From Alphaproteobacteria bacterium (lineage in GTDB: Bacteria; Pseudomonadota; Alphaproteobacteria; Bin95), in the NCBI GenBank assembly GCA_963665325.3, contig OZ224045.1, positions 704,001-768,000 of the forward strand: 64,000 nucleotides of DNA, given 5' to 3'. Shown piece after piece: positions 1 to 64,000 of this stretch. Each line of letters opens with the position of its first letter. Positions within the stretch are counted from its first letter, which is position 1. The position numbers were made by a program, and so were the translations under genes. The notes below the pieces were generated by a model. The model had not been told where the DNA came from. It made no database searches and saw nothing but the letters and a program-made list of their open reading frames with translations.

Positions 1-904
1 GCGTCGCGTGCTGACCGCCTCGGGCGAGTGGAAGACGCCGATCCTGCTCGGCTTCCTCGACGACCACTCGCGCCTCGGCTGCCACCTTCAGTGGTACCTC
101 GCCGAGACCGCCGAGGTGTTCGTCCACGGCCTTTGCCAGGCCTTCATGAAGCGCGGTCTGCCGAGGTCCCTGCTGACCGACAACGGCGCGGCGATGACCG
201 CGGGCGAGGTCGAGGAGGGGTTGCACCGGCTCGGCATCGCGGGGGTCACGACGCTCGCTTACAGCCCCCATCAGAACGGCAAGATCGAGTCGTTCTGGGG
301 CACGGTCGAATCGCGCCTGATGGCTCAGCTCGAAGGCGTCGACGCGCTTACCTTGAAGATGCTCAACGACGCCACCATCGCCTGGCTGGAGCAGGACTAT
401 CACCGCCGCAAGCACCGCGAGCTCGGCATGACGCCGCATCAACGCCTGGCCGGGAGCGTCGACGCGTCGAGATCCTGCCCCGGCTCGGCCGAGCTCAAGG
501 CGGCCTTCCGCATCACCAGGAAGCGCACGCTCAGGCGCTCGGACGGCACCGTCTCGGTCGAGGGCATCCGCTACCAGGTGCCACAGCCGTGGCGCCACCT
601 GCGCGAGGCCTGGATCCGTTACGCGCGCTGGAACCTCGCCAGCGTCGATCTGATCGACGGTCGAGGCGGCGAGCGCCTGTGCACGCTGTACCCCCTCGAC
701 AAGCGCGGCAACGCCGATGGCGTGCGCCGTCCCGCCGGCCCCGGCGGCAACGATGGCAATGGCGGCGCGGGGACGGGGGAACTTCCGCCGCTGCTCAAGG
801 GCATGCTCGACGCCCAGGCCGCAACCGGCCTGCCGCCGGCCTGGCTGCCCCATGACAAGACGCCCGGTCCGGGCGAGGACGAAGATCGGGGAGATGCGCC
901 ATGA
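1..904 (+). CDS. DDE-type integrase/transposase (rve core + Mu-transposase-like C-terminal domain), 5'-truncated by window edge
   Basis: FLDDHSR, LLTDNG, PHQNGKIESF and HRELGMTP motifs; C-terminal RSDGTVSVEGIRYQVP. Confidence 0.9.
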   Translation, partial: RRVLTASGEWKTPILLGFLDDHSRLGCHLQWYLAETAEVFVHGLCQAFMKRGLPRSLLTDNGAAMTAGEVEEGLHRLGIAGVTTLAYSPHQNGKIESFWGTVESRLMAQLEGVDALTLKMLNDATIAWLEQDYHRRKHRELGMTPHQRLAGSVDASRSCPGSAELKAAFRITRKRTLRRSDGTVSVEGIRYQVPQPWRHLREAWIRYARWNLASVDLIDGRGGERLCTLYPLDKRGNADGVRRPAGPGGNDGNGGAGTGELPPLLKGMLDAQAATGLPPAWLPHDKTPGPGEDEDRGDAP

Positions 905-1734
905 ACCGGGAACTGCTCACCTTCTACGGGCTCAAGTGGAACCCCTTCGCCACCGACCTGCCGGTCGACAGTCTCATGGCGACGCCTGCCGTCGACAGCT
1001 TCTGCCTCAGGATCGAGCGCCACCTGGTGCGCCAGGGCGGCTTCGCCTTGATCGCCGGCGAGCCCGGCGCCGGAAAGAGTGTGGCGTTGCGCCTGCTCGC
1101 CGACCGTCTCGGCCGCTGCGAGGGGCTCAGCATCGCCGCCATCACCCATCCCTCCTCCCGGCTGTCCGACTTCTACCGCGAGATCGGCGAGATGTTCGGC
1201 GTCGACCTGATGTACAACAACCGCTGGGCCAGCTTCAAAAGCCTGCGCGAGCGCTGGCTCGCCCATGTCGACGATACCCGCATGCGCCCCGTCGTGCTCG
1301 TCGACGAGGCCCAGGAGCTGCTGCCCTCGGTGTTCTCCGAGATCCGCCTGCTGGCTTCGACCGACTTCGACTCGCGCGCCATCCTCTCGGTCGTCCTCGC
1401 CGGCGACACGCGCCTGCTCGACAAGCTCCGCCAGCCCGATCTGCAGCCCATCGCCTCGCGCATCCGCCAGCGCCTGGTCATGACCAAGGCCGAGGCCGGC
1501 GACCTCGCGGCCCTGCTCGACCATCTGATCGAGCAGGCCGGCAATCCCGGCCTCATGACCGCGGGCCTCAAGGACACCCTGGTCGCCCATGCCGACGGCA
1601 ACCCGCGGGCGCTCACCGTCATGGCCGACGCCCTGCTCGCCGCCGCCGCCGAGAAGGAGCGCGAGGTCCTCGACGAGAAGCTCTTCATCGAGACCCTGGG
1701 CGAACCCGCCAAGCCGAGGAGGGCGCGGCGGTGA
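901..1734 (+). CDS. ExeA/GspA-family AAA ATPase (transposition helper, MuB/TniB-like role)
   Basis: N-terminal FYGLKWNPF, Walker A GEPGAGKS, Walker B VLVDEAQ, GNPR motif; coupled to the transposase. Confidence 0.88.
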   Translation: MNRELLTFYGLKWNPFATDLPVDSLMATPAVDSFCLRIERHLVRQGGFALIAGEPGAGKSVALRLLADRLGRCEGLSIAAITHPSSRLSDFYREIGEMFGVDLMYNNRWASFKSLRERWLAHVDDTRMRPVVLVDEAQELLPSVFSEIRLLASTDFDSRAILSVVLAGDTRLLDKLRQPDLQPIASRIRQRLVMTKAEAGDLAALLDHLIEQAGNPGLMTAGLKDTLVAHADGNPRALTVMADALLAAAAEKEREVLDEKLFIETLGEPAKPRRARR

Positions 1735-2729
1735 AGGGCTTCCCGACACGGGCGCCGGCGGAGCTCGAAGAGCGCCCCCAGGCGCGCCGCTGGATGGTCG
1801 AGGCGTTGTGGTCCGAGCAGGGCGTCGGCATCGTCGGCGGCGAGCCCAAGTGCGGCAAATCCTTCCTCGCACTCGACATCGCCGTCGCGGTCGCCGCCGG
1901 CGTCCCCTGCCTGCGCCACTTCCGTCCCGCCGCAAGCGGCCCCGTGCTGCTGTTCGCCGCCGAGGACGCCGGCCATATCGTGCGCGCACGCCTCCAGGGC
2001 ATCGCAAAGGCGGCAGGCACCGCGTTCGAGACCCTCGACATCGCCGTCATCGACGTGCCCACGCTGCGTCTCGACCATCGCGCCGATCGCCAGCGCCTGG
2101 TCGAGACGGTGGAGCGCGTCTCACCCCGCCTCGTCGTCCTCGACCCCCTCGTGCGCCTGCACGGCGTCGACGAAAATACCGTCGCCGAGGTCGCCCCCAT
2201 GCTGGGCTTCCTGCGCGACATACAGCGCCGCTTCGAAACCGCCGTCCTCCTCGTCCATCACGCACGAAAGAGCGGCGGCTCCCGGCCCGGGCAGGCGCTG
2301 CGCGGCAGCAGCGAACTTCACGCCTGGGGCGATTCGAATCTGTACCTGCGCCGGCGAGACCGCCAGATCCTCATGACCGTCGAGCATCGCGACGCCCCTG
2401 GCCTCGAAGACCTCGAGATCGAACTCGCCGACGACGACGAGCGCCCCGCCCTGCGGTTGCGCGAGACGCCGGAAGACCAGGCGCCGGAGCCGGATACCCC
2501 CGAACGGCGCATCCTGCAGGCCCTCGCCGACGCCGACGCGCCGCTCTCCCAGCGCCGGATCCGCGAGCGCGCGGCAACCCGGCCCGCAACCGTCGCCGAG
2601 GCGCTGCACAGGCTCGTCCGCGAAGGACGCGTCGAGCGCGCATCCGAAGGCGGATACCGCCTCGCCGCCCTCAACGGCAACGACCGCAGGGACACGTTAC
2701 CGAAAACCGTTACCGCCTCGAACCCCTAG
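1731..2729 (+). CDS. AAA_25/RepA-like (RecA-fold) ATPase/helicase with C-terminal winged-helix
   Basis: GTG start overlaps the upstream TGA; GGEPKCGKS, AAED, VVLDP, LLVHHARK and LRGSS motifs; C-terminal HTH-like segment. Confidence 0.85.
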   Translation: MKGFPTRAPAELEERPQARRWMVEALWSEQGVGIVGGEPKCGKSFLALDIAVAVAAGVPCLRHFRPAASGPVLLFAAEDAGHIVRARLQGIAKAAGTAFETLDIAVIDVPTLRLDHRADRQRLVETVERVSPRLVVLDPLVRLHGVDENTVAEVAPMLGFLRDIQRRFETAVLLVHHARKSGGSRPGQALRGSSELHAWGDSNLYLRRRDRQILMTVEHRDAPGLEDLEIELADDDERPALRLRETPEDQAPEPDTPERRILQALADADAPLSQRRIRERAATRPATVAEALHRLVREGRVERASEGGYRLAALNGNDRRDTLPKTVTASNP

Positions 2730-2756
2730 GGAGAGAGGGTAACGGTAACGGGTAAC
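2696..2756. repeat. Inverted hexamer array: GTTACC x2, CCCTAGGG palindrome, GGTAAC x3
   Basis: GTTACC at 2696 and 2709; CCCTAGGG at 2724-2731; GGTAAC at 2738, 2744 and 2751. Confidence 0.75.
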
Positions 2757-2980
2757 ACCGCTCCCATTGTCACACTGCGTAAAGCGGCCGGCCCGTGGCC
2801 GGAAGCTTGCTTACGGCCATGGATGCACTCCGTCGGAGGGACGGCGGCGGGTCACCCGAAGGGCCGGAGCGCAGCGCAGGAGCCGCGAAGCGGCTTGACG
2901 CGCCGACGGCCGTCCGACACCCCCGCCGTCACGCCCGGCCCGACGCCTGAAAACCATCGAACAACGTGACCATCCCGCCA

Positions 2981-5900
2981 TCAGATACCGAGAGCACACT
3001 CATCCGGAACCGACGAACCGGCCGCGTGGCGGTATTCATACTCCGTGACCGCTGAGCCGCCATCGTCTGCCGGCGCCGTCCATGCGAGCACGACCTCGCC
3101 GTCGCCCGGCGTCGCCACAAGGGTCTGCGGCGCAAACGGTACCGTTGCCGCCGGCGACCCCATCCCGGTAACTGCAGCGCCCGGCCCGACATTGTTCACT
3201 GCGCGAACCTCGAAGGCGTATTCCGTGCCGTTGGTCAGGCTGTCCACCGTTGCTGTCAGGCTCGTCCCGGCCGATTGCCAGGCCGTCTCATCGGGAACCG
3301 CTTCGCCCTCGGCATGTCGGTATTCGTAGCCCGTGACCGCAGAGCCGCCATTGCTGGACGGCGCCTGCCAGGTCAGCACTACTTCGCCGTTGCCCGGCGT
3401 TGCCACGAGGCTCTGCGGCAGGCCCGGCACCGTCGCGGGCGTCGCCGACATTGCGGCGGCCTCGCTCTCGCCTTCAGCGTTCACCGCACGCACCTCGAAG
3501 GCGTAATCCGTGCCGTTGGTCAGGCTGTCCACCGTCGCCGTCAGGCCCGTCCCGGCCGATTGCCAGGCCGTCTCATCGGGAACCGACGCGCCTTCCGCGT
3601 GGCGGTATTCGTATTCCGTGACCGCAGAGCCGCCATTGCTGGCCGGTGCCTGCCAGGTCAGCACTACTTCGCCGTCGCCCGGCGTCGTCGAGAAATTCTG
3701 CGGCGGGCCCGGCACCGTCGCCGGCGTCGCCGTCGCCGCGGCGGGCTTGCCCTCGCCTTCAGCGTTCACCGCGCGCACCTCGAAGGCGTATTCCGTGCCG
3801 TTGGTCAGGCTGTCCACTGTCGCCGTCAGGCTCGTCCCGGCCGATTGCCAGGCCGTCTCATCGGGAACCGACGCGCCCTCGGCATGGCGGTATTCATACT
3901 CCGTGACCGCAGAGCCGCCATTGCTTGCCGGCGCCTGCCAGGTCAGCACTACTTCGCCGTTGCCCGGCGTCGCCACAAGGCTCTGCGGCACACTCGGCAC
4001 CGTTGCAGGCGTCGCCGACTTTGCGGCGGCCCCGCCCTCGCCTTCAGCGTTCACCGCGCGCACCTCGAAGGCGTATTCCGTGCCGTTGGTCAGGCTGTCC
4101 ACCGTCGCTGTCAGGCTCGTCCCGGCCGATTGCCAGGCCGTCTCATCGGGAACCGCTTCGCCCTCGGCATGGCGGTATTCGTAGCCCGTGACCGCAGAAC
4201 CGCCATTGCTGGCCGGAGCCTGCCAGGTCAGCACGACCTCGCCGTCGCCCGGAGTGGCCGCCAGATTCTGGGGCACAGACGGAACCTTCGGCTGGACTGC
4301 CGGCGTTGCCGCCGCTGTAGCGGCCTCGCCCTCGCCTTCAGCGTTCATCGCGCGCACCTCGAAGGCGTATTCCGTGCCGTTGGTCAGGCTGTCCACCGTT
4401 GCCGTCAGGCTCGTCCCGGCCGATTGCCAGGCCGTTTCATCGGGAACCGACGCGCCCTCGGCATGGCGGTATTCGTAGCCCGTGACCGCAGAGCCGCCAT
4501 TGCTGGCCGGAGCCTGCCAGGTCAGCACGACCTCGCCGTCGCCCGGAGTGGCCGCCAGATTCTGGGGCACAGACGGAACCGTCGGCTGGACTGCCGGCGT
4601 TGCCGCCGCTGTAGCGGCCTCGCCCTCGCCTTCAGCGTTCATCGCGCGCACCTCGAAGGCGTATTCCGTGCCGTTGGTCAGGCTGTCCACCGTTGCCGTC
4701 AGGCTCGTCCCGGCCGATTGCCAGGCCGTTTCATCGGGAACCGACGCGCCCTCGGCATGGCGGTATTCGTAGCCCGTGACCGCAGAGCCGCCATTGCTGG
4801 CCGGAGCCTGCCAGGTCAGCACGACCTCGCCGTCGCCCGGCATTGCCGCGAGGCTCTGCGGCACAGACGGAACCGTCGGCTGGACTGCCGGCGTTGCCGC
4901 CGCTGTAGCGGCCTCGCCCTCGCCTTCATTGTTCACCGCGCGCACCTCGAAGGCGTATTCCGTGCCGTTGGTCAGGCTGTCCACCGTCGCTGTCAGGCTC
5001 GTCCCGGCCGATTGCCAGGCCGTCTCATCGGGAACCGACGCGCCCTCAGCGTGGCGGTATTCGTAGCCCGTGACCGCAGAGCCGCCATTGCTGGCCGGCG
5101 CCTGCCAGGTCAGCACTACTTCGCCGTCGCCCGGCGTTGCCGCGAGGCTCTGCGGCAGGCCCGGCACCGTCACCGGCGTCGCCGTAGCCGTAGCGGCCTC
5201 GCCCTCGCCTTCAGCGTTCACCGCGCGCACCTCGAAGGCGTATTCCGTGCCGTTGGTCAGGCTGTCCACCGTCGCCGTCAGGCTCGTTCCGGCCGATTGC
5301 CAGGCCGTCTCATCGGGAACCGACGCGCCCTCAGCGTGGCGGTATTCGTATTCCGTCACCGCAGAGCCGCCATTGCTGGCCGGCGCCTGCCAGGTCAGCA
5401 CGACCTCGCCGTCGCCCGGCGTTGCCGCGAGGCTCTGCGGCACAGACGGAACCGTCGGCTGGACTGCCGGCGTTGTCGTCGCGGTAGCAGGCTCGCTGCC
5501 GCCAACGACATTCACCGCCCGCACCTCGAAGGTGTATTCCGTGCCGTTGGTCAGGCCGCGGCGCGTGACGTGCGTTCTCTTGCCGGTGGATAGCCAGGCC
5601 GCTTCAGCGGGCACCGAGGCGCCCTCGGCCAACCGGTATTCATAGTCGATGACCGCAGAACCGCCGTTACTCGACGGCACCTTCCAAGTAAGGGTCACCT
5701 GGCCGTCGGCCGGCGTCGTCGAGAGGTTCTGCGGCGGACCCGGTACGGTCGCCGGCGTCGCCGTCGCCGCGGCGGGATCGCTCTCGCCTTCAGCGTTCAC
5801 CGCGCGCACCTCGAAGGCGTATTCCGTGCCGTTGGTCAGGCTGTTCACCGTCGCTGTCAGGCTTGTCCCGGCGGACTGCCAGGCCGTCTCATCAGGAACC

Positions 5901-8900
5901 GACGCGCCTTCTGCGTGGCGGTATTCGTATTCCGTGACCGCAGAACCGCCATTGCTGGCCGGCGCCTGCCAGGTCAGCACTACTTCGCCGTCGCCCGGAG
6001 TGGCCGCCAGATTCTGGGGCACAGACGGAACCGTCGGCTGGGCTGCCGGCGTCACCGTAGCCGTGGCGGCCCCGCCCTCGCCTTCAGCGTTCACCGCGCG
6101 CACCTCGAAGGCATATTCCGTGCCGTTGGTCAGGCTGTCCACCGTCGCTGTCAGGCCCGTCCCGGCGGACTGCCAGGCCGTTTCATCGGGAACCGCTTCG
6201 CCCTCGGCATGGCGGTATTCATACTCCGTGACCGCAGAGCCGCCATTGCTGGCCGGAGCCTGCCAGGTCAGCACGACCTCGCCGTCGCTCGGCGTCGTCG
6301 AGAAATTCTGAGGCGGGCCCGGTACGGTCGCCGGCGTCGCCGCCGTCGTCGCCGCCTCGCCCGCGGTGGCATTGCTGACCGCTCGCACCTCGAACGCATA
6401 TGCCGTGCCGTTGGTCAGATCGGACACGGTGAGCGTCGTCACGAGCCCCACCGGGGTCCATGTCGTATCGCCCGGCACACTCGCGCCTTCGGCATGGCGC
6501 ACGTCGTAACGCGCGATATCGGCGCCGCCGTCATCCGCCGGCGCCTGCCACCGCAGCTCAACCCCGCCGTCGGCCGGCGTCGCCATCAGGTTTCGCGGCG
6601 CGGACGGGGGAAGACCCGGCGTCGCCTGGATTTGCGCTGCCGGCCCGTCCCCCTGGGCGTTCACCGCCCGCACCTCGAAGCTGTAGAGCGTCCCGTTGGT
6701 CAGGAACCGGAAAGCGCCGGTAGTACGGAGTCCCGTCGAAATCCAGCGCGTGCTTGCGGGAACCGAGGCGCCTTCGGCGTTGCGCATCTGGTAGTGCCGG
6801 ACATTGGACCCGCCATCGTCTGCCGGCGCCGACCAGCGCAGGACGATCCCGCCGTCTTCCGCCGCCGCGACGACTTCCTGAGGAACGGAGGGCAAGGTCA
6901 GCGGTCCCGCTGTCGCGCTGGCGGGCGCGCCCCCGCCGGCATCGCTCACCGCGCGCACCTCGAAGGCATAGGTCGTGCCCTCGGTCAGGCTGCCTATGGT
7001 CGCCGTCAGATCGGTTCCGGCGGAGATCCAGTCCCTTTCCGCAGGCACCGAGGTGCCCTCGGCGTGGCGGTACTCATACTCCGAGATCGCCGAGGTGCCG
7101 GGATCCGCCGGCGCTTCCCAGGCCAGCGTCACTTCACCGTCGCCCGGCGTCGCGGACAAGTTCTGCGGCGCCGACGGCGCGCTGTCATTGTCCCCGATCG
7201 TGACCGTCATGAGGCAGCCGTCGGCACCGCAAACGGTCGTCCCGTCCGCCTCGCGAATCTGCGCCCATGGGGGGAACCCGGGCGCCCTAATCAGCCTGAC
7301 CGACAGGTTTTCGTCGTCCTCGTCGAGGGCGTCGTCGACGATGGAGAGCGCAACCGTCTTGCGGGCCTGCCAGATACCGCCGACCTCGGAAAAGTCCTCC
7401 GGTTCGATGCGAACTGTGATCGACAGGGTTGCGTAGTCTGCCCCAAACTTTGCGCCCCCGGTCACCGTCTTCGTCGACACCGACACCTCGAAGACTTCGC
7501 TCGGACGGCCGCCGCCCGACTCGACCTCTGCGACGATCGCCACGCTGGTCTCGCTCGCGCCTTCCGCAAATCTATAGGCCGCCTTTTCCGGGCGGGCGGT
7601 GATCGTGGGATGGCGCACCGGCGTCGCCGTCGCCGTCGCCGCAGCGCCCGCGCCGACATCGTTCACCGCCCTCACCTCGAAGGCATAAGCCGTACCGTCG
7701 GTCAGGCTGCTGACTCTTCTGGGCAGAACGTTCGCGATCGATTGCCAGGCCGTTTCGGACGGCACCGTGGCGCCCTCTGCGTAGCGATATTCGTAGCGGT
7801 CAATCGCGGTACTGCCGGAATCCGACGGCGCTTCCCACTCCAGCGTCACCGCGCCGTGGCTCGCCGTCGCCGTCAGGTTTCGCGGCGCGGACGGGGGAAA
7901 GCCGGGCGTCGCCTGGATTTGCGCTGCCGGCCCGTCCCCCTGGGCGTTCACCGCCCGCACCTCGAAGCTGTAGAGCGTCCCGTTGGTCAGGAACCGGAAA
8001 GCGCCGGTAGTGCTGGGTCCCGTCGAAATCCAGCGCGTGCTTGCGGGAACCGAGGCGCCTTCGGCGTTGCGCATCTGGTAGTGCCGGACATTGGACCCGC
8101 CATCGTCCGCCGGCGCCGACCATCGCAGGACGACCCCGCCGTCTTCCGCCGCCGCGACGACATCTTGAGGAACGGAGGGCAAGGTCAGCGGTCCCGCTGT
8201 CGCGCTGGCGGGCGCGCCCCCGCCGGCGTCGCTCACCGCGCGCACCTCGAAGGCATAGGTCGTGCCCTCGGTCAGGCTGCCTATGGTCGCCGTCAGATCG
8301 GTTCCGGCGGAGATCCAGTCCCTTTTCTCGGGTACCGAGGTGCCCTCGGCGTGGCGGTACTCATACTCCGAGATCGCGGAAGTCCCGCTGTCCGCCGGCG
8401 CTTCCCAGGCGAGCGTCACCGCACCGTCTTCCGGCGTCGCCGTAAAGTTCTGCGGCTCCGACGGCGCGCTGTCATTGTCCCCGATCGTAACCGTCATGAG
8501 GCAGACGCCAGAACCGCAAACGGTCGTCCCGTCCGCCTCGCGAATCTGCGCCCATGGGGGGAACCCGGGCGCCATCTCCAGCGTGACCGTCAGGTTCTCG
8601 TCGTCCTCGTCGAGGGCGTCGTCGACGATGGAGAGCGCAACCGTCTTGCGGGCCTGCCAGACACCGCCGACCTTGGAAAAATCCTTCGGTTCGATGCCGA
8701 CCGGAGCCGCCACAGCACCGAAGTCTGCGGGGGACTTTGCGCCTCCGGTCACCTCCTTCGTCGACACCGACACATAGAAGGTCTCACTCGGGCGGCCGCC
8801 GTCCGACTCGACCTCTGCGACGATCGCCACGCTGGTCTCGCTCGCGCCTTCGACGAAATTATAGGCCGCCTTTTCCGGGCGGGCGGTGACCGTGGGTTGG

Positions 8901-11521
8901 TGCACCGGCGTCGCCGTCGCCGTCGCCGCAGCGCCCGCGCCGACAGCATTCGCCGCCCGCACCTCGAAGGCATGGGCCGTGCCGTTGGTCAGGCCGCTGA
9001 CTCTTCTGAACAGAACGTTCGCGATCGATTGCCAGGCCGTTTCGGACGGCACCGTGGCGCCCTCTGCGTAGCGGTATTCGTAGCGGTCAATCGCGGTACT
9101 GCCCGGAGCCGCCGGCGCTTCCCAGTCCAGCCTCACCTCCCCGTGGCTCGCCGCCGCCGTCAGGTTCCGCGGTGCGGACGGGGGAAAGCCGGGCGTCGCC
9201 TGGATTTGCGCTGCCGGCCCCTCTCCATCGGCGTTCACCGCCCGCACCTCGAAGCTGTAGAGCGTCCCGTTGGTCAGGAACCGGAAAGCGCCGGTAGTAC
9301 TGGGTCCCGTCGAAATCCAGCGCGTGCTTGCGGGAACCGAGGCGCCTTCGGCATTGCGCATCTCGTAGTACCGGACATTGGACCCGCCGCTGTTCCTCGG
9401 TGCCGACCATCGCAGGACGACCCCGCCGTCTTCCGTCGTGGCAGAGACATCTTGAGGAGCGGACAGCGGACCGTCGTTGTCCTCGATCGTGACCGTCATG
9501 ACGCAACCGCCCGAAGCGCAGGCGGTCGTCCCGTCCGCCTCGCGGAAGCGCACCCACGGGGGTACCCCGGGCGCCGCCAGGACGTTCATCTGGAATTCCT
9601 CGTCGGCCTCGACGGCGCTGTCGTCGACGATGGAGAGCGCGACCGACTTCCGGGCCTGCCAGATGCCGTCAACCTCGGAATAATCCTCCGGCTCGACGTC
9701 GAACATGATCGACAGGTTTTCGACGTCTGCGGAGAGCGTCGCGCCACCGGTAACAGCAGAAGTGATCACCGCCATACGGAAGGCCGCGCTCGGACGGTCG
9801 CCGCCTTGCTCTCCCTGCGCGACAATCGCGACGCTGGCCCCGCTCGCGCCTTCCGCAAATCTGTAGGCCGCCTTTTCCGGGCGGGCGGTGACCGTGGGAT
9901 GGCTCACAGGCGTCGCCGTCGCCGTTGCCGCATCGCCCACGCCGACACCGTTCACCGCCCTCACCTCGAAGGCGTAGGCCGTACCGCTGGTCAGGTCGTC
10001 GACTATTCTGGACGGATCCCTGCCGTTCGATCGCCAGGCCGTCTCGGAAGGCACCGCGGCGCCCTCGGCGTAGCGGTATTCGTAGTCCGTAATCGCGGTA
10101 CTGCCCGGAGCCGCCGGCGCTTCCCACTCCAGCGTCACCTGCCCGTGACTAGCCTTCGCCGTCAGGTTCCGCGGCGCGGACGGGGGAAAGCCGGGCGTCG
10201 CCTGGATCTGCGCTACCGTCCCCTCTCCCTGCGCGTTCACCGCGCGCACCTCGAAGCTGTAGAGCACACCGTTGGTCAACTGCCGAAAAGCTCCCGTAGT
10301 GGCGATCCCCGTCGAAATCCAGGGCCTGTCCTCGGGAACCGAGGCGCCTTCGGCGCGGCGCATCTGGTAGTGCAGGATTCTGGAGCCGCCATCGTGCGCC
10401 GGCGCCGACCATCGCAGGACGACCGCGCCGTCTTCCGGTGTCGCCGTCAGGCTTTGCGGCGCAGACGGTCGACCCGGCGTCGCCTGGATCTGCGCTACCG
10501 GCCCCTCTCCCTGCGCGTTCACCGCCCGCACCTCGAAGCTGTAGAGCACACCGTTGGTCAGCGAACGGAAAACGACCGCAGTGGTGGACCCCGCCCAACT
10601 CCAGGGCCTGTCCTCGGGAACCGAGGCGCCTTCGGCGTAGCGTATCTGGTAGTGCAGGACTCTGGAGCTGCCTTCATCCGCCGGCGCCGACCATTGCAGG
10701 ACGACCGCGCTGTCTTCCGGTGTCGCCGTCAGGCTTTGCGGCGCAGACGGTTGACCCGGCGTTGCCTGGATCCGCGCTGCCGGCCCCTCTCCCCGGGCGC
10801 TCACCGCCCGCACCTCGAAGCTGTAGCGCGTCCCGTTGGTCAATTGCGGGAAAGCCCTCGACGTGAGGGTCCCGTTCGATATCCAGGGCGTACCCTCGGG
10901 AACCGAGGTGCCTTCGGCGCTGCGCACCTCGTAGCGCAGCAGGATAGTGGAGCCGCCATCGTCCGCCGGCGCCGACCAGCGCAGGACGACCCCGCTGTCG
11001 TCCGCCGTTGCCGTCAGGCTTTGCGGTGCGGACGGGGGAAGACCGGGCGTCGCCTGGAGTTGCGCCGCCGGCCCTGCTCCCTGGGCGTTCACCGCCCGCA
11101 CCTCGAAGCTGTAGCGCGTCCCGTTGGTCAGCTGCGGGAAAGCGAACGACGTGAAGGTCCCGGTCCGAATCCAGGGCGTACCCTCGGGAACCGAGGCGCC
11201 TTCGGCGCTGCGCACCTCGTAGCGCAGGATAGTGGAGCCGCCATTGTCCGCCGGCGCCGACCATCGCAGGACGACCCCGCCGTTGTCCACCGTCGCGGAG
11301 ACGTTCTGCAGCGCACCCGGGGGGCCCGGCTCACTCTGGCGCGCAACGGGCGGGTCGGACGGATTGCTCGCCTGCGCAGCGGCGGCCGGCAGAAAAACCG
11401 ATGCGACGCCGAATATGGCAGCCCAGCGTCGGACAAACCGGACCGACGCGCAAAGAAACCCGGTCGGCCCGGAACGAAAATTGTTTCGAATGGCGCTCGA
11501 CCAGCCGGAAGTCGTACCCAT
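2981..11521 (-). CDS. Giant fibronectin type III repeat surface protein (~24 complete Fn3 + 1 broken, 3 Calx-beta-like domains), C-terminally truncated by the transposon
   Basis: Repeated W.AP..GGS...YEYR and Y[SA]FEVRA motifs; three 'LSIVDD...E.DE' Calx-beta-like units; N-terminal signal-like segment (WAAIFGVASVFLPAAAAQA); last repeat breaks at VPDE|CALGI*. Confidence 0.9.
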   Translation of the reverse strand: MGTTSGWSSAIRNNFRSGPTGFLCASVRFVRRWAAIFGVASVFLPAAAAQASNPSDPPVARQSEPGPPGALQNVSATVDNGGVVLRWSAPADNGGSTILRYEVRSAEGASVPEGTPWIRTGTFTSFAFPQLTNGTRYSFEVRAVNAQGAGPAAQLQATPGLPPSAPQSLTATADDSGVVLRWSAPADDGGSTILLRYEVRSAEGTSVPEGTPWISNGTLTSRAFPQLTNGTRYSFEVRAVSARGEGPAARIQATPGQPSAPQSLTATPEDSAVVLQWSAPADEGSSRVLHYQIRYAEGASVPEDRPWSWAGSTTAVVFRSLTNGVLYSFEVRAVNAQGEGPVAQIQATPGRPSAPQSLTATPEDGAVVLRWSAPAHDGGSRILHYQMRRAEGASVPEDRPWISTGIATTGAFRQLTNGVLYSFEVRAVNAQGEGTVAQIQATPGFPPSAPRNLTAKASHGQVTLEWEAPAAPGSTAITDYEYRYAEGAAVPSETAWRSNGRDPSRIVDDLTSGTAYAFEVRAVNGVGVGDAATATATPVSHPTVTARPEKAAYRFAEGASGASVAIVAQGEQGGDRPSAAFRMAVITSAVTGGATLSADVENLSIMFDVEPEDYSEVDGIWQARKSVALSIVDDSAVEADEEFQMNVLAAPGVPPWVRFREADGTTACASGGCVMTVTIEDNDGPLSAPQDVSATTEDGGVVLRWSAPRNSGGSNVRYYEMRNAEGASVPASTRWISTGPSTTGAFRFLTNGTLYSFEVRAVNADGEGPAAQIQATPGFPPSAPRNLTAAASHGEVRLDWEAPAAPGSTAIDRYEYRYAEGATVPSETAWQSIANVLFRRVSGLTNGTAHAFEVRAANAVGAGAAATATATPVHQPTVTARPEKAAYNFVEGASETSVAIVAEVESDGGRPSETFYVSVSTKEVTGGAKSPADFGAVAAPVGIEPKDFSKVGGVWQARKTVALSIVDDALDEDDENLTVTLEMAPGFPPWAQIREADGTTVCGSGVCLMTVTIGDNDSAPSEPQNFTATPEDGAVTLAWEAPADSGTSAISEYEYRHAEGTSVPEKRDWISAGTDLTATIGSLTEGTTYAFEVRAVSDAGGGAPASATAGPLTLPSVPQDVVAAAEDGGVVLRWSAPADDGGSNVRHYQMRNAEGASVPASTRWISTGPSTTGAFRFLTNGTLYSFEVRAVNAQGDGPAAQIQATPGFPPSAPRNLTATASHGAVTLEWEAPSDSGSTAIDRYEYRYAEGATVPSETAWQSIANVLPRRVSSLTDGTAYAFEVRAVNDVGAGAAATATATPVRHPTITARPEKAAYRFAEGASETSVAIVAEVESGGGRPSEVFEVSVSTKTVTGGAKFGADYATLSITVRIEPEDFSEVGGIWQARKTVALSIVDDALDEDDENLSVRLIRAPGFPPWAQIREADGTTVCGADGCLMTVTIGDNDSAPSAPQNLSATPGDGEVTLAWEAPADPGTSAISEYEYRHAEGTSVPAERDWISAGTDLTATIGSLTEGTTYAFEVRAVSDAGGGAPASATAGPLTLPSVPQEVVAAAEDGGIVLRWSAPADDGGSNVRHYQMRNAEGASVPASTRWISTGLRTTGAFRFLTNGTLYSFEVRAVNAQGDGPAAQIQATPGLPPSAPRNLMATPADGGVELRWQAPADDGGADIARYDVRHAEGASVPGDTTWTPVGLVTTLTVSDLTNGTAYAFEVRAVSNATAGEAATTAATPATVPGPPQNFSTTPSDGEVVLTWQAPASNGGSAVTEYEYRHAEGEAVPDETAWQSAGTGLTATVDSLTNGTEYAFEVRAVNAEGEGGAATATVTPAAQPTVPSVPQNLAATPGDGEVVLTWQAPASNGGSAVTEYEYRHAEGASVPDETAWQSAGTSLTATVNSLTNGTEYAFEVRAVNAEGESDPAAATATPATVPGPPQNLSTTPADGQVTLTWKVPSSNGGSAVIDYEYRLAEGASVPAEAAWLSTGKRTHVTRRGLTNGTEYTFEVRAVNVVGGSEPATATTTPAVQPTVPSVPQSLAATPGDGEVVLTWQAPASNGGSAVTEYEYRHAEGASVPDETAWQSAGTSLTATVDSLTNGTEYAFEVRAVNAEGEGEAATATATPVTVPGLPQSLAATPGDGEVVLTWQAPASNGGSAVTGYEYRHAEGASVPDETAWQSAGTSLTATVDSLTNGTEYAFEVRAVNNEGEGEAATAAATPAVQPTVPSVPQSLAAMPGDGEVVLTWQAPASNGGSAVTGYEYRHAEGASVPDETAWQSAGTSLTATVDSLTNGTEYAFEVRAMNAEGEGEAATAAATPAVQPTVPSVPQNLAATPGDGEVVLTWQAPASNGGSAVTGYEYRHAEGASVPDETAWQSAGTSLTATVDSLTNGTEYAFEVRAMNAEGEGEAATAAATPAVQPKVPSVPQNLAATPGDGEVVLTWQAPASNGGSAVTGYEYRHAEGEAVPDETAWQSAGTSLTATVDSLTNGTEYAFEVRAVNAEGEGGAAAKSATPATVPSVPQSLVATPGNGEVVLTWQAPASNGGSAVTEYEYRHAEGASVPDETAWQSAGTSLTATVDSLTNGTEYAFEVRAVNAEGEGKPAAATATPATVPGPPQNFSTTPGDGEVVLTWQAPASNGGSAVTEYEYRHAEGASVPDETAWQSAGTGLTATVDSLTNGTDYAFEVRAVNAEGESEAAAMSATPATVPGLPQSLVATPGNGEVVLTWQAPSSNGGSAVTGYEYRHAEGEAVPDETAWQSAGTSLTATVDSLTNGTEYAFEVRAVNNVGPGAAVTGMGSPAATVPFAPQTLVATPGDGEVVLAWTAPADDGGSAVTEYEYRHAAGSSVPDECALGI
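3000..6330. repeat. Near-identical intragenic tandem repeats of ~285-294 bp (one Fn3 domain each)
   Basis: Units at 4188, 4482 and 4776 are spaced 294 bp and almost identical. Confidence 0.9.
6600..9450. repeat. Higher-order 1287-bp duplication (Fn3-Fn3-Calx-Fn3 module)
   Basis: The motif CGCGTGCTTGCGGGAACCGAGG recurs with its TTGCGGG at 6754, 8041 and 9328 (period 1287). Confidence 0.85.
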
Positions 11522-11605
11522 GTGAAGACCCCAAGAATTGGAGGATTAGGGTCTTCGAACTAGAGACAGAACTTCTCATCTGGAAATGCCTATAAAGGAA
11601 TTCTC

Positions 11606-11620
11606 ATGCAGGAATTGCAT
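11606..11620. promoter_or_regulatory. Putative LysR-binding dyad (T-N11-A) in AT-rich divergent promoter region
   Basis: ATGCA-GGAAT-TGCAT between the divergent Fn3 gene and LysR gene. Confidence 0.5.
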
Positions 11621-11840
11621 AAAGTAAAAATTCGATACAATGAAAGATTTGGAACCGTTTGCTGGCAATCAAAGAAAAACTAATCGAGCACAGAAGTTAT
11701 TGTTATCGACATCGGACATGATCACGAGTTTGTGTTCACATTCAAACAAATTAGATAGTCACATGCTTAAATGTCCTAGCCAGATGACCTACATAAATGT
11801 CACAAACCCTCTTCCGAACTGCCGAAGGAGAGAATCCGGT

Positions 11841-12791
11841 ATGTTCGAAAAACGTAGCGACCTGATGAAGTTCCTCACCGTCGCTGAAACGGGCACGGTT
11901 CTCGGTGCGGCGGACCGGATCGCAATGACGCAACCGGCCTTGTCGCGCGCCATCTCCCGGCTCGAGACATCGTTCGGCGGACAACTGTTCGAACGGCTCC
12001 CGACGGGCGTCCGCCTGACGGAATTCGGCGCCACGGTCGCCGAGCAGGCCCGCCACATCCTGCGCGAGATCGAAACTGCCGAAGGAAGGGTCAGGTCGGC
12101 ACTGTCAGGCCATTCCAGCGGCCTGCGGATCACGGCGGGTCCGACATGGATGCAGACGATCCTGCCTGAGGCCATCGCGAGGTTTCACGATGCCTTTCCC
12201 GATGTCGAGCTGAGACTGCATGCCATGACGTTCCTCGAAGGGACCCGGCTGCTCATAAACGGTGAAAGCGACCTCCATTGCGGCCGTATCGACACCGAAC
12301 GGCACCTGCCTGCATTCCTTAGACGCGAAAGCTTCCTCAACATGAGGTCGAGCATCGTTGCCCGCTCCGATCATCCGCTTCATTCCGGCAAGGTGGCGTG
12401 TGACGACCTGGTCGAGTGGCCCTGGATCGATTGCGAAGCTTCTGCGAGGACGCAGGATGACGAGGAGCAGTCGCCCCTTGCCGAGCTTTTTGACGAGCTG
12501 TTTGCCAGAACCCGGAAACGGGTTCGCACCGTCGTCCGCGCCGGGCCCGCAGGCCTGGCGCTCATGGGCATGGGTCCTTACTTGTCCAGGCTCCCGGTCA
12601 CTTTCCTCGACAGGCTTCCCGGACTCAGCCTCAAGCCGCTGCCGCTCGAATTCGGCACGGCCGCGTTTCGCGCCGGCATCGTTTCGCGCGTTTCAGCCTG
12701 GGACTTTTCCGCTTTCCGGTATTTCGCCGAAACCGTCCGCGAAGTGGCGCGCGGTCAGCGAACCCACCTGCGGGCCATCGCCGCCACCTAG
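11841..12791 (+). CDS. LysR-family transcriptional regulator
   Basis: HTH AADRIAMTQPALSRAISRLE...LFER; AAGGAG upstream of ATG 11841. Confidence 0.93.
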   Translation: MFEKRSDLMKFLTVAETGTVLGAADRIAMTQPALSRAISRLETSFGGQLFERLPTGVRLTEFGATVAEQARHILREIETAEGRVRSALSGHSSGLRITAGPTWMQTILPEAIARFHDAFPDVELRLHAMTFLEGTRLLINGESDLHCGRIDTERHLPAFLRRESFLNMRSSIVARSDHPLHSGKVACDDLVEWPWIDCEASARTQDDEEQSPLAELFDELFARTRKRVRTVVRAGPAGLALMGMGPYLSRLPVTFLDRLPGLSLKPLPLEFGTAAFRAGIVSRVSAWDFSAFRYFAETVREVARGQRTHLRAIAAT

Positions 12792-12802
12792 CCCGCGGAG
12801 CG

Positions 12803-13561
12803 TCAGCGGGCGGGCGACAGGCCTTCTTTCCGGTAAAACAGCCGCATCGCAACCGCCGACACGGCATAGCAGACGACGAGGAATGGTCCGGCAGGCAGGT
12901 CGGCGGCGGCCGATATCAGTATGGCCGCGACCGCGGCCGCTGCACCGCTCGCGAAGGCGCGCCAATGGACGTAGCCCTTGCCGGCGCGCGCCGCGAGAGC
13001 CGGCAGGATAAGGCTCGCAAACACCACATAGACACCGACCAGCTGCATCGATGCCGTGATGACCAGGGCGAACAGGACGAAGAAGCCGGCGCCGGCGCGG
13101 AGACGCGGAACGAGGAGCCAGAGCGCGGCGAAGAGACCGTATATCGGCAGAAAGGCCGCAATGTCGTCCCAGGTCACGAACAGGAGTTGACCGGAAAGCA
13201 CGTGGCGCAGCTCCTCGCCGCCATGCGGGTCGTCGGCAAGCGCCAGCAGGGCTATGGACGCTGCAACGATGAAGCTGCTGCCTATGACGGCTTCCTGCTC
13301 CTGCGGCGACTTGCGCTCGATCCAGCGGAAGAACAGCGCAATGGCGATGCCGGCGGTGAAGGCCACCCCCTGGGCCACGATCCAGTTCGGTTCCTCCAGC
13401 CAGACACCGAGCAGAATGACGGCCAGCCCGACTACCTGGGCGGTCGCCAGGTCGATGAACACGATCCCGCGCTTGAGAACCTCGATCCCGAGCGGCGCGT
13501 GCGCCGCCGTGACGACCAGCCCGACAACGAGGCCCGGCGCCACGATGTCGAACAGGTCAAG
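12803..13561 (-). CDS. Metal (Zn) ABC transporter permease, ZnuB-like; start uncertain
   Basis: HAPLGIEVLKRGIVFIDLA, EAVIG and GVYVVFASLILPA; hydrophobic; follows the substrate-binding protein gene. Confidence 0.85.
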   Translation of the reverse strand, partial: LDLFDIVAPGLVVGLVVTAAHAPLGIEVLKRGIVFIDLATAQVVGLAVILLGVWLEEPNWIVAQGVAFTAGIAIALFFRWIERKSPQEQEAVIGSSFIVAASIALLALADDPHGGEELRHVLSGQLLFVTWDDIAAFLPIYGLFAALWLLVPRLRAGAGFFVLFALVITASMQLVGVYVVFASLILPALAARAGKGYVHWRAFASGAAAAVAAILISAAADLPAGPFLVVCYAVSAVAMRLFYRKEGLSPAR

Positions 13562-14468
13562 ACCGATCTCGGGCCTCCTCAAGCAAGGCCAGCGTGCTGT
13601 CGAACAATGAGAACAGGTCGCCCGCCTCCGGGCTGCCGCCGACCGTGAAAGGAAGCTCGGCGACCGGAATGCCCGTCTTCCCGGAAAGCCACTCGGAAGC
13701 GTCCTCGGGTTCGAAGGGCGCGCGGACAATGGCCCTGGCGCCGCTGTTTCGCACCAGTTCAAGAACTTCGACGAGATGCGACGCGGTCGGCGGAATGCCC
13801 GAAACCCGCTCCAGTACCGCAACCCGCTCCAATTCGGCCCAGCGCAGCAGATAGACCCAGGCCTTGTGATGGACGACCACCTTCATGCCGCGCAGCTTCT
13901 CCGTCCGCTCCCGCCAGCCGGCCACGGCGTCGGCCCAGCGGGCCTCAAAGGACGCCAGGCGTTGCCGGTAGGCTTCCGCCCGGTCCGGGTCGATTTGCTC
14001 CAGCCGCTCCGTCAGCAACCGTGCGAGGACGGCGATGTTCCCCGGGTCGAGATGGACATGCGGATTTCCGCCCGGGTGAATGTCTCCCAGGCTGCGGTCC
14101 AGGACTTCGGGCCGTTCCAGGACCTCGACATGGTCTGCCGCCATGATGTGCCCCGGCTGGCCCGGCTGCACGATGCGCCCCGCACCTCTCTGCATTAGGA
14201 CCGGCAGCCAGCCGACTTCGAGGTCCGCGCCGGAACAGAACAGTATTTTCGCGCGGCGCACCTTTGCGATCAGGCTGGGGCGGGCGCGTATGTAGTGCGC
14301 GTCCTGGCCGCCATGGGTCGCCGAATGGACAACGACGTCCTCGCCACCGATTTCCTCCGCCAGCGCCGCCCATTCCGGCTCGCAGGCGAGAATCCGGACC
14401 TGCGCATCCGCCATCGCCGGCGACAGCAATGCGGCCGCCAGCGCGGCCGCCAGCGCCGTTCTCCTCAT
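13557..14468 (-). CDS. Zinc ABC transporter substrate-binding protein (ZnuA/TroA family)
   Basis: Signal peptide; QDAHYI, GADLEVGWLP, HPGGNPHVHLDP and PTASHL motifs. Confidence 0.92.
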   Translation of the reverse strand: MRRTALAAALAAALLSPAMADAQVRILACEPEWAALAEEIGGEDVVVHSATHGGQDAHYIRARPSLIAKVRRAKILFCSGADLEVGWLPVLMQRGAGRIVQPGQPGHIMAADHVEVLERPEVLDRSLGDIHPGGNPHVHLDPGNIAVLARLLTERLEQIDPDRAEAYRQRLASFEARWADAVAGWRERTEKLRGMKVVVHHKAWVYLLRWAELERVAVLERVSGIPPTASHLVEVLELVRNSGARAIVRAPFEPEDASEWLSGKTGIPVAELPFTVGGSPEAGDLFSLFDSTLALLEEARDRS

Positions 14469-14482
14469 CTTGCCCTCCCGGT

Positions 14483-15952
14483 TCAGAAGCTGTGGGCGCC
14501 GTGGGCGCCGAGGCTCATGACATATTGCAGGATGAACTGGTCGTCGCGTTCGTCGCCGAAGGATTTGCGGTTGTACTGGAACCGGACCCGCCCGAACTCG
14601 CTGTTAGTCCAGTCGAGCATGGCGCTGACCGTGGAGAGGTTATGGTCCAGCTCCGCGTCGTCAGGCGGCGAGAGGCGCGCATAGCGAAGCCCGGCCCGCC
14701 AGCGAGGCATGAACTTGTAGACCGCCTGCGCATACCAGCCGCTGGCGTCGCCATTCAGGCGCTCGGTCTCCGACTCGGTATGGCAGATTTCATGCTCGTG
14801 CGGGTTTCCCTGTTCGTCTTCTTCTTCGCAGTGTTGCTCTTCCAGGGTGTACAACCCCTTTTCGCTGCGGCGGAAATACTCGCCCTGGAGGATCAGCTCC
14901 CTGTCCCGCGCATTGCCGGTCGGCGCGTAGGTGTAGCGGAAATCGACGCCGAAGAGCCGCGTGTCGCCCGTGAACGAGCCGTTGGAGAAATACTCGGCGT
15001 GGGCATGCTCCTCCTCTTCCTCGCCTTCTTCCCCTTCCTCATGCGCATGCTCCTCCTCTTCATGCGCATGGGCGTCGCCTCCCGTCCGGTCGCGGGACTC
15101 CCCGTCCAGCATGTAAGCGCCGACCCGTAATGCGGAATTGGCGGTCAGGTCGCCGCCCAGCCGCGCATAGACGGACCGGGCGTCGCGGCCCGTCTCGGAA
15201 CCTCCGAAGGGCGTGTCACCGCCACGGAAGATGCCGCCCCCGACCTCCTTGTAGAGGTCGCCCGGAAGCACGATGGAAACTTCTGCGCCGTCGTCATTGT
15301 AGGCGCCGTCCAGGAATGCCCTGTAGGGAAGCGGACGGTCACTGAAATCGTCGCCGTGGGCATGCAGCTCGTTCAGGTAGCCAAATGTCCAGAGCGCACG
15401 GCCCGCCTTGAGCCGGAAGCCGTCCGGCATACCCGAACCGGGCAGGGTCTGGATATAGGCTTCCTCCAGCTCGACCTCGGTCGGCTCGCCCGCATGCACG
15501 CCGAGCCCGAGCGTAAGGGCCCCCCGGAACTTGTCGTCGATATTGCCCGACATGGCGATCTCGCTATGGCCGAGGGCGAGCCCCTCATCCGGACGCTCTG
15601 ACTCGTGGCCGAGCTGGAAACCCGGAAGCCCGGAGCCGTCTTCGGAGTATTCCGAGAACATGCCGTTCAGAACGATGCCGATGGCCGGATTGAAGCTGTT
15701 GTCGCCGGTCCGCATGGACGGCCGCGAGGCCGGGGCGGTTTTCTGTTCGGCGGCCGGGGCCTTGGCCTTCATCCCGGCGAGTTGGGCCTCCAGCGCCGCA
15801 ATGCGCTTTTCGTAATCCTGCTTCAGTGCGTCGATCTGCGCGGCCAGTTGCTCTGCCGTGGGCGGCCCCGACTGCGCCTCGGCCGCCGAAACGGCGAACA
15901 AGACCGGCAACCCGATGGCCGCCAACCGCACAAATCCCAAAAGTCCGCGCAT
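14483..15952 (-). CDS. Zinc-regulated outer-membrane beta-barrel protein with His/Glu-rich loops
   Basis: Signal peptide, N-terminal coiled coil, FNPAIGIVLNG, LEEAY, two His/Glu-rich inserts, C-terminal LGAHGAHSF. Confidence 0.82.
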   Translation of the reverse strand: MRGLLGFVRLAAIGLPVLFAVSAAEAQSGPPTAEQLAAQIDALKQDYEKRIAALEAQLAGMKAKAPAAEQKTAPASRPSMRTGDNSFNPAIGIVLNGMFSEYSEDGSGLPGFQLGHESERPDEGLALGHSEIAMSGNIDDKFRGALTLGLGVHAGEPTEVELEEAYIQTLPGSGMPDGFRLKAGRALWTFGYLNELHAHGDDFSDRPLPYRAFLDGAYNDDGAEVSIVLPGDLYKEVGGGIFRGGDTPFGGSETGRDARSVYARLGGDLTANSALRVGAYMLDGESRDRTGGDAHAHEEEEHAHEEGEEGEEEEEHAHAEYFSNGSFTGDTRLFGVDFRYTYAPTGNARDRELILQGEYFRRSEKGLYTLEEQHCEEEDEQGNPHEHEICHTESETERLNGDASGWYAQAVYKFMPRWRAGLRYARLSPPDDAELDHNLSTVSAMLDWTNSEFGRVRFQYNRKSFGDERDDQFILQYVMSLGAHGAHSF

Positions 15953-16004
15953 AGATACCCCTCCGACGACCCTCCCATGCAGCGAGGTCTCGTCATTCGT
16001 CTAG

Positions 16005-16041
16005 ATCGTTACTGTATTACATAATGATACAAGATAACATT
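16005..16041. promoter_or_regulatory. Tandem Zur-box-like operators
   Basis: AATGATACAAGATAACATT (16023-16041) and ATCGTTACTGTATTACATA (16005-16023) resemble the Zur palindrome AATGTTATAnTATAACATT; upstream of the Zn uptake operon. Confidence 0.7.
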
Positions 16042-16085
16042 TCAAGCAAGAAGCGGCCGGGTTCGCCGGGCAGCCGGCGGCGCGA

Positions 16086-18239
16086 CTATGCGAGCGCTGC
16101 GGCGCGGACGGCGTCGGGCGTGAAAGGGATCCTTCGGAGCCGTAGTCCCGTCGCGGCATGGACGGCGTTGGCGATTGCCGCTGCGGTGGGGCCGGCCGTG
16201 GCCTCCCCGGCGCCGAGGAACGGCTGCCGGCCCGGGTCGATCAGGACGGTCTCGAACGCGGGCACATTGTCGAAGCCCAGGATCGGATAGGAGTCCCAGT
16301 CCCGGCTGGCAATGCCGTCCCGGTCGAAGGCCACCGCTTCGTGGAGGGTCCAGCTCGCGGCCTGAACGACCCCGCCTTCGAGCTGCGCGGCAAGGCCGGC
16401 CCGGTCGACGATCTCGCCTGCATCGGCGGCGATAACGCAGCGCTCCAGCCGGATTTCGCCGGCGTCGGAAACCGCGACTTCCATGACGACGGCGGCATAG
16501 GCGGCGCTGTTCTTATATTGCGCGAATCCGATCCCGCGTCCCCGGCCTTCGGGGCAGTCGGCGCCCGAAGGGTCCAGGCGCTCCGCCGCCGCTTCGATGA
16601 CCGCCCGGCCGCGCGGGTCCGGCAGATGGCTGAGGCGGAAGGAAACGGGATCGCTGCCCGCTTCCCCGGCAAGCTCGTCCATGAAGGACTCGATGGCGAA
16701 GACGTTCGCATAGGCGCCCAGCGACCGGAGGGACGAAACCCGGAGCGGCATGTCCCGGACCAGGTGCTTGACCAGGCGCTTCTCCGGCAGATCGTAGAGC
16801 GGGTCCAGATTGCGGTGGATGCCCATCTGGCGCCCCATCGCCGGGCCCATAATGGGCGGTTCCAACGGCTCGGCGAGGAACCGGGTCGAAAGCAGGCGGG
16901 CTGCGCCCATCTTGCCCGGACCCGGGCGGGGCCGCATGGAATAGGTGTCGCTGTATGTCTCGTGCGACCAGGCGGCGATTCTGCCCTCGCCGTCCAGGCT
17001 CGCGCGGAGATCCATCGACGCGCAGGACCCGTAAGGCTCCCACGCATGCTCGTCCTCGCGCGTCCATTTCAGCAAGACCGGGGCGCCGGGAAGCGCGCGG
17101 GCGATGAGGGCGGCGTCGAAGGCTGCATCGTCGGCGCCGTTATGGCCGTAGCAGCCGGAGCCCGGCGCGTGAACGACGCGGACCGCCTCGGGTGTCATGC
17201 CGAACGCCTCGGCCAGCGCGGCGCGCAGGACATAGACGCCCTGGCTGTGGGTGTGGACGGTCAACAGGCCGCCGGCAAACGCCGCCACCGCCGCCGAAGG
17301 GCCGAGCGAGGCGTGCATCTGGTAGGGCCGCTCGTAGCGCGCCTCCAGCGTCGCAACCGCATCGGCCGGCGGAGGGGCCGGCGGCGGCACCGGCGCCTCG
17401 ACCGGCGTACCATCGACGACCGGAAGGCTCACCCTCTCATTGGCGCGCAGGCATTCGTAGATGTCGCGGGTCTCCAGCCCGCCGCCCAAGTCCCACGACG
17501 CAGCAGCGCTGAGGCGTTCGGCCGCCCTGACCGCCGCATACTCGTCGACCGCGGCAACGGCGAGGAAGCTGCCGTCCCGCACGATCCGGACGCCCTCCGC
17601 AGCAAGGTGCTCGATTACGGCTTCGTCCAGAGCCGTCAGCCGCGCGTGGTAGTGCGGCGGACGCACCAGCCGCGCATGCAGCATGCCCGGCAGGCTCATG
17701 TCGTGGAGGAAATACGGCCGCCCCCGGACCAGCGCCTCCATCCCACGCGCCATCGCGGCGGTCCCGACTTGACGCAGGGCCTCGCGCGGCCTGAGCGGCG
17801 CATCCGGATCGACGGCGATGCCGAAGGGCCTGCCGGCGGCAAGCTCCCAATAGCTCGTCTTCCGGTTGGTGGCGCGCGAGTGGATCGTACCGTCGTCCAC
17901 TTCCAGCGCGGCGATATCGACTTCCAGAATCCCGGCGGCGCGCTCCAGCAATTGCCGCCGCGCCGTCGCCGCCGCCAGGCGGACCGCATTGCCGGTCTGG
18001 GCCATCGACTGGCTGCCAGAGGTGAAACCTTCGTCCGGCGAGGAACCGGTTTCGATCCGCGCGACCTTGACCCTGCCGGGGTCGATGTCGAGCTCATCCG
18101 CGGCCAGCAGGGCGACCGCCGTGGAGATGCGCTGGCCGATATCGACCTTGCCGCTGCAGACGACAACCGTTCCGTCAGCGTCGAAGACGAGCCAGTCGTC
18201 GAGCGCCGGGTTGGCCTCCAGGCTCGGGTTAGCCGCCAT
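16086..18239 (-). CDS. Xanthine dehydrogenase-family molybdopterin-binding subunit (NicB/IorB-like)
   Basis: GKVDIGQ, HASLGPS, GCYGHNGADD, LRSLGA, QLEGG and GAGEA motifs. Confidence 0.9.
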   Translation of the reverse strand: MAANPSLEANPALDDWLVFDADGTVVVCSGKVDIGQRISTAVALLAADELDIDPGRVKVARIETGSSPDEGFTSGSQSMAQTGNAVRLAAATARRQLLERAAGILEVDIAALEVDDGTIHSRATNRKTSYWELAAGRPFGIAVDPDAPLRPREALRQVGTAAMARGMEALVRGRPYFLHDMSLPGMLHARLVRPPHYHARLTALDEAVIEHLAAEGVRIVRDGSFLAVAAVDEYAAVRAAERLSAAASWDLGGGLETRDIYECLRANERVSLPVVDGTPVEAPVPPPAPPPADAVATLEARYERPYQMHASLGPSAAVAAFAGGLLTVHTHSQGVYVLRAALAEAFGMTPEAVRVVHAPGSGCYGHNGADDAAFDAALIARALPGAPVLLKWTREDEHAWEPYGSCASMDLRASLDGEGRIAAWSHETYSDTYSMRPRPGPGKMGAARLLSTRFLAEPLEPPIMGPAMGRQMGIHRNLDPLYDLPEKRLVKHLVRDMPLRVSSLRSLGAYANVFAIESFMDELAGEAGSDPVSFRLSHLPDPRGRAVIEAAAERLDPSGADCPEGRGRGIGFAQYKNSAAYAAVVMEVAVSDAGEIRLERCVIAADAGEIVDRAGLAAQLEGGVVQAASWTLHEAVAFDRDGIASRDWDSYPILGFDNVPAFETVLIDPGRQPFLGAGEATAGPTAAAIANAVHAATGLRLRRIPFTPDAVRAAALA

Positions 18240-18702
18240 CGGCTGCCTCGGCGATAAGCCGGTCCACCGCCCTCAACACGTCGGCATGCGCGCCGCAGCG
18301 GCAGAGATGGCCCTCAAGCGCCTCGACCGCTCCTCGCCGGTCCGGGCGCTCCGCCGCCTGCAAGTAAGCCGTCAGCGCAACGATCAGCCCGGTCGTGCAA
18401 TAGCCGCATTGCGCGGCGCCCGTTTCGAGGAAGGCGCGCTGCACCGGGTTGAGGCCCCCGCCCTTCGCCAGGCCCTCGACCGTCGTGATCGCGCATCCCT
18501 CGAATTCGGACACGGCCCGAACGCAGCTCAATATCTTTTCGCCATCGACGATCACGGCGCAGGCCCCGCACTGCTCCAGTCCGCAGCCGAGCTTCGCGCC
18601 GACAAGGCCCAGCCGATTGCGCAGCACATAGATCAGCGGCGTTGCGGGGTCCGCCTCGACCTCGCGGACCGCGCCGTTGATGTTAAGAACGATAGCGCTC
18701 AT
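18229..18702 (-). CDS. (2Fe-2S)-binding small subunit (CoxS/IorA-like)
   Basis: GCGLEQCGAC, QCGYC, LCRCG; start MSAIVLNING. Confidence 0.93.
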   Translation of the reverse strand: MSAIVLNINGAVREVEADPATPLIYVLRNRLGLVGAKLGCGLEQCGACAVIVDGEKILSCVRAVSEFEGCAITTVEGLAKGGGLNPVQRAFLETGAAQCGYCTTGLIVALTAYLQAAERPDRRGAVEALEGHLCRCGAHADVLRAVDRLIAEAADGG

Positions 18703-18722
18703 TTGCGAACCGCGGCGGCAGT

Positions 18723-20027
18723 TCACCGCGGCCGGGCAAGCTCGTCCAGACCGCCGGTGAATTCCTTGCTGGTAAGCATGTCCGGGAGCAGCGAGGCAAG
18801 CCAGTCCGGATCGACCGACACGGCATTCCGCTCCAGCGAAGGCATGCTGCGCTCCGCCAGCGCCTGCCAGTCGCCGGCCATCCGCCATCCGGCGAGCAGG
18901 TCCGCGCGGGGTTCGCCGCCAAGGGCGCGCACGAGGAAGTCCGTGAAGTTGACGACCGGCGGCCCTTGCGCCTCGGCTCCAGCGGACAATTGCGCGTGGC
19001 AGCCGTGGTAGAGCGACACCAGCGCATCCACCTTCTTCTCTTCCGCCAGGGCGTAGGTCGCCTTGCGGCGCTCCGCCTTCAGGCCCGGAGACCGGTCCTG
19101 GCCCGAGCCGCCGCAGGTATATCCGGACTCCCAGGCGATGCCCGCGATATCGAGGCCCGGAACGCCGCCCAGCAGCCGCGCGACATTCTCGCCGAGGTCG
19201 GCCATTCCCTCATGGGCGTGGAGGAGCACCCGCATCGGCACTTCCGTCGTGTAGAGGTCCTGCAACCGCTCGCTTTTCTCGACCAGGAAGCGGGTCACAT
19301 GCTCGAAGGCGAAAGCCGCCTCCCCATACCCTTCTACCGTTTCCCCCAGGTGAAGCTGGCATGACGGGCACCAGCTCAACACCCGCTCCGGCTCGAACTC
19401 CCCGAACCGCCTGAGCGTTCCGTCGGTGACCCGCCCGCCGGCGTCCGTCTCGCCTTCCCATTTGGTGTGGATGATGCCGCAGCAGGCCGCCGGACCGCCG
19501 AGAACCTCGTAATCGACCCCGACTGCATCCAGCACATACATCGCATTGAACAGCAGATGCGGCGTGCGCACGGCATTGCAGCCGACATAGAAGACCACCG
19601 GGACGGACCGCGGCTTCGGCGGTTGCAGCAGCCTCGCCAGGTCGGCCGGCGCAAGCTGCATCGCCGCCATCAGGCGGATAGCGCGCGCCATCTTGCGGAA
19701 GAGCTGCGGCGTATCGCTGTGGGCTTCCGCCGACTTGCTGGCGGCGAGCATCACCATATTGCGCGGGTTGACGCCTTCGGGACAGGCGGGAATGCACTCG
19801 CCGCAGCCGTTGCACTGGTGCACCCATGCGCCCGCCGGCCCCTCCAGCCTGCCGCCGTCCCGCAACACCTGTAGGACGCTGCCCGCGACCGCCCCCGGGT
19901 CCGCCTCGGAAATCCCCGCATGGGGCACGACGGGACAGGCCTCGACGCAGGCCCCGCAGCTTGTGCAGGCCGAGACGATGTCCTCCGCCCGCGCGGCCAT
20001 GAACGATGTCAGTGTCCCGTCCGGCAT
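18723..20027 (-). CDS. Fe-S oxidoreductase, 2x[4Fe-4S] + CCG domains (GlpC/HdrD-like)
   Basis: CTSCGACVEACP, CNGCGECIPACP, YVGC, ACCG and CPSC motifs. Confidence 0.85.
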   Translation of the reverse strand: MPDGTLTSFMAARAEDIVSACTSCGACVEACPVVPHAGISEADPGAVAGSVLQVLRDGGRLEGPAGAWVHQCNGCGECIPACPEGVNPRNMVMLAASKSAEAHSDTPQLFRKMARAIRLMAAMQLAPADLARLLQPPKPRSVPVVFYVGCNAVRTPHLLFNAMYVLDAVGVDYEVLGGPAACCGIIHTKWEGETDAGGRVTDGTLRRFGEFEPERVLSWCPSCQLHLGETVEGYGEAAFAFEHVTRFLVEKSERLQDLYTTEVPMRVLLHAHEGMADLGENVARLLGGVPGLDIAGIAWESGYTCGGSGQDRSPGLKAERRKATYALAEEKKVDALVSLYHGCHAQLSAGAEAQGPPVVNFTDFLVRALGGEPRADLLAGWRMAGDWQALAERSMPSLERNAVSVDPDWLASLLPDMLTSKEFTGGLDELARPR

Positions 20028-20037
20028 CGAAGCCTCC

Positions 20038-20433
20038 TCAGGCGGCGTCTCCCATGTCGAACACCGCCTCGATCTCGACAAGCATTTCCGGCAGCGCCAG
20101 CCGGCTGACCTCCACGAGCGTGCTGCCCGGCCGGCCCGTGAAGTGGCCCCGCCACACGTCCGCATGTTCGCTGAACCGGTCGATGTCGGTCGTGTACATG
20201 GTGATCTTCACCATGTCCTCCCAACTGGCGCCCGCATTCTCCAGCACGACAGCCATATTGGCGAAGCAGACTTCCATCTGGCGGCGCATGTCGCCCACAC
20301 CGTCGATGCTGCCGTCGCCCTTCCGGGCCGTGATGCCGGAGGTGAACAGCAGGGAGCCGGTCGCCACGACGCCTTGGGCGAAGGGAATGCTCCTGTGCCA
20401 GGGCTTGTCGACCTCGATATGGCGACGGGACAT
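20038..20433 (-). CDS. RidA/YjgF family protein
   Basis: LFTSG, ENAGASWEDMVK and STLVEVSRLALPEMLVEIEA motifs. Confidence 0.9.
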   Translation of the reverse strand: MSRRHIEVDKPWHRSIPFAQGVVATGSLLFTSGITARKGDGSIDGVGDMRRQMEVCFANMAVVLENAGASWEDMVKITMYTTDIDRFSEHADVWRGHFTGRPGSTLVEVSRLALPEMLVEIEAVFDMGDAA

Positions 20434-20453
20434 TGCGCAATCGCCCTCCCCGA

Positions 20454-21491
20454 TCAGGCAGCGGCCTCGGCCACCATGCGAATCGCCTCGGGCGTCGCGC
20501 CCGTCAGCGCGATGCCGGCGACGCGGCCGGCGGCGATCGCGTCCTTCCACGCGCCGAGCCGGTCGCGGATGCGGGCCTTGTCGCCGAGCAGCGCGACGCC
20601 GTCCACCAGCTCGTCCGGCAGCGCGGCGCTCGCTTCCTTGCGCTGGCCGGAGAGGAACAGGTCCTGCACCTTGCGCGCCTCGCCCTCGTAGCCCATGCGG
20701 GCGACATAGTCGTTGTAGAAGTTCTTGTCGCGCGCGCCCATGCCGCCGACATAGAAGGCAAGATGGTCGCGCACGGGGGCGCGGCAGGCCTCCAGGTCGT
20801 CGCCGACGCGGACCGGCACGAAGGGCACGACCTCGAAATCCCCCGCCGTCTTGCCATTGCCCGCTATGGCAAGGCCTTCGGCAATCGGCTCCGCGAAGAC
20901 ATCGCTCTCCGGGTCCATAAAGACCGGGATCACGCCGTCGGCCACTTCCGCCGCGGTACGCACGCCGGCCGGCGTGATCGCAGCGGTATAGATCTTCAGG
21001 TCCGGGTCGGGATGCAGAATGGTCTTGAGCGGCTTGCCGAGCCCGGTGGCGCCCGCCCCGTGATAGGGGATGTCGTAATGCTCGCCGTGATGCTCCAGCA
21101 CGCCTTCGCGCTTCAGGATCTGGCGGATGATCGAGATATATTCGCGGGTGCGCGCCAGCGGCTTGCCGAACGGCACGCCGTGCCAGCCCTCGATCACCTG
21201 CGGCCCCGACGGGCCGATGCCGAGCACGAAACGCCCGCCGGACATCTCCTGAAGCGTCATGGAGGTCATGGCCGCGAGTGCCGGCGAGCGCGACTGCATC
21301 TGGATGATGGCCGTGCCCACCTTGATGCGCGAGGTCTGGGCAAGGAGCCAGGCGGCGGGCGAGATCGCATCGGTGCCCCAGGCCTCCGAAGTCCAGCACA
21401 TCTCGTAGCCGAGGCGCTCGGCCTCCTGCACGAGCGCTACCTTGTCGGCCATGTCGCCGCCGCTATAGCCGAGCGTGATGCCGAGCCGCAT
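20454..21491 (-). CDS. LLM-class oxidoreductase, putatively F420-dependent
   Basis: SEAWGTDA, GRFVLGIGPSGPQVIEGWHG and YVGGMGARDKNFY motifs. Confidence 0.88.
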   Translation of the reverse strand: MRLGITLGYSGGDMADKVALVQEAERLGYEMCWTSEAWGTDAISPAAWLLAQTSRIKVGTAIIQMQSRSPALAAMTSMTLQEMSGGRFVLGIGPSGPQVIEGWHGVPFGKPLARTREYISIIRQILKREGVLEHHGEHYDIPYHGAGATGLGKPLKTILHPDPDLKIYTAAITPAGVRTAAEVADGVIPVFMDPESDVFAEPIAEGLAIAGNGKTAGDFEVVPFVPVRVGDDLEACRAPVRDHLAFYVGGMGARDKNFYNDYVARMGYEGEARKVQDLFLSGQRKEASAALPDELVDGVALLGDKARIRDRLGAWKDAIAAGRVAGIALTGATPEAIRMVAEAAA

Positions 21492-21581
21492 CGTCCTTCT
21501 CCCCCAAAATCGTCGCCGGGGACCTTAGCGGCAAACCGCCTTCCCGGCTATCCTTGCCCATCCGAAACGGGGGACAGCGGC

Positions 21582-22313
21582 ATGGCCAGCGAACGGGAAC
21601 GGGCAAGCGCGGCCGGGAGGCGGCCCATCGGCAATGCGGAGGTGGCGCAGCGCCATTGGGAGGGCTTCGAGGGCAGCGTCCTCACGGGGCCGAGAACGGT
21701 CGTGGAGCCAGTAGACCCGGATCGGGACGCCGCCGACATCTACGCCATCGGGATCGAAGGCGAGGAGCCGGACCGCATCTGGGATTATCTCGGCTACGGC
21801 CCGTTTGCCGGTGTGGACGCTGTGCGCGACTGGCTCGCCGGCTGCGCCGCTTCGACCGACCCGCTCTTCATGGTCTATCGCGACCGGACCACCGGCCGTC
21901 CCGGCGGCATGGGCAGCTTCATGGAGATCAGGCAGGCCGCCGGTGTGGGCGAGATCGGCAATATCTGGTTCGGCCGCGCCTGGCAGCGCGACATCCGCGC
22001 GACCGAGGTGCTCTCGATGATGATGCACCATGTGCTGGAGACGCGCGGCTACCGGCGGCTCGAATGGAAGTGCAATGCGCTGAACGCCGGCTCGCGCTCC
22101 GCCGCGCTCCGCCTCGGTTTCCGCTATGAGGGCCTCTTCCTCAACCACCTGATCGTCAAGGGCCTGAGCCGCGACACGGCCTGGTTCTCGCTGACGGACG
22201 AAGAATGGCCCCCCGTCCGCGAAGCCCATGCCCAATGGTTCGCGCCGGAGAATTTCGACGCCGACGGAAGGCAGAAGACCTCGCTCAGCGAGCTTACGCG
22301 GGCGCTTTGGTAA
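21582..22313 (+). CDS. GNAT N-acetyltransferase (RimJ/RimL-like)
   Basis: EIGNIW, GYRRLEWKCNALN..S..AALRLGFRYEG and RDTAWFS motifs. Confidence 0.9.
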   Translation: MASERERASAAGRRPIGNAEVAQRHWEGFEGSVLTGPRTVVEPVDPDRDAADIYAIGIEGEEPDRIWDYLGYGPFAGVDAVRDWLAGCAASTDPLFMVYRDRTTGRPGGMGSFMEIRQAAGVGEIGNIWFGRAWQRDIRATEVLSMMMHHVLETRGYRRLEWKCNALNAGSRSAALRLGFRYEGLFLNHLIVKGLSRDTAWFSLTDEEWPPVREAHAQWFAPENFDADGRQKTSLSELTRALW

Positions 22314-22325
22314 GACGGGTGCTCG

Positions 22326-24206
22326 CTACTCCTCCGGGTGGAAGTGGTCGTAGAGACGTTTTGCGACCGTTTTCGAGATGCCAGGCACGGCCAACAGGTC
22401 TTCGAAGCCGGCGCCCTCGACGCCGCGCGCCGAGCCGAAATGGTGCAGGAGCGCGCGCTTTCTCGCCGCGCCGATGCCGGCTACCTCGTCGAGAGGCGAT
22501 TGCCGGACGGCCTTTGCGCGGCGGGCCCTGTGGGTGCCGATGGCGAAACGGTGCGCCTCGTCCCGCAGGCGTTGCAGGAAGTGCAGCGCCGGGTCGTGTT
22601 GCGGCAGGGAGAAGGGCGGCTTCTCTGCCGTGAAGAAGCGCTCGCGCCCGGCATTGCGGTCCGGCCCCTTGGCAATGGCGGCGAGCGGCATGTCCTCGAT
22701 GCCGAGCTCGGCGAGCACGCTCTGCGCGGAGGAAAGCTGCCCCGCGCCGCCGTCCACCAGCACGAGGTCCGGCCATGAGCCGCCGACGCGCTCCGGGTCC
22801 TCCTTCAGCGCACGCGAGAACCGCCGGCGCAGCACCTCGCGCATCATGGCGAAGTCGTCGCCGGGTGCGGCGTCGCCCTTGATATTGAACTTGCGATAGG
22901 CGTTGCGGACCGGACCCTCCGGCCCCGCGACGATCATGCCGCCGACCGCGTTCCGGCCCTGGATATGGCTGTTGTCGTAAACCTCGATCCGCTCCGGCGG
23001 GCCTTCCAGGTCGAACAGCTCGGCCACACGCTGGAGCAGGTCGCGCTGCGTGGCGTTCTCGGCGGACCTGCGCGTCAACGCATCGCGGGCGTTGGCGAGC
23101 GCATGATTGACGAGCTTGCGCTTGGCCCCGCGCACCGGCCAGCGCAGGTCGATCCGCCGCCCGGCCTTGAGGCTCAGCGCTTCGGCAAGCAGCGCGTCTT
23201 CGGCAGGGCGGGCGCTCAGCAGGATGCGGCGCGGCGGCGGCTTGTTGCTGTAGAACTGGCCCACGAATGCCGCAAGAAACTGCGCCGGGTCGTAATGGCG
23301 GCTGCCGGCCGGGAAGTAGGCGCGGTTGCCGAAATTCTGCCCGGCGCGGAAGAAAAACACCTGTATGCAGGCCTGCCCGCCGTCGAAATGGGCGGCGATC
23401 ACATCGGCGTCGCCGACGCCCTCCACATTAATGTCCTGATGCGCCTGGACGCGGGTCAGCGCCCGGATACGGTCGCGGTAAACCGCCGCCGTCTCGAACT
23501 CCAGCGCGTCGCTCGCGGCCTGCATGCGTTCGGAAAACGCCTGCTGGACGGTCTGGCTCTGACCAGAGAGGAAGGCGCGCGCCTCCGCGATGGCCGCCTC
23601 ATAGTCCTCCGATGACACGCGCCCGACGCAGGGCGCCGAACAGCGCTTGATCTGGTGGAGCAGGCAGGGCCGCGTGCGGCTGCGGAACACCGCGTCGGAG
23701 CAGGACCTGAGCAGGAAGGCGCGCTGGAGCGCGGTCAAGGTCCGGTTCACTGCGCCCGCCGAGGCAAAGGGGCCGAAATACTCGCCCGGCCGCGAGCGCG
23801 CGCCGCGATGCTTGAGGATGCGCGGCCATTCGTGGTCCCGCGCGATCAGGATATGGGGGAAGCTCTTGTCGTCCCGCAGCAGCACGTTGTAGCGGGGGCG
23901 CAGTTCCTTGATGAGGTTGATCTCGAGGAGCAGCGCCTCGACCTCGGTATGCGTGGTTACCACCTCCATGGAGGCGGTTTCGGAGATCATGCGGCGGATG
24001 CGGTAAGGCTGGTTGTCGGGCCGGACATAAGCCATGACGCGACGGCGCAGCGAGCGCGCCTTGCCGACATAAAGCACCTGTCCGCGGCCGTCGATCATGC
24101 GATAGACGCCCGGCGTCAGCGGCATGACGCGCAGATGCCGGCGGATCGCCTCGACGCCCCCGGCTAACCGCTGCGGCGCCTCCAGTTCGGCCTGTTCTTC
24201 CGCCAT
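22326..24206 (-). CDS. uvrC: Excinuclease ABC subunit C
   Basis: GIY-YIG (PGVYRM..LYVGKA), [23 protein letters not shown] and HhH motifs. Confidence 0.97.
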
Positions 24207-24210
24207 GCGC

Positions 24211-25155
24211 CTATCCCGCGCCGGCTGACGGTACATACTCCACGGCAACATAAACGCCATAGACGGCGAGGAACAGCAGCCCCGCCGGACGCCCGAACCG
24301 GCCCCGGTACATCAGCCAGGAGACGAGCGCGATCGTCGCGGCCAGCATCACCCAGACGGCGAGATCGAGAAGGCGTCCGGGAATATCGAGCGGGTGGACG
24401 GTCGCCACCACGCCGCCGATGGCAAGCAGGTTGAAGATATTGGCGCCCAGCACATTGCCGACGGCGACCTCGGGATGACGCCGGTAGGCGGAGACGACCG
24501 CCGTGGCGAGCTCCGGCAGCGAGGTACCGACGGCCACGACGGTGACGCCAATCACCGCCTCCGACACGCCGATCGTGCGGGCGAGGCCGATAGCACCCTC
24601 GACCAGCAGGTTCGACCCGCCGATGACGCAGCCGAGGCCGATGGCGAGCGTGCCGAGCACCATCCAGAGCGGCTTGTCCGTCGCCGCCTCCTCGACTTCG
24701 GGCGCGCCGTGCCCTCTTCGGGCGCGCCGGTAGGAGATCGCGGTGAAAGCCGCAAGGCAGACCAGAAGCAGCGCACCGTCGAATACGCTAAGGCTTCCTG
24801 TCAGCGCGAGCGCCAGGAACATCAGCGTCACGCCGATGACCGCGCAGCCCTCGAAACGGACCTCGCGCGGCTCGACCGCCAGCGGATAGACGCAGGCCGC
24901 CGCGCCCAGGATCAGCAAAAGGTTGCAGATATTGCTGCCGACGATGTTGCCGATGGCGATTCCGGGCGCGCCCCGGAACGCCGCCTCGAGGCTGACGAAC
25001 AGCTCCGGCATGGTGGTGCAATAGGCGACCACGGTAAGCCCGACGATCAGCGGCGAGACGCCGAGACGCGCTGCAAGCTGCACCGCGCCGCGCACGAGAA
25101 ATTCCGCCCCGCCGAGGAGAAGCACGAAGCCGCCGAGCAGTTGCAGGTAGATCAT
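24211..25155 (-). CDS. Calcium/sodium antiporter (YrbG family)
   Basis: Two alpha repeats: TTMPEL...GNIVGSN and GTSLPEL...GNVLGAN. Confidence 0.92.
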
Positions 25156-25577
25156 GAAGGTTCCAATCGCGGACTGCCGCTCATCGGTGTCGGTCCGGAA
25201 CCGGCGGCCGCGGCAAGGTCCCGGTCGAAGGTGACGATATCCCGCACGCCTCGCCTGCGGCAGCTCGCCAGATAGCATAGATCCCTGGCTTGGAGGTCCG
25301 GGTGCTCGTCGCGAAGGCGTCTGGCCAGCAGGACATCCGCTTCCTCCAAGGGCCAGACCTCCACGCCCGCGCGCGAGGCAAGGTCGAGAGCCAAGTCGAA
25401 GGCCGCGAGTCGGCCACGGGGCAGATAGGCATGGGCCAGTTCCTGGAGAACTTCAGCCGAGGTGCACAGCGCCGCGCCGTCCCGATGCGCCTCAATGAAG
25501 AACTGCCGCGCAGCAGGTTTCAGCGGGTGCGGGCGCCCGACCGCATACATGAAGACATTGGTATCGACGAAGATCAG
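25152..25577 (-). CDS. VapC PIN-domain toxin (probable CTG start)
   Basis: In-frame extension CTG-IFVDTNVF upstream of ATG 25550 supplies the first PIN aspartate; EVLQE, ARD and TFD motifs. Confidence 0.85.
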   Translation of the reverse strand: MIFVDTNVFMYAVGRPHPLKPAARQFFIEAHRDGAALCTSAEVLQELAHAYLPRGRLAAFDLALDLASRAGVEVWPLEEADVLLARRLRDEHPDLQARDLCYLASCRRRGVRDIVTFDRDLAAAAGSGPTPMSGSPRLEPS

Positions 25578-25849
25578 GTTCCGCTCTCTCCGCCGGCCCT
25601 GGAAGCGGCTATGACGTCCAGATGTTCATCCCAGTCGGGCTCGGTCTCCGGTCCATCACCGGAATCGCACGCGCGGAAGAATGCCTCCACCTCGTCCTGC
25701 GACGCGAATCGCCGGCTTCTACGGCTGTCCTCCAGCCGGGCGCGGGCTGCGGCTCTCAGCCACGCGCTGAAGGTCATGCCCTCCCGGCGCGCCTGGTCGG
25801 CGAACCGCTCCCGCTCGTCATCCGGGATGAGCAACTGGACCCTCGCCAC
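25574..25849 (-). CDS. Antitoxin (ribbon-helix-helix-like)
   Basis: ARVQLLIPD...ARREGMTFSAWLRAAA; stop overlaps the PIN gene start. Confidence 0.78.
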   Translation of the reverse strand: MARVQLLIPDDERERFADQARREGMTFSAWLRAAARARLEDSRRSRRFASQDEVEAFFRACDSGDGPETEPDWDEHLDVIAASRAGGESGT

Positions 25850-25872
25850 GGCGCCCACTCCTGCCTCCGTGT

Positions 25873-25893
25873 ATGTGTATGCAATATACACAT
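25873..25893. promoter_or_regulatory. Palindromic TA operator
   Basis: ATGTGTAT-GCAAT-ATACACAT, a perfect 8-bp inverted repeat upstream of the antitoxin. Confidence 0.65.
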
Positions 25894-26013
25894 CGTCACG
25901 CTTGCTTCAATGCGAAAGGGGCAGCCGGCCGGCGGCCAGCACGATTTCCCCTGCCGAACAGCTTCCCGACCGGCTATTTGTGACCGGCCCCGATAACAGG
26001 AAGGACACCGACG

Positions 26014-26949
26014 ATGAGCTTGCCGCTGGACGACCGGACGCGCTACGGCCTGATGACCCGCCTGCCGACGCCGGAGCTTGCCCGCAAGACGGTCGCACTC
26101 CTGGACCGGCTGGAATTCGACTCGATCTGGGTCGGCGACCATCTGGCCTTCACCTCGCCGATCCTCGATCCGTTCGTGCAACTGTCCTATGCGGCTGCCC
26201 TCTCGCCCCGCCTCACCGTCGGAACCGCGGTCTATCTGCTGCCCATGCGCCATCCTGCGGGTGTGGCGAAACAGGCCGCCTCGCTGGACCATCTGGCGGA
26301 AGGCCGCTTCATCTTCGGCATCGGAGTCGGCGGCGAGTTTCCGCCCGAATGGGAGCTTGCCGGCGTGCCGCACAGCGAGCGCGGCGCGCGCATGACCGAG
26401 TCCATCGAAGTGCTGCGGAAACTCTGGGCCGGCGAACCGGTCGCCCACGAGGGACAGTTCTTCCCCTTCTCCGAAATACATATGCAACCGGCATCCTTTC
26501 GGGCGGGCGGGCCGCCGATCTGGTGCGGCGGGCGCCAGCCGGCCGCGTTCCGCCGCGCGGGCCGGATGGCGGACGGCTACATGTCCTACGTCATCACGCC
26601 GGAGATGTTCTCCAATGCGCTCGACACCATCTCGGCGGCGGCGGAGGAGGCGGGCCGCGAGATCGAGGCCTTCGGCACCTCACACCTGCTGTTCTGCTGC
26701 ATCGACGAGACTTACGAGAAGGCGCTGGACCGGGCGGCGGAACTGCTCTCGAAGCGCTATGCGATGGACTTCCGCAGGCCGGCCCAGCGCTATGCGGCGC
26801 TCGGCACGCCCGCTGACATCGCAGAGAAGATCGGGGCCTTCCACGAGGCGGGCGTGCGCCATTTCAATCTCGACTTCATCGGCGACCAGCCCATGCGCAT
26901 CGAAGGCCTGCACCGCTTCGCCGAGGAAGTGCGCCCGCTCATCGCCTGA
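26014..26949 (+). CDS. LLM-class flavin-dependent oxidoreductase
   Basis: DSIWVGDH, LDHLAEGRFIFGIGVGGE and PPIWCGG motifs. Confidence 0.9.
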   Translation: MSLPLDDRTRYGLMTRLPTPELARKTVALLDRLEFDSIWVGDHLAFTSPILDPFVQLSYAAALSPRLTVGTAVYLLPMRHPAGVAKQAASLDHLAEGRFIFGIGVGGEFPPEWELAGVPHSERGARMTESIEVLRKLWAGEPVAHEGQFFPFSEIHMQPASFRAGGPPIWCGGRQPAAFRRAGRMADGYMSYVITPEMFSNALDTISAAAEEAGREIEAFGTSHLLFCCIDETYEKALDRAAELLSKRYAMDFRRPAQRYAALGTPADIAEKIGAFHEAGVRHFNLDFIGDQPMRIEGLHRFAEEVRPLIA

Positions 26950-27763
26950 GCGCGGCGGCGGCCTCCCGCGTCGCACGCTGTCCGTCCGCAACAGCCTCGG
27001 CCAGCGAACCGGCGCGGCGAACGGCACCCGCCGTAAAGACGCCCTCCCCCTCCAGCGCGGTCACAGGCTCCAGGCCGATGAAGACGAACACGCCCGAGAC
27101 CTCCAGCCGCCGCCCGTCGGCGAGCGTCACACCATCGACGCCGCTCTCTCCGTCGATGGACGCCACCTCGCTGTTCCAATGGAAGCTGAACTTCGGGTCG
27201 GCCGCCGCCCGTGCGCCATAGCCCGGCCGCGCCGAAAGCCGGCTGCCCCTCACGACCATCGCAATCGAGCGCGCGTAGCCCGCAAGGTGCAGCGCCTCCT
27301 GCAACGCCGCATCGCCCCCGCCTACTACCGCCACATCGGCATCCCTGAAGAACCCGGCGTCGCAGAAGGCGCATTGCGACACCCCCCGCCCGGTCAGCGC
27401 TTCCTCGCCCGGCACGTCCAGCCGGCGGAGCCGGGCGCCGGTCGCCGCCACGACCGCCTTCACCCGGTAGCGTCCGCCGCCGGCCGTCTCGACCATCCGC
27501 CGCCGGCCCTGCGCGCGGACGGCCTCCACATGCTCATCGAGGAAACGCACACCGGCTTCCGCCAGCCGGTCCTTCCAGCCGAAAGCCAATTCCGCGCCGC
27601 CGACAGACGCAGGCCAGCCGTCGAGCGCACCCACATTGGCGACGAGCCCGCCATAGAGCCCGGACTCGAACAGCGCGACCGCGAGCCCCTGCGAAACCGC
27701 CTCGTCCGCCGCCGCGAGTCCCGCCACCCCGCCGCCGACCACCGCCAGATCGAGCGGCCTCAT
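26939..27763 (-). CDS. Thioredoxin reductase-like FAD/NAD(P)H oxidoreductase
   Basis: VVGGGVAG, ATGA, GRGVSQCAFCD (CxxC), VVGGGDAA and GVFVFIG motifs; start overlaps the upstream stop. Confidence 0.9.
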   Translation of the reverse strand: MRPLDLAVVGGGVAGLAAADEAVSQGLAVALFESGLYGGLVANVGALDGWPASVGGAELAFGWKDRLAEAGVRFLDEHVEAVRAQGRRRMVETAGGGRYRVKAVVAATGARLRRLDVPGEEALTGRGVSQCAFCDAGFFRDADVAVVGGGDAALQEALHLAGYARSIAMVVRGSRLSARPGYGARAAADPKFSFHWNSEVASIDGESGVDGVTLADGRRLEVSGVFVFIGLEPVTALEGEGVFTAGAVRRAGSLAEAVADGQRATREAAAALRR

Positions 27764-28905
27764 GCGCCGATTTCCCTGACGATGCAGCAGGGCGGGAAAC
27801 CCCAGGACGGGAACCAGGCGCATTGCGGGATCGGGATGTCGCCGCCCGCCACGATCAGCACGATGTCTTCCGGCCGCGCGACAGCGGGCACCGCATCCTG
27901 CCCCGCCGTCCACTCCGGCCAGCGCTCGACGCCGATGAGACGCGTGCGCAGCCAGAGCTTGTCAAAATCGGCGCGCGGCATCCGTCCCCGCCGCCAGAGC
28001 GCCTCCTTCACGTCCGCCTTCGACCAGCCCTGACTTGCCAGCTCCTGCGCGACAAAAGGCGCCATCACGACCGCCGCCTTGCCCTCCCAGGCCATGTTGA
28101 AGGACGAGGCGGCGGAGCCCATCACGCTCGCAAGATCGTCCAGCCCGCCGGTCACATTGATCGCCGTCTCCGCCCGCATCATCGCCAACACATTCTCGCC
28201 GCCCAGTTCCTCATGCAGCGGCTCCCAGGGGTTGGCCGCGGCGTTCTCGGCCAGCACCATGGTATAGCGCCCCGGCTGGCCGAGCCCGGCGAAGGATACG
28301 GCCTCCGGCCAGCCGCCGCCGATATTGTTCATCACGAACCTGACCGCGCGCCCGATGGCGGCATTGGCCTGCCAGCCCGGCCCCAGCATTCCGAAGCCGG
28401 CATTCACCTCCAGCCGTTCGACGACCGGCCCGCTCAGCAGGATGAGCGGCGCCACATTCTCATCCGTGGTCTGCACACCCCGCAGGTTGAAGGCGGGGTC
28501 GGCCAGCGCCTCCACGGCAGCCAGAACCACCGGGAAATGCTCCGGCGCGCAGCCCGCCATGACGGCATTGGCGGCCACGCGCTCGACCGTCGCCACGCCC
28601 TTCAGCGGATCGAGCTCGCCCAGGCTTTCGTTGCGCCCGCGCCCGCCGGCGCGCAGCATGGCGTCCACCCGGTCGAGCGTCGGCGGCAGGATGGGCAGGC
28701 CATCGGTCCAGCCGCGCCGGTAGTAAAGCGCGCTCGCGTCGCCGTCCCGCAACACCTCCACCCGCTGACGGGGGAAACGCCCGGCCTCCGTCAGCCGGGC
28801 GGTCATGCCCTTCTCGCGCGCCCTCTGGACGAGGGTGTCATCGATCCACGCCCCGTTCGCCCGCTGGCCCGCAGGTATCAGCAGCCAGAGCGCCTCTCCG
28901 CTCAT
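27760..28905 (-). CDS. Uncharacterised paralog of the C-terminal domain of the UGSC selenoprotein
   Basis: Shares GWTDGLP.LPPT, TV..VAANAVMAGC.PE..PV.LA and QAN..IGR with 29743-31143; C-terminal PPCC. Confidence 0.8.
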   Translation of the reverse strand: MSGEALWLLIPAGQRANGAWIDDTLVQRAREKGMTARLTEAGRFPRQRVEVLRDGDASALYYRRGWTDGLPILPPTLDRVDAMLRAGGRGRNESLGELDPLKGVATVERVAANAVMAGCAPEHFPVVLAAVEALADPAFNLRGVQTTDENVAPLILLSGPVVERLEVNAGFGMLGPGWQANAAIGRAVRFVMNNIGGGWPEAVSFAGLGQPGRYTMVLAENAAANPWEPLHEELGGENVLAMMRAETAINVTGGLDDLASVMGSAASSFNMAWEGKAAVVMAPFVAQELASQGWSKADVKEALWRRGRMPRADFDKLWLRTRLIGVERWPEWTAGQDAVPAVARPEDIVLIVAGGDIPIPQCAWFPSWGFPPCCIVREIGA

Positions 28906-28954
28906 GTCGTCATTCCTCTACGGGCTGCCTCCGCTTCTGCTTCCGGACCGAGGA

Positions 28955-29338
28955 TCAGAGAACTCGCGCGACATCTGTCCGCACAAAGTCCGTTCCAACG
29001 TGCAGCAAGGGGCAATCATGTGTCTTCGCGATCTCATAAGCGAAGCAGTCGCCGAAGTTCAGACTGGCCGGATGAACGCCTTTACCCCATTGCGCATAGC
29101 AGTCGGCGACACGCCGTGCCACAGCCGGAGAGACGCTGATAATCTCAAACTCGAGCCCATCGACAAGCTCTGCCATTTCCTCGCCGAGACCTCGCCTTTC
29201 GGCCACGATGAGCGCTTCAGCTACCGTTACGGCAGAAATCAGGAGACGGTCGTTCGCCGCGAGAGCATCCGTACAGGCGGCAGCCTCCGGCTCACCCTGC
29301 AGAATCGCCATGAGCGCGGACGTATCGACCGCGATCAA
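28955..29338 (-). CDS. VapC PIN-domain toxin
   Basis: IAVDTSAL, LNFGDCFAY and LLHVGTDF motifs. Confidence 0.93.
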   Translation of the reverse strand: MIAVDTSALMAILQGEPEAAACTDALAANDRLLISAVTVAEALIVAERRGLGEEMAELVDGLEFEIISVSPAVARRVADCYAQWGKGVHPASLNFGDCFAYEIAKTHDCPLLHVGTDFVRTDVARVL

Positions 29339-29661
29339 TTCGGCAATCCGTCCTCGTCATAGAGGAAGTCCTGACTGCGGGCCGCATCGGAGTCTGTGGC
29401 CCGTTCGCCTGCTTCCCCGAGTTCGTAAAGCGTGCGTAGCGGTTCGCCGCGAACTTTGGAAAGTTCAGCCATCCGCTTGCGAGCGGCAGCCTGCACCGCA
29501 GCAATCACGGCGCGCCGTTTATCTGCATCGGGCCGTCGCCGCACGGGAGCCAGCCTGACGGTCGCCTGACCGTGACGAGTCAGCACAACCTCTTCGCCCG
29601 CCTCTGCGCGGCGTACGAGTTCGGTCAATTGCCCCTTCGCCTCGGTGACGGAAACCCGCAT
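29335..29661 (-). CDS. Phd/YefM-family antitoxin
   Basis: MRVSVTEAKGQLTELVRRAEAGEEVVLTRHG; C-terminal FLYDEDGLP. Confidence 0.9.
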   Translation of the reverse strand: MRVSVTEAKGQLTELVRRAEAGEEVVLTRHGQATVRLAPVRRRPDADKRRAVIAAVQAAARKRMAELSKVRGEPLRTLYELGEAGERATDSDAARSQDFLYDEDGLPN

Positions 29662-29699
29662 CGGCCTGCTTCCCAGAACGCATACCGGCTCAGCCGGAT

Positions 29700-29715
29700 T
29701 ATGGTCCATACCATA
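29700..29715. promoter_or_regulatory. Putative TA operator palindrome
   Basis: TATGGT-CCAT-ACCATA upstream of the antitoxin. Confidence 0.5.
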
Positions 29716-29742
29716 GTCCGTTTCAGGGACAAGAGCAAATCT

Positions 29743-31467
29743 TCAGCCAGCAGCCGCCAGTCTGGCCTCCCAGTCCGCCGGCAGCTCGATCTCCCGGGTC
29801 ACGGGGAAGCCGAGAATGCCGTTGTGCGAGAACACATAGGCATTGGTGCGCAGCGGGTCGCCCGCCACCGCAATCCCGAAATCGTCGGGCTCGCATACGA
29901 TGGGCACCATCCGGTCCGGGTCGTCCGATTCGGCGAAGACCTCGGGCGCCTTGCCGAGCGCCACGAGCTCCGTCAGCGAGCGGTGGCCGGGCACCAGGTT
30001 GGTCCAGCCCGAGATATATTGCTCGAACTTCCGGGCCGGCATCCGCGCATGCTCGTACAACCAGTCGCGCATGTCGTCCTTGGAGAGCCCCGAACCCGCG
30101 ATGGTCTCGGCCAGGATCGGCGAGAGCACCAGCAGCGGGCGGTAGGTGCCGGTCGCCATGCCGACGGTGAACACCAGCTCCCAGCCGGACTGCTTGACCA
30201 GCGCATCCGCGAGATAGGGCAGCATCTCTTCCGCCCGGCGCCCGAAAACGGAAGTGATGACATCGCCGCCGGTATAGCGGGAGATTGTGACGGCGTTCGC
30301 CCCTTCCGGCAGGCCCATGTCGGCCGCCGTGTTCGGCCAGCCGATGCGCCTGAGCACATCCTCGTTCTCGGCAAGCGCCACCCGCCAGGTATTGCCGAAT
30401 GTACCCTTGTCCGTCTCATGCGGGATGAAGCCCGCGACATTGCGCAGGTAGAGCCGCCAGAAGCGCCCGATGGAGGTGTTGGCCTGGAAACCGTCCCTGA
30501 GCGCACCCTGCTCGCAGTTGAAATCGAGCGCCTTCGCGATCGGGCCGTTGACCGTAATCAGCGTTTCCGCCCCCGGCGTGTTGCCGGAATGCTCGACGCC
30601 GTATTCCGGGTCGGCCATCGCCTCGGCGAGCGCCACCAGCACCGGCATGTATTCCGGCCGGCAGCCGGCCATGACGCCGTTCGCCGCCACATTCCAGACT
30701 GTCGATGCCCGGTTGTCGGGCGGGACCTTGCCGAGCACCGTGTCGCCCGGCCGGTCCGAGAAGGCGAGGAACCGCTCGATCTTCTCCACCGAAGGCGGCA
30801 CCACCGGCAGCCCGTCGGACCAGCGGTTCTCGTAGAAGAGGCGGTTCACCTCCTCGAAGCTTCCCTCGAACACGATGTCGCGCGCCTCGGGTTCGACCGT
30901 CTCTACCGCCTCGACCGGCGGCTCGGTCAGGTTCGCGATGACAGCGTCCAGCGTCTCGCCCAGCACATTGGAGCGGAGCTCGTTATCGGTTTGCGTATCG
31001 ACATGGCCGGCCACCGGCGCCAGCGGCAGGTTTGGCATCCCCAGCCCCACAGCCGTGGTGCCCGCCTGGCCGACAAAGCCCTCGCAGACCAGCGATGAGG
31101 ACGGCACGCCCGCCGCTTCGGCCACTGCGCTCACCCGCAACACGGCGGGAGTGCAGGAGCCTCAGCAGCCCATCCCGGAGATGATGGCGTCGGCCTTGAG
31201 TTCCTTCAGCCGGTCCGGCAGCGAGGCGATGATCTCGCGCTCCTCGTCGCCGTGGGTCGAGCCGAAGACGTCATAGCCGATGAAATCGACGCCGGGATAG
31301 CGCTCGGACAGCCCGTCCGCCAGCATCGGGAAGATCTCGTCGCCCCGGAACAGGTAGTCCCAGAGAAAGGCGACGCGCTTGCCCTCCAGGTTATCGAGGC
31401 GCGGCGCCAGCGCCTGCAGCGCCTGCGCCTTCTCGCCCCGGGGCCAGACGACGGCATAGTCGGCCAT
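29743..31467 (-). CDS. UGSC-family selenoprotein, ~574 aa, Sec at TGA 31162-31164 (C-U-G-S-C)
   Basis: Minus strand reads ATG GGC TGC TGA GGC TCC TGC ACT CCC GCC GTG, joining both ORFs in frame. GGAGAAGGA RBS precedes 31467 and none precedes GTG 31143. A hairpin follows the TGA and selAB are nearby. Confidence 0.9.
31125..31161 (-). promoter_or_regulatory. Putative bacterial SECIS element
   Basis: After UGA: GGCUC-CUGC-A-CUC-CCGC-CGUGUU-GCGG-GU-GAG-C-GCAG. The apical loop starts ~18 nt after UGA, with G at loop position 2. Confidence 0.65.
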
Positions 31468-31546
31468 GGGTTCCTTCTCCCGCTTGAATTGCAGTCGCGG
31501 CGAGGCTGCGACCGGGGGCCTCCCGCGTCAAGGGGCGCGGGATGTC

Positions 31547-32542
31547 CTACGCGAATGGCAGCAGCACGATCGAACCTGTGGTGCGCCGTTCTTCCAGCGC
31601 GCGGTGGACCTCGGCCGCCTCTCGCAGCGGATAACGGTTGCGGACGGTGGCAGGCACCGCGCCCGACGACATGACGTCGAACAGCTCCTTCGCCGAAGCG
31701 ACCAGATCCTCGCGCTTCTCCATGTAGTGCATGATCGCCGGGCGGGTGACGAACAGCGAGCCGCGCGCGCCCAGCTCCACGACATCGACCGGGTCCGGCG
31801 CGCCCGAGGCATGGCCGTAGCACGCCAGCATGCCGAGCGGGCGCAGGCAGTCGAGCGAGCGGGTGAAGGTGTCCTTGCCGATGCTCTCATAGACCACCGG
31901 GCAGCCCTTGCCTTCGGTCACCTCCATCACCAGCGGCACGAAATCCTCGCGTGAATAGATCGCGACATGGTCGGCGCCGTGTGCCTTCGCCAGTTCCGCC
32001 TTTTCGTCGGTAGAGACCGTGCCGATCACGGTCGCGCCCAGATGCTTCGCCCACTGGCAGAGGATCAGCCCCATGCCGCCGGCCGCTGCATGGATCAGCA
32101 CCGGGTCGCCCGGCTGCACCCGGTAGGTCCGGCGCAGGAGATACTGGGCGGTGAGGCCCTTGAGCGTCATGCCGGCAGCGTCTTCGTCGGAGATGCTGTC
32201 GGGCAGCTTCACCAGCCGTTTGGCCGGCATTACCCGGCGCTGCGCATAGGCGCCGTGCGGCGGGCTGGCATAGGTCACCCGGTCGCCGACCGCGCATTCG
32301 GTCACGCCGTCGCCGACGGCCTCCACCGTGCCCGCGCCCTCGATGCCCACAACCATGGGCAGCGGCGGCACCGGCCAGGGGTGCGGCATGCCGCGCCGGT
32401 TGTAGGTATCGATATAGTTCACCCCGACGGCGCCGTGCCGGATCAGCGCCTCGCCCGGCCCCGGCTCGCCCACCGGCCAGTCCTCCCAGCGGAAAACGTC
32501 CGGCGTGCCCTTTTCGTGGATGACAGCGGCTTTGTTGCTCAT
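31547..32542 (-). CDS. qor: NADPH:quinone oxidoreductase (zeta-crystallin/MDR family)
   Basis: [22 protein letters not shown] and TTGSIVL motifs. Confidence 0.9.
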
Positions 32543-32573
32543 GGCTTTCCCCGGTGGTTCGTTCTGCGCTTCG

Positions 32574-32978
32574 TCAAGCCTGCGCCTCGATGGCCTCCAT
32601 GTCCTCGTCGGAGAGGCCAAAATGGTGGCCGATCTCGTGGACCAGCACATGACGCACGATATGCATCAGGTCCTCGCCCGTCTCGCACCAGTAGTCGAGG
32701 ATCGGGCGGCGGTAGAGGAACACATAGTCCACATCCTCCGCACCCGCCGACACGCTCTTTTGGTCGATCGAGACGCCGCGATAGAGGCCCAGCAGGTCGA
32801 ACGGGCTCTCCAGCTCCATCTCGCGCTCGGTTTCCTCGTCCGGGAACTCGTCCACCCGGAAGACGATGTCGGCCGTCAGCCGGAGAAACGATTCCGGCAG
32901 TTCCGCATAGGCGGCCTCGGCCCAGGCGGCCAGCTCGTCGAGGCTCGGCGGATGGACAGGCGCGGTTCTCTCAGGCAT
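32574..32978 (-). CDS. Zincin-like minimal metallopeptidase
   Basis: LLGLYRG, LYRRPI and [11 protein letters not shown] motifs. Confidence 0.9.
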
Positions 32979-33020
32979 CGTCGGGCAGCAGAGGGCACAC
33001 GGGTTCGGGAGGCGCGGATC

Positions 33021-33320
33021 ATGGCCGAAAAGCTCACCGGTAGCGAGCGCCGCGAGGCGCTGGCCGCGCTTGAAGGCTGGAGCGAGGTCGAGGGCCGGGA
33101 CGCCATCCAGCGCAGTTTCCAGTTCGAGGACTTCACCGCCGCTTTCGCCTTCATGGCGCGCTGCGCGCTCGCCGCCGAGCGCATGGACCACCACCCCGAA
33201 TGGTTCAACGTCTACAACCGCGTCGAAGTCACCCTGGCCACCCACAGCGCCGGCGGCGTGACGGAACTGGATGTGCAGCTGGCGACGTTCATGAACGGGG
33301 CTGCCGGGGCCGGCGCCTAG
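33021..33320 (+). CDS. phhB: Pterin-4-alpha-carbinolamine dehydratase
   Basis: [13 protein letters not shown] and [11 protein letters not shown] motifs. Confidence 0.93.
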
Positions 33321-33561
33321 GACGACGGGCGACGGTTGCGGCTACGCCAGCGACGAATCCCGGCGAGCCGGACGACAGGGCCACGGCGGGGAACGGTAAT
33401 GCAATTCGGAACTATCCGGCTCACAGTACCCGCTTGTCATTGGGTTTTTGCCCGAGCGGAATTCGACGATGGACCATTCCATTCGCGATAGATACCGTCC
33501 TCCGGAGGAAGCGTCGGCTGATCGCAGATGCCTCCGGTCCTTTAACTGGGGAGACAACCGT

Positions 33562-34875
33562 ATGAAGAAGACCGAGCAGCACCTGCCTGCCCGAACGCCC
33601 GCCAGCGTGACGCGGCGCGATTTCGTGAAGAAGTCCACCACTGCCATCGGCGCCGTCGTTGCAGCGGGGGCATTTCTCGGCGGCAAGGCGCCGGCTTATG
33701 CCCAGAGCCGCAAGCTGCACTACCTGCAATGGAGCAGCTTCATCCCCGATGCCGACACGGAGATCAGGCGCCAGGCCGAGGAGTTCACCAAGGCCACCGG
33801 CGTCGAAGTCACCGTCGAGATGATCAACCAGAACGACATGACCCCGCGTATCACGGCGGCCATCGAGAGCGGCCAGGGCGCGGATGTGGTGTTGATGATC
33901 AACAACCAGCCGCACCTGTTCGCCAACGGTCTGTCCGACCATGGCAGCCTGATGGGAGAACTGGCTGGCGGCGACCTCTACGATTGGGCGAACGGAGCGG
34001 TGACGGTGGACGGCGTGGCCCGCGCGGTGCCGCTCTTCAACATCGGCAACGCCATCGTCTATCGCAAGGACGTCTTCGATGAACTCGGCCTGACCGCGCC
34101 CAATAGCTGGGCCGATTACCTCGCCGTCGGCAAGGCCCTGAAAGGCGCCAACCTGCCGGTAGGCCAGACCCTGGGCCACACCTTCGGCGACGCCCCGTCC
34201 TTCGCCTATCCGCTGCTGTGGAGCTTCGGTGGCATGGAGGTGGACGAGTCGGGCAAGGTCGTCGTCGACTCCCCTGAGACGCACCAGGCGCTTGAGTTCT
34301 GCAAGGAGTTCTGGGATGCGGCCTGCGATCCGGGCGGGCTTGCCTGGGACGACACCAGCAACAACCGCGCGTTCCTCGGCCAGACCATCGGGGCGACTCT
34401 GAACGGCGCCAGCATCTACTTCGTGGCGCGGCGCAAGTTCCCGGACCTGGCGGACAAGCTGGCCCATGTCAACAATCCGGAAGGCCCGGGCGGGCGCTAC
34501 CATGTCATCGGTCCGCGCAGTCCCGCGATCATGGGCTATTCCGAGGAGAAGGACGCCGCGGCCGACTTTGTCCGCTTCCTGTTCCAGGAGGACAATTTCA
34601 GCCAGTTCATTTCGGTGAACAGCGGCTATGTGCAGGGCCTGACGTCGAAGTGGGAAAGCCATCCGGTGTGGAGTTCCGACCCGGCGCTGGGAATCTTCAG
34701 CACCAACGCCAAATACGGGCGCAGCTACGGCCATGCCGGTCCGTGGAACCGCGCCTCCGGCGAAGCGGCGGAAAAATACATCGTCGTTGACATGTTCGCC
34801 CGCGCCGTGCAGGGCGAAGATCCCAAGGCGATCGCCGCCTGGGCACAGAAAGAACTGGTGAATGTCTACGGCTAA
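33562..34875 (+). CDS. Carbohydrate ABC transporter substrate-binding protein with Tat signal
   Basis: TRRDFVK twin-arginine motif; YRKD; WDDTSNNRAF. Confidence 0.9.
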   Translation: MKKTEQHLPARTPASVTRRDFVKKSTTAIGAVVAAGAFLGGKAPAYAQSRKLHYLQWSSFIPDADTEIRRQAEEFTKATGVEVTVEMINQNDMTPRITAAIESGQGADVVLMINNQPHLFANGLSDHGSLMGELAGGDLYDWANGAVTVDGVARAVPLFNIGNAIVYRKDVFDELGLTAPNSWADYLAVGKALKGANLPVGQTLGHTFGDAPSFAYPLLWSFGGMEVDESGKVVVDSPETHQALEFCKEFWDAACDPGGLAWDDTSNNRAFLGQTIGATLNGASIYFVARRKFPDLADKLAHVNNPEGPGGRYHVIGPRSPAIMGYSEEKDAAADFVRFLFQEDNFSQFISVNSGYVQGLTSKWESHPVWSSDPALGIFSTNAKYGRSYGHAGPWNRASGEAAEKYIVVDMFARAVQGEDPKAIAAWAQKELVNVYG

Positions 34876-34975
34876 ACTGCCGTCGGCGTGATCGACCTGC
34901 GGCGGCCCCGGCCGCCGCAGGTTTTCTATCGCGTCCAAGCCTGTCCGCTTCCCGCAACGATCTGTCCTTACCGCG

Positions 34976-35947
34976 ATGCAAACGCAGCAATCGACATCCG
35001 CGCCTTCCCTCAGGGAGAAAATTGCTACCGCCCTGGAAGATCAGCGCGTGCTCGGCTACGTCCTTATGACGCCGGCCCTGCTGCTGATTCTGATTTTCAT
35101 CGCCTACCCCTTTGTGCTGGGCGTGTGGATGTCGCTCACCGATAAGATCGTCGGCACCCCGGGGGTGTTCATCGGGCTCGGTAATTACGACAAGCTGTTC
35201 GCCAGCGATATCTTCCTTACCGCCGCCTGGAACACCGTGTTCTTCACCACGGTCGCGACAGTCTTCAAGGCCGTTCTGGGCATGTGGCTGGCGGTGTTGC
35301 TGAACCGCAAGTTCCGCTTTGCGAATATTACCCGGGCCACCGTATTGCTGCCCTTTATCGTACCCACCGTGCTCAGCACGCTGGCCTGGCTGTGGATGTT
35401 CGACGCCACATTCAGCGTGTTCAACTGGACCCTGCGTTGGCTATGGCAGGTGGATATCAGTATTTTCGGGCTGGTCCTGAAAGAGAACTGGGGATTCTTC
35501 CGCGGTCCGCTGTGGCTGGGCGACCCGGGCATGGCCATGACCTCGGTGATTCTCGTCAATGTCTGGCGCGGCTTGCCGTTTTTCGCCATCTCCTTCCTTG
35601 CCGCCCTGCAAACCATTCCGCCGGACCTTTACGATGCAGCCGACATCGACGGCGCCACCGGCTGGAAAAAGTTCTGGCATGTGACATTGCCGCTGATCAA
35701 GCCGGTGGCGATTGTGGTGATCGTCTTTTCCATTGTCGTCACCTTCGCCGATTTCCAGCTGGTCTATATCCTGACGCGCGGTGGGCCCAACAACGAAACC
35801 CACCTGCTTGCCACGCTGGCCTACCAGCTGGGCATGGGTTCGGGGAATATCGGGCAGGGCGCGGCGGTGGCCCTGTTCATGCTGCCCTTACTGGCGGTCG
35901 TTATTATCTTCCAGCTTTGGTATTTGCGCCGCGAGGGAGTGCGATAA
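34976..35947 (+). CDS. Carbohydrate ABC transporter permease
   Basis: LYDAADIDGA (EAA loop) and LTRGGP. Confidence 0.93.
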   Translation: MQTQQSTSAPSLREKIATALEDQRVLGYVLMTPALLLILIFIAYPFVLGVWMSLTDKIVGTPGVFIGLGNYDKLFASDIFLTAAWNTVFFTTVATVFKAVLGMWLAVLLNRKFRFANITRATVLLPFIVPTVLSTLAWLWMFDATFSVFNWTLRWLWQVDISIFGLVLKENWGFFRGPLWLGDPGMAMTSVILVNVWRGLPFFAISFLAALQTIPPDLYDAADIDGATGWKKFWHVTLPLIKPVAIVVIVFSIVVTFADFQLVYILTRGGPNNETHLLATLAYQLGMGSGNIGQGAAVALFMLPLLAVVIIFQLWYLRREGVR

Positions 35948-35949
35948 CC

Positions 35950-36798
35950 ATGAATGCCATGGTAGGCGAGACCTATTTCCGGCGCTTGCTGGTCTTCTAC
36001 ATCCCGCTGTTCCTGTTCGTGTTCGTGATGCTGTTCCCGTTCTTCTGGATGCTCATCACATCCCTCAAGACCGATGCCGAACTTTACAATCCGCGCCTGT
36101 CCCCGTTCATCGTGCGGGAGCCCACGCTGGAGCATTGGGAAAACCTCTTCGGCACCACCCTGTTCGTCGAGTGGGCAATCAACACGCTCTGGGTAGCGAT
36201 CGCTTCCACCGCCGTGTCGCTGTTTGCCGGGGTACTTGCCGGTTACGCCATGTCGCGCCTGGTGTTCAGGGGCTCGACGATGTTCGGCATCATGATCTTC
36301 ATCACTTACCTGGTACCGCCGACCCTGTTGTTCATCCCGCTCACCGGCGTCGTGACATGGATGGGGCTGCAGGACACAACCTTGTCGCTGATCTTCACTT
36401 ATCCCACCTTCCTGGTGCCCTTCTGCACCTGGTTGTTGATGGGGTATTTCCAGACCATTCCCAAGGAACTGGAGGAATGCGCGCGCATCGACGGCGCAAC
36501 GCGCCTGCAGGCGATGTTAAAGATAGTTATCCCGTTGGCGATACCCGGCATCCTGTCGGCCGGCATTTTCGCCTTCACCCTGTCCTGGAACGAATTCCTG
36601 TATGCGCTGGTCTTCATTCACTCGCCGGAAACCAAGACCATCCCGGTCGGCGTGACCAGCGAACTGATCAAGGGCGATGTGTTCTTCTGGGGCTCCCTGA
36701 TGGCCGGCGCCCTGCTCGGCTCGGTACCCGTTGCCATCGTGTATTCGTTTTTTGTCGAGCACTACGTGTCCGGTATGACCGGCGCGGTGAAGGGGTAA
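35950..36798 (+). CDS. Carbohydrate ABC transporter permease
   Basis: ELEECARIDGA, SWNEFLYA and GAVKG. Confidence 0.93.
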   Translation: MNAMVGETYFRRLLVFYIPLFLFVFVMLFPFFWMLITSLKTDAELYNPRLSPFIVREPTLEHWENLFGTTLFVEWAINTLWVAIASTAVSLFAGVLAGYAMSRLVFRGSTMFGIMIFITYLVPPTLLFIPLTGVVTWMGLQDTTLSLIFTYPTFLVPFCTWLLMGYFQTIPKELEECARIDGATRLQAMLKIVIPLAIPGILSAGIFAFTLSWNEFLYALVFIHSPETKTIPVGVTSELIKGDVFFWGSLMAGALLGSVPVAIVYSFFVEHYVSGMTGAVKG

Positions 36799-36804
36799 AC
36801 GCAA

Positions 36805-37902
36805 ATGGCCCAGATCCTCCTGAAGAACCTGCGCAAGTCCTATGACGAAACCGAGGCCGTACGAGGCATCGACCTGAATATAGAACACAATGAGTTCGTC
36901 GTTCTTGTCGGCCCTTCCGGTTGCGGCAAGACCACCACATTGCGCATGATCGCCGGCTTGGAGGAGATCACGGGCGGAGAGATATTTATCGGGGACCGGC
37001 TCATCAACAATGTGCCGCCCAAGGACCGCGATATTGCGATGGTCTTCCAGAATTACGCGCTCTATCCGCATATGACGGTCGAGCAGAACATGTCCTTCGG
37101 CTTGCGCCTGCGCAAGGTCGCGAATGCGGAGATCGCGCGGCGCGTCAATCATGCCGCGGATATTCTGAGTATTGGCGAGCTGCTTGCCCGGCGCCCGAAA
37201 CAGCTATCCGGCGGCCAGCGCCAGCGCGTGGCCATGGGCCGGGCCATCGTGCGCAATCCGGAGGCCTTCCTGTTCGATGAGCCGCTGTCCAACCTGGATG
37301 CCAAGCTGCGCGTGCAGATGCGCACCGAAATCAAGAAGATCCACCGGAGGGTGCAGACTACGGTGGTCTATGTGACGCACGACCAGGTCGAGGCCATGAC
37401 GCTCGCGGACCGCATCGTGGTGATGAACAACGGCATCATCGAGCAGGTGGGCTCGCCGCAGGAGATGTATGAGTCTCCCCAAACCCGCTTCGTGGCCGGC
37501 TTTATCGGGTCTCCGGCGATGAATTTCATCCCCTGCAGGATCGTGCAGAGCGGATCCGGCCTGGCGGTTCGTCTGTCGGAGGACATCTCCCTGAACCTGC
37601 CGGACGAGCAGGCGAACCGCTACAGGGACTATCTCGACAAGGACATGGTGTTCGGCATCCGGCCCGAACACATGACAGAGCAACGCCAGCACACGAATGA
37701 GCAGCAACTGGATTTCGGCTGTGTCGTCGAGGTGCTCGAACCCATGGGCATCGACACCATGGTGTTCGTCGAGATCAACGGGGTCGATGTGACCGCACGC
37801 GCGGCCCCCAGGTCGGTCAGCAATCTAGGCGAAGAGATGATGTTCACCATCGACATGAACAACATGCACCTGATCGACCCCAAGACCGACAGGGTAGTCT
37901 GA
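36805..37902 (+). CDS. Carbohydrate ABC transporter ATP-binding protein (MalK/UgpC-like)
   Basis: [16 protein letters not shown] and FDEPLSNLD motifs. Confidence 0.95.
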
Positions 37903-37978
37903 CAGCCGGATTTCAGACCGATACCCTGCCGGCTAGTTCAGGCCAGCCATTTAACCGCCCGAGCCGGTCGGCACGCAC

Positions 37979-38893
37979 TCAATGGCAGAATGCCGACCGG
38001 GGCGAGACCACCAGTTCCGATATCCGGGCGTGGTGGGTGTTCTTCATGAGCACCTGGACGGCGTGGAAGCCGTATTCGCGGACCAGCGTTTCGATTTCGG
38101 GGGTTCGGTCGTAGGTCATCAGGAAGTCCGACTTACGTTCCCCGAGCAGTGCGAACAGGCGAGCATGGTCGATGTCGTTATGCGCGTAGAGCCGCTTGCC
38201 AGCTCTCTTGCCACCGGCGGTATAGGGCGGGTCTACAAACAGCGCGGCATCGTCCGGAATGGACTCCAGCACAGCCATCCCATCGTCGTGGCGGATTTCG
38301 ATACAGCGCGCGCAGTCGGCGATGGCGAAAAGTCGTCGGACGAGTGTCCCCGGATACCAGCGCGAAGCCACGCCCTTCCCGCTCTCGCCATAGCGTGAGA
38401 GGGACGCGCCCGGCGCGAGGATGCCCCCGCGACGGGTGCGGTTAAGGACGAGCGTGCGGAAGCCGTGCTCCAGGACATTCGCCGGGACTTGGCGCGAAAA
38501 CGCATCCACCGAATCCCGCGTCGGCTGGAATTGCCGGACCATCTCGCACAGCTCGGGACCGTGGCGGAGCGCGGCGTGCCAGAAGGCGGCCACGTCGCGA
38601 TCCAGCTCCACCATCAGGCAGCGGTCCACCAGCCCTTCCATCACCGCCGTCAACGAGACGATGCCACCGCCGGCGAAGGGCTCGACGAGCAGCTTCGGAC
38701 GGGGCTCGATGCCCTTCAGCCAGTGGCGGATATGCGGGATGAGCCATGTCTTGCCGCCCGGGTAGCGCAGCGGGCTGCGCTGCGGCACGGAGGCCACATT
38801 GACCGCCGGTATGGACGAAACCGGGATCGGGTCCGGGGTTTCGGCAGAATCCAGCGCCGCCACGGCCTCTGTCAGAATCGCACCCTTGCCCAT
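37979..38893 (-). CDS. DNA adenine methyltransferase (Dam/D12 class)
   Basis: SPLRYPGGK, EPFAGG and FVDPPY motifs. Confidence 0.9.
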   Translation of the reverse strand: MGKGAILTEAVAALDSAETPDPIPVSSIPAVNVASVPQRSPLRYPGGKTWLIPHIRHWLKGIEPRPKLLVEPFAGGGIVSLTAVMEGLVDRCLMVELDRDVAAFWHAALRHGPELCEMVRQFQPTRDSVDAFSRQVPANVLEHGFRTLVLNRTRRGGILAPGASLSRYGESGKGVASRWYPGTLVRRLFAIADCARCIEIRHDDGMAVLESIPDDAALFVDPPYTAGGKRAGKRLYAHNDIDHARLFALLGERKSDFLMTYDRTPEIETLVREYGFHAVQVLMKNTHHARISELVVSPRSAFCH

Positions 38894-38924
38894 GGCTTCC
38901 AGTTAGCACGAACGCCCGCAGCCG

Positions 38925-40007
38925 TCAGGCGGTGCGGCCCTCCTTCATCGCCTCCTCGGTGAAGACGAGGCCGTGGCCGGGTTTCTCCGGAGCGCGGACG
39001 ATGCCGTTCTCGGCGAGCGGCGGGTCGGCGAACAGGTCCTGCATCAGGCCCATATCCTCGAGGATCAGCCCGTTCGGGATCGAGGCCATGAGCTGGATCA
39101 TCAGCTCGGGATAGAGATGCGGGGCGATGGTCATGCCCCAGGTGTCCGCGATCGCCGCCGTCTTGCGCAGGTCGGTCAGCCCGCCGCGCACCACGTCCGG
39201 CTGGAGGATCGGCAGCTTCGGGTTCTCGAAAAAGGGCTTGAGGTCGAAGCGCGTCATGTGGCTCTCACCGCCGACGACCCGGAGATCGAGCGCATCGGCG
39301 ATCCGGAAATAGCCGGCGAAATCGTCCGGCACGACCGGCTCCTCCAGCCAGTAGATGTCGTACTCTTCCAGCTTGCGGCCCTGCAGGATGGCGTGGTCTG
39401 CGGTCCAGGCCATGTTGACGTCGACCATGATATCGACCTCCGGCCCGACGGCCTCGCGCACCCGGCGGACATGCTCCAGGTCCTGGGCGTCGGTCCACGC
39501 ATGGCCGACCTGCATCTTGACCGCCGGGTAGCCCTCGGCCTTGAAGCGCAACGCCTTTTCGACCATCGCGTCGGGCGAAAGCCCCCGCCAGACGCCCGAA
39601 CCGTAGGCCGGGACCTCAGCCCGGTAGTGGCCCCAGAGACGGTGCAGCGGCATCCCGGCGGCCTGGCCGACAATGTCCCAAAGCGCCACGTCGATGGCCG
39701 AGAGCGCCAGCACCGGGGCCCCGCCGCGCCCGTCCGCCAGCGAGGCGGTCCAGAGCTCGTGCCAGATCGCCTCGATCTCGCTCGCGTCGCGGCCGATCAG
39801 GTGGGGCACCATGGTCTCTTCCAGGCAGGTCTTCACCGTGCGGAAGCCTTCGCGCAGATAGAGCTGGTAGCCGAGCCCGACATGACCCGAGCGCGTCTCG
39901 ATCTCGACCGCCAGCACATTGCGGTCCCTGGAATAACCGCGCTGGACCGCCGGCTGTTCCCGCCAGGGCAAGACGAGCAGATGAACGCGGATGTCCTCTA
40001 TACGCAT
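38925..40007 (-). CDS. Mandelate racemase/muconate lactonizing enzyme family
   Basis: SAIDVALWD, KMQ, MVDVN, WLEEP, GGES and APH motifs. Confidence 0.92.
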   Translation of the reverse strand: MRIEDIRVHLLVLPWREQPAVQRGYSRDRNVLAVEIETRSGHVGLGYQLYLREGFRTVKTCLEETMVPHLIGRDASEIEAIWHELWTASLADGRGGAPVLALSAIDVALWDIVGQAAGMPLHRLWGHYRAEVPAYGSGVWRGLSPDAMVEKALRFKAEGYPAVKMQVGHAWTDAQDLEHVRRVREAVGPEVDIMVDVNMAWTADHAILQGRKLEEYDIYWLEEPVVPDDFAGYFRIADALDLRVVGGESHMTRFDLKPFFENPKLPILQPDVVRGGLTDLRKTAAIADTWGMTIAPHLYPELMIQLMASIPNGLILEDMGLMQDLFADPPLAENGIVRAPEKPGHGLVFTEEAMKEGRTA

Positions 40008-40684
40008 GGGGTCTCCTCTTCGCCCACGAAGGTCAGGAACTCTTCGAGCGGCGCACGCGGGGTTTCGAAACGGTTAACGAGGGCCTCGTTGTCCACACGG
40101 CCGAGCGCCATACCGCAGACCAGGGCTTCGTCTTCGCCCGCGCCGACATGGGCGCCCACCACAGTGTGGAAATTGGCCCACGCGCCCTGCGGGCAGGTAT
40201 CGAGCCCGCGGGCGCGCGCCGCCATCATGATGGATTGCAGGAACATACCGGTATCGACCCAGCTGCCGATGCTCAACGCCTTGTGGACGAAGACGAACAG
40301 ACCGACCGGCGCACCGAAGAAGAGATAGTTGCGCCGTTGCTGGGCCTCTGCTGCCTCCCGGTCGCCCTTGCCGATGCCGAGCAGCGTATAGAGGCCGATG
40401 CCGTTCTCCCGCCGTCGCTGGCGGAAGATTTCCGGCAGGTCGCGCGGCTGCCCCGGATATTCGCGCTCCGGCCAGGGCCGGCATTCGCGCCGCGCCAGCA
40501 CAGCGGCGCACAGGCGCTCGCGAACCGCGCCGTCTACCGCATAGACGGTCCAGGGCTGCGTGTTCTGGCCGCTCGGCGCATGGGAGGCGACACGCAGGAT
40601 CTCCTCGACCGTGGCGCGCGGCACCGGGTCCGGCAGGAACGCCCGGACCGAACGGCGCGATATCAAGGCCTCGTCAACCGTCAT
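39998..40684 (-). CDS. Nitroreductase
   Basis: SRRSVRAF, APSGQNTQPW and GLDTCPQ motifs; ATGA overlap with selB. Confidence 0.92.
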   Translation of the reverse strand: MTVDEALISRRSVRAFLPDPVPRATVEEILRVASHAPSGQNTQPWTVYAVDGAVRERLCAAVLARRECRPWPEREYPGQPRDLPEIFRQRRRENGIGLYTLLGIGKGDREAAEAQQRRNYLFFGAPVGLFVFVHKALSIGSWVDTGMFLQSIMMAARARGLDTCPQGAWANFHTVVGAHVGAGEDEALVCGMALGRVDNEALVNRFETPRAPLEEFLTFVGEEETPCV

Positions 40685-42570
40685 TCCCGCCACTCCCTGA
40701 CGATCCGCCGCGCATCGCCCTCGCGCCGGGTGAAGCCTTCCTTGTCGAAAAACTCCAGCAATTCGATGGTGACATTGCGTCCGATGCCGGAGCGGTCCTT
40801 GTAATCCGCGGCTGTGAAGCGCCCGTCGGCGCTCTCCGCCGCCAGAGTTTCGGCGATGCCGGCCAGCCCCTTGAGCGCGGCCGGCGGAAACCAGCGATTG
40901 TCCGCAACGCGCCGTACCAGGCCGAAGCGCCCCGCCTGGCGCAGCACACCCTCGACCCGGACGTGATCGACCTTGAGCATGTCGGCCAGTTCGCGCACGC
41001 GCGGCGGACGCAGACCGCCTTCCGTGACCAGCGGTTCGATCCGCTGCCAGAGCGCTTCCTCCTCCGGGGCAAGCGCCGCGCGGTGGCCCGGCCGATGAAC
41101 GAAGCCGCCGGAGCGCGCGAGCTTGCCGGCGGAAGCGAGCGCCGCCAACGCCGCCTCCGCGATGTCGCGCGGCGGCACCGGGTCCAGCCGCCGGCGCAGC
41201 GCCACGGGACCGAGGCCGGGGCTGTCCGGATGAGCCGCCGTCCATTCATCCACCTCGCGCTCGAAGGCGTCGCAAAGCGCCTGCCAGCGCCCGGCATCGA
41301 CTGCAACCGGACCCGCGAACACGACGCCGTCCCTCCGGCGCAGCACCGCCTGCTCCGCGTCGTTCAGGTTGTACGCCAGCGCAAACCGGGCAAAGTCGAA
41401 CCCGAACGCCGTCGCCTCCACCAGCCCGCCGAACGGGTCGTCCCCAGCGCGCGCCGCGAGCTCGGCCAGCCGCTCCGGCCGCGCCCGGCCGCGCGCCGGC
41501 GGAAACGGATCGGCGACCCGCCCGCCCGCAATGGTGCGCATCGCCGACTGGTCGCGCAGCACGATTCCGTCGCCTGCAAGCGCGCCGATCTCCCGATCCA
41601 GCAGCAATTGCGCCCAGCCGGCCGCGCCCGGCGCAATGGACGGGCCGTCCAGCACCGCCACCCGCCCGGTGACGTCGGCTGCGCCCAGGTGGACGTGCAC
41701 GGGCGTGCGGTCGCGGAGCGGCCGCGCCTCGCTGCCGAGCACCCTGAGCCTGATGTCGATGCGGCGGGTCGGCCCGTGTGCCTCGGGCGCCAGCAGCCAG
41801 TCGCCGCGGGAGACGGCGTGGCGGCGGAGACCGGCTCCGGCGAGGTTGAGCGCCACCCGCTGCCCCGCCTGGGCAGCATGACTCTCGACATTCTCGGCAT
41901 GGATGGCGCGCACCCGCGCCCCGACGCCGCCGGGCGAGACCAGCAGACGGTCGCCGACCTTGACCGCGCCTGAAAACGCCGTTCCGGTGACCACGAGCCC
42001 CGCGCCGCGCAGGGTGAAACTGCGGTCAACCGCCAGCCGGAACCGCCCCGCCGCCCGCCGCCGCCCGACCGCGCCCGCAAGGCGCTGCAGCGCCCGGCGA
42101 AGCTCCGGCACGCCCTCCCCGGTTATCGCGGAGACCGGCAGCACCGGTGCGCCAGCAAGCCCGGTATCGGCTGCGAGCGCCTGCGCCTCTTCGGCAACCG
42201 CCTGTACGCGCTCCGGCTCCGCGCGGTCGGCCTTGGTCACGGCGATTATGCCGCGCTGCACGCCCAGCAGGTCGAGGATCGCCAGATGCTCGCGCGTCTG
42301 CGGCATCGGCCCGTCGTCGGCGGCCACGATCAGCAGCGCCGCATCTATGCCGGTGACGCCCGCCAGCATGTTCTTGATGAACCGTTCGTGCCCCGGCACG
42401 TCGATGAAGCCGATTGTCTGGCCGGGGCCGGCCTGCCAGTAGGCGAAGCCCAGGTCGATGGTGAGCCCCCTCGCCTTCTCCTCCGGCAGCCGGTCGGCGT
42501 CGGTGCCCGTAAGAGCCTTCACCAGCGAGGTCTTGCCGTGGTCGATATGCCCGGCGGTCGCGACGATCAT
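40681..42570 (-). CDS. selB: Selenocysteine-specific elongation factor
   Basis: [18 protein letters not shown] and C-terminal w[18 protein letters not shown]. Confidence 0.97.
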
Positions 42571-43913
42571 GGCCCGAGTTGGGACAGGAAAGCGTCTTCG
42601 TCGTCAAGGGTGCGCAGATCGAAGAGCAGCCGCCCCTCGGAGATGCGCCCGATGACCGGGATGGGCAGCTGCCGGAAGGCCGCCGCGCGCGCTTCGAGCG
42701 CCTTGCCGCCGGGAGCGGAGAGCGCAAGAGCCCGGCTCTCGAGCCGTTCCACCGGCAGCGACCCGGAGCCGATCTGGCTCAGCGCGGTCACGACCTCGGC
42801 ACCCTCTATCGCCGGCGCAAGCCGATGTGCCTGGGCCTCGATTTCCTCTACCGGACGGGTGAGGATGCGCAGCGCAGGCAGGCGTTCCGCCAGCCGGTCG
42901 GGGTCCCGATAAAGCCGCAACACCGCCTCCAGCGCGGCGAGCGACAGCTTGCCGAGGCGCATGGCGCGGCGCATCGGGTTGTTCTTGATCGCTGCGACGA
43001 GGTCTGCCCGGCCGACGATAATGCCTGCTTGCGGGCCGCCCAGCAGCTTGTCGCCGCTGAAGGTAACCAGACCGGCCCCGTCTGCGAGCGCGTGGCCCGG
43101 CATGGGCTCCTGCGGAAGGCCGTAACGTGCAAGATCGACAAGCTGCCCGGCACCCAGATCCACCGCATAAGGCACGCCTGCCGCCTCCGCGATGCAGGCA
43201 AGGCGGTCGTCAGGCACCGAGGCCGCGAAGCCGACGACTTCATAGTTGGAGGTGTGCACCTTCATGACGCAGCCCGTTTCCGGGCCGATGGCGGCCTCGA
43301 AGTCGCTTGCATGCGTGCGGTTGGTGGTGCCGACCTCGACCATGCGGGCGCCGGCGCGGGCCATGATTTCCGGCATCCGGAAGGAGCCGCCGATCTCGAC
43401 GAGTTCGCCGCGCGAGACCAGCGTGTCCCGCCCTGCCGACAGGCTGTTCAGCACCAGCAATACGGCGGCGGCATTGTTGTTGACGGCGGTTGCGGCTTCC
43501 GCGCCCGTAAGTTCGGTGAGCAACGCCTCGACATGGGAGTCCCGGTCGCCCCGCCGCCCGGTCTCCAGATCGTATTCGAGATTGCAATTTCCGGCAGCGG
43601 CAGCGACGGCGGCGACGGCCTCTTCCGGCAAGGGCGCCCGGCCCAGATTGGTGTGCAGTACCACGCCTGTCAGGTTGAAGACACGGCGGAGCGAAAGTCG
43701 CGCACGGGCCGCGATATGGGCCGCCGCCACCGGCCCGAGCCCAGTCGGGTCGAGCGCGCGGCCGGCCCCCAACACTCTCCGCGCATCCGCCAAAGCCTTC
43801 CGTGCGCCTGCCAGTGCCTCGGATCGCCCGTATTCCTCAGCCGCAGCCGCAAGGGCAGGCTCTTCGAGCAGCCGGTCCACCGAAGGCAGGATCGAGAAAT
43901 CCGGGCGTGACAT
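42567..43913 (-). CDS. selA: L-seryl-tRNA(Sec) selenium transferase
   Basis: [28 protein letters not shown] and [13 protein letters not shown] motifs. Confidence 0.97.
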
Positions 43914-44166
43914 CCTTCAAGGACCCCTGTGCCTAGCGAACCAAGCCATCGCCAAACGGCTCCCAATACGTCGCCGCGCATGCGGCAACCGACCGCCCAC
44001 AATATCGCTACGGCGTTCGCTGCGACACCAAAGTTGGCCTTCCGTATCATTTTTTGCTTGGCCTCGGCGTGCGGGTTGGCTACCAAACCTCACATACACG
44101 CCTCAGGCATCGGGACAGTAAACGATCCGACCCAGGCGTTCGCACTCGCCAGGGGAGACCGAAGCC

Positions 44167-46116
44167 ATGGCCGGCGCTCTACCGGATGTCGTGCAACACG
44201 ACACATTCCCGAAGCTGCTGCGCTACAACGCCGAACATCGCGCATCGCTGGCGGCCGTCCGCGAAAAGGACCTCGGCATCTGGCAAACCTGGACCTGGGC
44301 CGACTTCCGAGACGCTGTGCGCAAGCTTACCGCCGGCATGAAGGCGCTTGGCCTGAAGCGCGGAGAGAAGATCGCCATCGTCGGCGATAACCGGCCGCGG
44401 CTCTATTTCGCCATGAGCGCCGCGCAGAGCCTCGGCGCCATTCCCGTGCCGGTTTACCAGGATGCGGTGGCGGACGAGATGCGCTTCGTGCTGGACCATG
44501 CCGAAGTCGCATTCATCGTGGCGGAAGATCAGGAGCAGGTCGATAAAGTCCTGTCTCAAAAGGAACATCTCCCCGCCCTGCGGACAGTCATATATGATGA
44601 CCCGCGCGGGATGCGGGACTATAGCGAACCCTTCCTGCATGCCTATGACGATGTCGTCGGCATGGGCGACGAAAGCGGCTGGGAAGACGAGGTCGATCTC
44701 GGCAAGGGAACCGACACCGCGATCATCCTCTATACTTCCGGCACGACCGGCACGCCGAAGGGCGTGGTGCTCTCCTACGACAATCTCGTGCTCTGCGCGA
44801 AGATCGGCGCGGACTTCGAGAACCTGCGCGAGGACGAGGTCGTGCTGGCCTATTTGCCGATGGCCTGGGTCGGCGACAACGTGCTCTCCTATTGCCAGGC
44901 GCATCTGGTCGGCTTCTCGTTCGCCTGCCCGGAATCCCCGGAAACGGTGCCGCATGACCTGCGCGAACTGGGGCCTACCTATTTCTTCGCGCCGCCGCGC
45001 GTGTTCGAGAACCTGCTGACCCAGGTGACGATCCGCATGGAGGATGCCGCGCCCCTGAAACAGCGCGTTTTCCGCTTCTTCATGAATGTCGCCAACCGCG
45101 CGGGGGCGCACATTCTGGAAGGCCGCAAGGTGGGCATTGCAGACCGGCTGCTTTACCGGCTCGGCGAGGTATTTGTTTACGGCCCGCTCAAGAATGTGCT
45201 GGGCCTCTCGCGGCTTCGGGTCGGCTATACCGCCGGCGAGGCCATCGGGCCTGAAATCTTCCGCTTCTTCCGTTCGCTCGGCATCAACCTGAAGCAGCTC
45301 TACGGCCAGACCGAGGCCAGCGTGTTCGTCACCATCCAGGCCAACGACGACGTGCGCCCCGAGAGCGTCGGTCCGCCGGCGCCCGGTGTCGAGTTGCGCA
45401 TCACAGAGGAAGGCGAGGTGCTCTACCGCAGTCCGGGCGTCTTCCAGGAGTACTACAAGAACAGCGAAGCCACCGCCGAAACCAAGACGGACGACGGCTG
45501 GGTACATACGGGCGACGCGGGCGTGATCGACGGCGACGGCCACCTGCGGATCATCGACCGCGCCAAGGATGTCGGCAGGCTCGTGGACGGCACCCTGTTC
45601 GCGCCGAAATATCTCGAAAACAAGCTGAAGTTCTATCCGAACATCCGCGAGGCGGTGACCTTCGGCCATGAGCGGGACTTCGTGACCGCGATGATAAACA
45701 TCGACATCGAGGCGGTCGGCAACTGGGCCGAGAGGCGCAATATCCCCTATTCCAGCTACCAGGAGCTCGCCGCGCGACCGGAGGTTCTGGACATCGTCGA
45801 GGGCAATGTTTCGGAATTCAATGCAGGTTTGGCGGCCGACCCGCAATTTGCCGGCTCGCAGATCCGCCGCTTCATCGTGCTGCACAAGATGCTCGACGCC
45901 GACGACGGCGAACTCACCCGCACGCAGAAGGTGCGCCGCCGCTTCATCGCCGACCGCTACGCCCCGGCGATCGCGGCGCTCTATGGCGGCGATGACAAGA
46001 TCGTGCTCGAAACGCCTGTGACCTTCGAGGACGGGCGGTCGGACACGATCACCGGCGACCTCGCCATCCGCGACGCCCGCGTCACCGCGGCCGGCGGCGA
46101 AAGGGCCGCTGCATGA
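44167..46116 (+). CDS. Long-chain fatty-acid-CoA ligase (AMP-binding)
   Basis: YTSGTTGTPKG, YGQTE and HTGDAG motifs. Confidence 0.92.
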   Translation: MAGALPDVVQHDTFPKLLRYNAEHRASLAAVREKDLGIWQTWTWADFRDAVRKLTAGMKALGLKRGEKIAIVGDNRPRLYFAMSAAQSLGAIPVPVYQDAVADEMRFVLDHAEVAFIVAEDQEQVDKVLSQKEHLPALRTVIYDDPRGMRDYSEPFLHAYDDVVGMGDESGWEDEVDLGKGTDTAIILYTSGTTGTPKGVVLSYDNLVLCAKIGADFENLREDEVVLAYLPMAWVGDNVLSYCQAHLVGFSFACPESPETVPHDLRELGPTYFFAPPRVFENLLTQVTIRMEDAAPLKQRVFRFFMNVANRAGAHILEGRKVGIADRLLYRLGEVFVYGPLKNVLGLSRLRVGYTAGEAIGPEIFRFFRSLGINLKQLYGQTEASVFVTIQANDDVRPESVGPPAPGVELRITEEGEVLYRSPGVFQEYYKNSEATAETKTDDGWVHTGDAGVIDGDGHLRIIDRAKDVGRLVDGTLFAPKYLENKLKFYPNIREAVTFGHERDFVTAMINIDIEAVGNWAERRNIPYSSYQELAARPEVLDIVEGNVSEFNAGLAADPQFAGSQIRRFIVLHKMLDADDGELTRTQKVRRRFIADRYAPAIAALYGGDDKIVLETPVTFEDGRSDTITGDLAIRDARVTAAGGERAAA

Positions 46117-46895
46117 CCCGGCCGGGAGACATCCTGCTCAGCGTCAAGGACATTTCGCTGCGTTTCGGCGGCGTCCGGGCGCTGACGGATGTCAGCTTCG
46201 ACATTCACGAGGGTGAGATCTTCGCCATCATCGGCCCCAACGGAGCCGGAAAGTCGTCAATGCTGAACTGCATCAACGGCTTCTACCACCCGCAGGAAGG
46301 AACGATCACCTTCAAGGGCGAGGAACGCCGGCAAATGCGCCCGCACGAAGCCGCCGCCCAGGGCATCAGCCGCACCTTCCAGAATATTGCGCTCTTCAAG
46401 GGCATGACGACGCTGGAGAATGTCATGACCGGGCGCATGCTCAAGATGAAGGCTTCTTTCGTGGAACAGGCGTTCTATATGCTCCGGGGCCGGCAGGAGG
46501 AGATCGCCCATCGCGAGAAGGTCGAGGAAGTGATCGACTTCCTTGAGATACAGGCGATCCGCAAGACTCCCGTAGGCCGCCTGCCCTACGGCCTGCAGAA
46601 ACGGGTCGAACTGGCGCGCGCGCTGGCGGCGGAGCCGCAACTGCTGCTGCTCGACGAGCCGATGGCGGGCATGAATGTCGAGGAAAAGGAAGACATGTGC
46701 CGCTTCGTGCTGTCCACCAACCACGAACTCGGCACCACGATCGCGCTCATCGAGCATGACATGGGCGTCGTCATGGACCTTTCCGACCGGGTGGTCGTGC
46801 TCGACTATGGCAAGAAGCTCGCCGAAGGCACGCCGGGTGAGGTCCGCGGCAACCAGGACGTCATCGACGCCTATCTCGGCGTAAGCCACGACTAG
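46113..46895 (+). CDS. LIV-type ABC transporter ATP-binding protein (LivG-like)
   Basis: GPNGAGKS, LLLDEP and IEHDM motifs. Confidence 0.93.
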   Translation: MTRPGDILLSVKDISLRFGGVRALTDVSFDIHEGEIFAIIGPNGAGKSSMLNCINGFYHPQEGTITFKGEERRQMRPHEAAAQGISRTFQNIALFKGMTTLENVMTGRMLKMKASFVEQAFYMLRGRQEEIAHREKVEEVIDFLEIQAIRKTPVGRLPYGLQKRVELARALAAEPQLLLLDEPMAGMNVEEKEDMCRFVLSTNHELGTTIALIEHDMGVVMDLSDRVVVLDYGKKLAEGTPGEVRGNQDVIDAYLGVSHD

Positions 46896-46907
46896 GACGA
46901 CGCGGCG

Positions 46908-47858
46908 ATGGAAACCCTCTACCTCATCCTCATCGACCCCTTTGTGCAGATGGTCGATGAGCCGTCCTTCCTGGTGGAAGTGCTGATCGGCGGGCTGACA
47001 TCGGGCGTCATGTATTCGCTGGTGGCGCTCGGTTTCGTGCTGATCTTCAAGGCCTCGGGCATCTTCAATTTCGCCCAGGGCATCTTCGTCCTGTTCGCGG
47101 CGCTGAACTTCGTCGGGCTGATGGACCTGGGCGTCCATCCGATCCTCGCTTTCGTCATCACGATCGGTATCATGACCGCCCTTGCGTTCGCCGTGGACCG
47201 GCTGGTGTTGCGCCCGCTGGTGAACCAGGACCCGATCATCCTGTTCATGGCGACCATCGGCATCGCTTTCTTTCTGGAAGGCTTCGGGGAGACGCTCTGG
47301 GGCGGCGATGTGCGCCCGGTCCAGGTCGGCATCCCGGATGCGGCGCTCTTCTGGGAGCTGGGCTTCGGCGAAATCCTGGTGCAGTCCGCGGATCTGTTCG
47401 CCGGGGTGATCGCGGCCTTCCTGGTGACGGTGCTGGCGCTGTTCTTCCACTTCACGCCGGTCGGACGAGCCTTGCGCGCCGTCGCCGACGACCACCAGGC
47501 GGCGCTCTCGGTCGGCATTCCGCTCAACAATATCTGGGTGATCGTCTGGGCGGTGGCCGGTTTCGTGGCGCTCGCAGCCGGCATCATGTGGGGTGCCAAG
47601 CTCGGCGTGCAATTCGCGCTCTCCACCATCGCGCTCAAGGCGCTGCCGGTCCTGATTCTCGGCGGCTTCACCTCGATCCCGGGCGCCATTGTCGGCGGGC
47701 TGATCGTCGGTGCGGGCGAGAAGCTGTTCGAGAATTTCTGGGGCGTTCCCTTGCTCGGGGGTGCGACCGAGGACTGGTTCGCCTATATCGTCGCCATGAT
47801 CTTCCTGTTCTTCAGGCCTCAAGGCTTGTTCGGCGAGAAGATCATCGAACGGGTATGA
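46908..47858 (+). CDS. LIV-type ABC permease (LivH-like)
   Basis: YSLVALGFVLI..NFAQG and RPQGLFG. Confidence 0.92.
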   Translation: METLYLILIDPFVQMVDEPSFLVEVLIGGLTSGVMYSLVALGFVLIFKASGIFNFAQGIFVLFAALNFVGLMDLGVHPILAFVITIGIMTALAFAVDRLVLRPLVNQDPIILFMATIGIAFFLEGFGETLWGGDVRPVQVGIPDAALFWELGFGEILVQSADLFAGVIAAFLVTVLALFFHFTPVGRALRAVADDHQAALSVGIPLNNIWVIVWAVAGFVALAAGIMWGAKLGVQFALSTIALKALPVLILGGFTSIPGAIVGGLIVGAGEKLFENFWGVPLLGGATEDWFAYIVAMIFLFFRPQGLFGEKIIERV

Positions 47859-47862
47859 CCTG

Positions 47863-48939
47863 ATGCTTTACCGCGAAGCCGGACAGTTCAAGACCAGCTA
47901 TTCCGCCGACCAGGCGATGCTCACGATACCGCTCGACCGCTGGTTCGTGTTCGCGTTGACCGCCTTTGCGGTTATCGGAGTGCCGCTCCTCGCGAGCGAA
48001 TATCTGATGGTCTCGATTCTGGTCCCGGTGCTGATCCTTTCGATCGCGGCGCTGGGCCTCAACATCCTGACGGGCTATTGCGGCCAGCTCTCGCTCGGCA
48101 CGGGCGCCTTCATGGCCGCCGGGGCCTATCTCGCCTACAAGATCGCGACCAATATCACCTGGCTGCCGATCTGGGTCGTGATCCCCCTTGCCGGGCTTTG
48201 CGCGGCCGCCATCGGCATCGCCTTCGGCCTGCCGAGCCTGCGCATCAAGGGCTTTTATCTCGCGGTCGCCACGCTGGCGGCGCAGTTCTTCCTGCTCTGG
48301 CTGTTCGTCAAGGTGCCGTGGTTCGTCAACGACTCGATCTCCGGCGTGCCGCCCGCGCCCCCGCGCAGCGTCTTCGGCTTCCAGGTCACGGGCGCCGCGG
48401 CAGGCAATGAGGCGAAATACCTGTTCGTGCTGGCTTTCGTCATCGCGCTCGCCTGGATTGCGCGCAATTTGGCGCGCTCGCGTATCGGCCGATCGTGGAT
48501 GGCGATCCGGGATATGGATATCGCTGCGGAACTGGTGGGCATCCGGCCGCTCCCGACCAAGCTCTCGGCCTTCGCGATCTCCAGCTTCTACTGCGGCGTC
48601 GCCGGCGCGCTCTGGGCCTTGTGTTACATCAACTCCGTGGAGCCGACTGCCTTCGACATCAACCGGTCCTTCCAGGTGCTGTTCATGGTCATCGTCGGCG
48701 GGCTCGGCAGCGTGCTCGGCTCCTTCCTCGGGGCCGCGTTCATCTTCCTGCTGCCGATCTTCCTAAATAGCGCGCCCGGATGGATCGGCTACTCCGTGGC
48801 GAGCGATACAATCACCCATATCGAATTCATGCTGTTCGGCGTTCTCATCATCTTCTTCCTGATCGTCGAACCGCATGGACTGGCGCGACTCTGGCAAATC
48901 GCCAAGGAAAAACTGCGCCTCTGGCCGTTTCCCTATTGA
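47863..48939 (+). CDS. LIV-type ABC permease (LivM-like)
   Basis: GYCGQLSLG, LRIKGFYLAVATL and VGGLGS. Confidence 0.92.
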   Translation: MLYREAGQFKTSYSADQAMLTIPLDRWFVFALTAFAVIGVPLLASEYLMVSILVPVLILSIAALGLNILTGYCGQLSLGTGAFMAAGAYLAYKIATNITWLPIWVVIPLAGLCAAAIGIAFGLPSLRIKGFYLAVATLAAQFFLLWLFVKVPWFVNDSISGVPPAPPRSVFGFQVTGAAAGNEAKYLFVLAFVIALAWIARNLARSRIGRSWMAIRDMDIAAELVGIRPLPTKLSAFAISSFYCGVAGALWALCYINSVEPTAFDINRSFQVLFMVIVGGLGSVLGSFLGAAFIFLLPIFLNSAPGWIGYSVASDTITHIEFMLFGVLIIFFLIVEPHGLARLWQIAKEKLRLWPFPY

Positions 48940-48998
48940 TCGTGGCGGAAACTGGCCGCAATGCCGACGAGGCAGAAACCCAAGGGAGGTTCCCCATC

Positions 48999-50306
48999 AT
49001 GCTCACGAAGAAACTGGTGACAGCGGGTGTGGCCGCAGCCATTGCGGCCGGCGCCATCGGCGTTGTCCAGGCCGAGGAAGGCCAGTTCATCCCCGCGCTC
49101 ACCTACCGCACCGGCCCCTACGCGCCCGGCGGCATTCCGACCGCCAACGGCTACACTGACTACTTCCACCTCATCAACCAACGCGACGGCGGCGTCAACG
49201 GCGTCAAGTTCATCGTTGAGGAGTGCGAATACGGCTACAAGACCGACCGTGGCGTCGAGTGCTACGACCGGCTGAAGGACAAGCATGGCGGCGCGACCGC
49301 CGTCAGCCCGTATTCCACCGGCACGACCTATGCGCTGATCGACAAGGCCACCGCCGACAAGGTTCCGATCCTGTCGATGGGCTACGGCCGAACGAGCGCC
49401 GCCGATGGGCGAGTGTTCCCCTATGTCTTCAACTTCCCGGCGACGTATTGGAGCCAGGCCACGGCGGTCATGCAATACATCGCCAACGAGATGGGCGGCC
49501 TCGAAGCACTGAAGGGCCAGCGTTTCGCCTTCATCTACCTCGACCATCCCTACGGAAAAGAGCCGATCCCGACCTTCGACATCCTGGCCGAGAAGTTCGG
49601 TTTCACCTACGACAAGTATCCGGTACCGTTCGCGACGGGAACCGAGCAGAAGTCGGTCTGGCTGCAGATCCGCCGCACCAAGCCCGCTTACATCATCATG
49701 TGGGGCTGGGGCGTGATGAACGCCACCGCGGTCAAGGAAGCCGCGAACATCAAGTTCGATATGAGCAAGTTCATCGGCAACTGGTGGTCTGCTTCCGAGC
49801 AGGACGTGCTGCCGGCTGGCGACGGCGCTATCGGCTACAAGGGCGCGACCTTCAACGGTTCCGGAACCGACTACAAGGTCTTCGAGGACATGAAGGGCAT
49901 GAGCGGCCTGAGCGACGACGGCGACAAGGGCACCGTGCTCTACAACCGCGGTATGGTGAATGCGGCCTATATCGTGGAAGCCGTGCGGCTGGCCCAGGAG
50001 AAATATGGCAAGGGCAAGCGCGTCACCGGCGAACAGGTGCGCTGGGCATTTGAGAATCTCGACCTCACCGCAGAGAATATCGAGGCTCTCGGCCTGACGG
50101 GGCTGATGCCGGTTACCAAGGTAACCTGCCTGAACCATGAGGGCACGAACCCCGCGATCCTGATCCAGCAGTGGAACGGCAATGCCTGGGAGATCATCAC
50201 CGACTGGATCCCGGCGATGACCGATGTCGTGCGCCCGCTCATCGAGCAGGACGCGGCACAATACGCCAAGGAGAACAACATCACCCCGCGCGACTGCTCG
50301 GCGTAG
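48999..50306 (+). CDS. LIV-type ABC substrate-binding protein
   Basis: Signal peptide, YRTGPYA and DGGVNGV; GGGAGG RBS. Confidence 0.9.
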   Translation: MLTKKLVTAGVAAAIAAGAIGVVQAEEGQFIPALTYRTGPYAPGGIPTANGYTDYFHLINQRDGGVNGVKFIVEECEYGYKTDRGVECYDRLKDKHGGATAVSPYSTGTTYALIDKATADKVPILSMGYGRTSAADGRVFPYVFNFPATYWSQATAVMQYIANEMGGLEALKGQRFAFIYLDHPYGKEPIPTFDILAEKFGFTYDKYPVPFATGTEQKSVWLQIRRTKPAYIIMWGWGVMNATAVKEAANIKFDMSKFIGNWWSASEQDVLPAGDGAIGYKGATFNGSGTDYKVFEDMKGMSGLSDDGDKGTVLYNRGMVNAAYIVEAVRLAQEKYGKGKRVTGEQVRWAFENLDLTAENIEALGLTGLMPVTKVTCLNHEGTNPAILIQQWNGNAWEIITDWIPAMTDVVRPLIEQDAAQYAKENNITPRDCSA

Positions 50307-50345
50307 AGCAGTTCTACCCCACCGGCGGGAGAGGCCCGGAAGCCC

Positions 50346-51158
50346 ATGAACGAGACCGTTCGCAACGAGCTTGAAGTGAACAATGTCGAGGTCATTTACG
50401 ACCACGTCATCCTCGTGCTGAAGGGCGTCTCCCTCCACGTGCCGAAGGGGGGCATCGTCGCCCTCCTCGGCGCGAACGGGGCGGGCAAGACCACGACACT
50501 CAAGGCCGTTTCCAACCTGCTGCGCGCCGAGCGCGGCGAGGTCACCAAGGGCTCGATCCTCTATCGGGGCGAGCAGATCGACGCGCTGACGCCGACCGAC
50601 CTCGTACGCAAGGGCGTCATCCAGGTGATGGAAGGCCGCCATTGTTTTGAACATTTGACCGTCGAGGAAAACCTGCTGACCGGCGCCTATACGCGCCATG
50701 CCCGCCGGTCGGAGCTGAATGAGGACCTCGACGCCGTTTACGGATATTTCCCGGCTCTAAAAAGCCGACGGCGGAGCCTTGCCGGCTATATTTCGGGCGG
50801 CGAACAGCAGATGTGCGCGATCGGACGCGCGCTGATGTCCAAGCCGCAGATGATCCTGCTGGACGAGCCTTCCATGGGCCTCGCCCCGCAGCTTGTCGAG
50901 CAGATCTTCGAGATCGTGAAACGCATCAACGAAGAAGAGAACTGTTCGATCCTGCTGGCCGAGCAGAACACCAATATGGCGCTCAAATACGCCCACTACG
51001 GCTACATCCTGGAGAACGGGCGCATCGTCATGGACGGCGACGCAGCGGTCCTGCGCGAAAACGAGGATGTGAAGGAGTTCTATCTCGGGATCGGCACGGC
51101 CGGACGCAGGAGCTACCGGGACATCAAATTCTATCGTCGGCGCAAACGCTGGGTATGA
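50346..51158 (+). CDS. LIV-type ABC ATP-binding protein (LivF-like)
   Basis: GANGAGKTT, SGGEQQM and LDEPSMGLAP motifs. Confidence 0.93.
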   Translation: MNETVRNELEVNNVEVIYDHVILVLKGVSLHVPKGGIVALLGANGAGKTTTLKAVSNLLRAERGEVTKGSILYRGEQIDALTPTDLVRKGVIQVMEGRHCFEHLTVEENLLTGAYTRHARRSELNEDLDAVYGYFPALKSRRRSLAGYISGGEQQMCAIGRALMSKPQMILLDEPSMGLAPQLVEQIFEIVKRINEEENCSILLAEQNTNMALKYAHYGYILENGRIVMDGDAAVLRENEDVKEFYLGIGTAGRRSYRDIKFYRRRKRWV

Positions 51159-51164
51159 GTGACC

Positions 51165-52403
51165 ATGACCGCTAATGGAGACTTCTACGACAAGCTGGAG
51201 ATCCGGGACCCGGAACAGCGTGAGGCCGAGCAACTCACGGAGTTGCGCAACCTGATCGCCCTTGCCAAGGACAAGGCGCCCTACTGGCAACGGACGCTCG
51301 CAGGCATAGAGGCCGGCGACATCGCCTCCCGCGCCGCCCTTTCGTCCCTGCCCGTCACCCGCAAGTCGGAACTGATGGAAGTGCAAGCGGCGGAACCGCC
51401 CTTCGGCGGCATGACGATCGTCCCTGTCGGAGAATTCAAGCGTGTGTTCCGGTCGCCCGGCCCGATCTGCGAGCCGATGGGCACGAGGCCCGACTGGTTC
51501 CGGGGCGCGCGTTCGCTCTACGCCGCCGGCTTCCGAAGCGGCGATGTCGTCCACAACACCTTCAGCTACCACTTCACGCCCGGCGCCTTCATGATGGAGA
51601 GCGCGGCGGAGGCGCTCGGCTGCACGGTGTTCCCCGGCGGCGTCGGTCAGACCGAACAGCAGGTCGAAGCAATCCAGCATTTCGGTGCAGTCGGATTCAT
51701 GGGCACGCCCGACTTCCTTAAGATCGTTCTGGACAAGGCCGCGGAGATGGGTATCGCCCTGCCCTCGCTTGCCAAGGCGCTGGTCGGCGGGGGGGCGCTC
51801 TTCCCTTCGCTCCGTCAGGAAATCCGAGGCAAGGGCGTCGATGTGATGCAGAACTACGGCACGGCGGATGTCGGTCTGGTCGCCTATGAGACCCCGGCTT
51901 TGGAAGGCATGGTGCTCGACGAGGGTGTGATCGTCGAGATCGTCCGGCCGGGTTCGGGCGACCCGGTACCGGATGGAGAGGTCGGAGAGGTCGTGGTCAC
52001 GACGCTCAATAGCGACTATCCGCTGTTCCGGTTCGCAACCGGCGACATGTCCGCCGTCGATGCCGGGCAAAGCTCCTGCGGACGTACCAATACCCGCATC
52101 AAGGGCTGGATGGGACGGGCCGATCAGACCGCCAAGGTACGCGGCATGTTCATCCGCCCCGAGCAGGTCAATCGCGTGCTTGCCCACCACCCGGAAATTA
52201 CACGACTCAGGCTTGTGGTCGGCTCCGAGAACAATCTCGACACCGCAACCCTGCAGGTGGAGGCGCCGACCCGCGACGACGCCTTCCGGGATGCAGTTGC
52301 GGAGAGTTTCCGGTCGGAATGCAAGATGCGCGGGCGGATCGAATTCGCCGACGCCCTGCCAAATGACGGCAAGGTGATCGACGACCGGCGCAGTTACGAT
52401 TGA
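51165..52403 (+). CDS. Phenylacetate-CoA ligase family protein
   Basis: LPVTRKSEL, YGTAD, RFATGD and GRADQ motifs. Confidence 0.88.
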   Translation: MTANGDFYDKLEIRDPEQREAEQLTELRNLIALAKDKAPYWQRTLAGIEAGDIASRAALSSLPVTRKSELMEVQAAEPPFGGMTIVPVGEFKRVFRSPGPICEPMGTRPDWFRGARSLYAAGFRSGDVVHNTFSYHFTPGAFMMESAAEALGCTVFPGGVGQTEQQVEAIQHFGAVGFMGTPDFLKIVLDKAAEMGIALPSLAKALVGGGALFPSLRQEIRGKGVDVMQNYGTADVGLVAYETPALEGMVLDEGVIVEIVRPGSGDPVPDGEVGEVVVTTLNSDYPLFRFATGDMSAVDAGQSSCGRTNTRIKGWMGRADQTAKVRGMFIRPEQVNRVLAHHPEITRLRLVVGSENNLDTATLQVEAPTRDDAFRDAVAESFRSECKMRGRIEFADALPNDGKVIDDRRSYD

Positions 52404-52716
52404 GGCCAATGACAGTGAGTGAGCCATCCGGACAAAGAGCTGCCGGCCCGCTGCGGAAATCCGGCGCCCGATTACCGCAGCAAGAGAACGCGGAAGGTTC
52501 AACCGAAACGGGCAACCCAAGATTTCTTGGGATGTTTTCGGCGCTCTCAGGGGGACCGTCGAAATTCCGCAGGGAACAGACTTGACGGCTCCCGTCGGTG
52601 TGGAGTGGGAAGCCGAACGTTAGTTGGGAGCGACAGCTCCTGTCGTCAGTTGCCCCGGGCGGGGGCGAAGCGGAGACCCGGGTGCGGCTAGGAACAGGCC
52701 GCCGGAGGAATGTTCG

Positions 52717-53673
52717 ATGACATGGCTTACCAATGACCGGTGGATCAAGGAGCCGGCCGGGGAGCGTTTTGCCGCGCTACTGGCCCGTCCCGGCATCCTA
52801 AGGGCGCCGGGCGCCCACAACGCTATGGCCGGCCTGCTTGCCAAGCGGGCCGGCTTCGAATGCCTCTATATCTCGGGCGCCGCAGTCACGGCCTCGATGG
52901 GGTTGCCGGACCTGGGCGTCATCGGCCTGGACGAGCTCTGCCACCATGTCCGCAGTGTTTACCGGGCGACGCAGCTACCCTTGGTCGTCGATGCCGACAC
53001 CGGCTACGGTGAAGTGCTGAACGTCATGCGCACGGTCCGCGAGCTGGAGGCCGCCGGAGCCGCAGCCGTGCAGATCGAAGACCAGTTGCTGCCGAAGAAA
53101 TGCGGCCATCTGAACGACAAGCAGCTGGCGAGCCCGGAAGACATGGCACGCAAAGTGGATGCGGCGCATCGGGCGCGCACGCACCTGCGCATCGTCGCCA
53201 GGACCGACGCCGTGGCTCAGGAGGGCCTGGAGGCCGGCATCGAGCGGGCCAACCTTTACGTCGAGGCCGGCGCGGACATCGTCTTCGCGGATGCACTGAC
53301 CAGCGAAGCAATGTTCCGGCGGTTCTCGGAGGCGGTAAATGCGCCCCTGATGGCCAATATGACGGAATTCGGCCGCACGCCTTATTTCACCGGCGCGCAG
53401 TTCGAGGCGATGGGCTGCAAACTGGTGATCTGGCCGGTCTCGTCGCTGCGCGTCGCCGCCAGGGCCATGGCCGACATGTATGCGCATCTGGCCGATGCCG
53501 ACAGCACGGAAACCCTGCTGGACTCGATGCAGAGCCGGGCGGAGCTCTATGAAACCATCGGCTACGGCGAATTCGAGGCCCTCGACGCCTCGATCTCGGC
53601 CAGCGTCGTGCCTCCCGACCTGCGCGACCTCCGCGGCCACAATATCGCTGGCGCCTCTTCCGGAGAGGAATGA
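52717..53673 (+). CDS. prpB: 2-methylisocitrate lyase
   Basis: GLPDLG, DADTGYG, IEDQ..PKKCGH and ANMTEFGRTP motifs. Confidence 0.92.
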   Translation: MTWLTNDRWIKEPAGERFAALLARPGILRAPGAHNAMAGLLAKRAGFECLYISGAAVTASMGLPDLGVIGLDELCHHVRSVYRATQLPLVVDADTGYGEVLNVMRTVRELEAAGAAAVQIEDQLLPKKCGHLNDKQLASPEDMARKVDAAHRARTHLRIVARTDAVAQEGLEAGIERANLYVEAGADIVFADALTSEAMFRRFSEAVNAPLMANMTEFGRTPYFTGAQFEAMGCKLVIWPVSSLRVAARAMADMYAHLADADSTETLLDSMQSRAELYETIGYGEFEALDASISASVVPPDLRDLRGHNIAGASSGEE

Positions 53674-53679
53674 CCCAGG

Positions 53680-55452
53680 CTAGTAGGCCGTTCCCCCGCG
53701 GCGGTGCATGTCCACCAGAGCGCGATTGTACGCCAGCATTACATCGCGTTCGTGGATGAAGCCGACCAGGTGCCGGTCCACCCGGTTGTCCACGACGGCA
53801 ATATGCTCCTCGTGCCGCATCTCCATCAGGTTGAAAGCGCTTTCGAGATCGTCTTCCATGGTCAGCATGGGCGGATTGAGCCTTGCAGCGTCGCCAGCGC
53901 AGATCAGGTCCTGGATCCCGGGGTCGAACGCAGCTTCGTCTAGGTCGGCGAGCGTGATCGTGCCGAACAGGCGGTTCGACGGATCGACGACGAAGAGTTC
54001 TCCGTAAGGGGCAGTCGCCAGCGCCACGCGCAACTCCCGCATCTTCATGGTGCGCGGCACAGACGAGAACGACCGGCTCATCACGCCGCGCACGCGCATC
54101 TGCCGCATGGCATCCGTCTCCAGCCTCTCGTCCAGGTCGATGCCGTTCTCCGCCAGGACGGTGCGGAAATAGGAGGCGCGGTTCAGCGCGCGCGTCAGCA
54201 TGGCGGCCGTCACCGTCGCGAGGGTGACGGCCATGGTGAGTTGATAGTCCCCGGTGAGTTCGACCATGATGAGGATGGTTGAAATCGGCGCGCCGAGAAC
54301 CGCGCCCGCCATCGCACCCATGCCGACCATTGCATAGGCGCCGACGCCGGCGAAGAGATGCGGCGCAACCGAACCTGCAACGGAGCCGAACGCGCCGCCG
54401 AGCATGGCGCCGAGAAACAGCGAAGGGCTGAACACTCCGCCGCCCATACCGCCTCCTATGGTGAGCGACGTCGCCACCGTCTTGGCTGCGATCAGTCCGA
54501 TAAGCAGCCAGAGGCCGTATTCGGCCTTGAGCGCGTCGTCCGTTGCGCCATAGCCGACGCCCAGCACCTGCGGGAACACCACCGCGATCAATCCCACGGC
54601 CAGACCTGCAAGCGCAGGTCGCATCCATGCCGGTACCGTTGAAGCCTCGGCCAGCTGGGCCGTGATACGGATCGACCGGATGAAGATCACAGCCGTCACA
54701 GCCGTTAAGCCGCCGAGCAGCACGAACGCGGGAAATTCCAGCCAGGAGCCCAGGCTGAATTCGGGCACGATGAAGGCCGGGTATGCCCCGTATACGGCAT
54801 GCGAGATGAGGGTAGCGACCACGGAGGACACGGCAACCGGAACGAGCGCGCCGAACGCGTAGCGGCCGATGACCACCTCCTGGGCAAAGAAAATCCCGGC
54901 GAACGGCGCGTTGAACGACGCCGCGACAGCGCCGGCGACGCCGCAGGCGAGCAGCGTCCGGGCCGCGCCCCGTCGATCGTGGAACTGCCGCGCCAGGCAT
55001 GAAGCCACTGCCGCGCCCAGATGCACGACCGGGCCTTCCCGTCCCGAAGACCCGCCAGCGCCCAGCGTGAGCGCGTTCGCCACAGCCCCGTGCAAGGCCG
55101 GCACCAGATCCATGCGACCGCCTGCGGCGCTCGCCTCCATGACTTGCGCCACCCCCATGGGCCGACCGCGCAGGAAGACGCGGATATAGATACCGACAGC
55201 CAGCCCGCCGATCGTGGGCGCAAGCACGACCTGCCAGGCCGGCAGTTCGGCGATGAACTCGGTAAGGTCTTCTTCGCCCGTGCCGAGGAAGACCGTCTGG
55301 AAGATCGCAAGCAGTTCCCGAAACAGCACGGCGCAGCATCCGGCAGCCAGCCCGACGACGAGCGCGACTGCCACCAAAGCGATCTGTTCGTCGTCAAAAG
55401 CTTGCCGAAGCCTGGCGGCAGTACGCTGCAATGTCTCCCTGCCCGGGTTCAC
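53680..55452 (-). CDS. ClC chloride channel/H+ antiporter with CBS domains; start uncertain
   Basis: GGSSGREGP, FNAPFAG, GGVFSPSL and GVGY motifs; C-terminal CBS pair. Confidence 0.92.
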   Translation of the reverse strand: MNPGRETLQRTAARLRQAFDDEQIALVAVALVVGLAAGCCAVLFRELLAIFQTVFLGTGEEDLTEFIAELPAWQVVLAPTIGGLAVGIYIRVFLRGRPMGVAQVMEASAAGGRMDLVPALHGAVANALTLGAGGSSGREGPVVHLGAAVASCLARQFHDRRGAARTLLACGVAGAVAASFNAPFAGIFFAQEVVIGRYAFGALVPVAVSSVVATLISHAVYGAYPAFIVPEFSLGSWLEFPAFVLLGGLTAVTAVIFIRSIRITAQLAEASTVPAWMRPALAGLAVGLIAVVFPQVLGVGYGATDDALKAEYGLWLLIGLIAAKTVATSLTIGGGMGGGVFSPSLFLGAMLGGAFGSVAGSVAPHLFAGVGAYAMVGMGAMAGAVLGAPISTILIMVELTGDYQLTMAVTLATVTAAMLTRALNRASYFRTVLAENGIDLDERLETDAMRQMRVRGVMSRSFSSVPRTMKMRELRVALATAPYGELFVVDPSNRLFGTITLADLDEAAFDPGIQDLICAGDAARLNPPMLTMEDDLESAFNLMEMRHEEHIAVVDNRVDRHLVGFIHERDVMLAYNRALVDMHRRGGTAY

Positions 55453-55462
55453 CGGGTCCGAC

Positions 55463-55966
55463 CTATCTGCATTGGCCGATAGAACCCTGCGCACAGACAT
55501 GCTTGCCGTCCGTCCATACGGCCCCGGAAAGGTCGGCATCGAAGAAGTCCGCCTGCCTGAGACGCGCGCCAGTGAAGTCCGCGCCCTCCAGCTGGGCTCT
55601 AAAGAAGCGGGCCCGGCGCAAGTCTGCTTCCTTGAAGACCGCCCCCCTCAGGTCCGCCTTGGTGAAGTCCGCTTCGTTCAATCTGGCCCCGTCGAAACGG
55701 GCATCGCGGAGTCCAGCAGAGATGAACTTGGCGCGCGCTCCGATCACGCCGGTGAAATCCGCCCTTTCAAGATTAGCCCGCTTGAACGACGACGAACGGA
55801 TTTTCGCGCCGGCCAGATTGGCTTCCGGCATATTGCGCTCGTCGAAAATGCAGCGGTTCCACTCGACGTCGGGCGCGGCCGCGTCGGTACAGAACGCTGC
55901 CGCAGAACCGGCGAAACCGACGAGGAACAGGATTACGGTTCGCACCAACATGGGCCTGCCCATCAT
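55463..55966 (-). CDS. Exported pentapeptide repeat protein
   Basis: Signal peptide; A[DN][LF]xx repeats; C-terminal AVWTDGKHVC. Confidence 0.9.
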   Translation of the reverse strand: MMGRPMLVRTVILFLVGFAGSAAAFCTDAAAPDVEWNRCIFDERNMPEANLAGAKIRSSSFKRANLERADFTGVIGARAKFISAGLRDARFDGARLNEADFTKADLRGAVFKEADLRRARFFRAQLEGADFTGARLRQADFFDADLSGAVWTDGKHVCAQGSIGQCR

Positions 55967-55986
55967 CCTCTTCACCGGCGCTCTAA

Positions 55987-56472
55987 TCAAGCGCCGGATT
56001 TACGCCGGATCCCGATGACACGGCCTGCTTTCTCGGGGCGCGGCAAAGCCTCATGCCGTGCCTTGGTGTCCGCCAGCTTCGCAAGAATGTCGGGTGGAAA
56101 CGGCGCGGAGCGGCGCAGGTCCATGTCGACATGCATGGCGATCAACTCGTTGGTCGCCGCCGCAAAACCCTTCTCGGCGTGATACATGACATGAAAATAA
56201 TGAAGCCGCTTCTCATCGAAATCGAGCAATTGCGTCGTAAATCGCAACGGGTCTCCTTCCAGAACCTCCTGGTCGTAGGTAATGTGGCCTTCCAGCGTGA
56301 AGGTCGAAAAATTACCAGCAGCCTTGTAATGTTCTCCGCAGCCCATTGCATCGTAAAAGGCGTCGGTAGCATGGTCGAAAGCAAGGAAATAAAAGGCGAC
56401 ATTCATATGGCCGTTATAGTCGATCCATTCGGGCTGGACAACTTCTCGGTGTTCGTCGAACAGAATAGACAT
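55987..56472 (-). CDS. 4HBT-like thioesterase
   Basis: EWIDYNGHMN and DEKRLH motifs. Confidence 0.9.
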   Translation of the reverse strand: MSILFDEHREVVQPEWIDYNGHMNVAFYFLAFDHATDAFYDAMGCGEHYKAAGNFSTFTLEGHITYDQEVLEGDPLRFTTQLLDFDEKRLHYFHVMYHAEKGFAAATNELIAMHVDMDLRRSAPFPPDILAKLADTKARHEALPRPEKAGRVIGIRRKSGA

Positions 56473-56494
56473 ATCTCGCTTCCGTATCCGTTTC

Positions 56495-57616
56495 TCAAGC
56501 TGTTTTTCTTGGCAGCACGACGGTCGCCGTGCCCAGGGCGGATGTGCGCTCGTGCTGGTTGATGCAGCGGATGGCGCACTCGACCCGGCCTTCGCCGTCC
56601 ACGATCCCGGTCTCGACCACCTCGCCCCTGCACCATGTGGCGTCACCGACGACATTATGGCCGCGGACCTGGACATTGAGGCGCTTCAGGAAGCCGTCGT
56701 CGCCCATCCAGTCGGTCACCAGGTGGCCGAGCCATGCAATCCGCTCCGGGCCGAAATCATAGGCTCCGGGAACGCCGACTTCCTGCGCGAATTCCCGGTC
56801 CCAATGCACGCGCACGGGCGGCTCCGGCACGTTGTTCCGGTTGCGTGCCGCCAATTTCGGGTGCCGGTTGTAGTACTGCCAGGCCTGCCGGTGGTTGCGG
56901 ACCGCGTAGTTGCCCCAAGCCTGCATGAAGGCCACAGCCGCAGTGACCGTATAGGGTCCCTTCAGGACCGGCCCCAATACGTCGCCTTCCCTCACATCTT
57001 CGAAATACCGGGTCTCTGCGCCCCGCGGTGCTTCTGAGAGGTATTGCGCCTGAAATTCGGCAATTTCCTCCTCGCTGTACCGATGCGGTTCCATGAGTTT
57101 CGGTTCGTATTTGGAACCACTGGTCCGCGCCGTATCCCGCTCGGTCCTAAAACACCAGGAGTCCGCTTCGGCGACTTCGCGGTCGTCCTGGTCAAAGAAG
57201 CGAATGCGGTAAATCTGTTGAATGGCGACGCCGGCAAACCGGGTCCGATGCTCGACGATATCATGTAGCCGCGACTCTGCGCGGAACTTCATCCCTACTT
57301 CGATCGGCCGCTTCCAGCGGAAATCGGTGCCGGCGAACATCGCATGGACGCCCGGAAGGCCCTCCACCGCCCCGGAAACCGTGTTCTCGAGGCTGTAGAG
57401 GATGGAGGGCGGGGCCAATTGCCGGCCCCAGCGCGTGCCTGCCGCATAGGCGGCATCGTGGTAAAGCGGGTTGTCGTCCCCGATCGCCCATGCGAAGCGG
57501 CTCGCCGCATCGGCATTGACCTCGGTGTAGAAGGGCGGCGTGACCCTGCGCACAGGCTGACCGATGCGGGCGCGAAGCTGAGCGACATCCACTTCGGTAA
57601 TCCGGCTATGCGCCAT
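56495..57616 (-). CDS. Double hot-dog MaoC-like dehydratase
   Basis: AIGDDNPLY, FEDVREGD and HWD..A..VGVP motifs. Confidence 0.85.
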   Translation of the reverse strand: MAHSRITEVDVAQLRARIGQPVRRVTPPFYTEVNADAASRFAWAIGDDNPLYHDAAYAAGTRWGRQLAPPSILYSLENTVSGAVEGLPGVHAMFAGTDFRWKRPIEVGMKFRAESRLHDIVEHRTRFAGVAIQQIYRIRFFDQDDREVAEADSWCFRTERDTARTSGSKYEPKLMEPHRYSEEEIAEFQAQYLSEAPRGAETRYFEDVREGDVLGPVLKGPYTVTAAVAFMQAWGNYAVRNHRQAWQYYNRHPKLAARNRNNVPEPPVRVHWDREFAQEVGVPGAYDFGPERIAWLGHLVTDWMGDDGFLKRLNVQVRGHNVVGDATWCRGEVVETGIVDGEGRVECAIRCINQHERTSALGTATVVLPRKTA

Positions 57617-57663
57617 GGGCGACTCCTTCAGGCTCTCTTCGGGCCGGCGCTTTATAGAACCCG

Positions 57664-58896
57664 TCAGGCGAGTGCGTCGAGGGCAGCTTCCAGCTGCGGA
57701 CGGTGCTGCGGGTCGGCAATCGCGATCATCGCGCGGGCGCGCTCCTGCAAGGACCGCCCGGCGAGTTCCGCAATGCCGTGCTCGGTGACAACCGCGTCGG
57801 CGTCCGCCCGCGCCGTCGTAACCGGCCCCGACAGGCGGGCCACGATCCGCGAATGCTGCCCGGCCGTCGACGGCAAGGCCACGATGCCCCGGCCTCCCGG
57901 GCTGTGCAGGGACGCGCGCTGAAAATCTCCCTGTCCGCCAATAGCGCCGACGTAGCGCCCGTTCAGCGCCTCGGCATTCACCTGCCCCGTCAGATCGACC
58001 TCGATGGCGGAGTTGATGGCGAAGAAGCGCTCCAGAGTCGCAAGCACCCGCGCGCCGTGGATGTGGTCGGACCCCCGCATCCCGAAAGCAGGATTGCGGT
58101 CCACATAGCGGTAGAGCCGGGGCGTTCCGAACAGGAAACCGGCCGAAACGAGGCCGGGGTCGGTCTCCCTGTACCGGTTCGTTACGGCGCCGCTCTCGAT
58201 GAAATCAACTGCGGCCTCGTCCAGCAGACCAGTGTGAATTGCAAGGTCGCGCTTGCCGGCCAGCGCCTGCTGCACCGCTGCGGGAATCGAGCCGATGCCG
58301 AACTCGAGCGTCGCGCGATCTGGCACCAGCCGCGCCACATGCCCGCCGATGGCGTGCTCGACCGGGCCCGGCCGGCGTGGGGGCAGCAGTTCCAGGGGCG
58401 CTGCGGCGGGAACCAGAATGTCGATGCACTCCTCGCCGATGAGTGCGTCGCCGCCGGTCCAGGGCAGGTTCGGGTTTTCCTGCGCGATCACCTTGGTCCC
58501 GTTTGCCATATAGGCCGGGTTATGGCCCACAACGGTGCCCAGGCTCCGCCGGCCGGACGTGTCCGGGGGCGTCACCTGAATGATCATGAGGTCGGGGCGC
58601 AGATCTGCCATTCGGGAATAGTGAGAGGGTCGAATATCGACCGCCCCGCGCTCGAAGAGGTCGAAATAGCGGAACAGCGTGCAATAGGTGGAGATGTCGA
58701 AGCGGGAAGGGTCGATTTCCCGGAGCGTGTCGGACAAGGTGACGCCGATGAACAGCCTGGCCTTCAAGCGCTCCTGCTGGGCGATCAGCTTCGCCGTCAG
58801 CGCGGTCGGCTCACCCGAACCTTCGGACCAGGTAACGAGCGCGCCGGAGGGAATGACCCGCGCGAAGTCGAGCCGCTCCAGAGGACAGACTTCCAT
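57664..58896 (-). CDS. Acetyl-CoA hydrolase/CoA-transferase (4-hydroxybutyrate CoA-transferase-like)
   Basis: GIGSIP, INSAIEVDLTGQVNAE, GGQGDF and VVTEHG motifs. Confidence 0.92.
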   Translation of the reverse strand: MEVCPLERLDFARVIPSGALVTWSEGSGEPTALTAKLIAQQERLKARLFIGVTLSDTLREIDPSRFDISTYCTLFRYFDLFERGAVDIRPSHYSRMADLRPDLMIIQVTPPDTSGRRSLGTVVGHNPAYMANGTKVIAQENPNLPWTGGDALIGEECIDILVPAAAPLELLPPRRPGPVEHAIGGHVARLVPDRATLEFGIGSIPAAVQQALAGKRDLAIHTGLLDEAAVDFIESGAVTNRYRETDPGLVSAGFLFGTPRLYRYVDRNPAFGMRGSDHIHGARVLATLERFFAINSAIEVDLTGQVNAEALNGRYVGAIGGQGDFQRASLHSPGGRGIVALPSTAGQHSRIVARLSGPVTTARADADAVVTEHGIAELAGRSLQERARAMIAIADPQHRPQLEAALDALA

Positions 58897-58899
58897 CCG

Positions 58900-59157
58900 T
58901 CAGCTGCATCCGAACGGGAAGAAACGGAGCGCGAAGCGTTGCGCGTCGTCATTGTGCTCGAACCAGAAGACCTGGGTAAGGTCGGGTTCCAGCACCGCCG
59001 TCCAGGGATGCACCAGTTCCTTCTCGCACCAGGCGATCATCGGCCGGGGATCGCGGCGGGCCGGCGGCGTGCTTCGGGGACGCCACATGCTGCGTTTCGG
59101 AAGGATGCGCACCGGATACCAGGTCTCCGGCGGCAGCTCTGCTGACCCCTGCTCCAT
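58900..59157 (-). CDS. Small hypothetical protein
   Basis: 85-aa ORF filling the gap, with a WC...W...FWFE..DA..FAL pattern. Confidence 0.55.
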   Translation of the reverse strand: MEQGSAELPPETWYPVRILPKRSMWRPRSTPPARRDPRPMIAWCEKELVHPWTAVLEPDLTQVFWFEHNDDAQRFALRFFPFGCS

Positions 59158-59199
59158 GATCGGCTAGTCTGGCCGGACCTGCGGCGGGGACGCAAGCCC

Positions 59200-60390
59200 A
59201 TGACTTTCGAACTGACGGACCGGCAGCGCGCCTTGCAGTCGGCGGCGAGGGAATTGGCCGAAGGGCCCGTGGTGGCGCGCGCGGCCGAGGTGGACCGGAC
59301 CGAAGCCTATCCCTGGGATCATGTCGAGCGCCTCGTCGAAGCAGGCTTCGTGGGCATGACGATTCCCGAATCCTATGGGGGAGGGGGACGCTCCTGGCTC
59401 GACGCCGTGCTGGTTATCGAGGAGATGTCGAAGGCGTGCTCGGTTACCGGACGCATCGCGGTCGAGACCAATATGGGCGCGATCAGCGCGGTCATGGCCT
59501 ACGGCACAGAAGAGCAGAAGCGCATGGCCGCCGACATGGTGCTGGCGGGCGACAAGCCGGCGATTTGCATTACGGAGCCGGAAGCCGGGTCCTCCGCCGG
59601 CGAAATGACCACGAGGGCGGACCAGCGCGGCAACCGCTATGTCCTGAACGGCGGCAAGCACTGGATCACCGGCGGCGGCGTGTCGCGCCTGCATCTGATC
59701 TTCGCGCGGGTGTTCGACCGGGACGGCGAGGAGCAGGGGATCGGGGGCTTTCTGGCAATTCGCGACGAGACCGAGGGGCTTCGGATCGTCCGGCGCGAGC
59801 CGACCATGGGCCTGCGCGGCATTCCGGAAGCGGAGATCGCATTCGAGGACATGGAGCTCCCGCCCTCCATGATGCTGATGCCGCCGCGTGGCCTCAAGAA
59901 GGGCTTCGCCGACCTGATGACCGCCTATAACAGCCAGCGCGTCGGCGCGGCGACGGTGGCGCTCGGCATCGCCGAGGGCGCCTACCGGATGGCGCTCGAC
60001 TGGTCCGAGGAACGCGAGCAGTTCGGCCGGCCGATCAACGAGTTCCAGGGCCTGCAATGGAAGCTCGCCGATATGTCCATCAAGCTCGCCGCCAGCCGGG
60101 CGCTGGTCTATGGCGCGGCGCGAAGCGGCGAAGACGGTTTCCCCGACATGCTTCTGGCTGCGCAAGCGAAGGTGATGACCTCCGAGAGCGCGATCCAGGT
60201 GGTCAACGACGCGCTCCAGTTCTTCGGCGCGCGGGGCTATTCGCGCAACCGCCCGCTGGAGCGAATGGCGCGCGACGTGCGCATGTTCACCATCGGCGGC
60301 GGCACGGCCGAAGTGCTTCGCAATGTCGTCGCCGGCGCGATCCTCGGCAAGAAGCTGCCCCAGACGCGGGACGGATACCTCAAGGCCTAG
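59200..60390 (+). CDS. acdA: Acyl-CoA dehydrogenase family, 3-sulfinopropionyl-CoA desulfinase-like
   Basis: ACAD motifs plus GRIAVETNMG, AICITEP, YNSQRVGA and MFTIGGGT (no catalytic Glu). Confidence 0.8.
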   Translation: MTFELTDRQRALQSAARELAEGPVVARAAEVDRTEAYPWDHVERLVEAGFVGMTIPESYGGGGRSWLDAVLVIEEMSKACSVTGRIAVETNMGAISAVMAYGTEEQKRMAADMVLAGDKPAICITEPEAGSSAGEMTTRADQRGNRYVLNGGKHWITGGGVSRLHLIFARVFDRDGEEQGIGGFLAIRDETEGLRIVRREPTMGLRGIPEAEIAFEDMELPPSMMLMPPRGLKKGFADLMTAYNSQRVGAATVALGIAEGAYRMALDWSEEREQFGRPINEFQGLQWKLADMSIKLAASRALVYGAARSGEDGFPDMLLAAQAKVMTSESAIQVVNDALQFFGARGYSRNRPLERMARDVRMFTIGGGTAEVLRNVVAGAILGKKLPQTRDGYLKA

Positions 60391-60424
60391 CCGGGGCCTG
60401 AGCGGCGCAACGCGGGAGTCTGAC

Positions 60425-61294
60425 ATGAGCCGACTGTTCACCGAAGCCGGGTCCGCCGATATCGTCGTCGAGCGGCTGGCGGGGTGCGGGGATCCCCGGT
60501 TCCGCGAAGTCATGGAGTCCGCCATCCGGCACCTGCATGCCTTCGTGAAGGATGTGCAGCCCACCGTCGAGGAGTGGGCGAGGGCCATCGAGTTCCTGAC
60601 CGCAACCGGGCAGATGTGCGACGACCGGCGCCAGGAGTGGGTGCTGGCCTCCGACGTCCTGGGAGTTTCCATGCTGGTGGAGACGCTTAACAACCGCGCC
60701 AAGGACGGCAGCACGGAGGCGACGGTGCTCGGACCGTTCCATGTGGACGGTGCGCCGCAGCTGGAGTTCGGCAGCAACATCTGCCGCGATAGCAAAGGGA
60801 TGCCCTGTCACGTGTCGGGCCGCGTCACGGATGTTGACGGCGTGCCCCTTCCCGGGGCGAGCGTGGATATTTGGCAGACGAACGCCGACGGCTATTACGA
60901 CGTCCAGCAGCCCGAAGTGCAACCGGAGATGAACCTTCGCGGGCGTTTTCTGACGGACCCGGACGGGCGCTACGCCTTTCGCACGATCAAGCCGGTGTCG
61001 TACCCGGTGCCCACCGACGGCCCGGTGGGGGATATCCTGACCCGCATGGGCCGCCACGCCTGGCGGCCGGCGCACATCCACTTCATCGTGAGCAAGCCCG
61101 GCTACCGGCGGCTCGTGACGCACATCTTCGCCCACAACGACCCCTACATCGACTCGGACGCCGTTTTCGGGGTCAAGGAGTCCCTGCTGGTCGAGTTCCG
61201 CGAGCACGATGACGACGCGCGGGCGCGCGACCTCGGCGTGGCGTCTCCCTTTTGCACCGCCGAGTTCGACATCCGGCTGACCCGGCAACCATAG
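60425..61294 (+). CDS. Intradiol ring-cleavage dioxygenase (hydroxyquinol 1,2-dioxygenase-like)
   Basis: LASDVLG, GPFH, GYYDVQ, YPVPTDGP, RPAHIH and SDAVFGVK motifs. Confidence 0.92.
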   Translation: MSRLFTEAGSADIVVERLAGCGDPRFREVMESAIRHLHAFVKDVQPTVEEWARAIEFLTATGQMCDDRRQEWVLASDVLGVSMLVETLNNRAKDGSTEATVLGPFHVDGAPQLEFGSNICRDSKGMPCHVSGRVTDVDGVPLPGASVDIWQTNADGYYDVQQPEVQPEMNLRGRFLTDPDGRYAFRTIKPVSYPVPTDGPVGDILTRMGRHAWRPAHIHFIVSKPGYRRLVTHIFAHNDPYIDSDAVFGVKESLLVEFREHDDDARARDLGVASPFCTAEFDIRLTRQP

Positions 61295-61368
61295 CTCGCG
61301 CGCCGCACGGCCATGGTCTAACATGAAAGACCTCAGCAATCGGTGAAACGGCAATATCGGGAGGAACG

Positions 61369-61854
61369 ATGCAAGCCAGAACATTGAGATGGACAGGCGT
61401 CTGCGCTCTCGCCCTCGTCGTGGCGGTTGCGGCGTTCGGTCCGGAGCAGGCCGCGGTTGCCGACCAGCACGGACAGGTGGCGGAAGAGCGAAGCAAGCTC
61501 ATGAAGGGCATGGGCGGCGCGATGCGCACCCTCAAGGGCTTCGTCGAGGGGCGGAACTCGGCCGAGGAGGCGTCCGCAGCGGCAGACGTCATCGCCGCGG
61601 CGGCGCCGAAGATTCCGGATGTCTTCCCGCCGGGCACCGGCATGGGCGCGGACCCGAAGTCCGAGTCGAAGGACGTCATCTGGGAAAAATGGGATGAGTT
61701 CACGGCGGCATCGACGTTGCTCGGGGACAAGGCGGCGGCCCTCAAGACTGCCTTGGCCTCCGGAGATGCCGGCGCCGCGGGCGCCGCGTTCGGAGACCTC
61801 GGCAAGAACGGCTGCGGCGGCTGCCATCGCCAGTTCCGCGAGAAACGGAACTAG
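61369..61854 (+). CDS. Cytochrome c'/c556
   Basis: Signal peptide, R..LMK, IW..WDEF and C-terminal CGGCH. Confidence 0.93.
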   Translation: MQARTLRWTGVCALALVVAVAAFGPEQAAVADQHGQVAEERSKLMKGMGGAMRTLKGFVEGRNSAEEASAAADVIAAAAPKIPDVFPPGTGMGADPKSESKDVIWEKWDEFTAASTLLGDKAAALKTALASGDAGAAGAAFGDLGKNGCGGCHRQFREKRN

Positions 61855-61866
61855 CCCGGACGCCGC

Positions 61867-62553
61867 CTAGAAGACGCGCGCGGCAACCTCGATTCCGCCG
61901 AGGACCGCCGCCGCCGCCAGCACGAGCACGAGGAGTGCGCGCCGGTCGGAGACGAGGCGGGGCGGGGTCTGACCGGCCGCGAGCCGCCCGCGCCCGGTCA
62001 GCATCGCTTTCGTGAGATTCTCCCGCTTGTAGAGAAGGTGGAACAGCACGGCCGCGATGTGGAGGCCGACGAGGATAAGAAGACCATCCACCACCATCGC
62101 GTGTAGTTCGGCAGCCTCCCGTGCCGCGTCATAGCTGACGAGGAAGCTGAGCGGACCGTCGTTGAGCCCGTCCACATCGACCGCGAAGAGCCCGAGGCTC
62201 GCCTGCACGACCAGAACCAGCAGCATCGCGACGACCGACAGTCCGCCGAGCGGGTTGTGCCCGGCGCGCCCGTCGGGCTCGCGCCGGACGAGAGTCGGCA
62301 GATAGGCGACGATCTCCCGCACCGGGCGGATGAAGGCGCGAAATCGGGATGAGGCGCTGCCCGCAAAGCCCCACAATATCCGCGCGGCGACCAGTACCAG
62401 CAGCGCCTGCCCGGCCGGGATATGGATATCGAATCGCCCGTTGCGCCCGCTTAGGTAGCAGACGACGACCAGCACGACGAGGACCCAGTGGAAGACCCGG
62501 GTCGGCCGGTCCCAGACGGGTGCCTCCCTCGGACCTTCTCTACCTTCGGTCAT
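61867..62553 (-). CDS. Cytochrome b (Ni/Fe-hydrogenase cyt b-like)
   Basis: WDRPTRVFHW, GHNPLGG, LHIAAV and ENLTKAMLTG motifs. Confidence 0.9.
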   Translation of the reverse strand: MTEGREGPREAPVWDRPTRVFHWVLVVLVVVCYLSGRNGRFDIHIPAGQALLVLVAARILWGFAGSASSRFRAFIRPVREIVAYLPTLVRREPDGRAGHNPLGGLSVVAMLLVLVVQASLGLFAVDVDGLNDGPLSFLVSYDAAREAAELHAMVVDGLLILVGLHIAAVLFHLLYKRENLTKAMLTGRGRLAAGQTPPRLVSDRRALLVLVLAAAAVLGGIEVAARVF

Positions 62554-62719
62554 GCACCTTCCCCCGCGCCTGGTCCGCAACGCCGGCTGTCTGGAAGGTC
62601 GACGAGGCAAGTGCTGCGTCTGCCAACAGACCGACAAGAGTCGTGGATTTCATTGGTCCCTCCTGTCGCTACTGCGGCGACTTGTACCACCCTGGGATGA
62701 ACGAATGCCAGCCTGGCCT

Positions 62720-63376
62720 TCAAGCCCGGCGCGCCGCTGGCCGCTTACCGGCCGGGAACGCGAACTCATAGCGGCGCAGAACCTCGAAGGCTTCTCCCTG
62801 CTTCGGCTCGACCATCACCGTCACCGCGTCGACCGACAGCGAAGGCGCCGGCCCGGCGAGCATCGCTTCCGCCTCCGCGCGCTCCCGGTCCAGCCCCGCC
62901 TCATCCAGACCCCCGGTCAGGGTCATGTGAAAGCGGAATGCATCCATGACATAGGGGTAGCCCCAGCGTAGCAGCAGCGCTTCCTGGCGCGAACTAAGGC
63001 CCGTCAGGCGTCGGCGAGCCAGTTCCGCTTCCGTCGCCGGCGCCCGAAACCGGTCGAAGGCGGTCACGCAGTCAGCAGCGAGCCGGTCAAGCTCGTCGCA
63101 CGGCTCAGACGGCGTAAGGGCGAGGAAGCCCGCCAGAACGGAGAGGCGAAGCGGCGGCCCCGAAAACGCCCGGCGCCCGGTCGCAAAGCTCTTGGCCGCA
63201 GACAGCAGTTCGGGCTCGCTTTCACCCGCCTTGAGCCGGAACGGCGCCTTCAGCGTGCCATGGAAGCCGTATCGGCGCGGGGCGTCGAGGCAGGAGACCT
63301 TGCGGGCGAACCAAACCGCGCCAAAGCGCTCCAGCGCGCTTTCCGGCGGCGGCGTGAAGTAGATCGCGTATCTCAA
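62720..63376 (-). CDS. DUF1045 family protein (2H phosphoesterase-like)
   Basis: RYAIYFTP, YGFHGTLKAPF and WGYPYV..FRFHMTLT motifs. Confidence 0.88.
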   Translation of the reverse strand: MRYAIYFTPPPESALERFGAVWFARKVSCLDAPRRYGFHGTLKAPFRLKAGESEPELLSAAKSFATGRRAFSGPPLRLSVLAGFLALTPSEPCDELDRLAADCVTAFDRFRAPATEAELARRRLTGLSSRQEALLLRWGYPYVMDAFRFHMTLTGGLDEAGLDRERAEAEAMLAGPAPSLSVDAVTVMVEPKQGEAFEVLRRYEFAFPAGKRPAARRA

Positions 63377-63385
63377 CGCGTGGGC

Positions 63386-63805
63386 CTACTCCGGCTGAGC
63401 GGGCTGCGTTCCCTGCCCCTCCCCGACGACGATGCCCAGGCCTTCGTAAACCGGCGCCAGCCACGGCCATTCCTTCGCGATGGGATGGCGCGCCTCGTAA
63501 CCGACCACGCAAACCGCCAGCGCCAGCAGGCAAAGGACCCAGGTCCACAGGGAGTTCGAGCGCTGTCGCCTTACCGAGCCTGCCGGCACCGGGAGCTGGG
63601 CTCTGTGCGGCGCGGGCTCGGGCTCCGGCGTATCGGCCGGGTGGGAGACCTCGGGTTCGGCGTGGATGACTTCGACGGTGTATCCCGGGGGCTCCGCGTG
63701 CCAGATATATTCGCATCTGCTGCACTTCACCCGCCGTCCCGTCGCGCCCAGCGCCTCGACCTCTACGCGATATCGTGCGATACAGCTTGGACAAATGAGG
63801 ATCAT
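63386..63805 (-). CDS. Zinc-ribbon (MJ0042-type) membrane-anchored protein
   Basis: CPSC..RY...GRRVKCSRC..W followed by a TM helix. Confidence 0.85.
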   Translation of the reverse strand: MILICPSCIARYRVEVEALGATGRRVKCSRCEYIWHAEPPGYTVEVIHAEPEVSHPADTPEPEPAPHRAQLPVPAGSVRRQRSNSLWTWVLCLLALAVCVVGYEARHPIAKEWPWLAPVYEGLGIVVGEGQGTQPAQPE

Positions 63806-64000
63806 GAAAGCGCCTCTGGAATCCCCTGCAGGCGGGGAAAATTTGTATAGGCTGCCGACCGGCTCGAATCAAGGTAAGCGCCACGTGCCGAAAGGCAAAC
63901 GCCGGACTCCTGTCGAGAAGACCGACTGCCGCCCGTTTTCGGCGGCCGCCGGTTCCGCCTGACTGCCGGAACTGCGTTGACGAGCCGCTTCATCGCTCTA

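What the first reader, a model, noticed from the sequence alone, without database searches (positions are those of the whole stretch)
29743..31467. Hidden selenoprotein: two ORFs are one gene read through TGA (C-U-G-S-C) with a SECIS-like hairpin
Seen: the 101-aa ORF ends GMGC-TGA and continues in frame as GSCTPA into the 466-aa ORF. The second ORF has no RBS. A stem-loop (CCGC/GCGG around CGUGUU, extended by CUC/GAG and CUGC/GCAG) follows the UGA, and selA and selB lie in the same window. Known: UGSC-type (seleno)proteins have a UxxC motif and no established function. Inference: a 574-aa fusion of the UGSC domain to a large conserved domain, with an extra vicinal Cys (CU) in addition to UxxC.
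Basis: partly seen in the sequence, partly recalled or inferred. Interest (0 to 1): 0.88.

Follow-up and report, generated by a model that had tools for sequence, protein, structure and literature searches.

The report
Mis-split UGSC-family selenoprotein fusion gene
The two adjacent reading frames are one gene for a 574-residue selenocysteine-containing protein of the already known but functionally uncharacterised UGSC family, fused to a large conserved domain of unknown function, so it is a correct catch of a known kind rather than a new one.

Summary
Observation confirmed. Window 31467..29743 (-) is one 574-codon frame interrupted only by TGA at 31164-31162 (GMGC-U-GSCTPAVLR). Pfam UGSC (PF24696) scores 34.9 and 28.8 bits on the two ORFs and 95.9 bits (profile 2-171 of 172) on the read-through. 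Twelve full-length homologues have Cys at the U column. All 160 related loci fetched keep TGA there. A hairpin CCCGC-CGUGYU-GCGGG lies 12 nt after the UGA and fits the published bacterial SECIS model. Its five codons have almost no synonymous variation in 159 distinct sequences, while neighbouring conserved codons vary freely. The genome has selA and selB (in the window), an Ndh-SelD fusion and tRNA-Sec.

The UGSC selenoprotein family has been in print since 2007-2008, and a 'UGSC/Unknown_1' fusion was reported in 2008, so this is a new member of a known kind.

New details: the Cys before Sec occurs in 156 of 162 Sec forms and co-varies with Cys128. The 380-residue C-terminal domain has no Pfam or NCBIfam model and no PDB fold relative. 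It recurs fused to UGSC in both orders and to a ferredoxin:thioredoxin-reductase module. A paralogue and a thioredoxin-reductase-like flavoprotein are frequent neighbours. This suggests, unproven, an NAD(P)H-driven selenol/thiol relay.

The parts
29743..31467 (-). Whole selenoprotein gene: 574 codons plus stop, with U102 encoded by TGA
   Evidence: frame; Pfam UGSC 95.9 bits across the junction; Cys homologues; TGA kept in 160 of 160 loci
31472..31480 (-). Shine-Dalgarno-like GGAGAAGGA, 4 nt upstream of the ATG at 31467-31465
   Evidence: Read directly
31162..31164 (-). Sec codon UGA (U102)
   Evidence: It aligns with Cys in 12 of 12 full-length homologues. It is TGA in 159 of 159 distinct orthologous sequences.
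31134..31149 (-). SECIS core hairpin: CCCGC, loop CGUGUU, GCGGG. It starts 12 nt after the UGA, and the loop starts 17 nt after it.
   Evidence: five pairs, four invariant in 82 of 82 sequences and the fifth C-G in 80 with U-G in 2; synonymous entropy 0.00-0.10 bits at codons +5 to +9.: -7.8 kcal/mol.
31125..31156 (-). Extended stem of the hairpin (CUGC/GCAG and CU/AG in this window). It is poorly conserved among homologues except pair 21-38.
   Evidence: -14.6 kcal/mol. (pair 21-38: GC 51, AU 16, GU 1, unpaired 11 of 79 distinct rows; the lower pairs are partly unpaired).
30925..31452 (-). UGSC domain, residues 6-181: an alternating beta/alpha domain. C101-U102-G-S-C105 lies between strand 94-100 and helix 105-118, and C128 lies at the end of strand 123-128.
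   Evidence: Pfam; AlphaFold2 model, pLDDT 91; C101/C128 co-variation
29746..30885 (-). C-terminal conserved domain, residues about 195-574, probably 'Unknown_1' of the 2008 paper. Cys269 (30661-30663) in NGVMAGC is invariant.
   Evidence: no Pfam or NCBIfam hit, Pfam also at E up to 10; invariant columns; no PDB relative; homologous to the paralogue, hhalign E 1.3e-57
28955..29709 (-). Phd/YefM antitoxin (29335-29709) and PIN-domain toxin (28955-29338), inserted between the selenoprotein gene and its paralogue
   Evidence: Pfam; in L021 and L023 the two genes are 11 and 37 nt apart with no such pair; L024 has the same pair.
27760..28905 (-). Stand-alone 381-aa paralogue of the C-terminal domain (NAVMAGC kept)
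   Evidence: hhalign probability 100. (a paralogue lies beside the fusion gene in 68 of 160 loci, 66 of 73 hits downstream, median distance 33 nt).
26939..27763 (-). Thioredoxin-reductase-like flavoprotein with CAFC. Its ATG overlaps the paralogue's TGA (ATGA at 27763-27760).
   Evidence: Pyr_redox_2; TIGR01292 183.7 bits, below the cut-off of 343.45; overlap; present in 49 of 160 loci, 44 of 49 hits on the same strand
40702..43892 (-). selB (40702-42570) and selA (42594-43892)
   Evidence: 535.3 and 442.2 bits, both above the curated cut-offs

Best explanation
Window 31467..29743 (-) is a single gene for a 574-residue selenoprotein.

Recoding. The ribosome reaches UGA 31164-31162. A small hairpin in the coding sequence starts 12 nt downstream (CCCGC-CGUGUU-GCGGG). 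It would recruit SelB carrying Sec-tRNA(Sec), so that selenocysteine is inserted as residue 102 and translation continues. This step rests on comparative data.

The protein. Residues 6-181 are a UGSC-family domain. It is an alternating beta/alpha (Rossmann- or flavodoxin-like) domain in the model. The motif C101-U102-G-S-C105 lies at the junction of a strand and a helix N-terminus. Residues about 195-574 are a conserved domain without any family model. It has an invariant Cys269.

Proposed function (inferred, about 40-45% likely). The UGSC domain is a built-in selenol/thiol redox module, with U102/C105 as the redox pair and C101/C128 as an accessory pair. It would be reduced by the neighbouring NAD(P)H-dependent thioredoxin-reductase-like flavoprotein. 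It would in turn reduce the Cys-dependent C-terminal domain, and possibly the stand-alone paralogue encoded downstream. The substrate of that domain is unknown.
For: One gene, not two:
- Pfam UGSC matches profile 2-91 on ORF1 (34.9 bits) and 107-171 on ORF2 (28.8 bits).
- It matches 2-171 of 172 on the read-through (95.9 bits, E 3.8e-27).
- AlphaFold2 folds the junction inside one domain (pLDDT 91, pTM 0.91).

Sec/Cys pairing:
- Of the 120 best hits, 12 cover 98-99% of the query. All 12 have Cys at the U column, with no gap at the junction.

Conservation of UGA:
- 81 of 81 gene copies in 80 genome loci have TGA.
- 80 of 80 metagenome loci have TGA.
- The source organisms, by record title, include Alpha-, Beta- and Gammaproteobacteria, Acidimicrobiia, Chloroflexi, Methylomirabilota, Myxococcota, Nitrospinota and Verrucomicrobiia.

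SECIS:
- In 159 distinct sequences the third positions of codons +5 to +9 (P A V L R) have entropy 0.10, 0, 0, 0 and 0 bits.
- Every other conserved four-fold codon from -25 to +44 has 0.72-1.85 bits.
- The closing pair 21-38 switches between G-C (51) and A-U (16).
- Loop 6 nt, G at loop position 2 followed by U, 17 nt from UGA to loop, and MFE -7.8 to -22.4 kcal/mol. All lie within the published bSECIS model (PMC13188914, Fig. 2 legend).

Machinery: selA, selB, an Ndh-SelD fusion and tRNA-Sec (anticodon tca) are present.

Redox relay:
- Of 51 relatives of the C-terminal domain picked for having extra length, 39 carry UGSC and 3 carry FeThRed_B.
- UGSC occurs both before and after the domain.
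- In this genome there is a second UGSC fusion (C1, about 259.9 kb). There is also a split pair with overlapping stop and start on C3.
- A TrxR-like gene lies within 3 kb in 38 of 82 well-flanked loci, and a paralogue in 43 of 82. The next commonest neighbours reach at most 10 of 82.
- Here the paralogue and the TrxR-like gene overlap by ATGA.
Against: - No experimental evidence of selenium incorporation or of the full-length product is available.
- The hairpin's energy alone is not significant in this G+C-rich context (z = -1.15 for 76 nt).
- No DNA of a Cys-form homologue could be obtained. The control 'the hairpin decays when Sec is replaced by Cys' therefore rests only on protein sequences (Leu at +8 in 151 of 159 Sec forms but in 1 of 12 Cys forms).
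- The NCBIfam equivalog model NF041046 is not met (40.7 versus 125 bits). The protein is a divergent branch of the family.
- About half of the well-flanked loci have no TrxR-like gene within 3 kb (44 of 82).
- The second fusion in this genome has Ala in place of the 'catalytic' Cys.
- I could not read inter-domain distances from the model.
- The Foldseek hits of the UGSC domain are flavodoxin-like rather than thioredoxin-like, and all have E above 0.001.
Confidence: 0.9

Rival explanations
1. Two separate genes. Translation stops at UGA, giving a 101-residue protein, and a 466-residue protein starts independently at GTG 31143.
For: This is what table-11 ORF calling gives. Public gene calls give the same: 108 of the 120 best hits are calls of 432-469 aa (one of 861 aa) that start just after the TGA. 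Three of the four I read begin MLR(A/V)SA and one begins MRASA.
Against: - The split would cut one Pfam domain and one predicted alpha/beta domain in two.
- The GTG lies inside the conserved hairpin and has no ribosome-binding site.
- Cys-containing homologues are continuous.
- The synonymous-site freeze at codons +5 to +9 has no explanation under this model.
Confidence: 0.02
2. A pseudogene or a sequencing error: a Cys codon TGC/TGT mutated or misread to TGA.
For: TGA is one substitution away from TGC or TGT.
Against: - TGA sits at the same column in 161 independent gene copies from 160 other loci of many phyla.
- Both halves are under strong protein-level conservation.
- A complete Sec machinery is present.
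Confidence: 0.01
3. It is a real selenoprotein, but the UGSC domain does not pass electrons to the C-terminal domain. For example, C101-U102-x-x-C105 with C128 could bind a metal, a selenium or sulfur species or a cofactor. Or the C-terminal domain could be a non-catalytic scaffold or sensor, with the TrxR-like neighbour serving another pathway.
For: - Four chalcogen residues cluster at two adjacent strand ends.
- The most conserved loops of the C-terminal domain (295-299 and 324-330) are the least confident parts of the model, as ligand-binding loops often are.
- The Cys269 equivalent is Ala in the second fusion of this genome.
- A TrxR-like gene is absent within 3 kb in 44 of 82 well-flanked loci.
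Against: - Forms with Ala or Ser at 101 and 128 keep U/C102 and C105, so the two-residue UxxC pair is the constant core.
- The C-terminal domain is fused to two different kinds of disulfide-reductase module, UGSC and FeThRed_B. This is the pattern expected for an acceptor of reducing equivalents.
Confidence: 0.3
4. The UGA is read through by something other than the SelB pathway, such as near-cognate Trp or Cys insertion.
For: None specific. Low-level UGA read-through exists in bacteria (general knowledge).
Against: - The hairpin fits the bSECIS model.
- selA, selB, selC and selD are present.
- The aligned residue in homologues is Cys.
- selA or selB lie beside the gene in 9 and 7 of 160 loci.
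Confidence: 0.01

Closest known systems
UGSC-containing selenoprotein family (Pfam PF24696, NCBIfam NF041046; first noted in Hyphomonas neptunium, example ABI76733.1 as listed in PMC13188914)
   Same: - U-G-S-C motif with Sec encoded by UGA.
- Pfam model matched end to end.
- Sec forms far outnumber Cys forms: 255 versus 21 in PMC2398784; here 160 of 160 loci are Sec forms.
- The function is uncharacterised in the reviews I searched (passages read in PMC13188914, PMC9312934).
   Different: - It scores 40.7 bits against the NF041046 cut-off of 125.
- The five other UGSC genes of this genome read D-U-G-S-C-[ST]-[ST]-[CW]-x-x-H-D. This one reads C-U-G-S-C-T-P-A-V-L-R.
- It uses a different SECIS sequence.
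- It carries a 380-residue C-terminal domain.
'UGSC/Unknown_1' fusion selenoprotein of Zhang and Gladyshev 2008 (PMC2398784, text and legend of Fig. S1A)
   Same: [quoted passage not shown] This is exactly the pattern found here.
   Different: I could not see Fig. S1A because supplements are closed. That 'Unknown_1' is this C-terminal domain is therefore likely but unverified. The passages I read do not mention the C-U dyad, the C101/C128 co-variation, the TrxR-like neighbour, the reverse-order fusions or the FeThRed_B fusions.
Bacterial SECIS of the E. coli fdhF type and the bSECISearch consensus
   Same: A small hairpin in the coding sequence directly after UGA. G then U at loop positions 2-3, a 6-nt loop and 17 nt from UGA to loop. 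All lie inside the consensus model (PMC13188914, Fig. 2 legend). From memory, the minimal fdhF element also sits 11 nt after UGA.
   Different: The primary sequence is unrelated to fdhF. No Rfam family matched in the window. The core is only 5-6 bp but is almost invariant in sequence across phyla.
Thioredoxin / thioredoxin reductase and ferredoxin:thioredoxin reductase systems
   Same: A redox-active (U/C)xxC at a strand-helix junction. A neighbouring FAD/NAD(P)H disulfide reductase homologue with CxxC. Relatives of the C-terminal domain fused to the FTR catalytic chain instead of UGSC.
   Different: The UGSC domain is not detectably a thioredoxin fold; its weak Foldseek hits are flavodoxin-like. 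The flavoprotein scores below the TrxB cut-off (183.7 versus 343.45 bits). No electron transfer has been shown.
C-terminal Gly-Cys-Sec-Gly redox centre of mammalian thioredoxin reductase (recalled, not from a call)
   Same: The tetrapeptide G-C-U-G is present here (residues 100-103). Gly at -2 is found in 66% of the 159 distinct Sec-form sequences, and Cys at -1 in 96%.
   Different: Here the motif is internal, is followed by S-C to give UxxC, and the Cys co-varies with Cys128. The resemblance to a vicinal selenenylsulfide centre is a lead only.

Membership tests
Bacterial selenoprotein gene (Sec-UGA with bSECIS) | In-frame UGA aligned with Cys in homologues | tested here: met
   12 of 12 full-length homologues have Cys at the U102 column, and the alignment is continuous
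Bacterial selenoprotein gene (Sec-UGA with bSECIS) | UGA conserved in orthologues from other organisms | tested here: met
   81 of 81 copies in 80 genome loci and 80 of 80 metagenome loci
Bacterial selenoprotein gene (Sec-UGA with bSECIS) | Hairpin meeting the bSECIS model: loop 3-9 nt, upper stem 4-16 bp, G in the first two loop positions, 16-37 nt from UGA to loop, MFE at or below -7.5 kcal/mol (PMC13188914, Fig. 2 legend) | tested here: met
   Loop CGUGUU (6 nt, G at position 2, then U). Stem of 5 bp, or 6 in most homologues. 17 nt from UGA to loop. MFE -7.8 for the core, -14.6 for 32 nt, -22.4 for 46 nt. bSECISearch itself was not run.
Bacterial selenoprotein gene (Sec-UGA with bSECIS) | selA, selB, selC and selD in the genome | tested here: met
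   selA 535.3 bits, selB 442.2 bits, selD 270.6 bits (as a 720-aa Pyr_redox_2-SelD fusion), tRNA-Sec 72.6 bits with anticodon tca
Bacterial selenoprotein gene (Sec-UGA with bSECIS) | Selenium physically incorporated at the UGA position | not testable with these tools
   Needs 75Se labelling or mass spectrometry
UGSC family, Pfam PF24696 | Score above the gathering threshold over the whole domain | tested here: met
   95.9 bits against 25; residues 6-181 match profile 2-171 of 172
UGSC family, Pfam PF24696 | U-G-S-C motif | tested here: met
   Residues 102-105
UGSC_fam, NCBIfam NF041046 (equivalog, 147 positions) | Score above the curated cut-off | tested here: not met
   40.7 bits against 125. 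This is a divergent subfamily, not the equivalog.
Canonical stand-alone UGSC proteins, as seen in the five other copies of this genome (my own description, not a published definition) | D-U-G-S-C-[ST]-[ST]-[CW]-x-x-H-D signature | tested here: not met
   This gene has C-U-G-S-C-T-P-A-V-L-R
UGSC/Unknown_1 fusion (PMC2398784) | The fused domain is the paper's 'Unknown_1' | not testable with these tools
Only the text and the legend were read.
Thioredoxin fold (suggested for UGSC in PMC2398784) | Structural similarity of the UGSC domain to thioredoxin-fold proteins | tested here: inconclusive
   Foldseek against the PDB gave 0 hits at E up to 0.001. The weak hits covering the N-terminal domain are flavodoxin-like (3u7i, 4gi5, 1ydg, 2q62; TM 0.36-0.42 by target length). 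No thioredoxin appears among the rows shown (ranks 1-50).
Thioredoxin-disulfide reductase TrxB (TIGR01292), for the neighbour at 26939-27763 | Score above the equivalog cut-off; redox-active CxxC | tested here: not met
   183.7 bits against 343.45. The CAFC motif is present. It is a homologue, not TrxB itself.

The most novel reading that the evidence does not exclude
The fusion protein, its stand-alone paralogue and the TrxR-like flavoprotein may form a previously undescribed NAD(P)H-driven selenol/thiol reductase system. Its catalytic part would be the 'Unknown_1' domain. That domain has more than 6,000 clusters at 50% identity, no Pfam or NCBIfam model and no PDB fold relative. It would be a new class of Cys-dependent enzyme, recharged by a dedicated Sec-containing module. 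In that module a C101-C128 pair would relay to U102-C105.
Probability: 0.35. Interest if true: 0.6.

Novelty: new member of a known kind. Interest (0 to 1): 0.35.

Why it matters
UGSC proteins are among the most abundant selenoproteins in aquatic metagenomes: 255 sequences in the first GOS survey and 8.2% of selenoprotein genes in the updated one (PMC2398784, PMC9402790). In the passages of the two reviews I read (2022 and 2026) they have no assigned function.

Gene callers systematically split this gene. Most database entries are fragments that start just after the Sec codon, so the active site is missing from nearly every deposited protein.

This report gives the correct gene model and a sharply defined SECIS that could be used to find and repair such calls. 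It also offers a testable three-part redox hypothesis built on domain fusions and gene neighbourhood.

It does not reveal a new kind of system. The recoding mechanism and the family are textbook cases for specialists.

Tried and rejected
1. Hairpin energy as evidence. The 76-nt fold is not better than shuffles (z = -1.15), so I relied on comparative data instead.

2. Rfam and tRNA scans of the window found nothing.

3. A control with DNA of Cys-form homologues failed. A metagenome scan seeded with an alignment of the 12 Cys forms returned 80 loci that were all Sec forms. A sample of 401 genomes of the phylum had a match in only 4, and none was a Cys-form fusion. No Cys-form DNA was obtained.

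4. Single-linkage clustering of neighbouring ORFs gave 91 loci with a 'TrxR-like' gene. On inspection that cluster was contaminated by off-frame ORFs and unrelated dehydrogenases. I discard that figure, and the other cluster counts, and use the representative-based tblastn counts. The earlier tblastn count of 52 of 160 loci (E up to 1e-8) is superseded for the same reason of stricter filters.

5. Fold searches. Neither the full model nor the paralogue model has a PDB match at E up to 0.001. The recurrent weak hits to class I fumarate hydratases (probability up to 0.66, TM 0.17-0.20, rmsd about 18-20 Å) and to Toblerone-fold amide hydrolases (probability about 0.1) are too weak to use.

6. A profile search of PDB sequences found nothing (best E 0.7).

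7. The Atlas search with the paralogue returned only unnamed or automatically named 'thioredoxin family' clusters without a common Pfam family, and one cluster with UGSC in 41% of members. It adds nothing independent.

8. The idea that C101 forms a vicinal selenenylsulfide with U102, as in mammalian TrxR, is demoted because C101 co-varies with C128.

9. Not run: complex prediction (the UGSC domain cannot be given under code 11, and a stand-in from another organism seemed poor value), the look-up of sequencing runs and read laying (a transcript across the junction would not discriminate), and bSECISearch (not available).

10. Literature. Searches for 'UGSC', 'CUGSC' anywhere in a word and 'UGSC' with 'selenoprotein' found no paper describing the C-U dyad or a function. 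I read only passages around the term in PMC2398784, PMC13188914, PMC1976440, PMC9312934 and PMC9402790, and nothing of the other listed papers. Supplementary Fig. S1A of PMC2398784 may show the same fusion and could not be seen.
Full report
**The observation.** On the minus strand, an ATG at 31467 is preceded by GGAGAAGGA at 31480-31472. It opens a frame that reads 101 codons to ...ISGMGC. The frame then meets TGA at 31164-31162 and continues GSCTPAVLRVSAV... for 472 more codons to the stop at 29745-29743. Read with TGA as U, the product has 574 residues with U102. The 466-aa ORF that a table-11 listing reports starts at a GTG at 31143, which lies inside the hairpin described below.

**One gene, not two.** Pfam's UGSC model (PF24696, 172 positions) matches ORF1 over profile positions 2-91 (34.9 bits). 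It matches the start of ORF2 over positions 107-171 (28.8 bits). On the read-through protein it matches positions 2-171 in one stretch, residues 6-181, with 95.9 bits and E 3.8e-27. The TGA thus lies in the middle of a domain. An AlphaFold2 model built on a 55-row alignment is confident (mean pLDDT 91.0, pTM 0.91). It places C101-U102-G-S-C105 in the loop between strand 94-100 and helix 105-118 of a regular alternating beta/alpha domain.

**Homologues.** A search of the clustered protein collection gave 6,733 proteins at E up to 0.001 among the 8,000 candidates scored.
- Of the 120 best, 12 are 578-607 aa long and cover 98-99% of the query.
- The other 108 cover 75-81%. They are 432-469 aa long, plus one of 861 aa.
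- All 12 long ones align without a break across the junction and have Cys at the U column, as CGSC or CGAC.
- I read four of the short entries. Three begin MLR(A/V)SA and one begins MRASA, just after the Sec codon. Three of the four are named 'UGSC family (seleno)protein' by NCBI.

The public record therefore mostly holds truncated calls of this protein.

**Conservation of the UGA.** I fetched DNA from two collections.
- 80 loci came from one-genome-per-species contigs. They hold 81 copies of the gene, and all 81 have TGA at the aligned codon.
- 80 loci came from metagenome contigs, found with an alignment of the Cys forms as query. All 80 again have TGA. One further regex hit in L151 was spurious and was dropped.

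The record titles name Alpha-, Beta- and Gammaproteobacteria, Acidimicrobiia, Chloroflexi, Methylomirabilota, Myxococcota, Nitrospinota, Verrucomicrobiia and others. All 81 copies in the genome loci show an open frame of 46 to 723 codons before the TGA (the shortest are cut by contig ends) and 462-479 codons after it. A sequencing error or a pseudogene is excluded.

**The hairpin.** In an ungapped alignment of 82 sequences from 6 nt before the TGA to 57 nt after it, columns 22-26 and 33-37 read CCCGC and GCGGG around the loop CGUGYU.
- Four of the five pairs are invariant in 82 of 82 sequences. The fifth is C-G in 80 and U-G in 2.
- A sixth, closing pair (columns 21 and 38) is G-C in 51, A-U in 16, G-U in 1 and unpaired in 11 of 79 distinct rows. 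This is a real double change.
- The lower stem seen in this window (CUGC/GCAG) is only partly kept elsewhere.

The decisive evidence is at synonymous sites, measured in 159 distinct sequences.
- The third positions of codons +5 to +9 (Pro, Ala, Val, Leu, Arg) have entropies of 0.10, 0, 0, 0 and 0 bits. The codons are CCC in 157 of 159, GCC and GTG in 159 of 159, NTG in all, and CGG in 159 of 159.
- Every other well-conserved four-fold codon between -25 and +44 has 0.72-1.85 bits.

Such a local freeze of silent sites across phyla shows selection on the RNA itself.

The element fits the published bacterial SECIS model, which I read in the legend of Fig. 2 of PMC13188914:
- The loop is 6 nt (model: 3-9).
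- The stem is 5-6 bp (model: 4-16).
- G is at loop position 2, followed by U.
- 17 nt separate the UGA and the loop (model: 16-37).
- The MFE is -7.8 kcal/mol for the 16-nt core, -14.6 for 32 nt and -22.4 for 46 nt (model: at or below -7.5).

Energy alone is weak evidence here. The 76-nt stretch has z = -1.15, and 5 to 8 of 200 shuffles fold as well as the shorter pieces.

I could not get DNA of Cys forms for a direct control. At the protein level, residue +8 is Leu in 151 of 159 Sec forms and in 1 of 12 Cys forms; the other 11 have Val or Ile. That is what relaxation of the hairpin would give.

**Machinery.** All parts of the Sec machinery are present.
- selA is at window 42594-43892 (535.3 bits).
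- selB is at window 40702-42570 (442.2 bits).
- selD is elsewhere on the same contig (270.6 bits). It is a 720-aa fusion of a pyridine-nucleotide disulfide oxidoreductase domain with SelD. That form is described in PMC2398784.
- tRNA-Sec is on another contig (72.6 bits; ARAGORN anticodon tca).

**What is known.** The 'UGSC-containing protein' is an established selenoprotein family. I read only the passages around the term in each of these papers.
- PMC1976440 (2007) noted it in Hyphomonas neptunium and in metagenomes.
- PMC2398784 (2008) ranked it among the major families of the Global Ocean Sampling data (255 Sec sequences, 21 Cys homologues).
- PMC9402790 gave it 8.2% of selenoprotein genes in the updated data set.
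- PMC9312934 (2022) and PMC13188914 (2026) still list it without a function.

[quoted passage not shown] That is the architecture found here. The figure is a supplementary file that I could not open, so identity of the domains is likely but unverified.

Within the family this gene is a divergent branch. It reaches 40.7 bits against NCBIfam NF041046, whose cut-off is 125.

The same genome holds five more UGSC genes, every one with an in-frame TGA. These read D-U-G-S-C-[ST]-[ST]-[CW]-x-x-H-D. The gene under study reads C-U-G-S-C-T-P-A-V-L-R and uses a different downstream RNA sequence.

**The Cys next to Sec.**
- Among 162 Sec-form copies (the window, 81 and 80), residue -1 is Cys in 156, Ala in 5 and Ser in 1.
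- Among the 12 Cys forms it is Cys in 2 and Ala in 10.
- It co-varies with residue 128. Of the 158 copies with Cys101, 146 have Cys128. Of the 16 without it, 1 has Cys128.
- These sequences are related, so this is not a statistical test.

In the model, residue 101 ends strand 94-100 and residue 128 ends strand 123-128. I infer that C101 and C128 form their own pair beside the U102/C105 pair. I could not read coordinates to check the distance.

**The C-terminal domain.** Residues about 195-574 match nothing in Pfam, even at E up to 10, and nothing in NCBIfam at E up to 0.01 for the 466-aa ORF. A profile of the family finds nothing in PDB sequences (best E 0.7).
- Foldseek with the full model gives 0 PDB hits at E up to 0.001.
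- The N-terminal domain draws weak flavodoxin-like hits (3u7i, 4gi5, 1ydg, 2q62; TM 0.36-0.42 by target length).
- The C-terminal part draws only class I fumarate hydratases at TM 0.17-0.18.

The 381-aa ORF at 27760-28905 is a paralogue of this domain (hhalign probability 100, E 1.3e-57, 305 columns). Its own model (pLDDT 90.1, pTM 0.91) also has no PDB hit at E up to 0.001.

A profile of the paralogue finds 6,186 clusters at 50% identity with E up to 0.001, and 1,757 with E up to 1e-30. The domain is thus large, widespread and unmodelled.

Cys269, in N-G-V-M-A-G-C, is invariant in the 55-row alignment. It is at least 90% conserved in 51 diverse relatives. It is Ala in the second fusion of this genome. 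The two segments with pLDDT below 50 (295-299 and 324-330) fall in the most conserved motifs.

**Clues to function.** From the 150 best relatives of the paralogue I picked 51 that are longer than the domain. This is a selected set, not a random one.
- 39 carry UGSC and 3 carry the catalytic chain of ferredoxin:thioredoxin reductase.
- Of the 10 scanned singly, four have the domain first and then the first half of UGSC, ending where the Sec codon would be. This is the reverse order of fusion.
- One has the domain followed by FeThRed_B.
- One has no Pfam match, and the four of 709-741 aa also have none. Their several matched stretches suggest repeats of the domain.

In this genome there is a second UGSC fusion on contig 1 near 259.9 kb. 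On contig 3 a stand-alone copy of the domain has a stop codon that overlaps the start of a UGSC gene.

Gene neighbourhood in the 160 loci was counted by tblastn with representatives at half-length coverage and E up to 1e-15.
- A paralogue lies beside the fusion in 68 loci. It is within 3 kb in 43 of the 82 loci that have 3 kb on both sides. 66 of 73 hits are downstream, with a median distance of 33 nt.
- A thioredoxin-reductase-like gene is present in 49 loci (38 of 82), with 44 of 49 hits on the same strand.
- All other recurrent neighbours reach at most 10 of 82. They are a TctC-type binding protein, a CoA-transferase, an acyl-CoA dehydrogenase, a luciferase-like oxidoreductase, selB, selA and a Rieske oxygenase.

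In the window the order is fusion gene, an inserted Phd/YefM-PIN toxin-antitoxin pair, paralogue, then the TrxR-like gene. The ATG of the TrxR-like gene overlaps the paralogue's TGA. That flavoprotein has a CAFC motif. It scores 183.7 bits on TIGR01292, below the cut-off of 343.45.

**Most likely mechanism.** Shown by comparison: SelB-dependent insertion of Sec at UGA 31164-31162, directed by the hairpin at 31149-31134, giving a 574-residue protein.

Inferred: the UGSC domain is a selenol/thiol redox module. It would take electrons from NAD(P)H through the TrxR-like flavoprotein and pass them to the Cys-dependent C-terminal domain, and perhaps to the paralogue. I put this relay at 40-45%. The main alternative, about 30%, is that the four chalcogen residues bind a metal or another ligand, or that the C-terminal domain is not a redox acceptor.

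**Verdict.** It is a new member of a known selenoprotein family, and the fusion was probably already reported in 2008. I score interest at 0.35. The value lies in the corrected gene model, in a sharply defined SECIS, and in a testable hypothesis for an abundant family whose function is unassigned in the passages I read.

Noticed in passing
Window's genome, outside the window: G000 C1:963593-964096 (-), C3:1241056-1241559 (+), C1:259964-260461 (+), C3:670815-671312 (+), C1:697396-697887 (+); loci L181-L185: There are five further UGSC-family genes, each with one in-frame TGA, so the genome has six UGSC selenoprotein genes. All five read D-U-G-S-C-[ST]-[ST]-[CW]..HD. The one at C1:259.9 kb is a second fusion to an Unknown_1-like domain, in which the conserved Cys is Ala.
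   Followed up: partly
G000 C3:669436-670800 (L184:122-1486, +) and the UGSC gene starting at L184:1483: A stand-alone 454-aa copy of the Unknown_1-type domain has a stop codon that overlaps the start of a stand-alone UGSC selenoprotein gene. This is a split version, in reverse order, of the fusion studied here.
   Followed up: partly
window 28955-29709 (-): A Phd/YefM antitoxin and PIN-domain toxin pair sits between the selenoprotein gene and its paralogue. The close relatives L021 and L023 have the two genes 11 and 37 nt apart without it. L024 has the same pair, and L022 has only an antitoxin-like remnant.
   Followed up: partly
G000 C1:977950-980109 (L010:334-2493, +): selD is a 720-aa fusion of a pyridine-nucleotide disulfide oxidoreductase domain with SelD. 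This is the Ndh-SelD form described for marine metagenomes in PMC2398784.
   Followed up: yes
window 27760-27763 (-): The paralogue's stop TGA and the TrxR-like gene's start ATG overlap as ATGA, which suggests translational coupling.
   Followed up: yes
L093:5004-6710 and L093:8512-10236 (+): One betaproteobacterial contig carries two copies of the fusion gene, with S-U and A-U instead of C-U and with Ser or Ala at the position of Cys128.
   Followed up: partly
protein P0017 (861 aa): In one organism the post-TGA part of the fusion and the downstream paralogue are called as a single open reading frame. The full protein would then be UGSC-Unknown_1-Unknown_1.
   Followed up: no
window 2981-11521 (-): There is an open reading frame of 2,846 codons. 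I did not examine it.
   Followed up: no
L115, L083 and other loci: selB lies beside the fusion gene in 7 of 160 loci and selA in 9 of 160. In the window they are about 9 kb away.
   Followed up: partly
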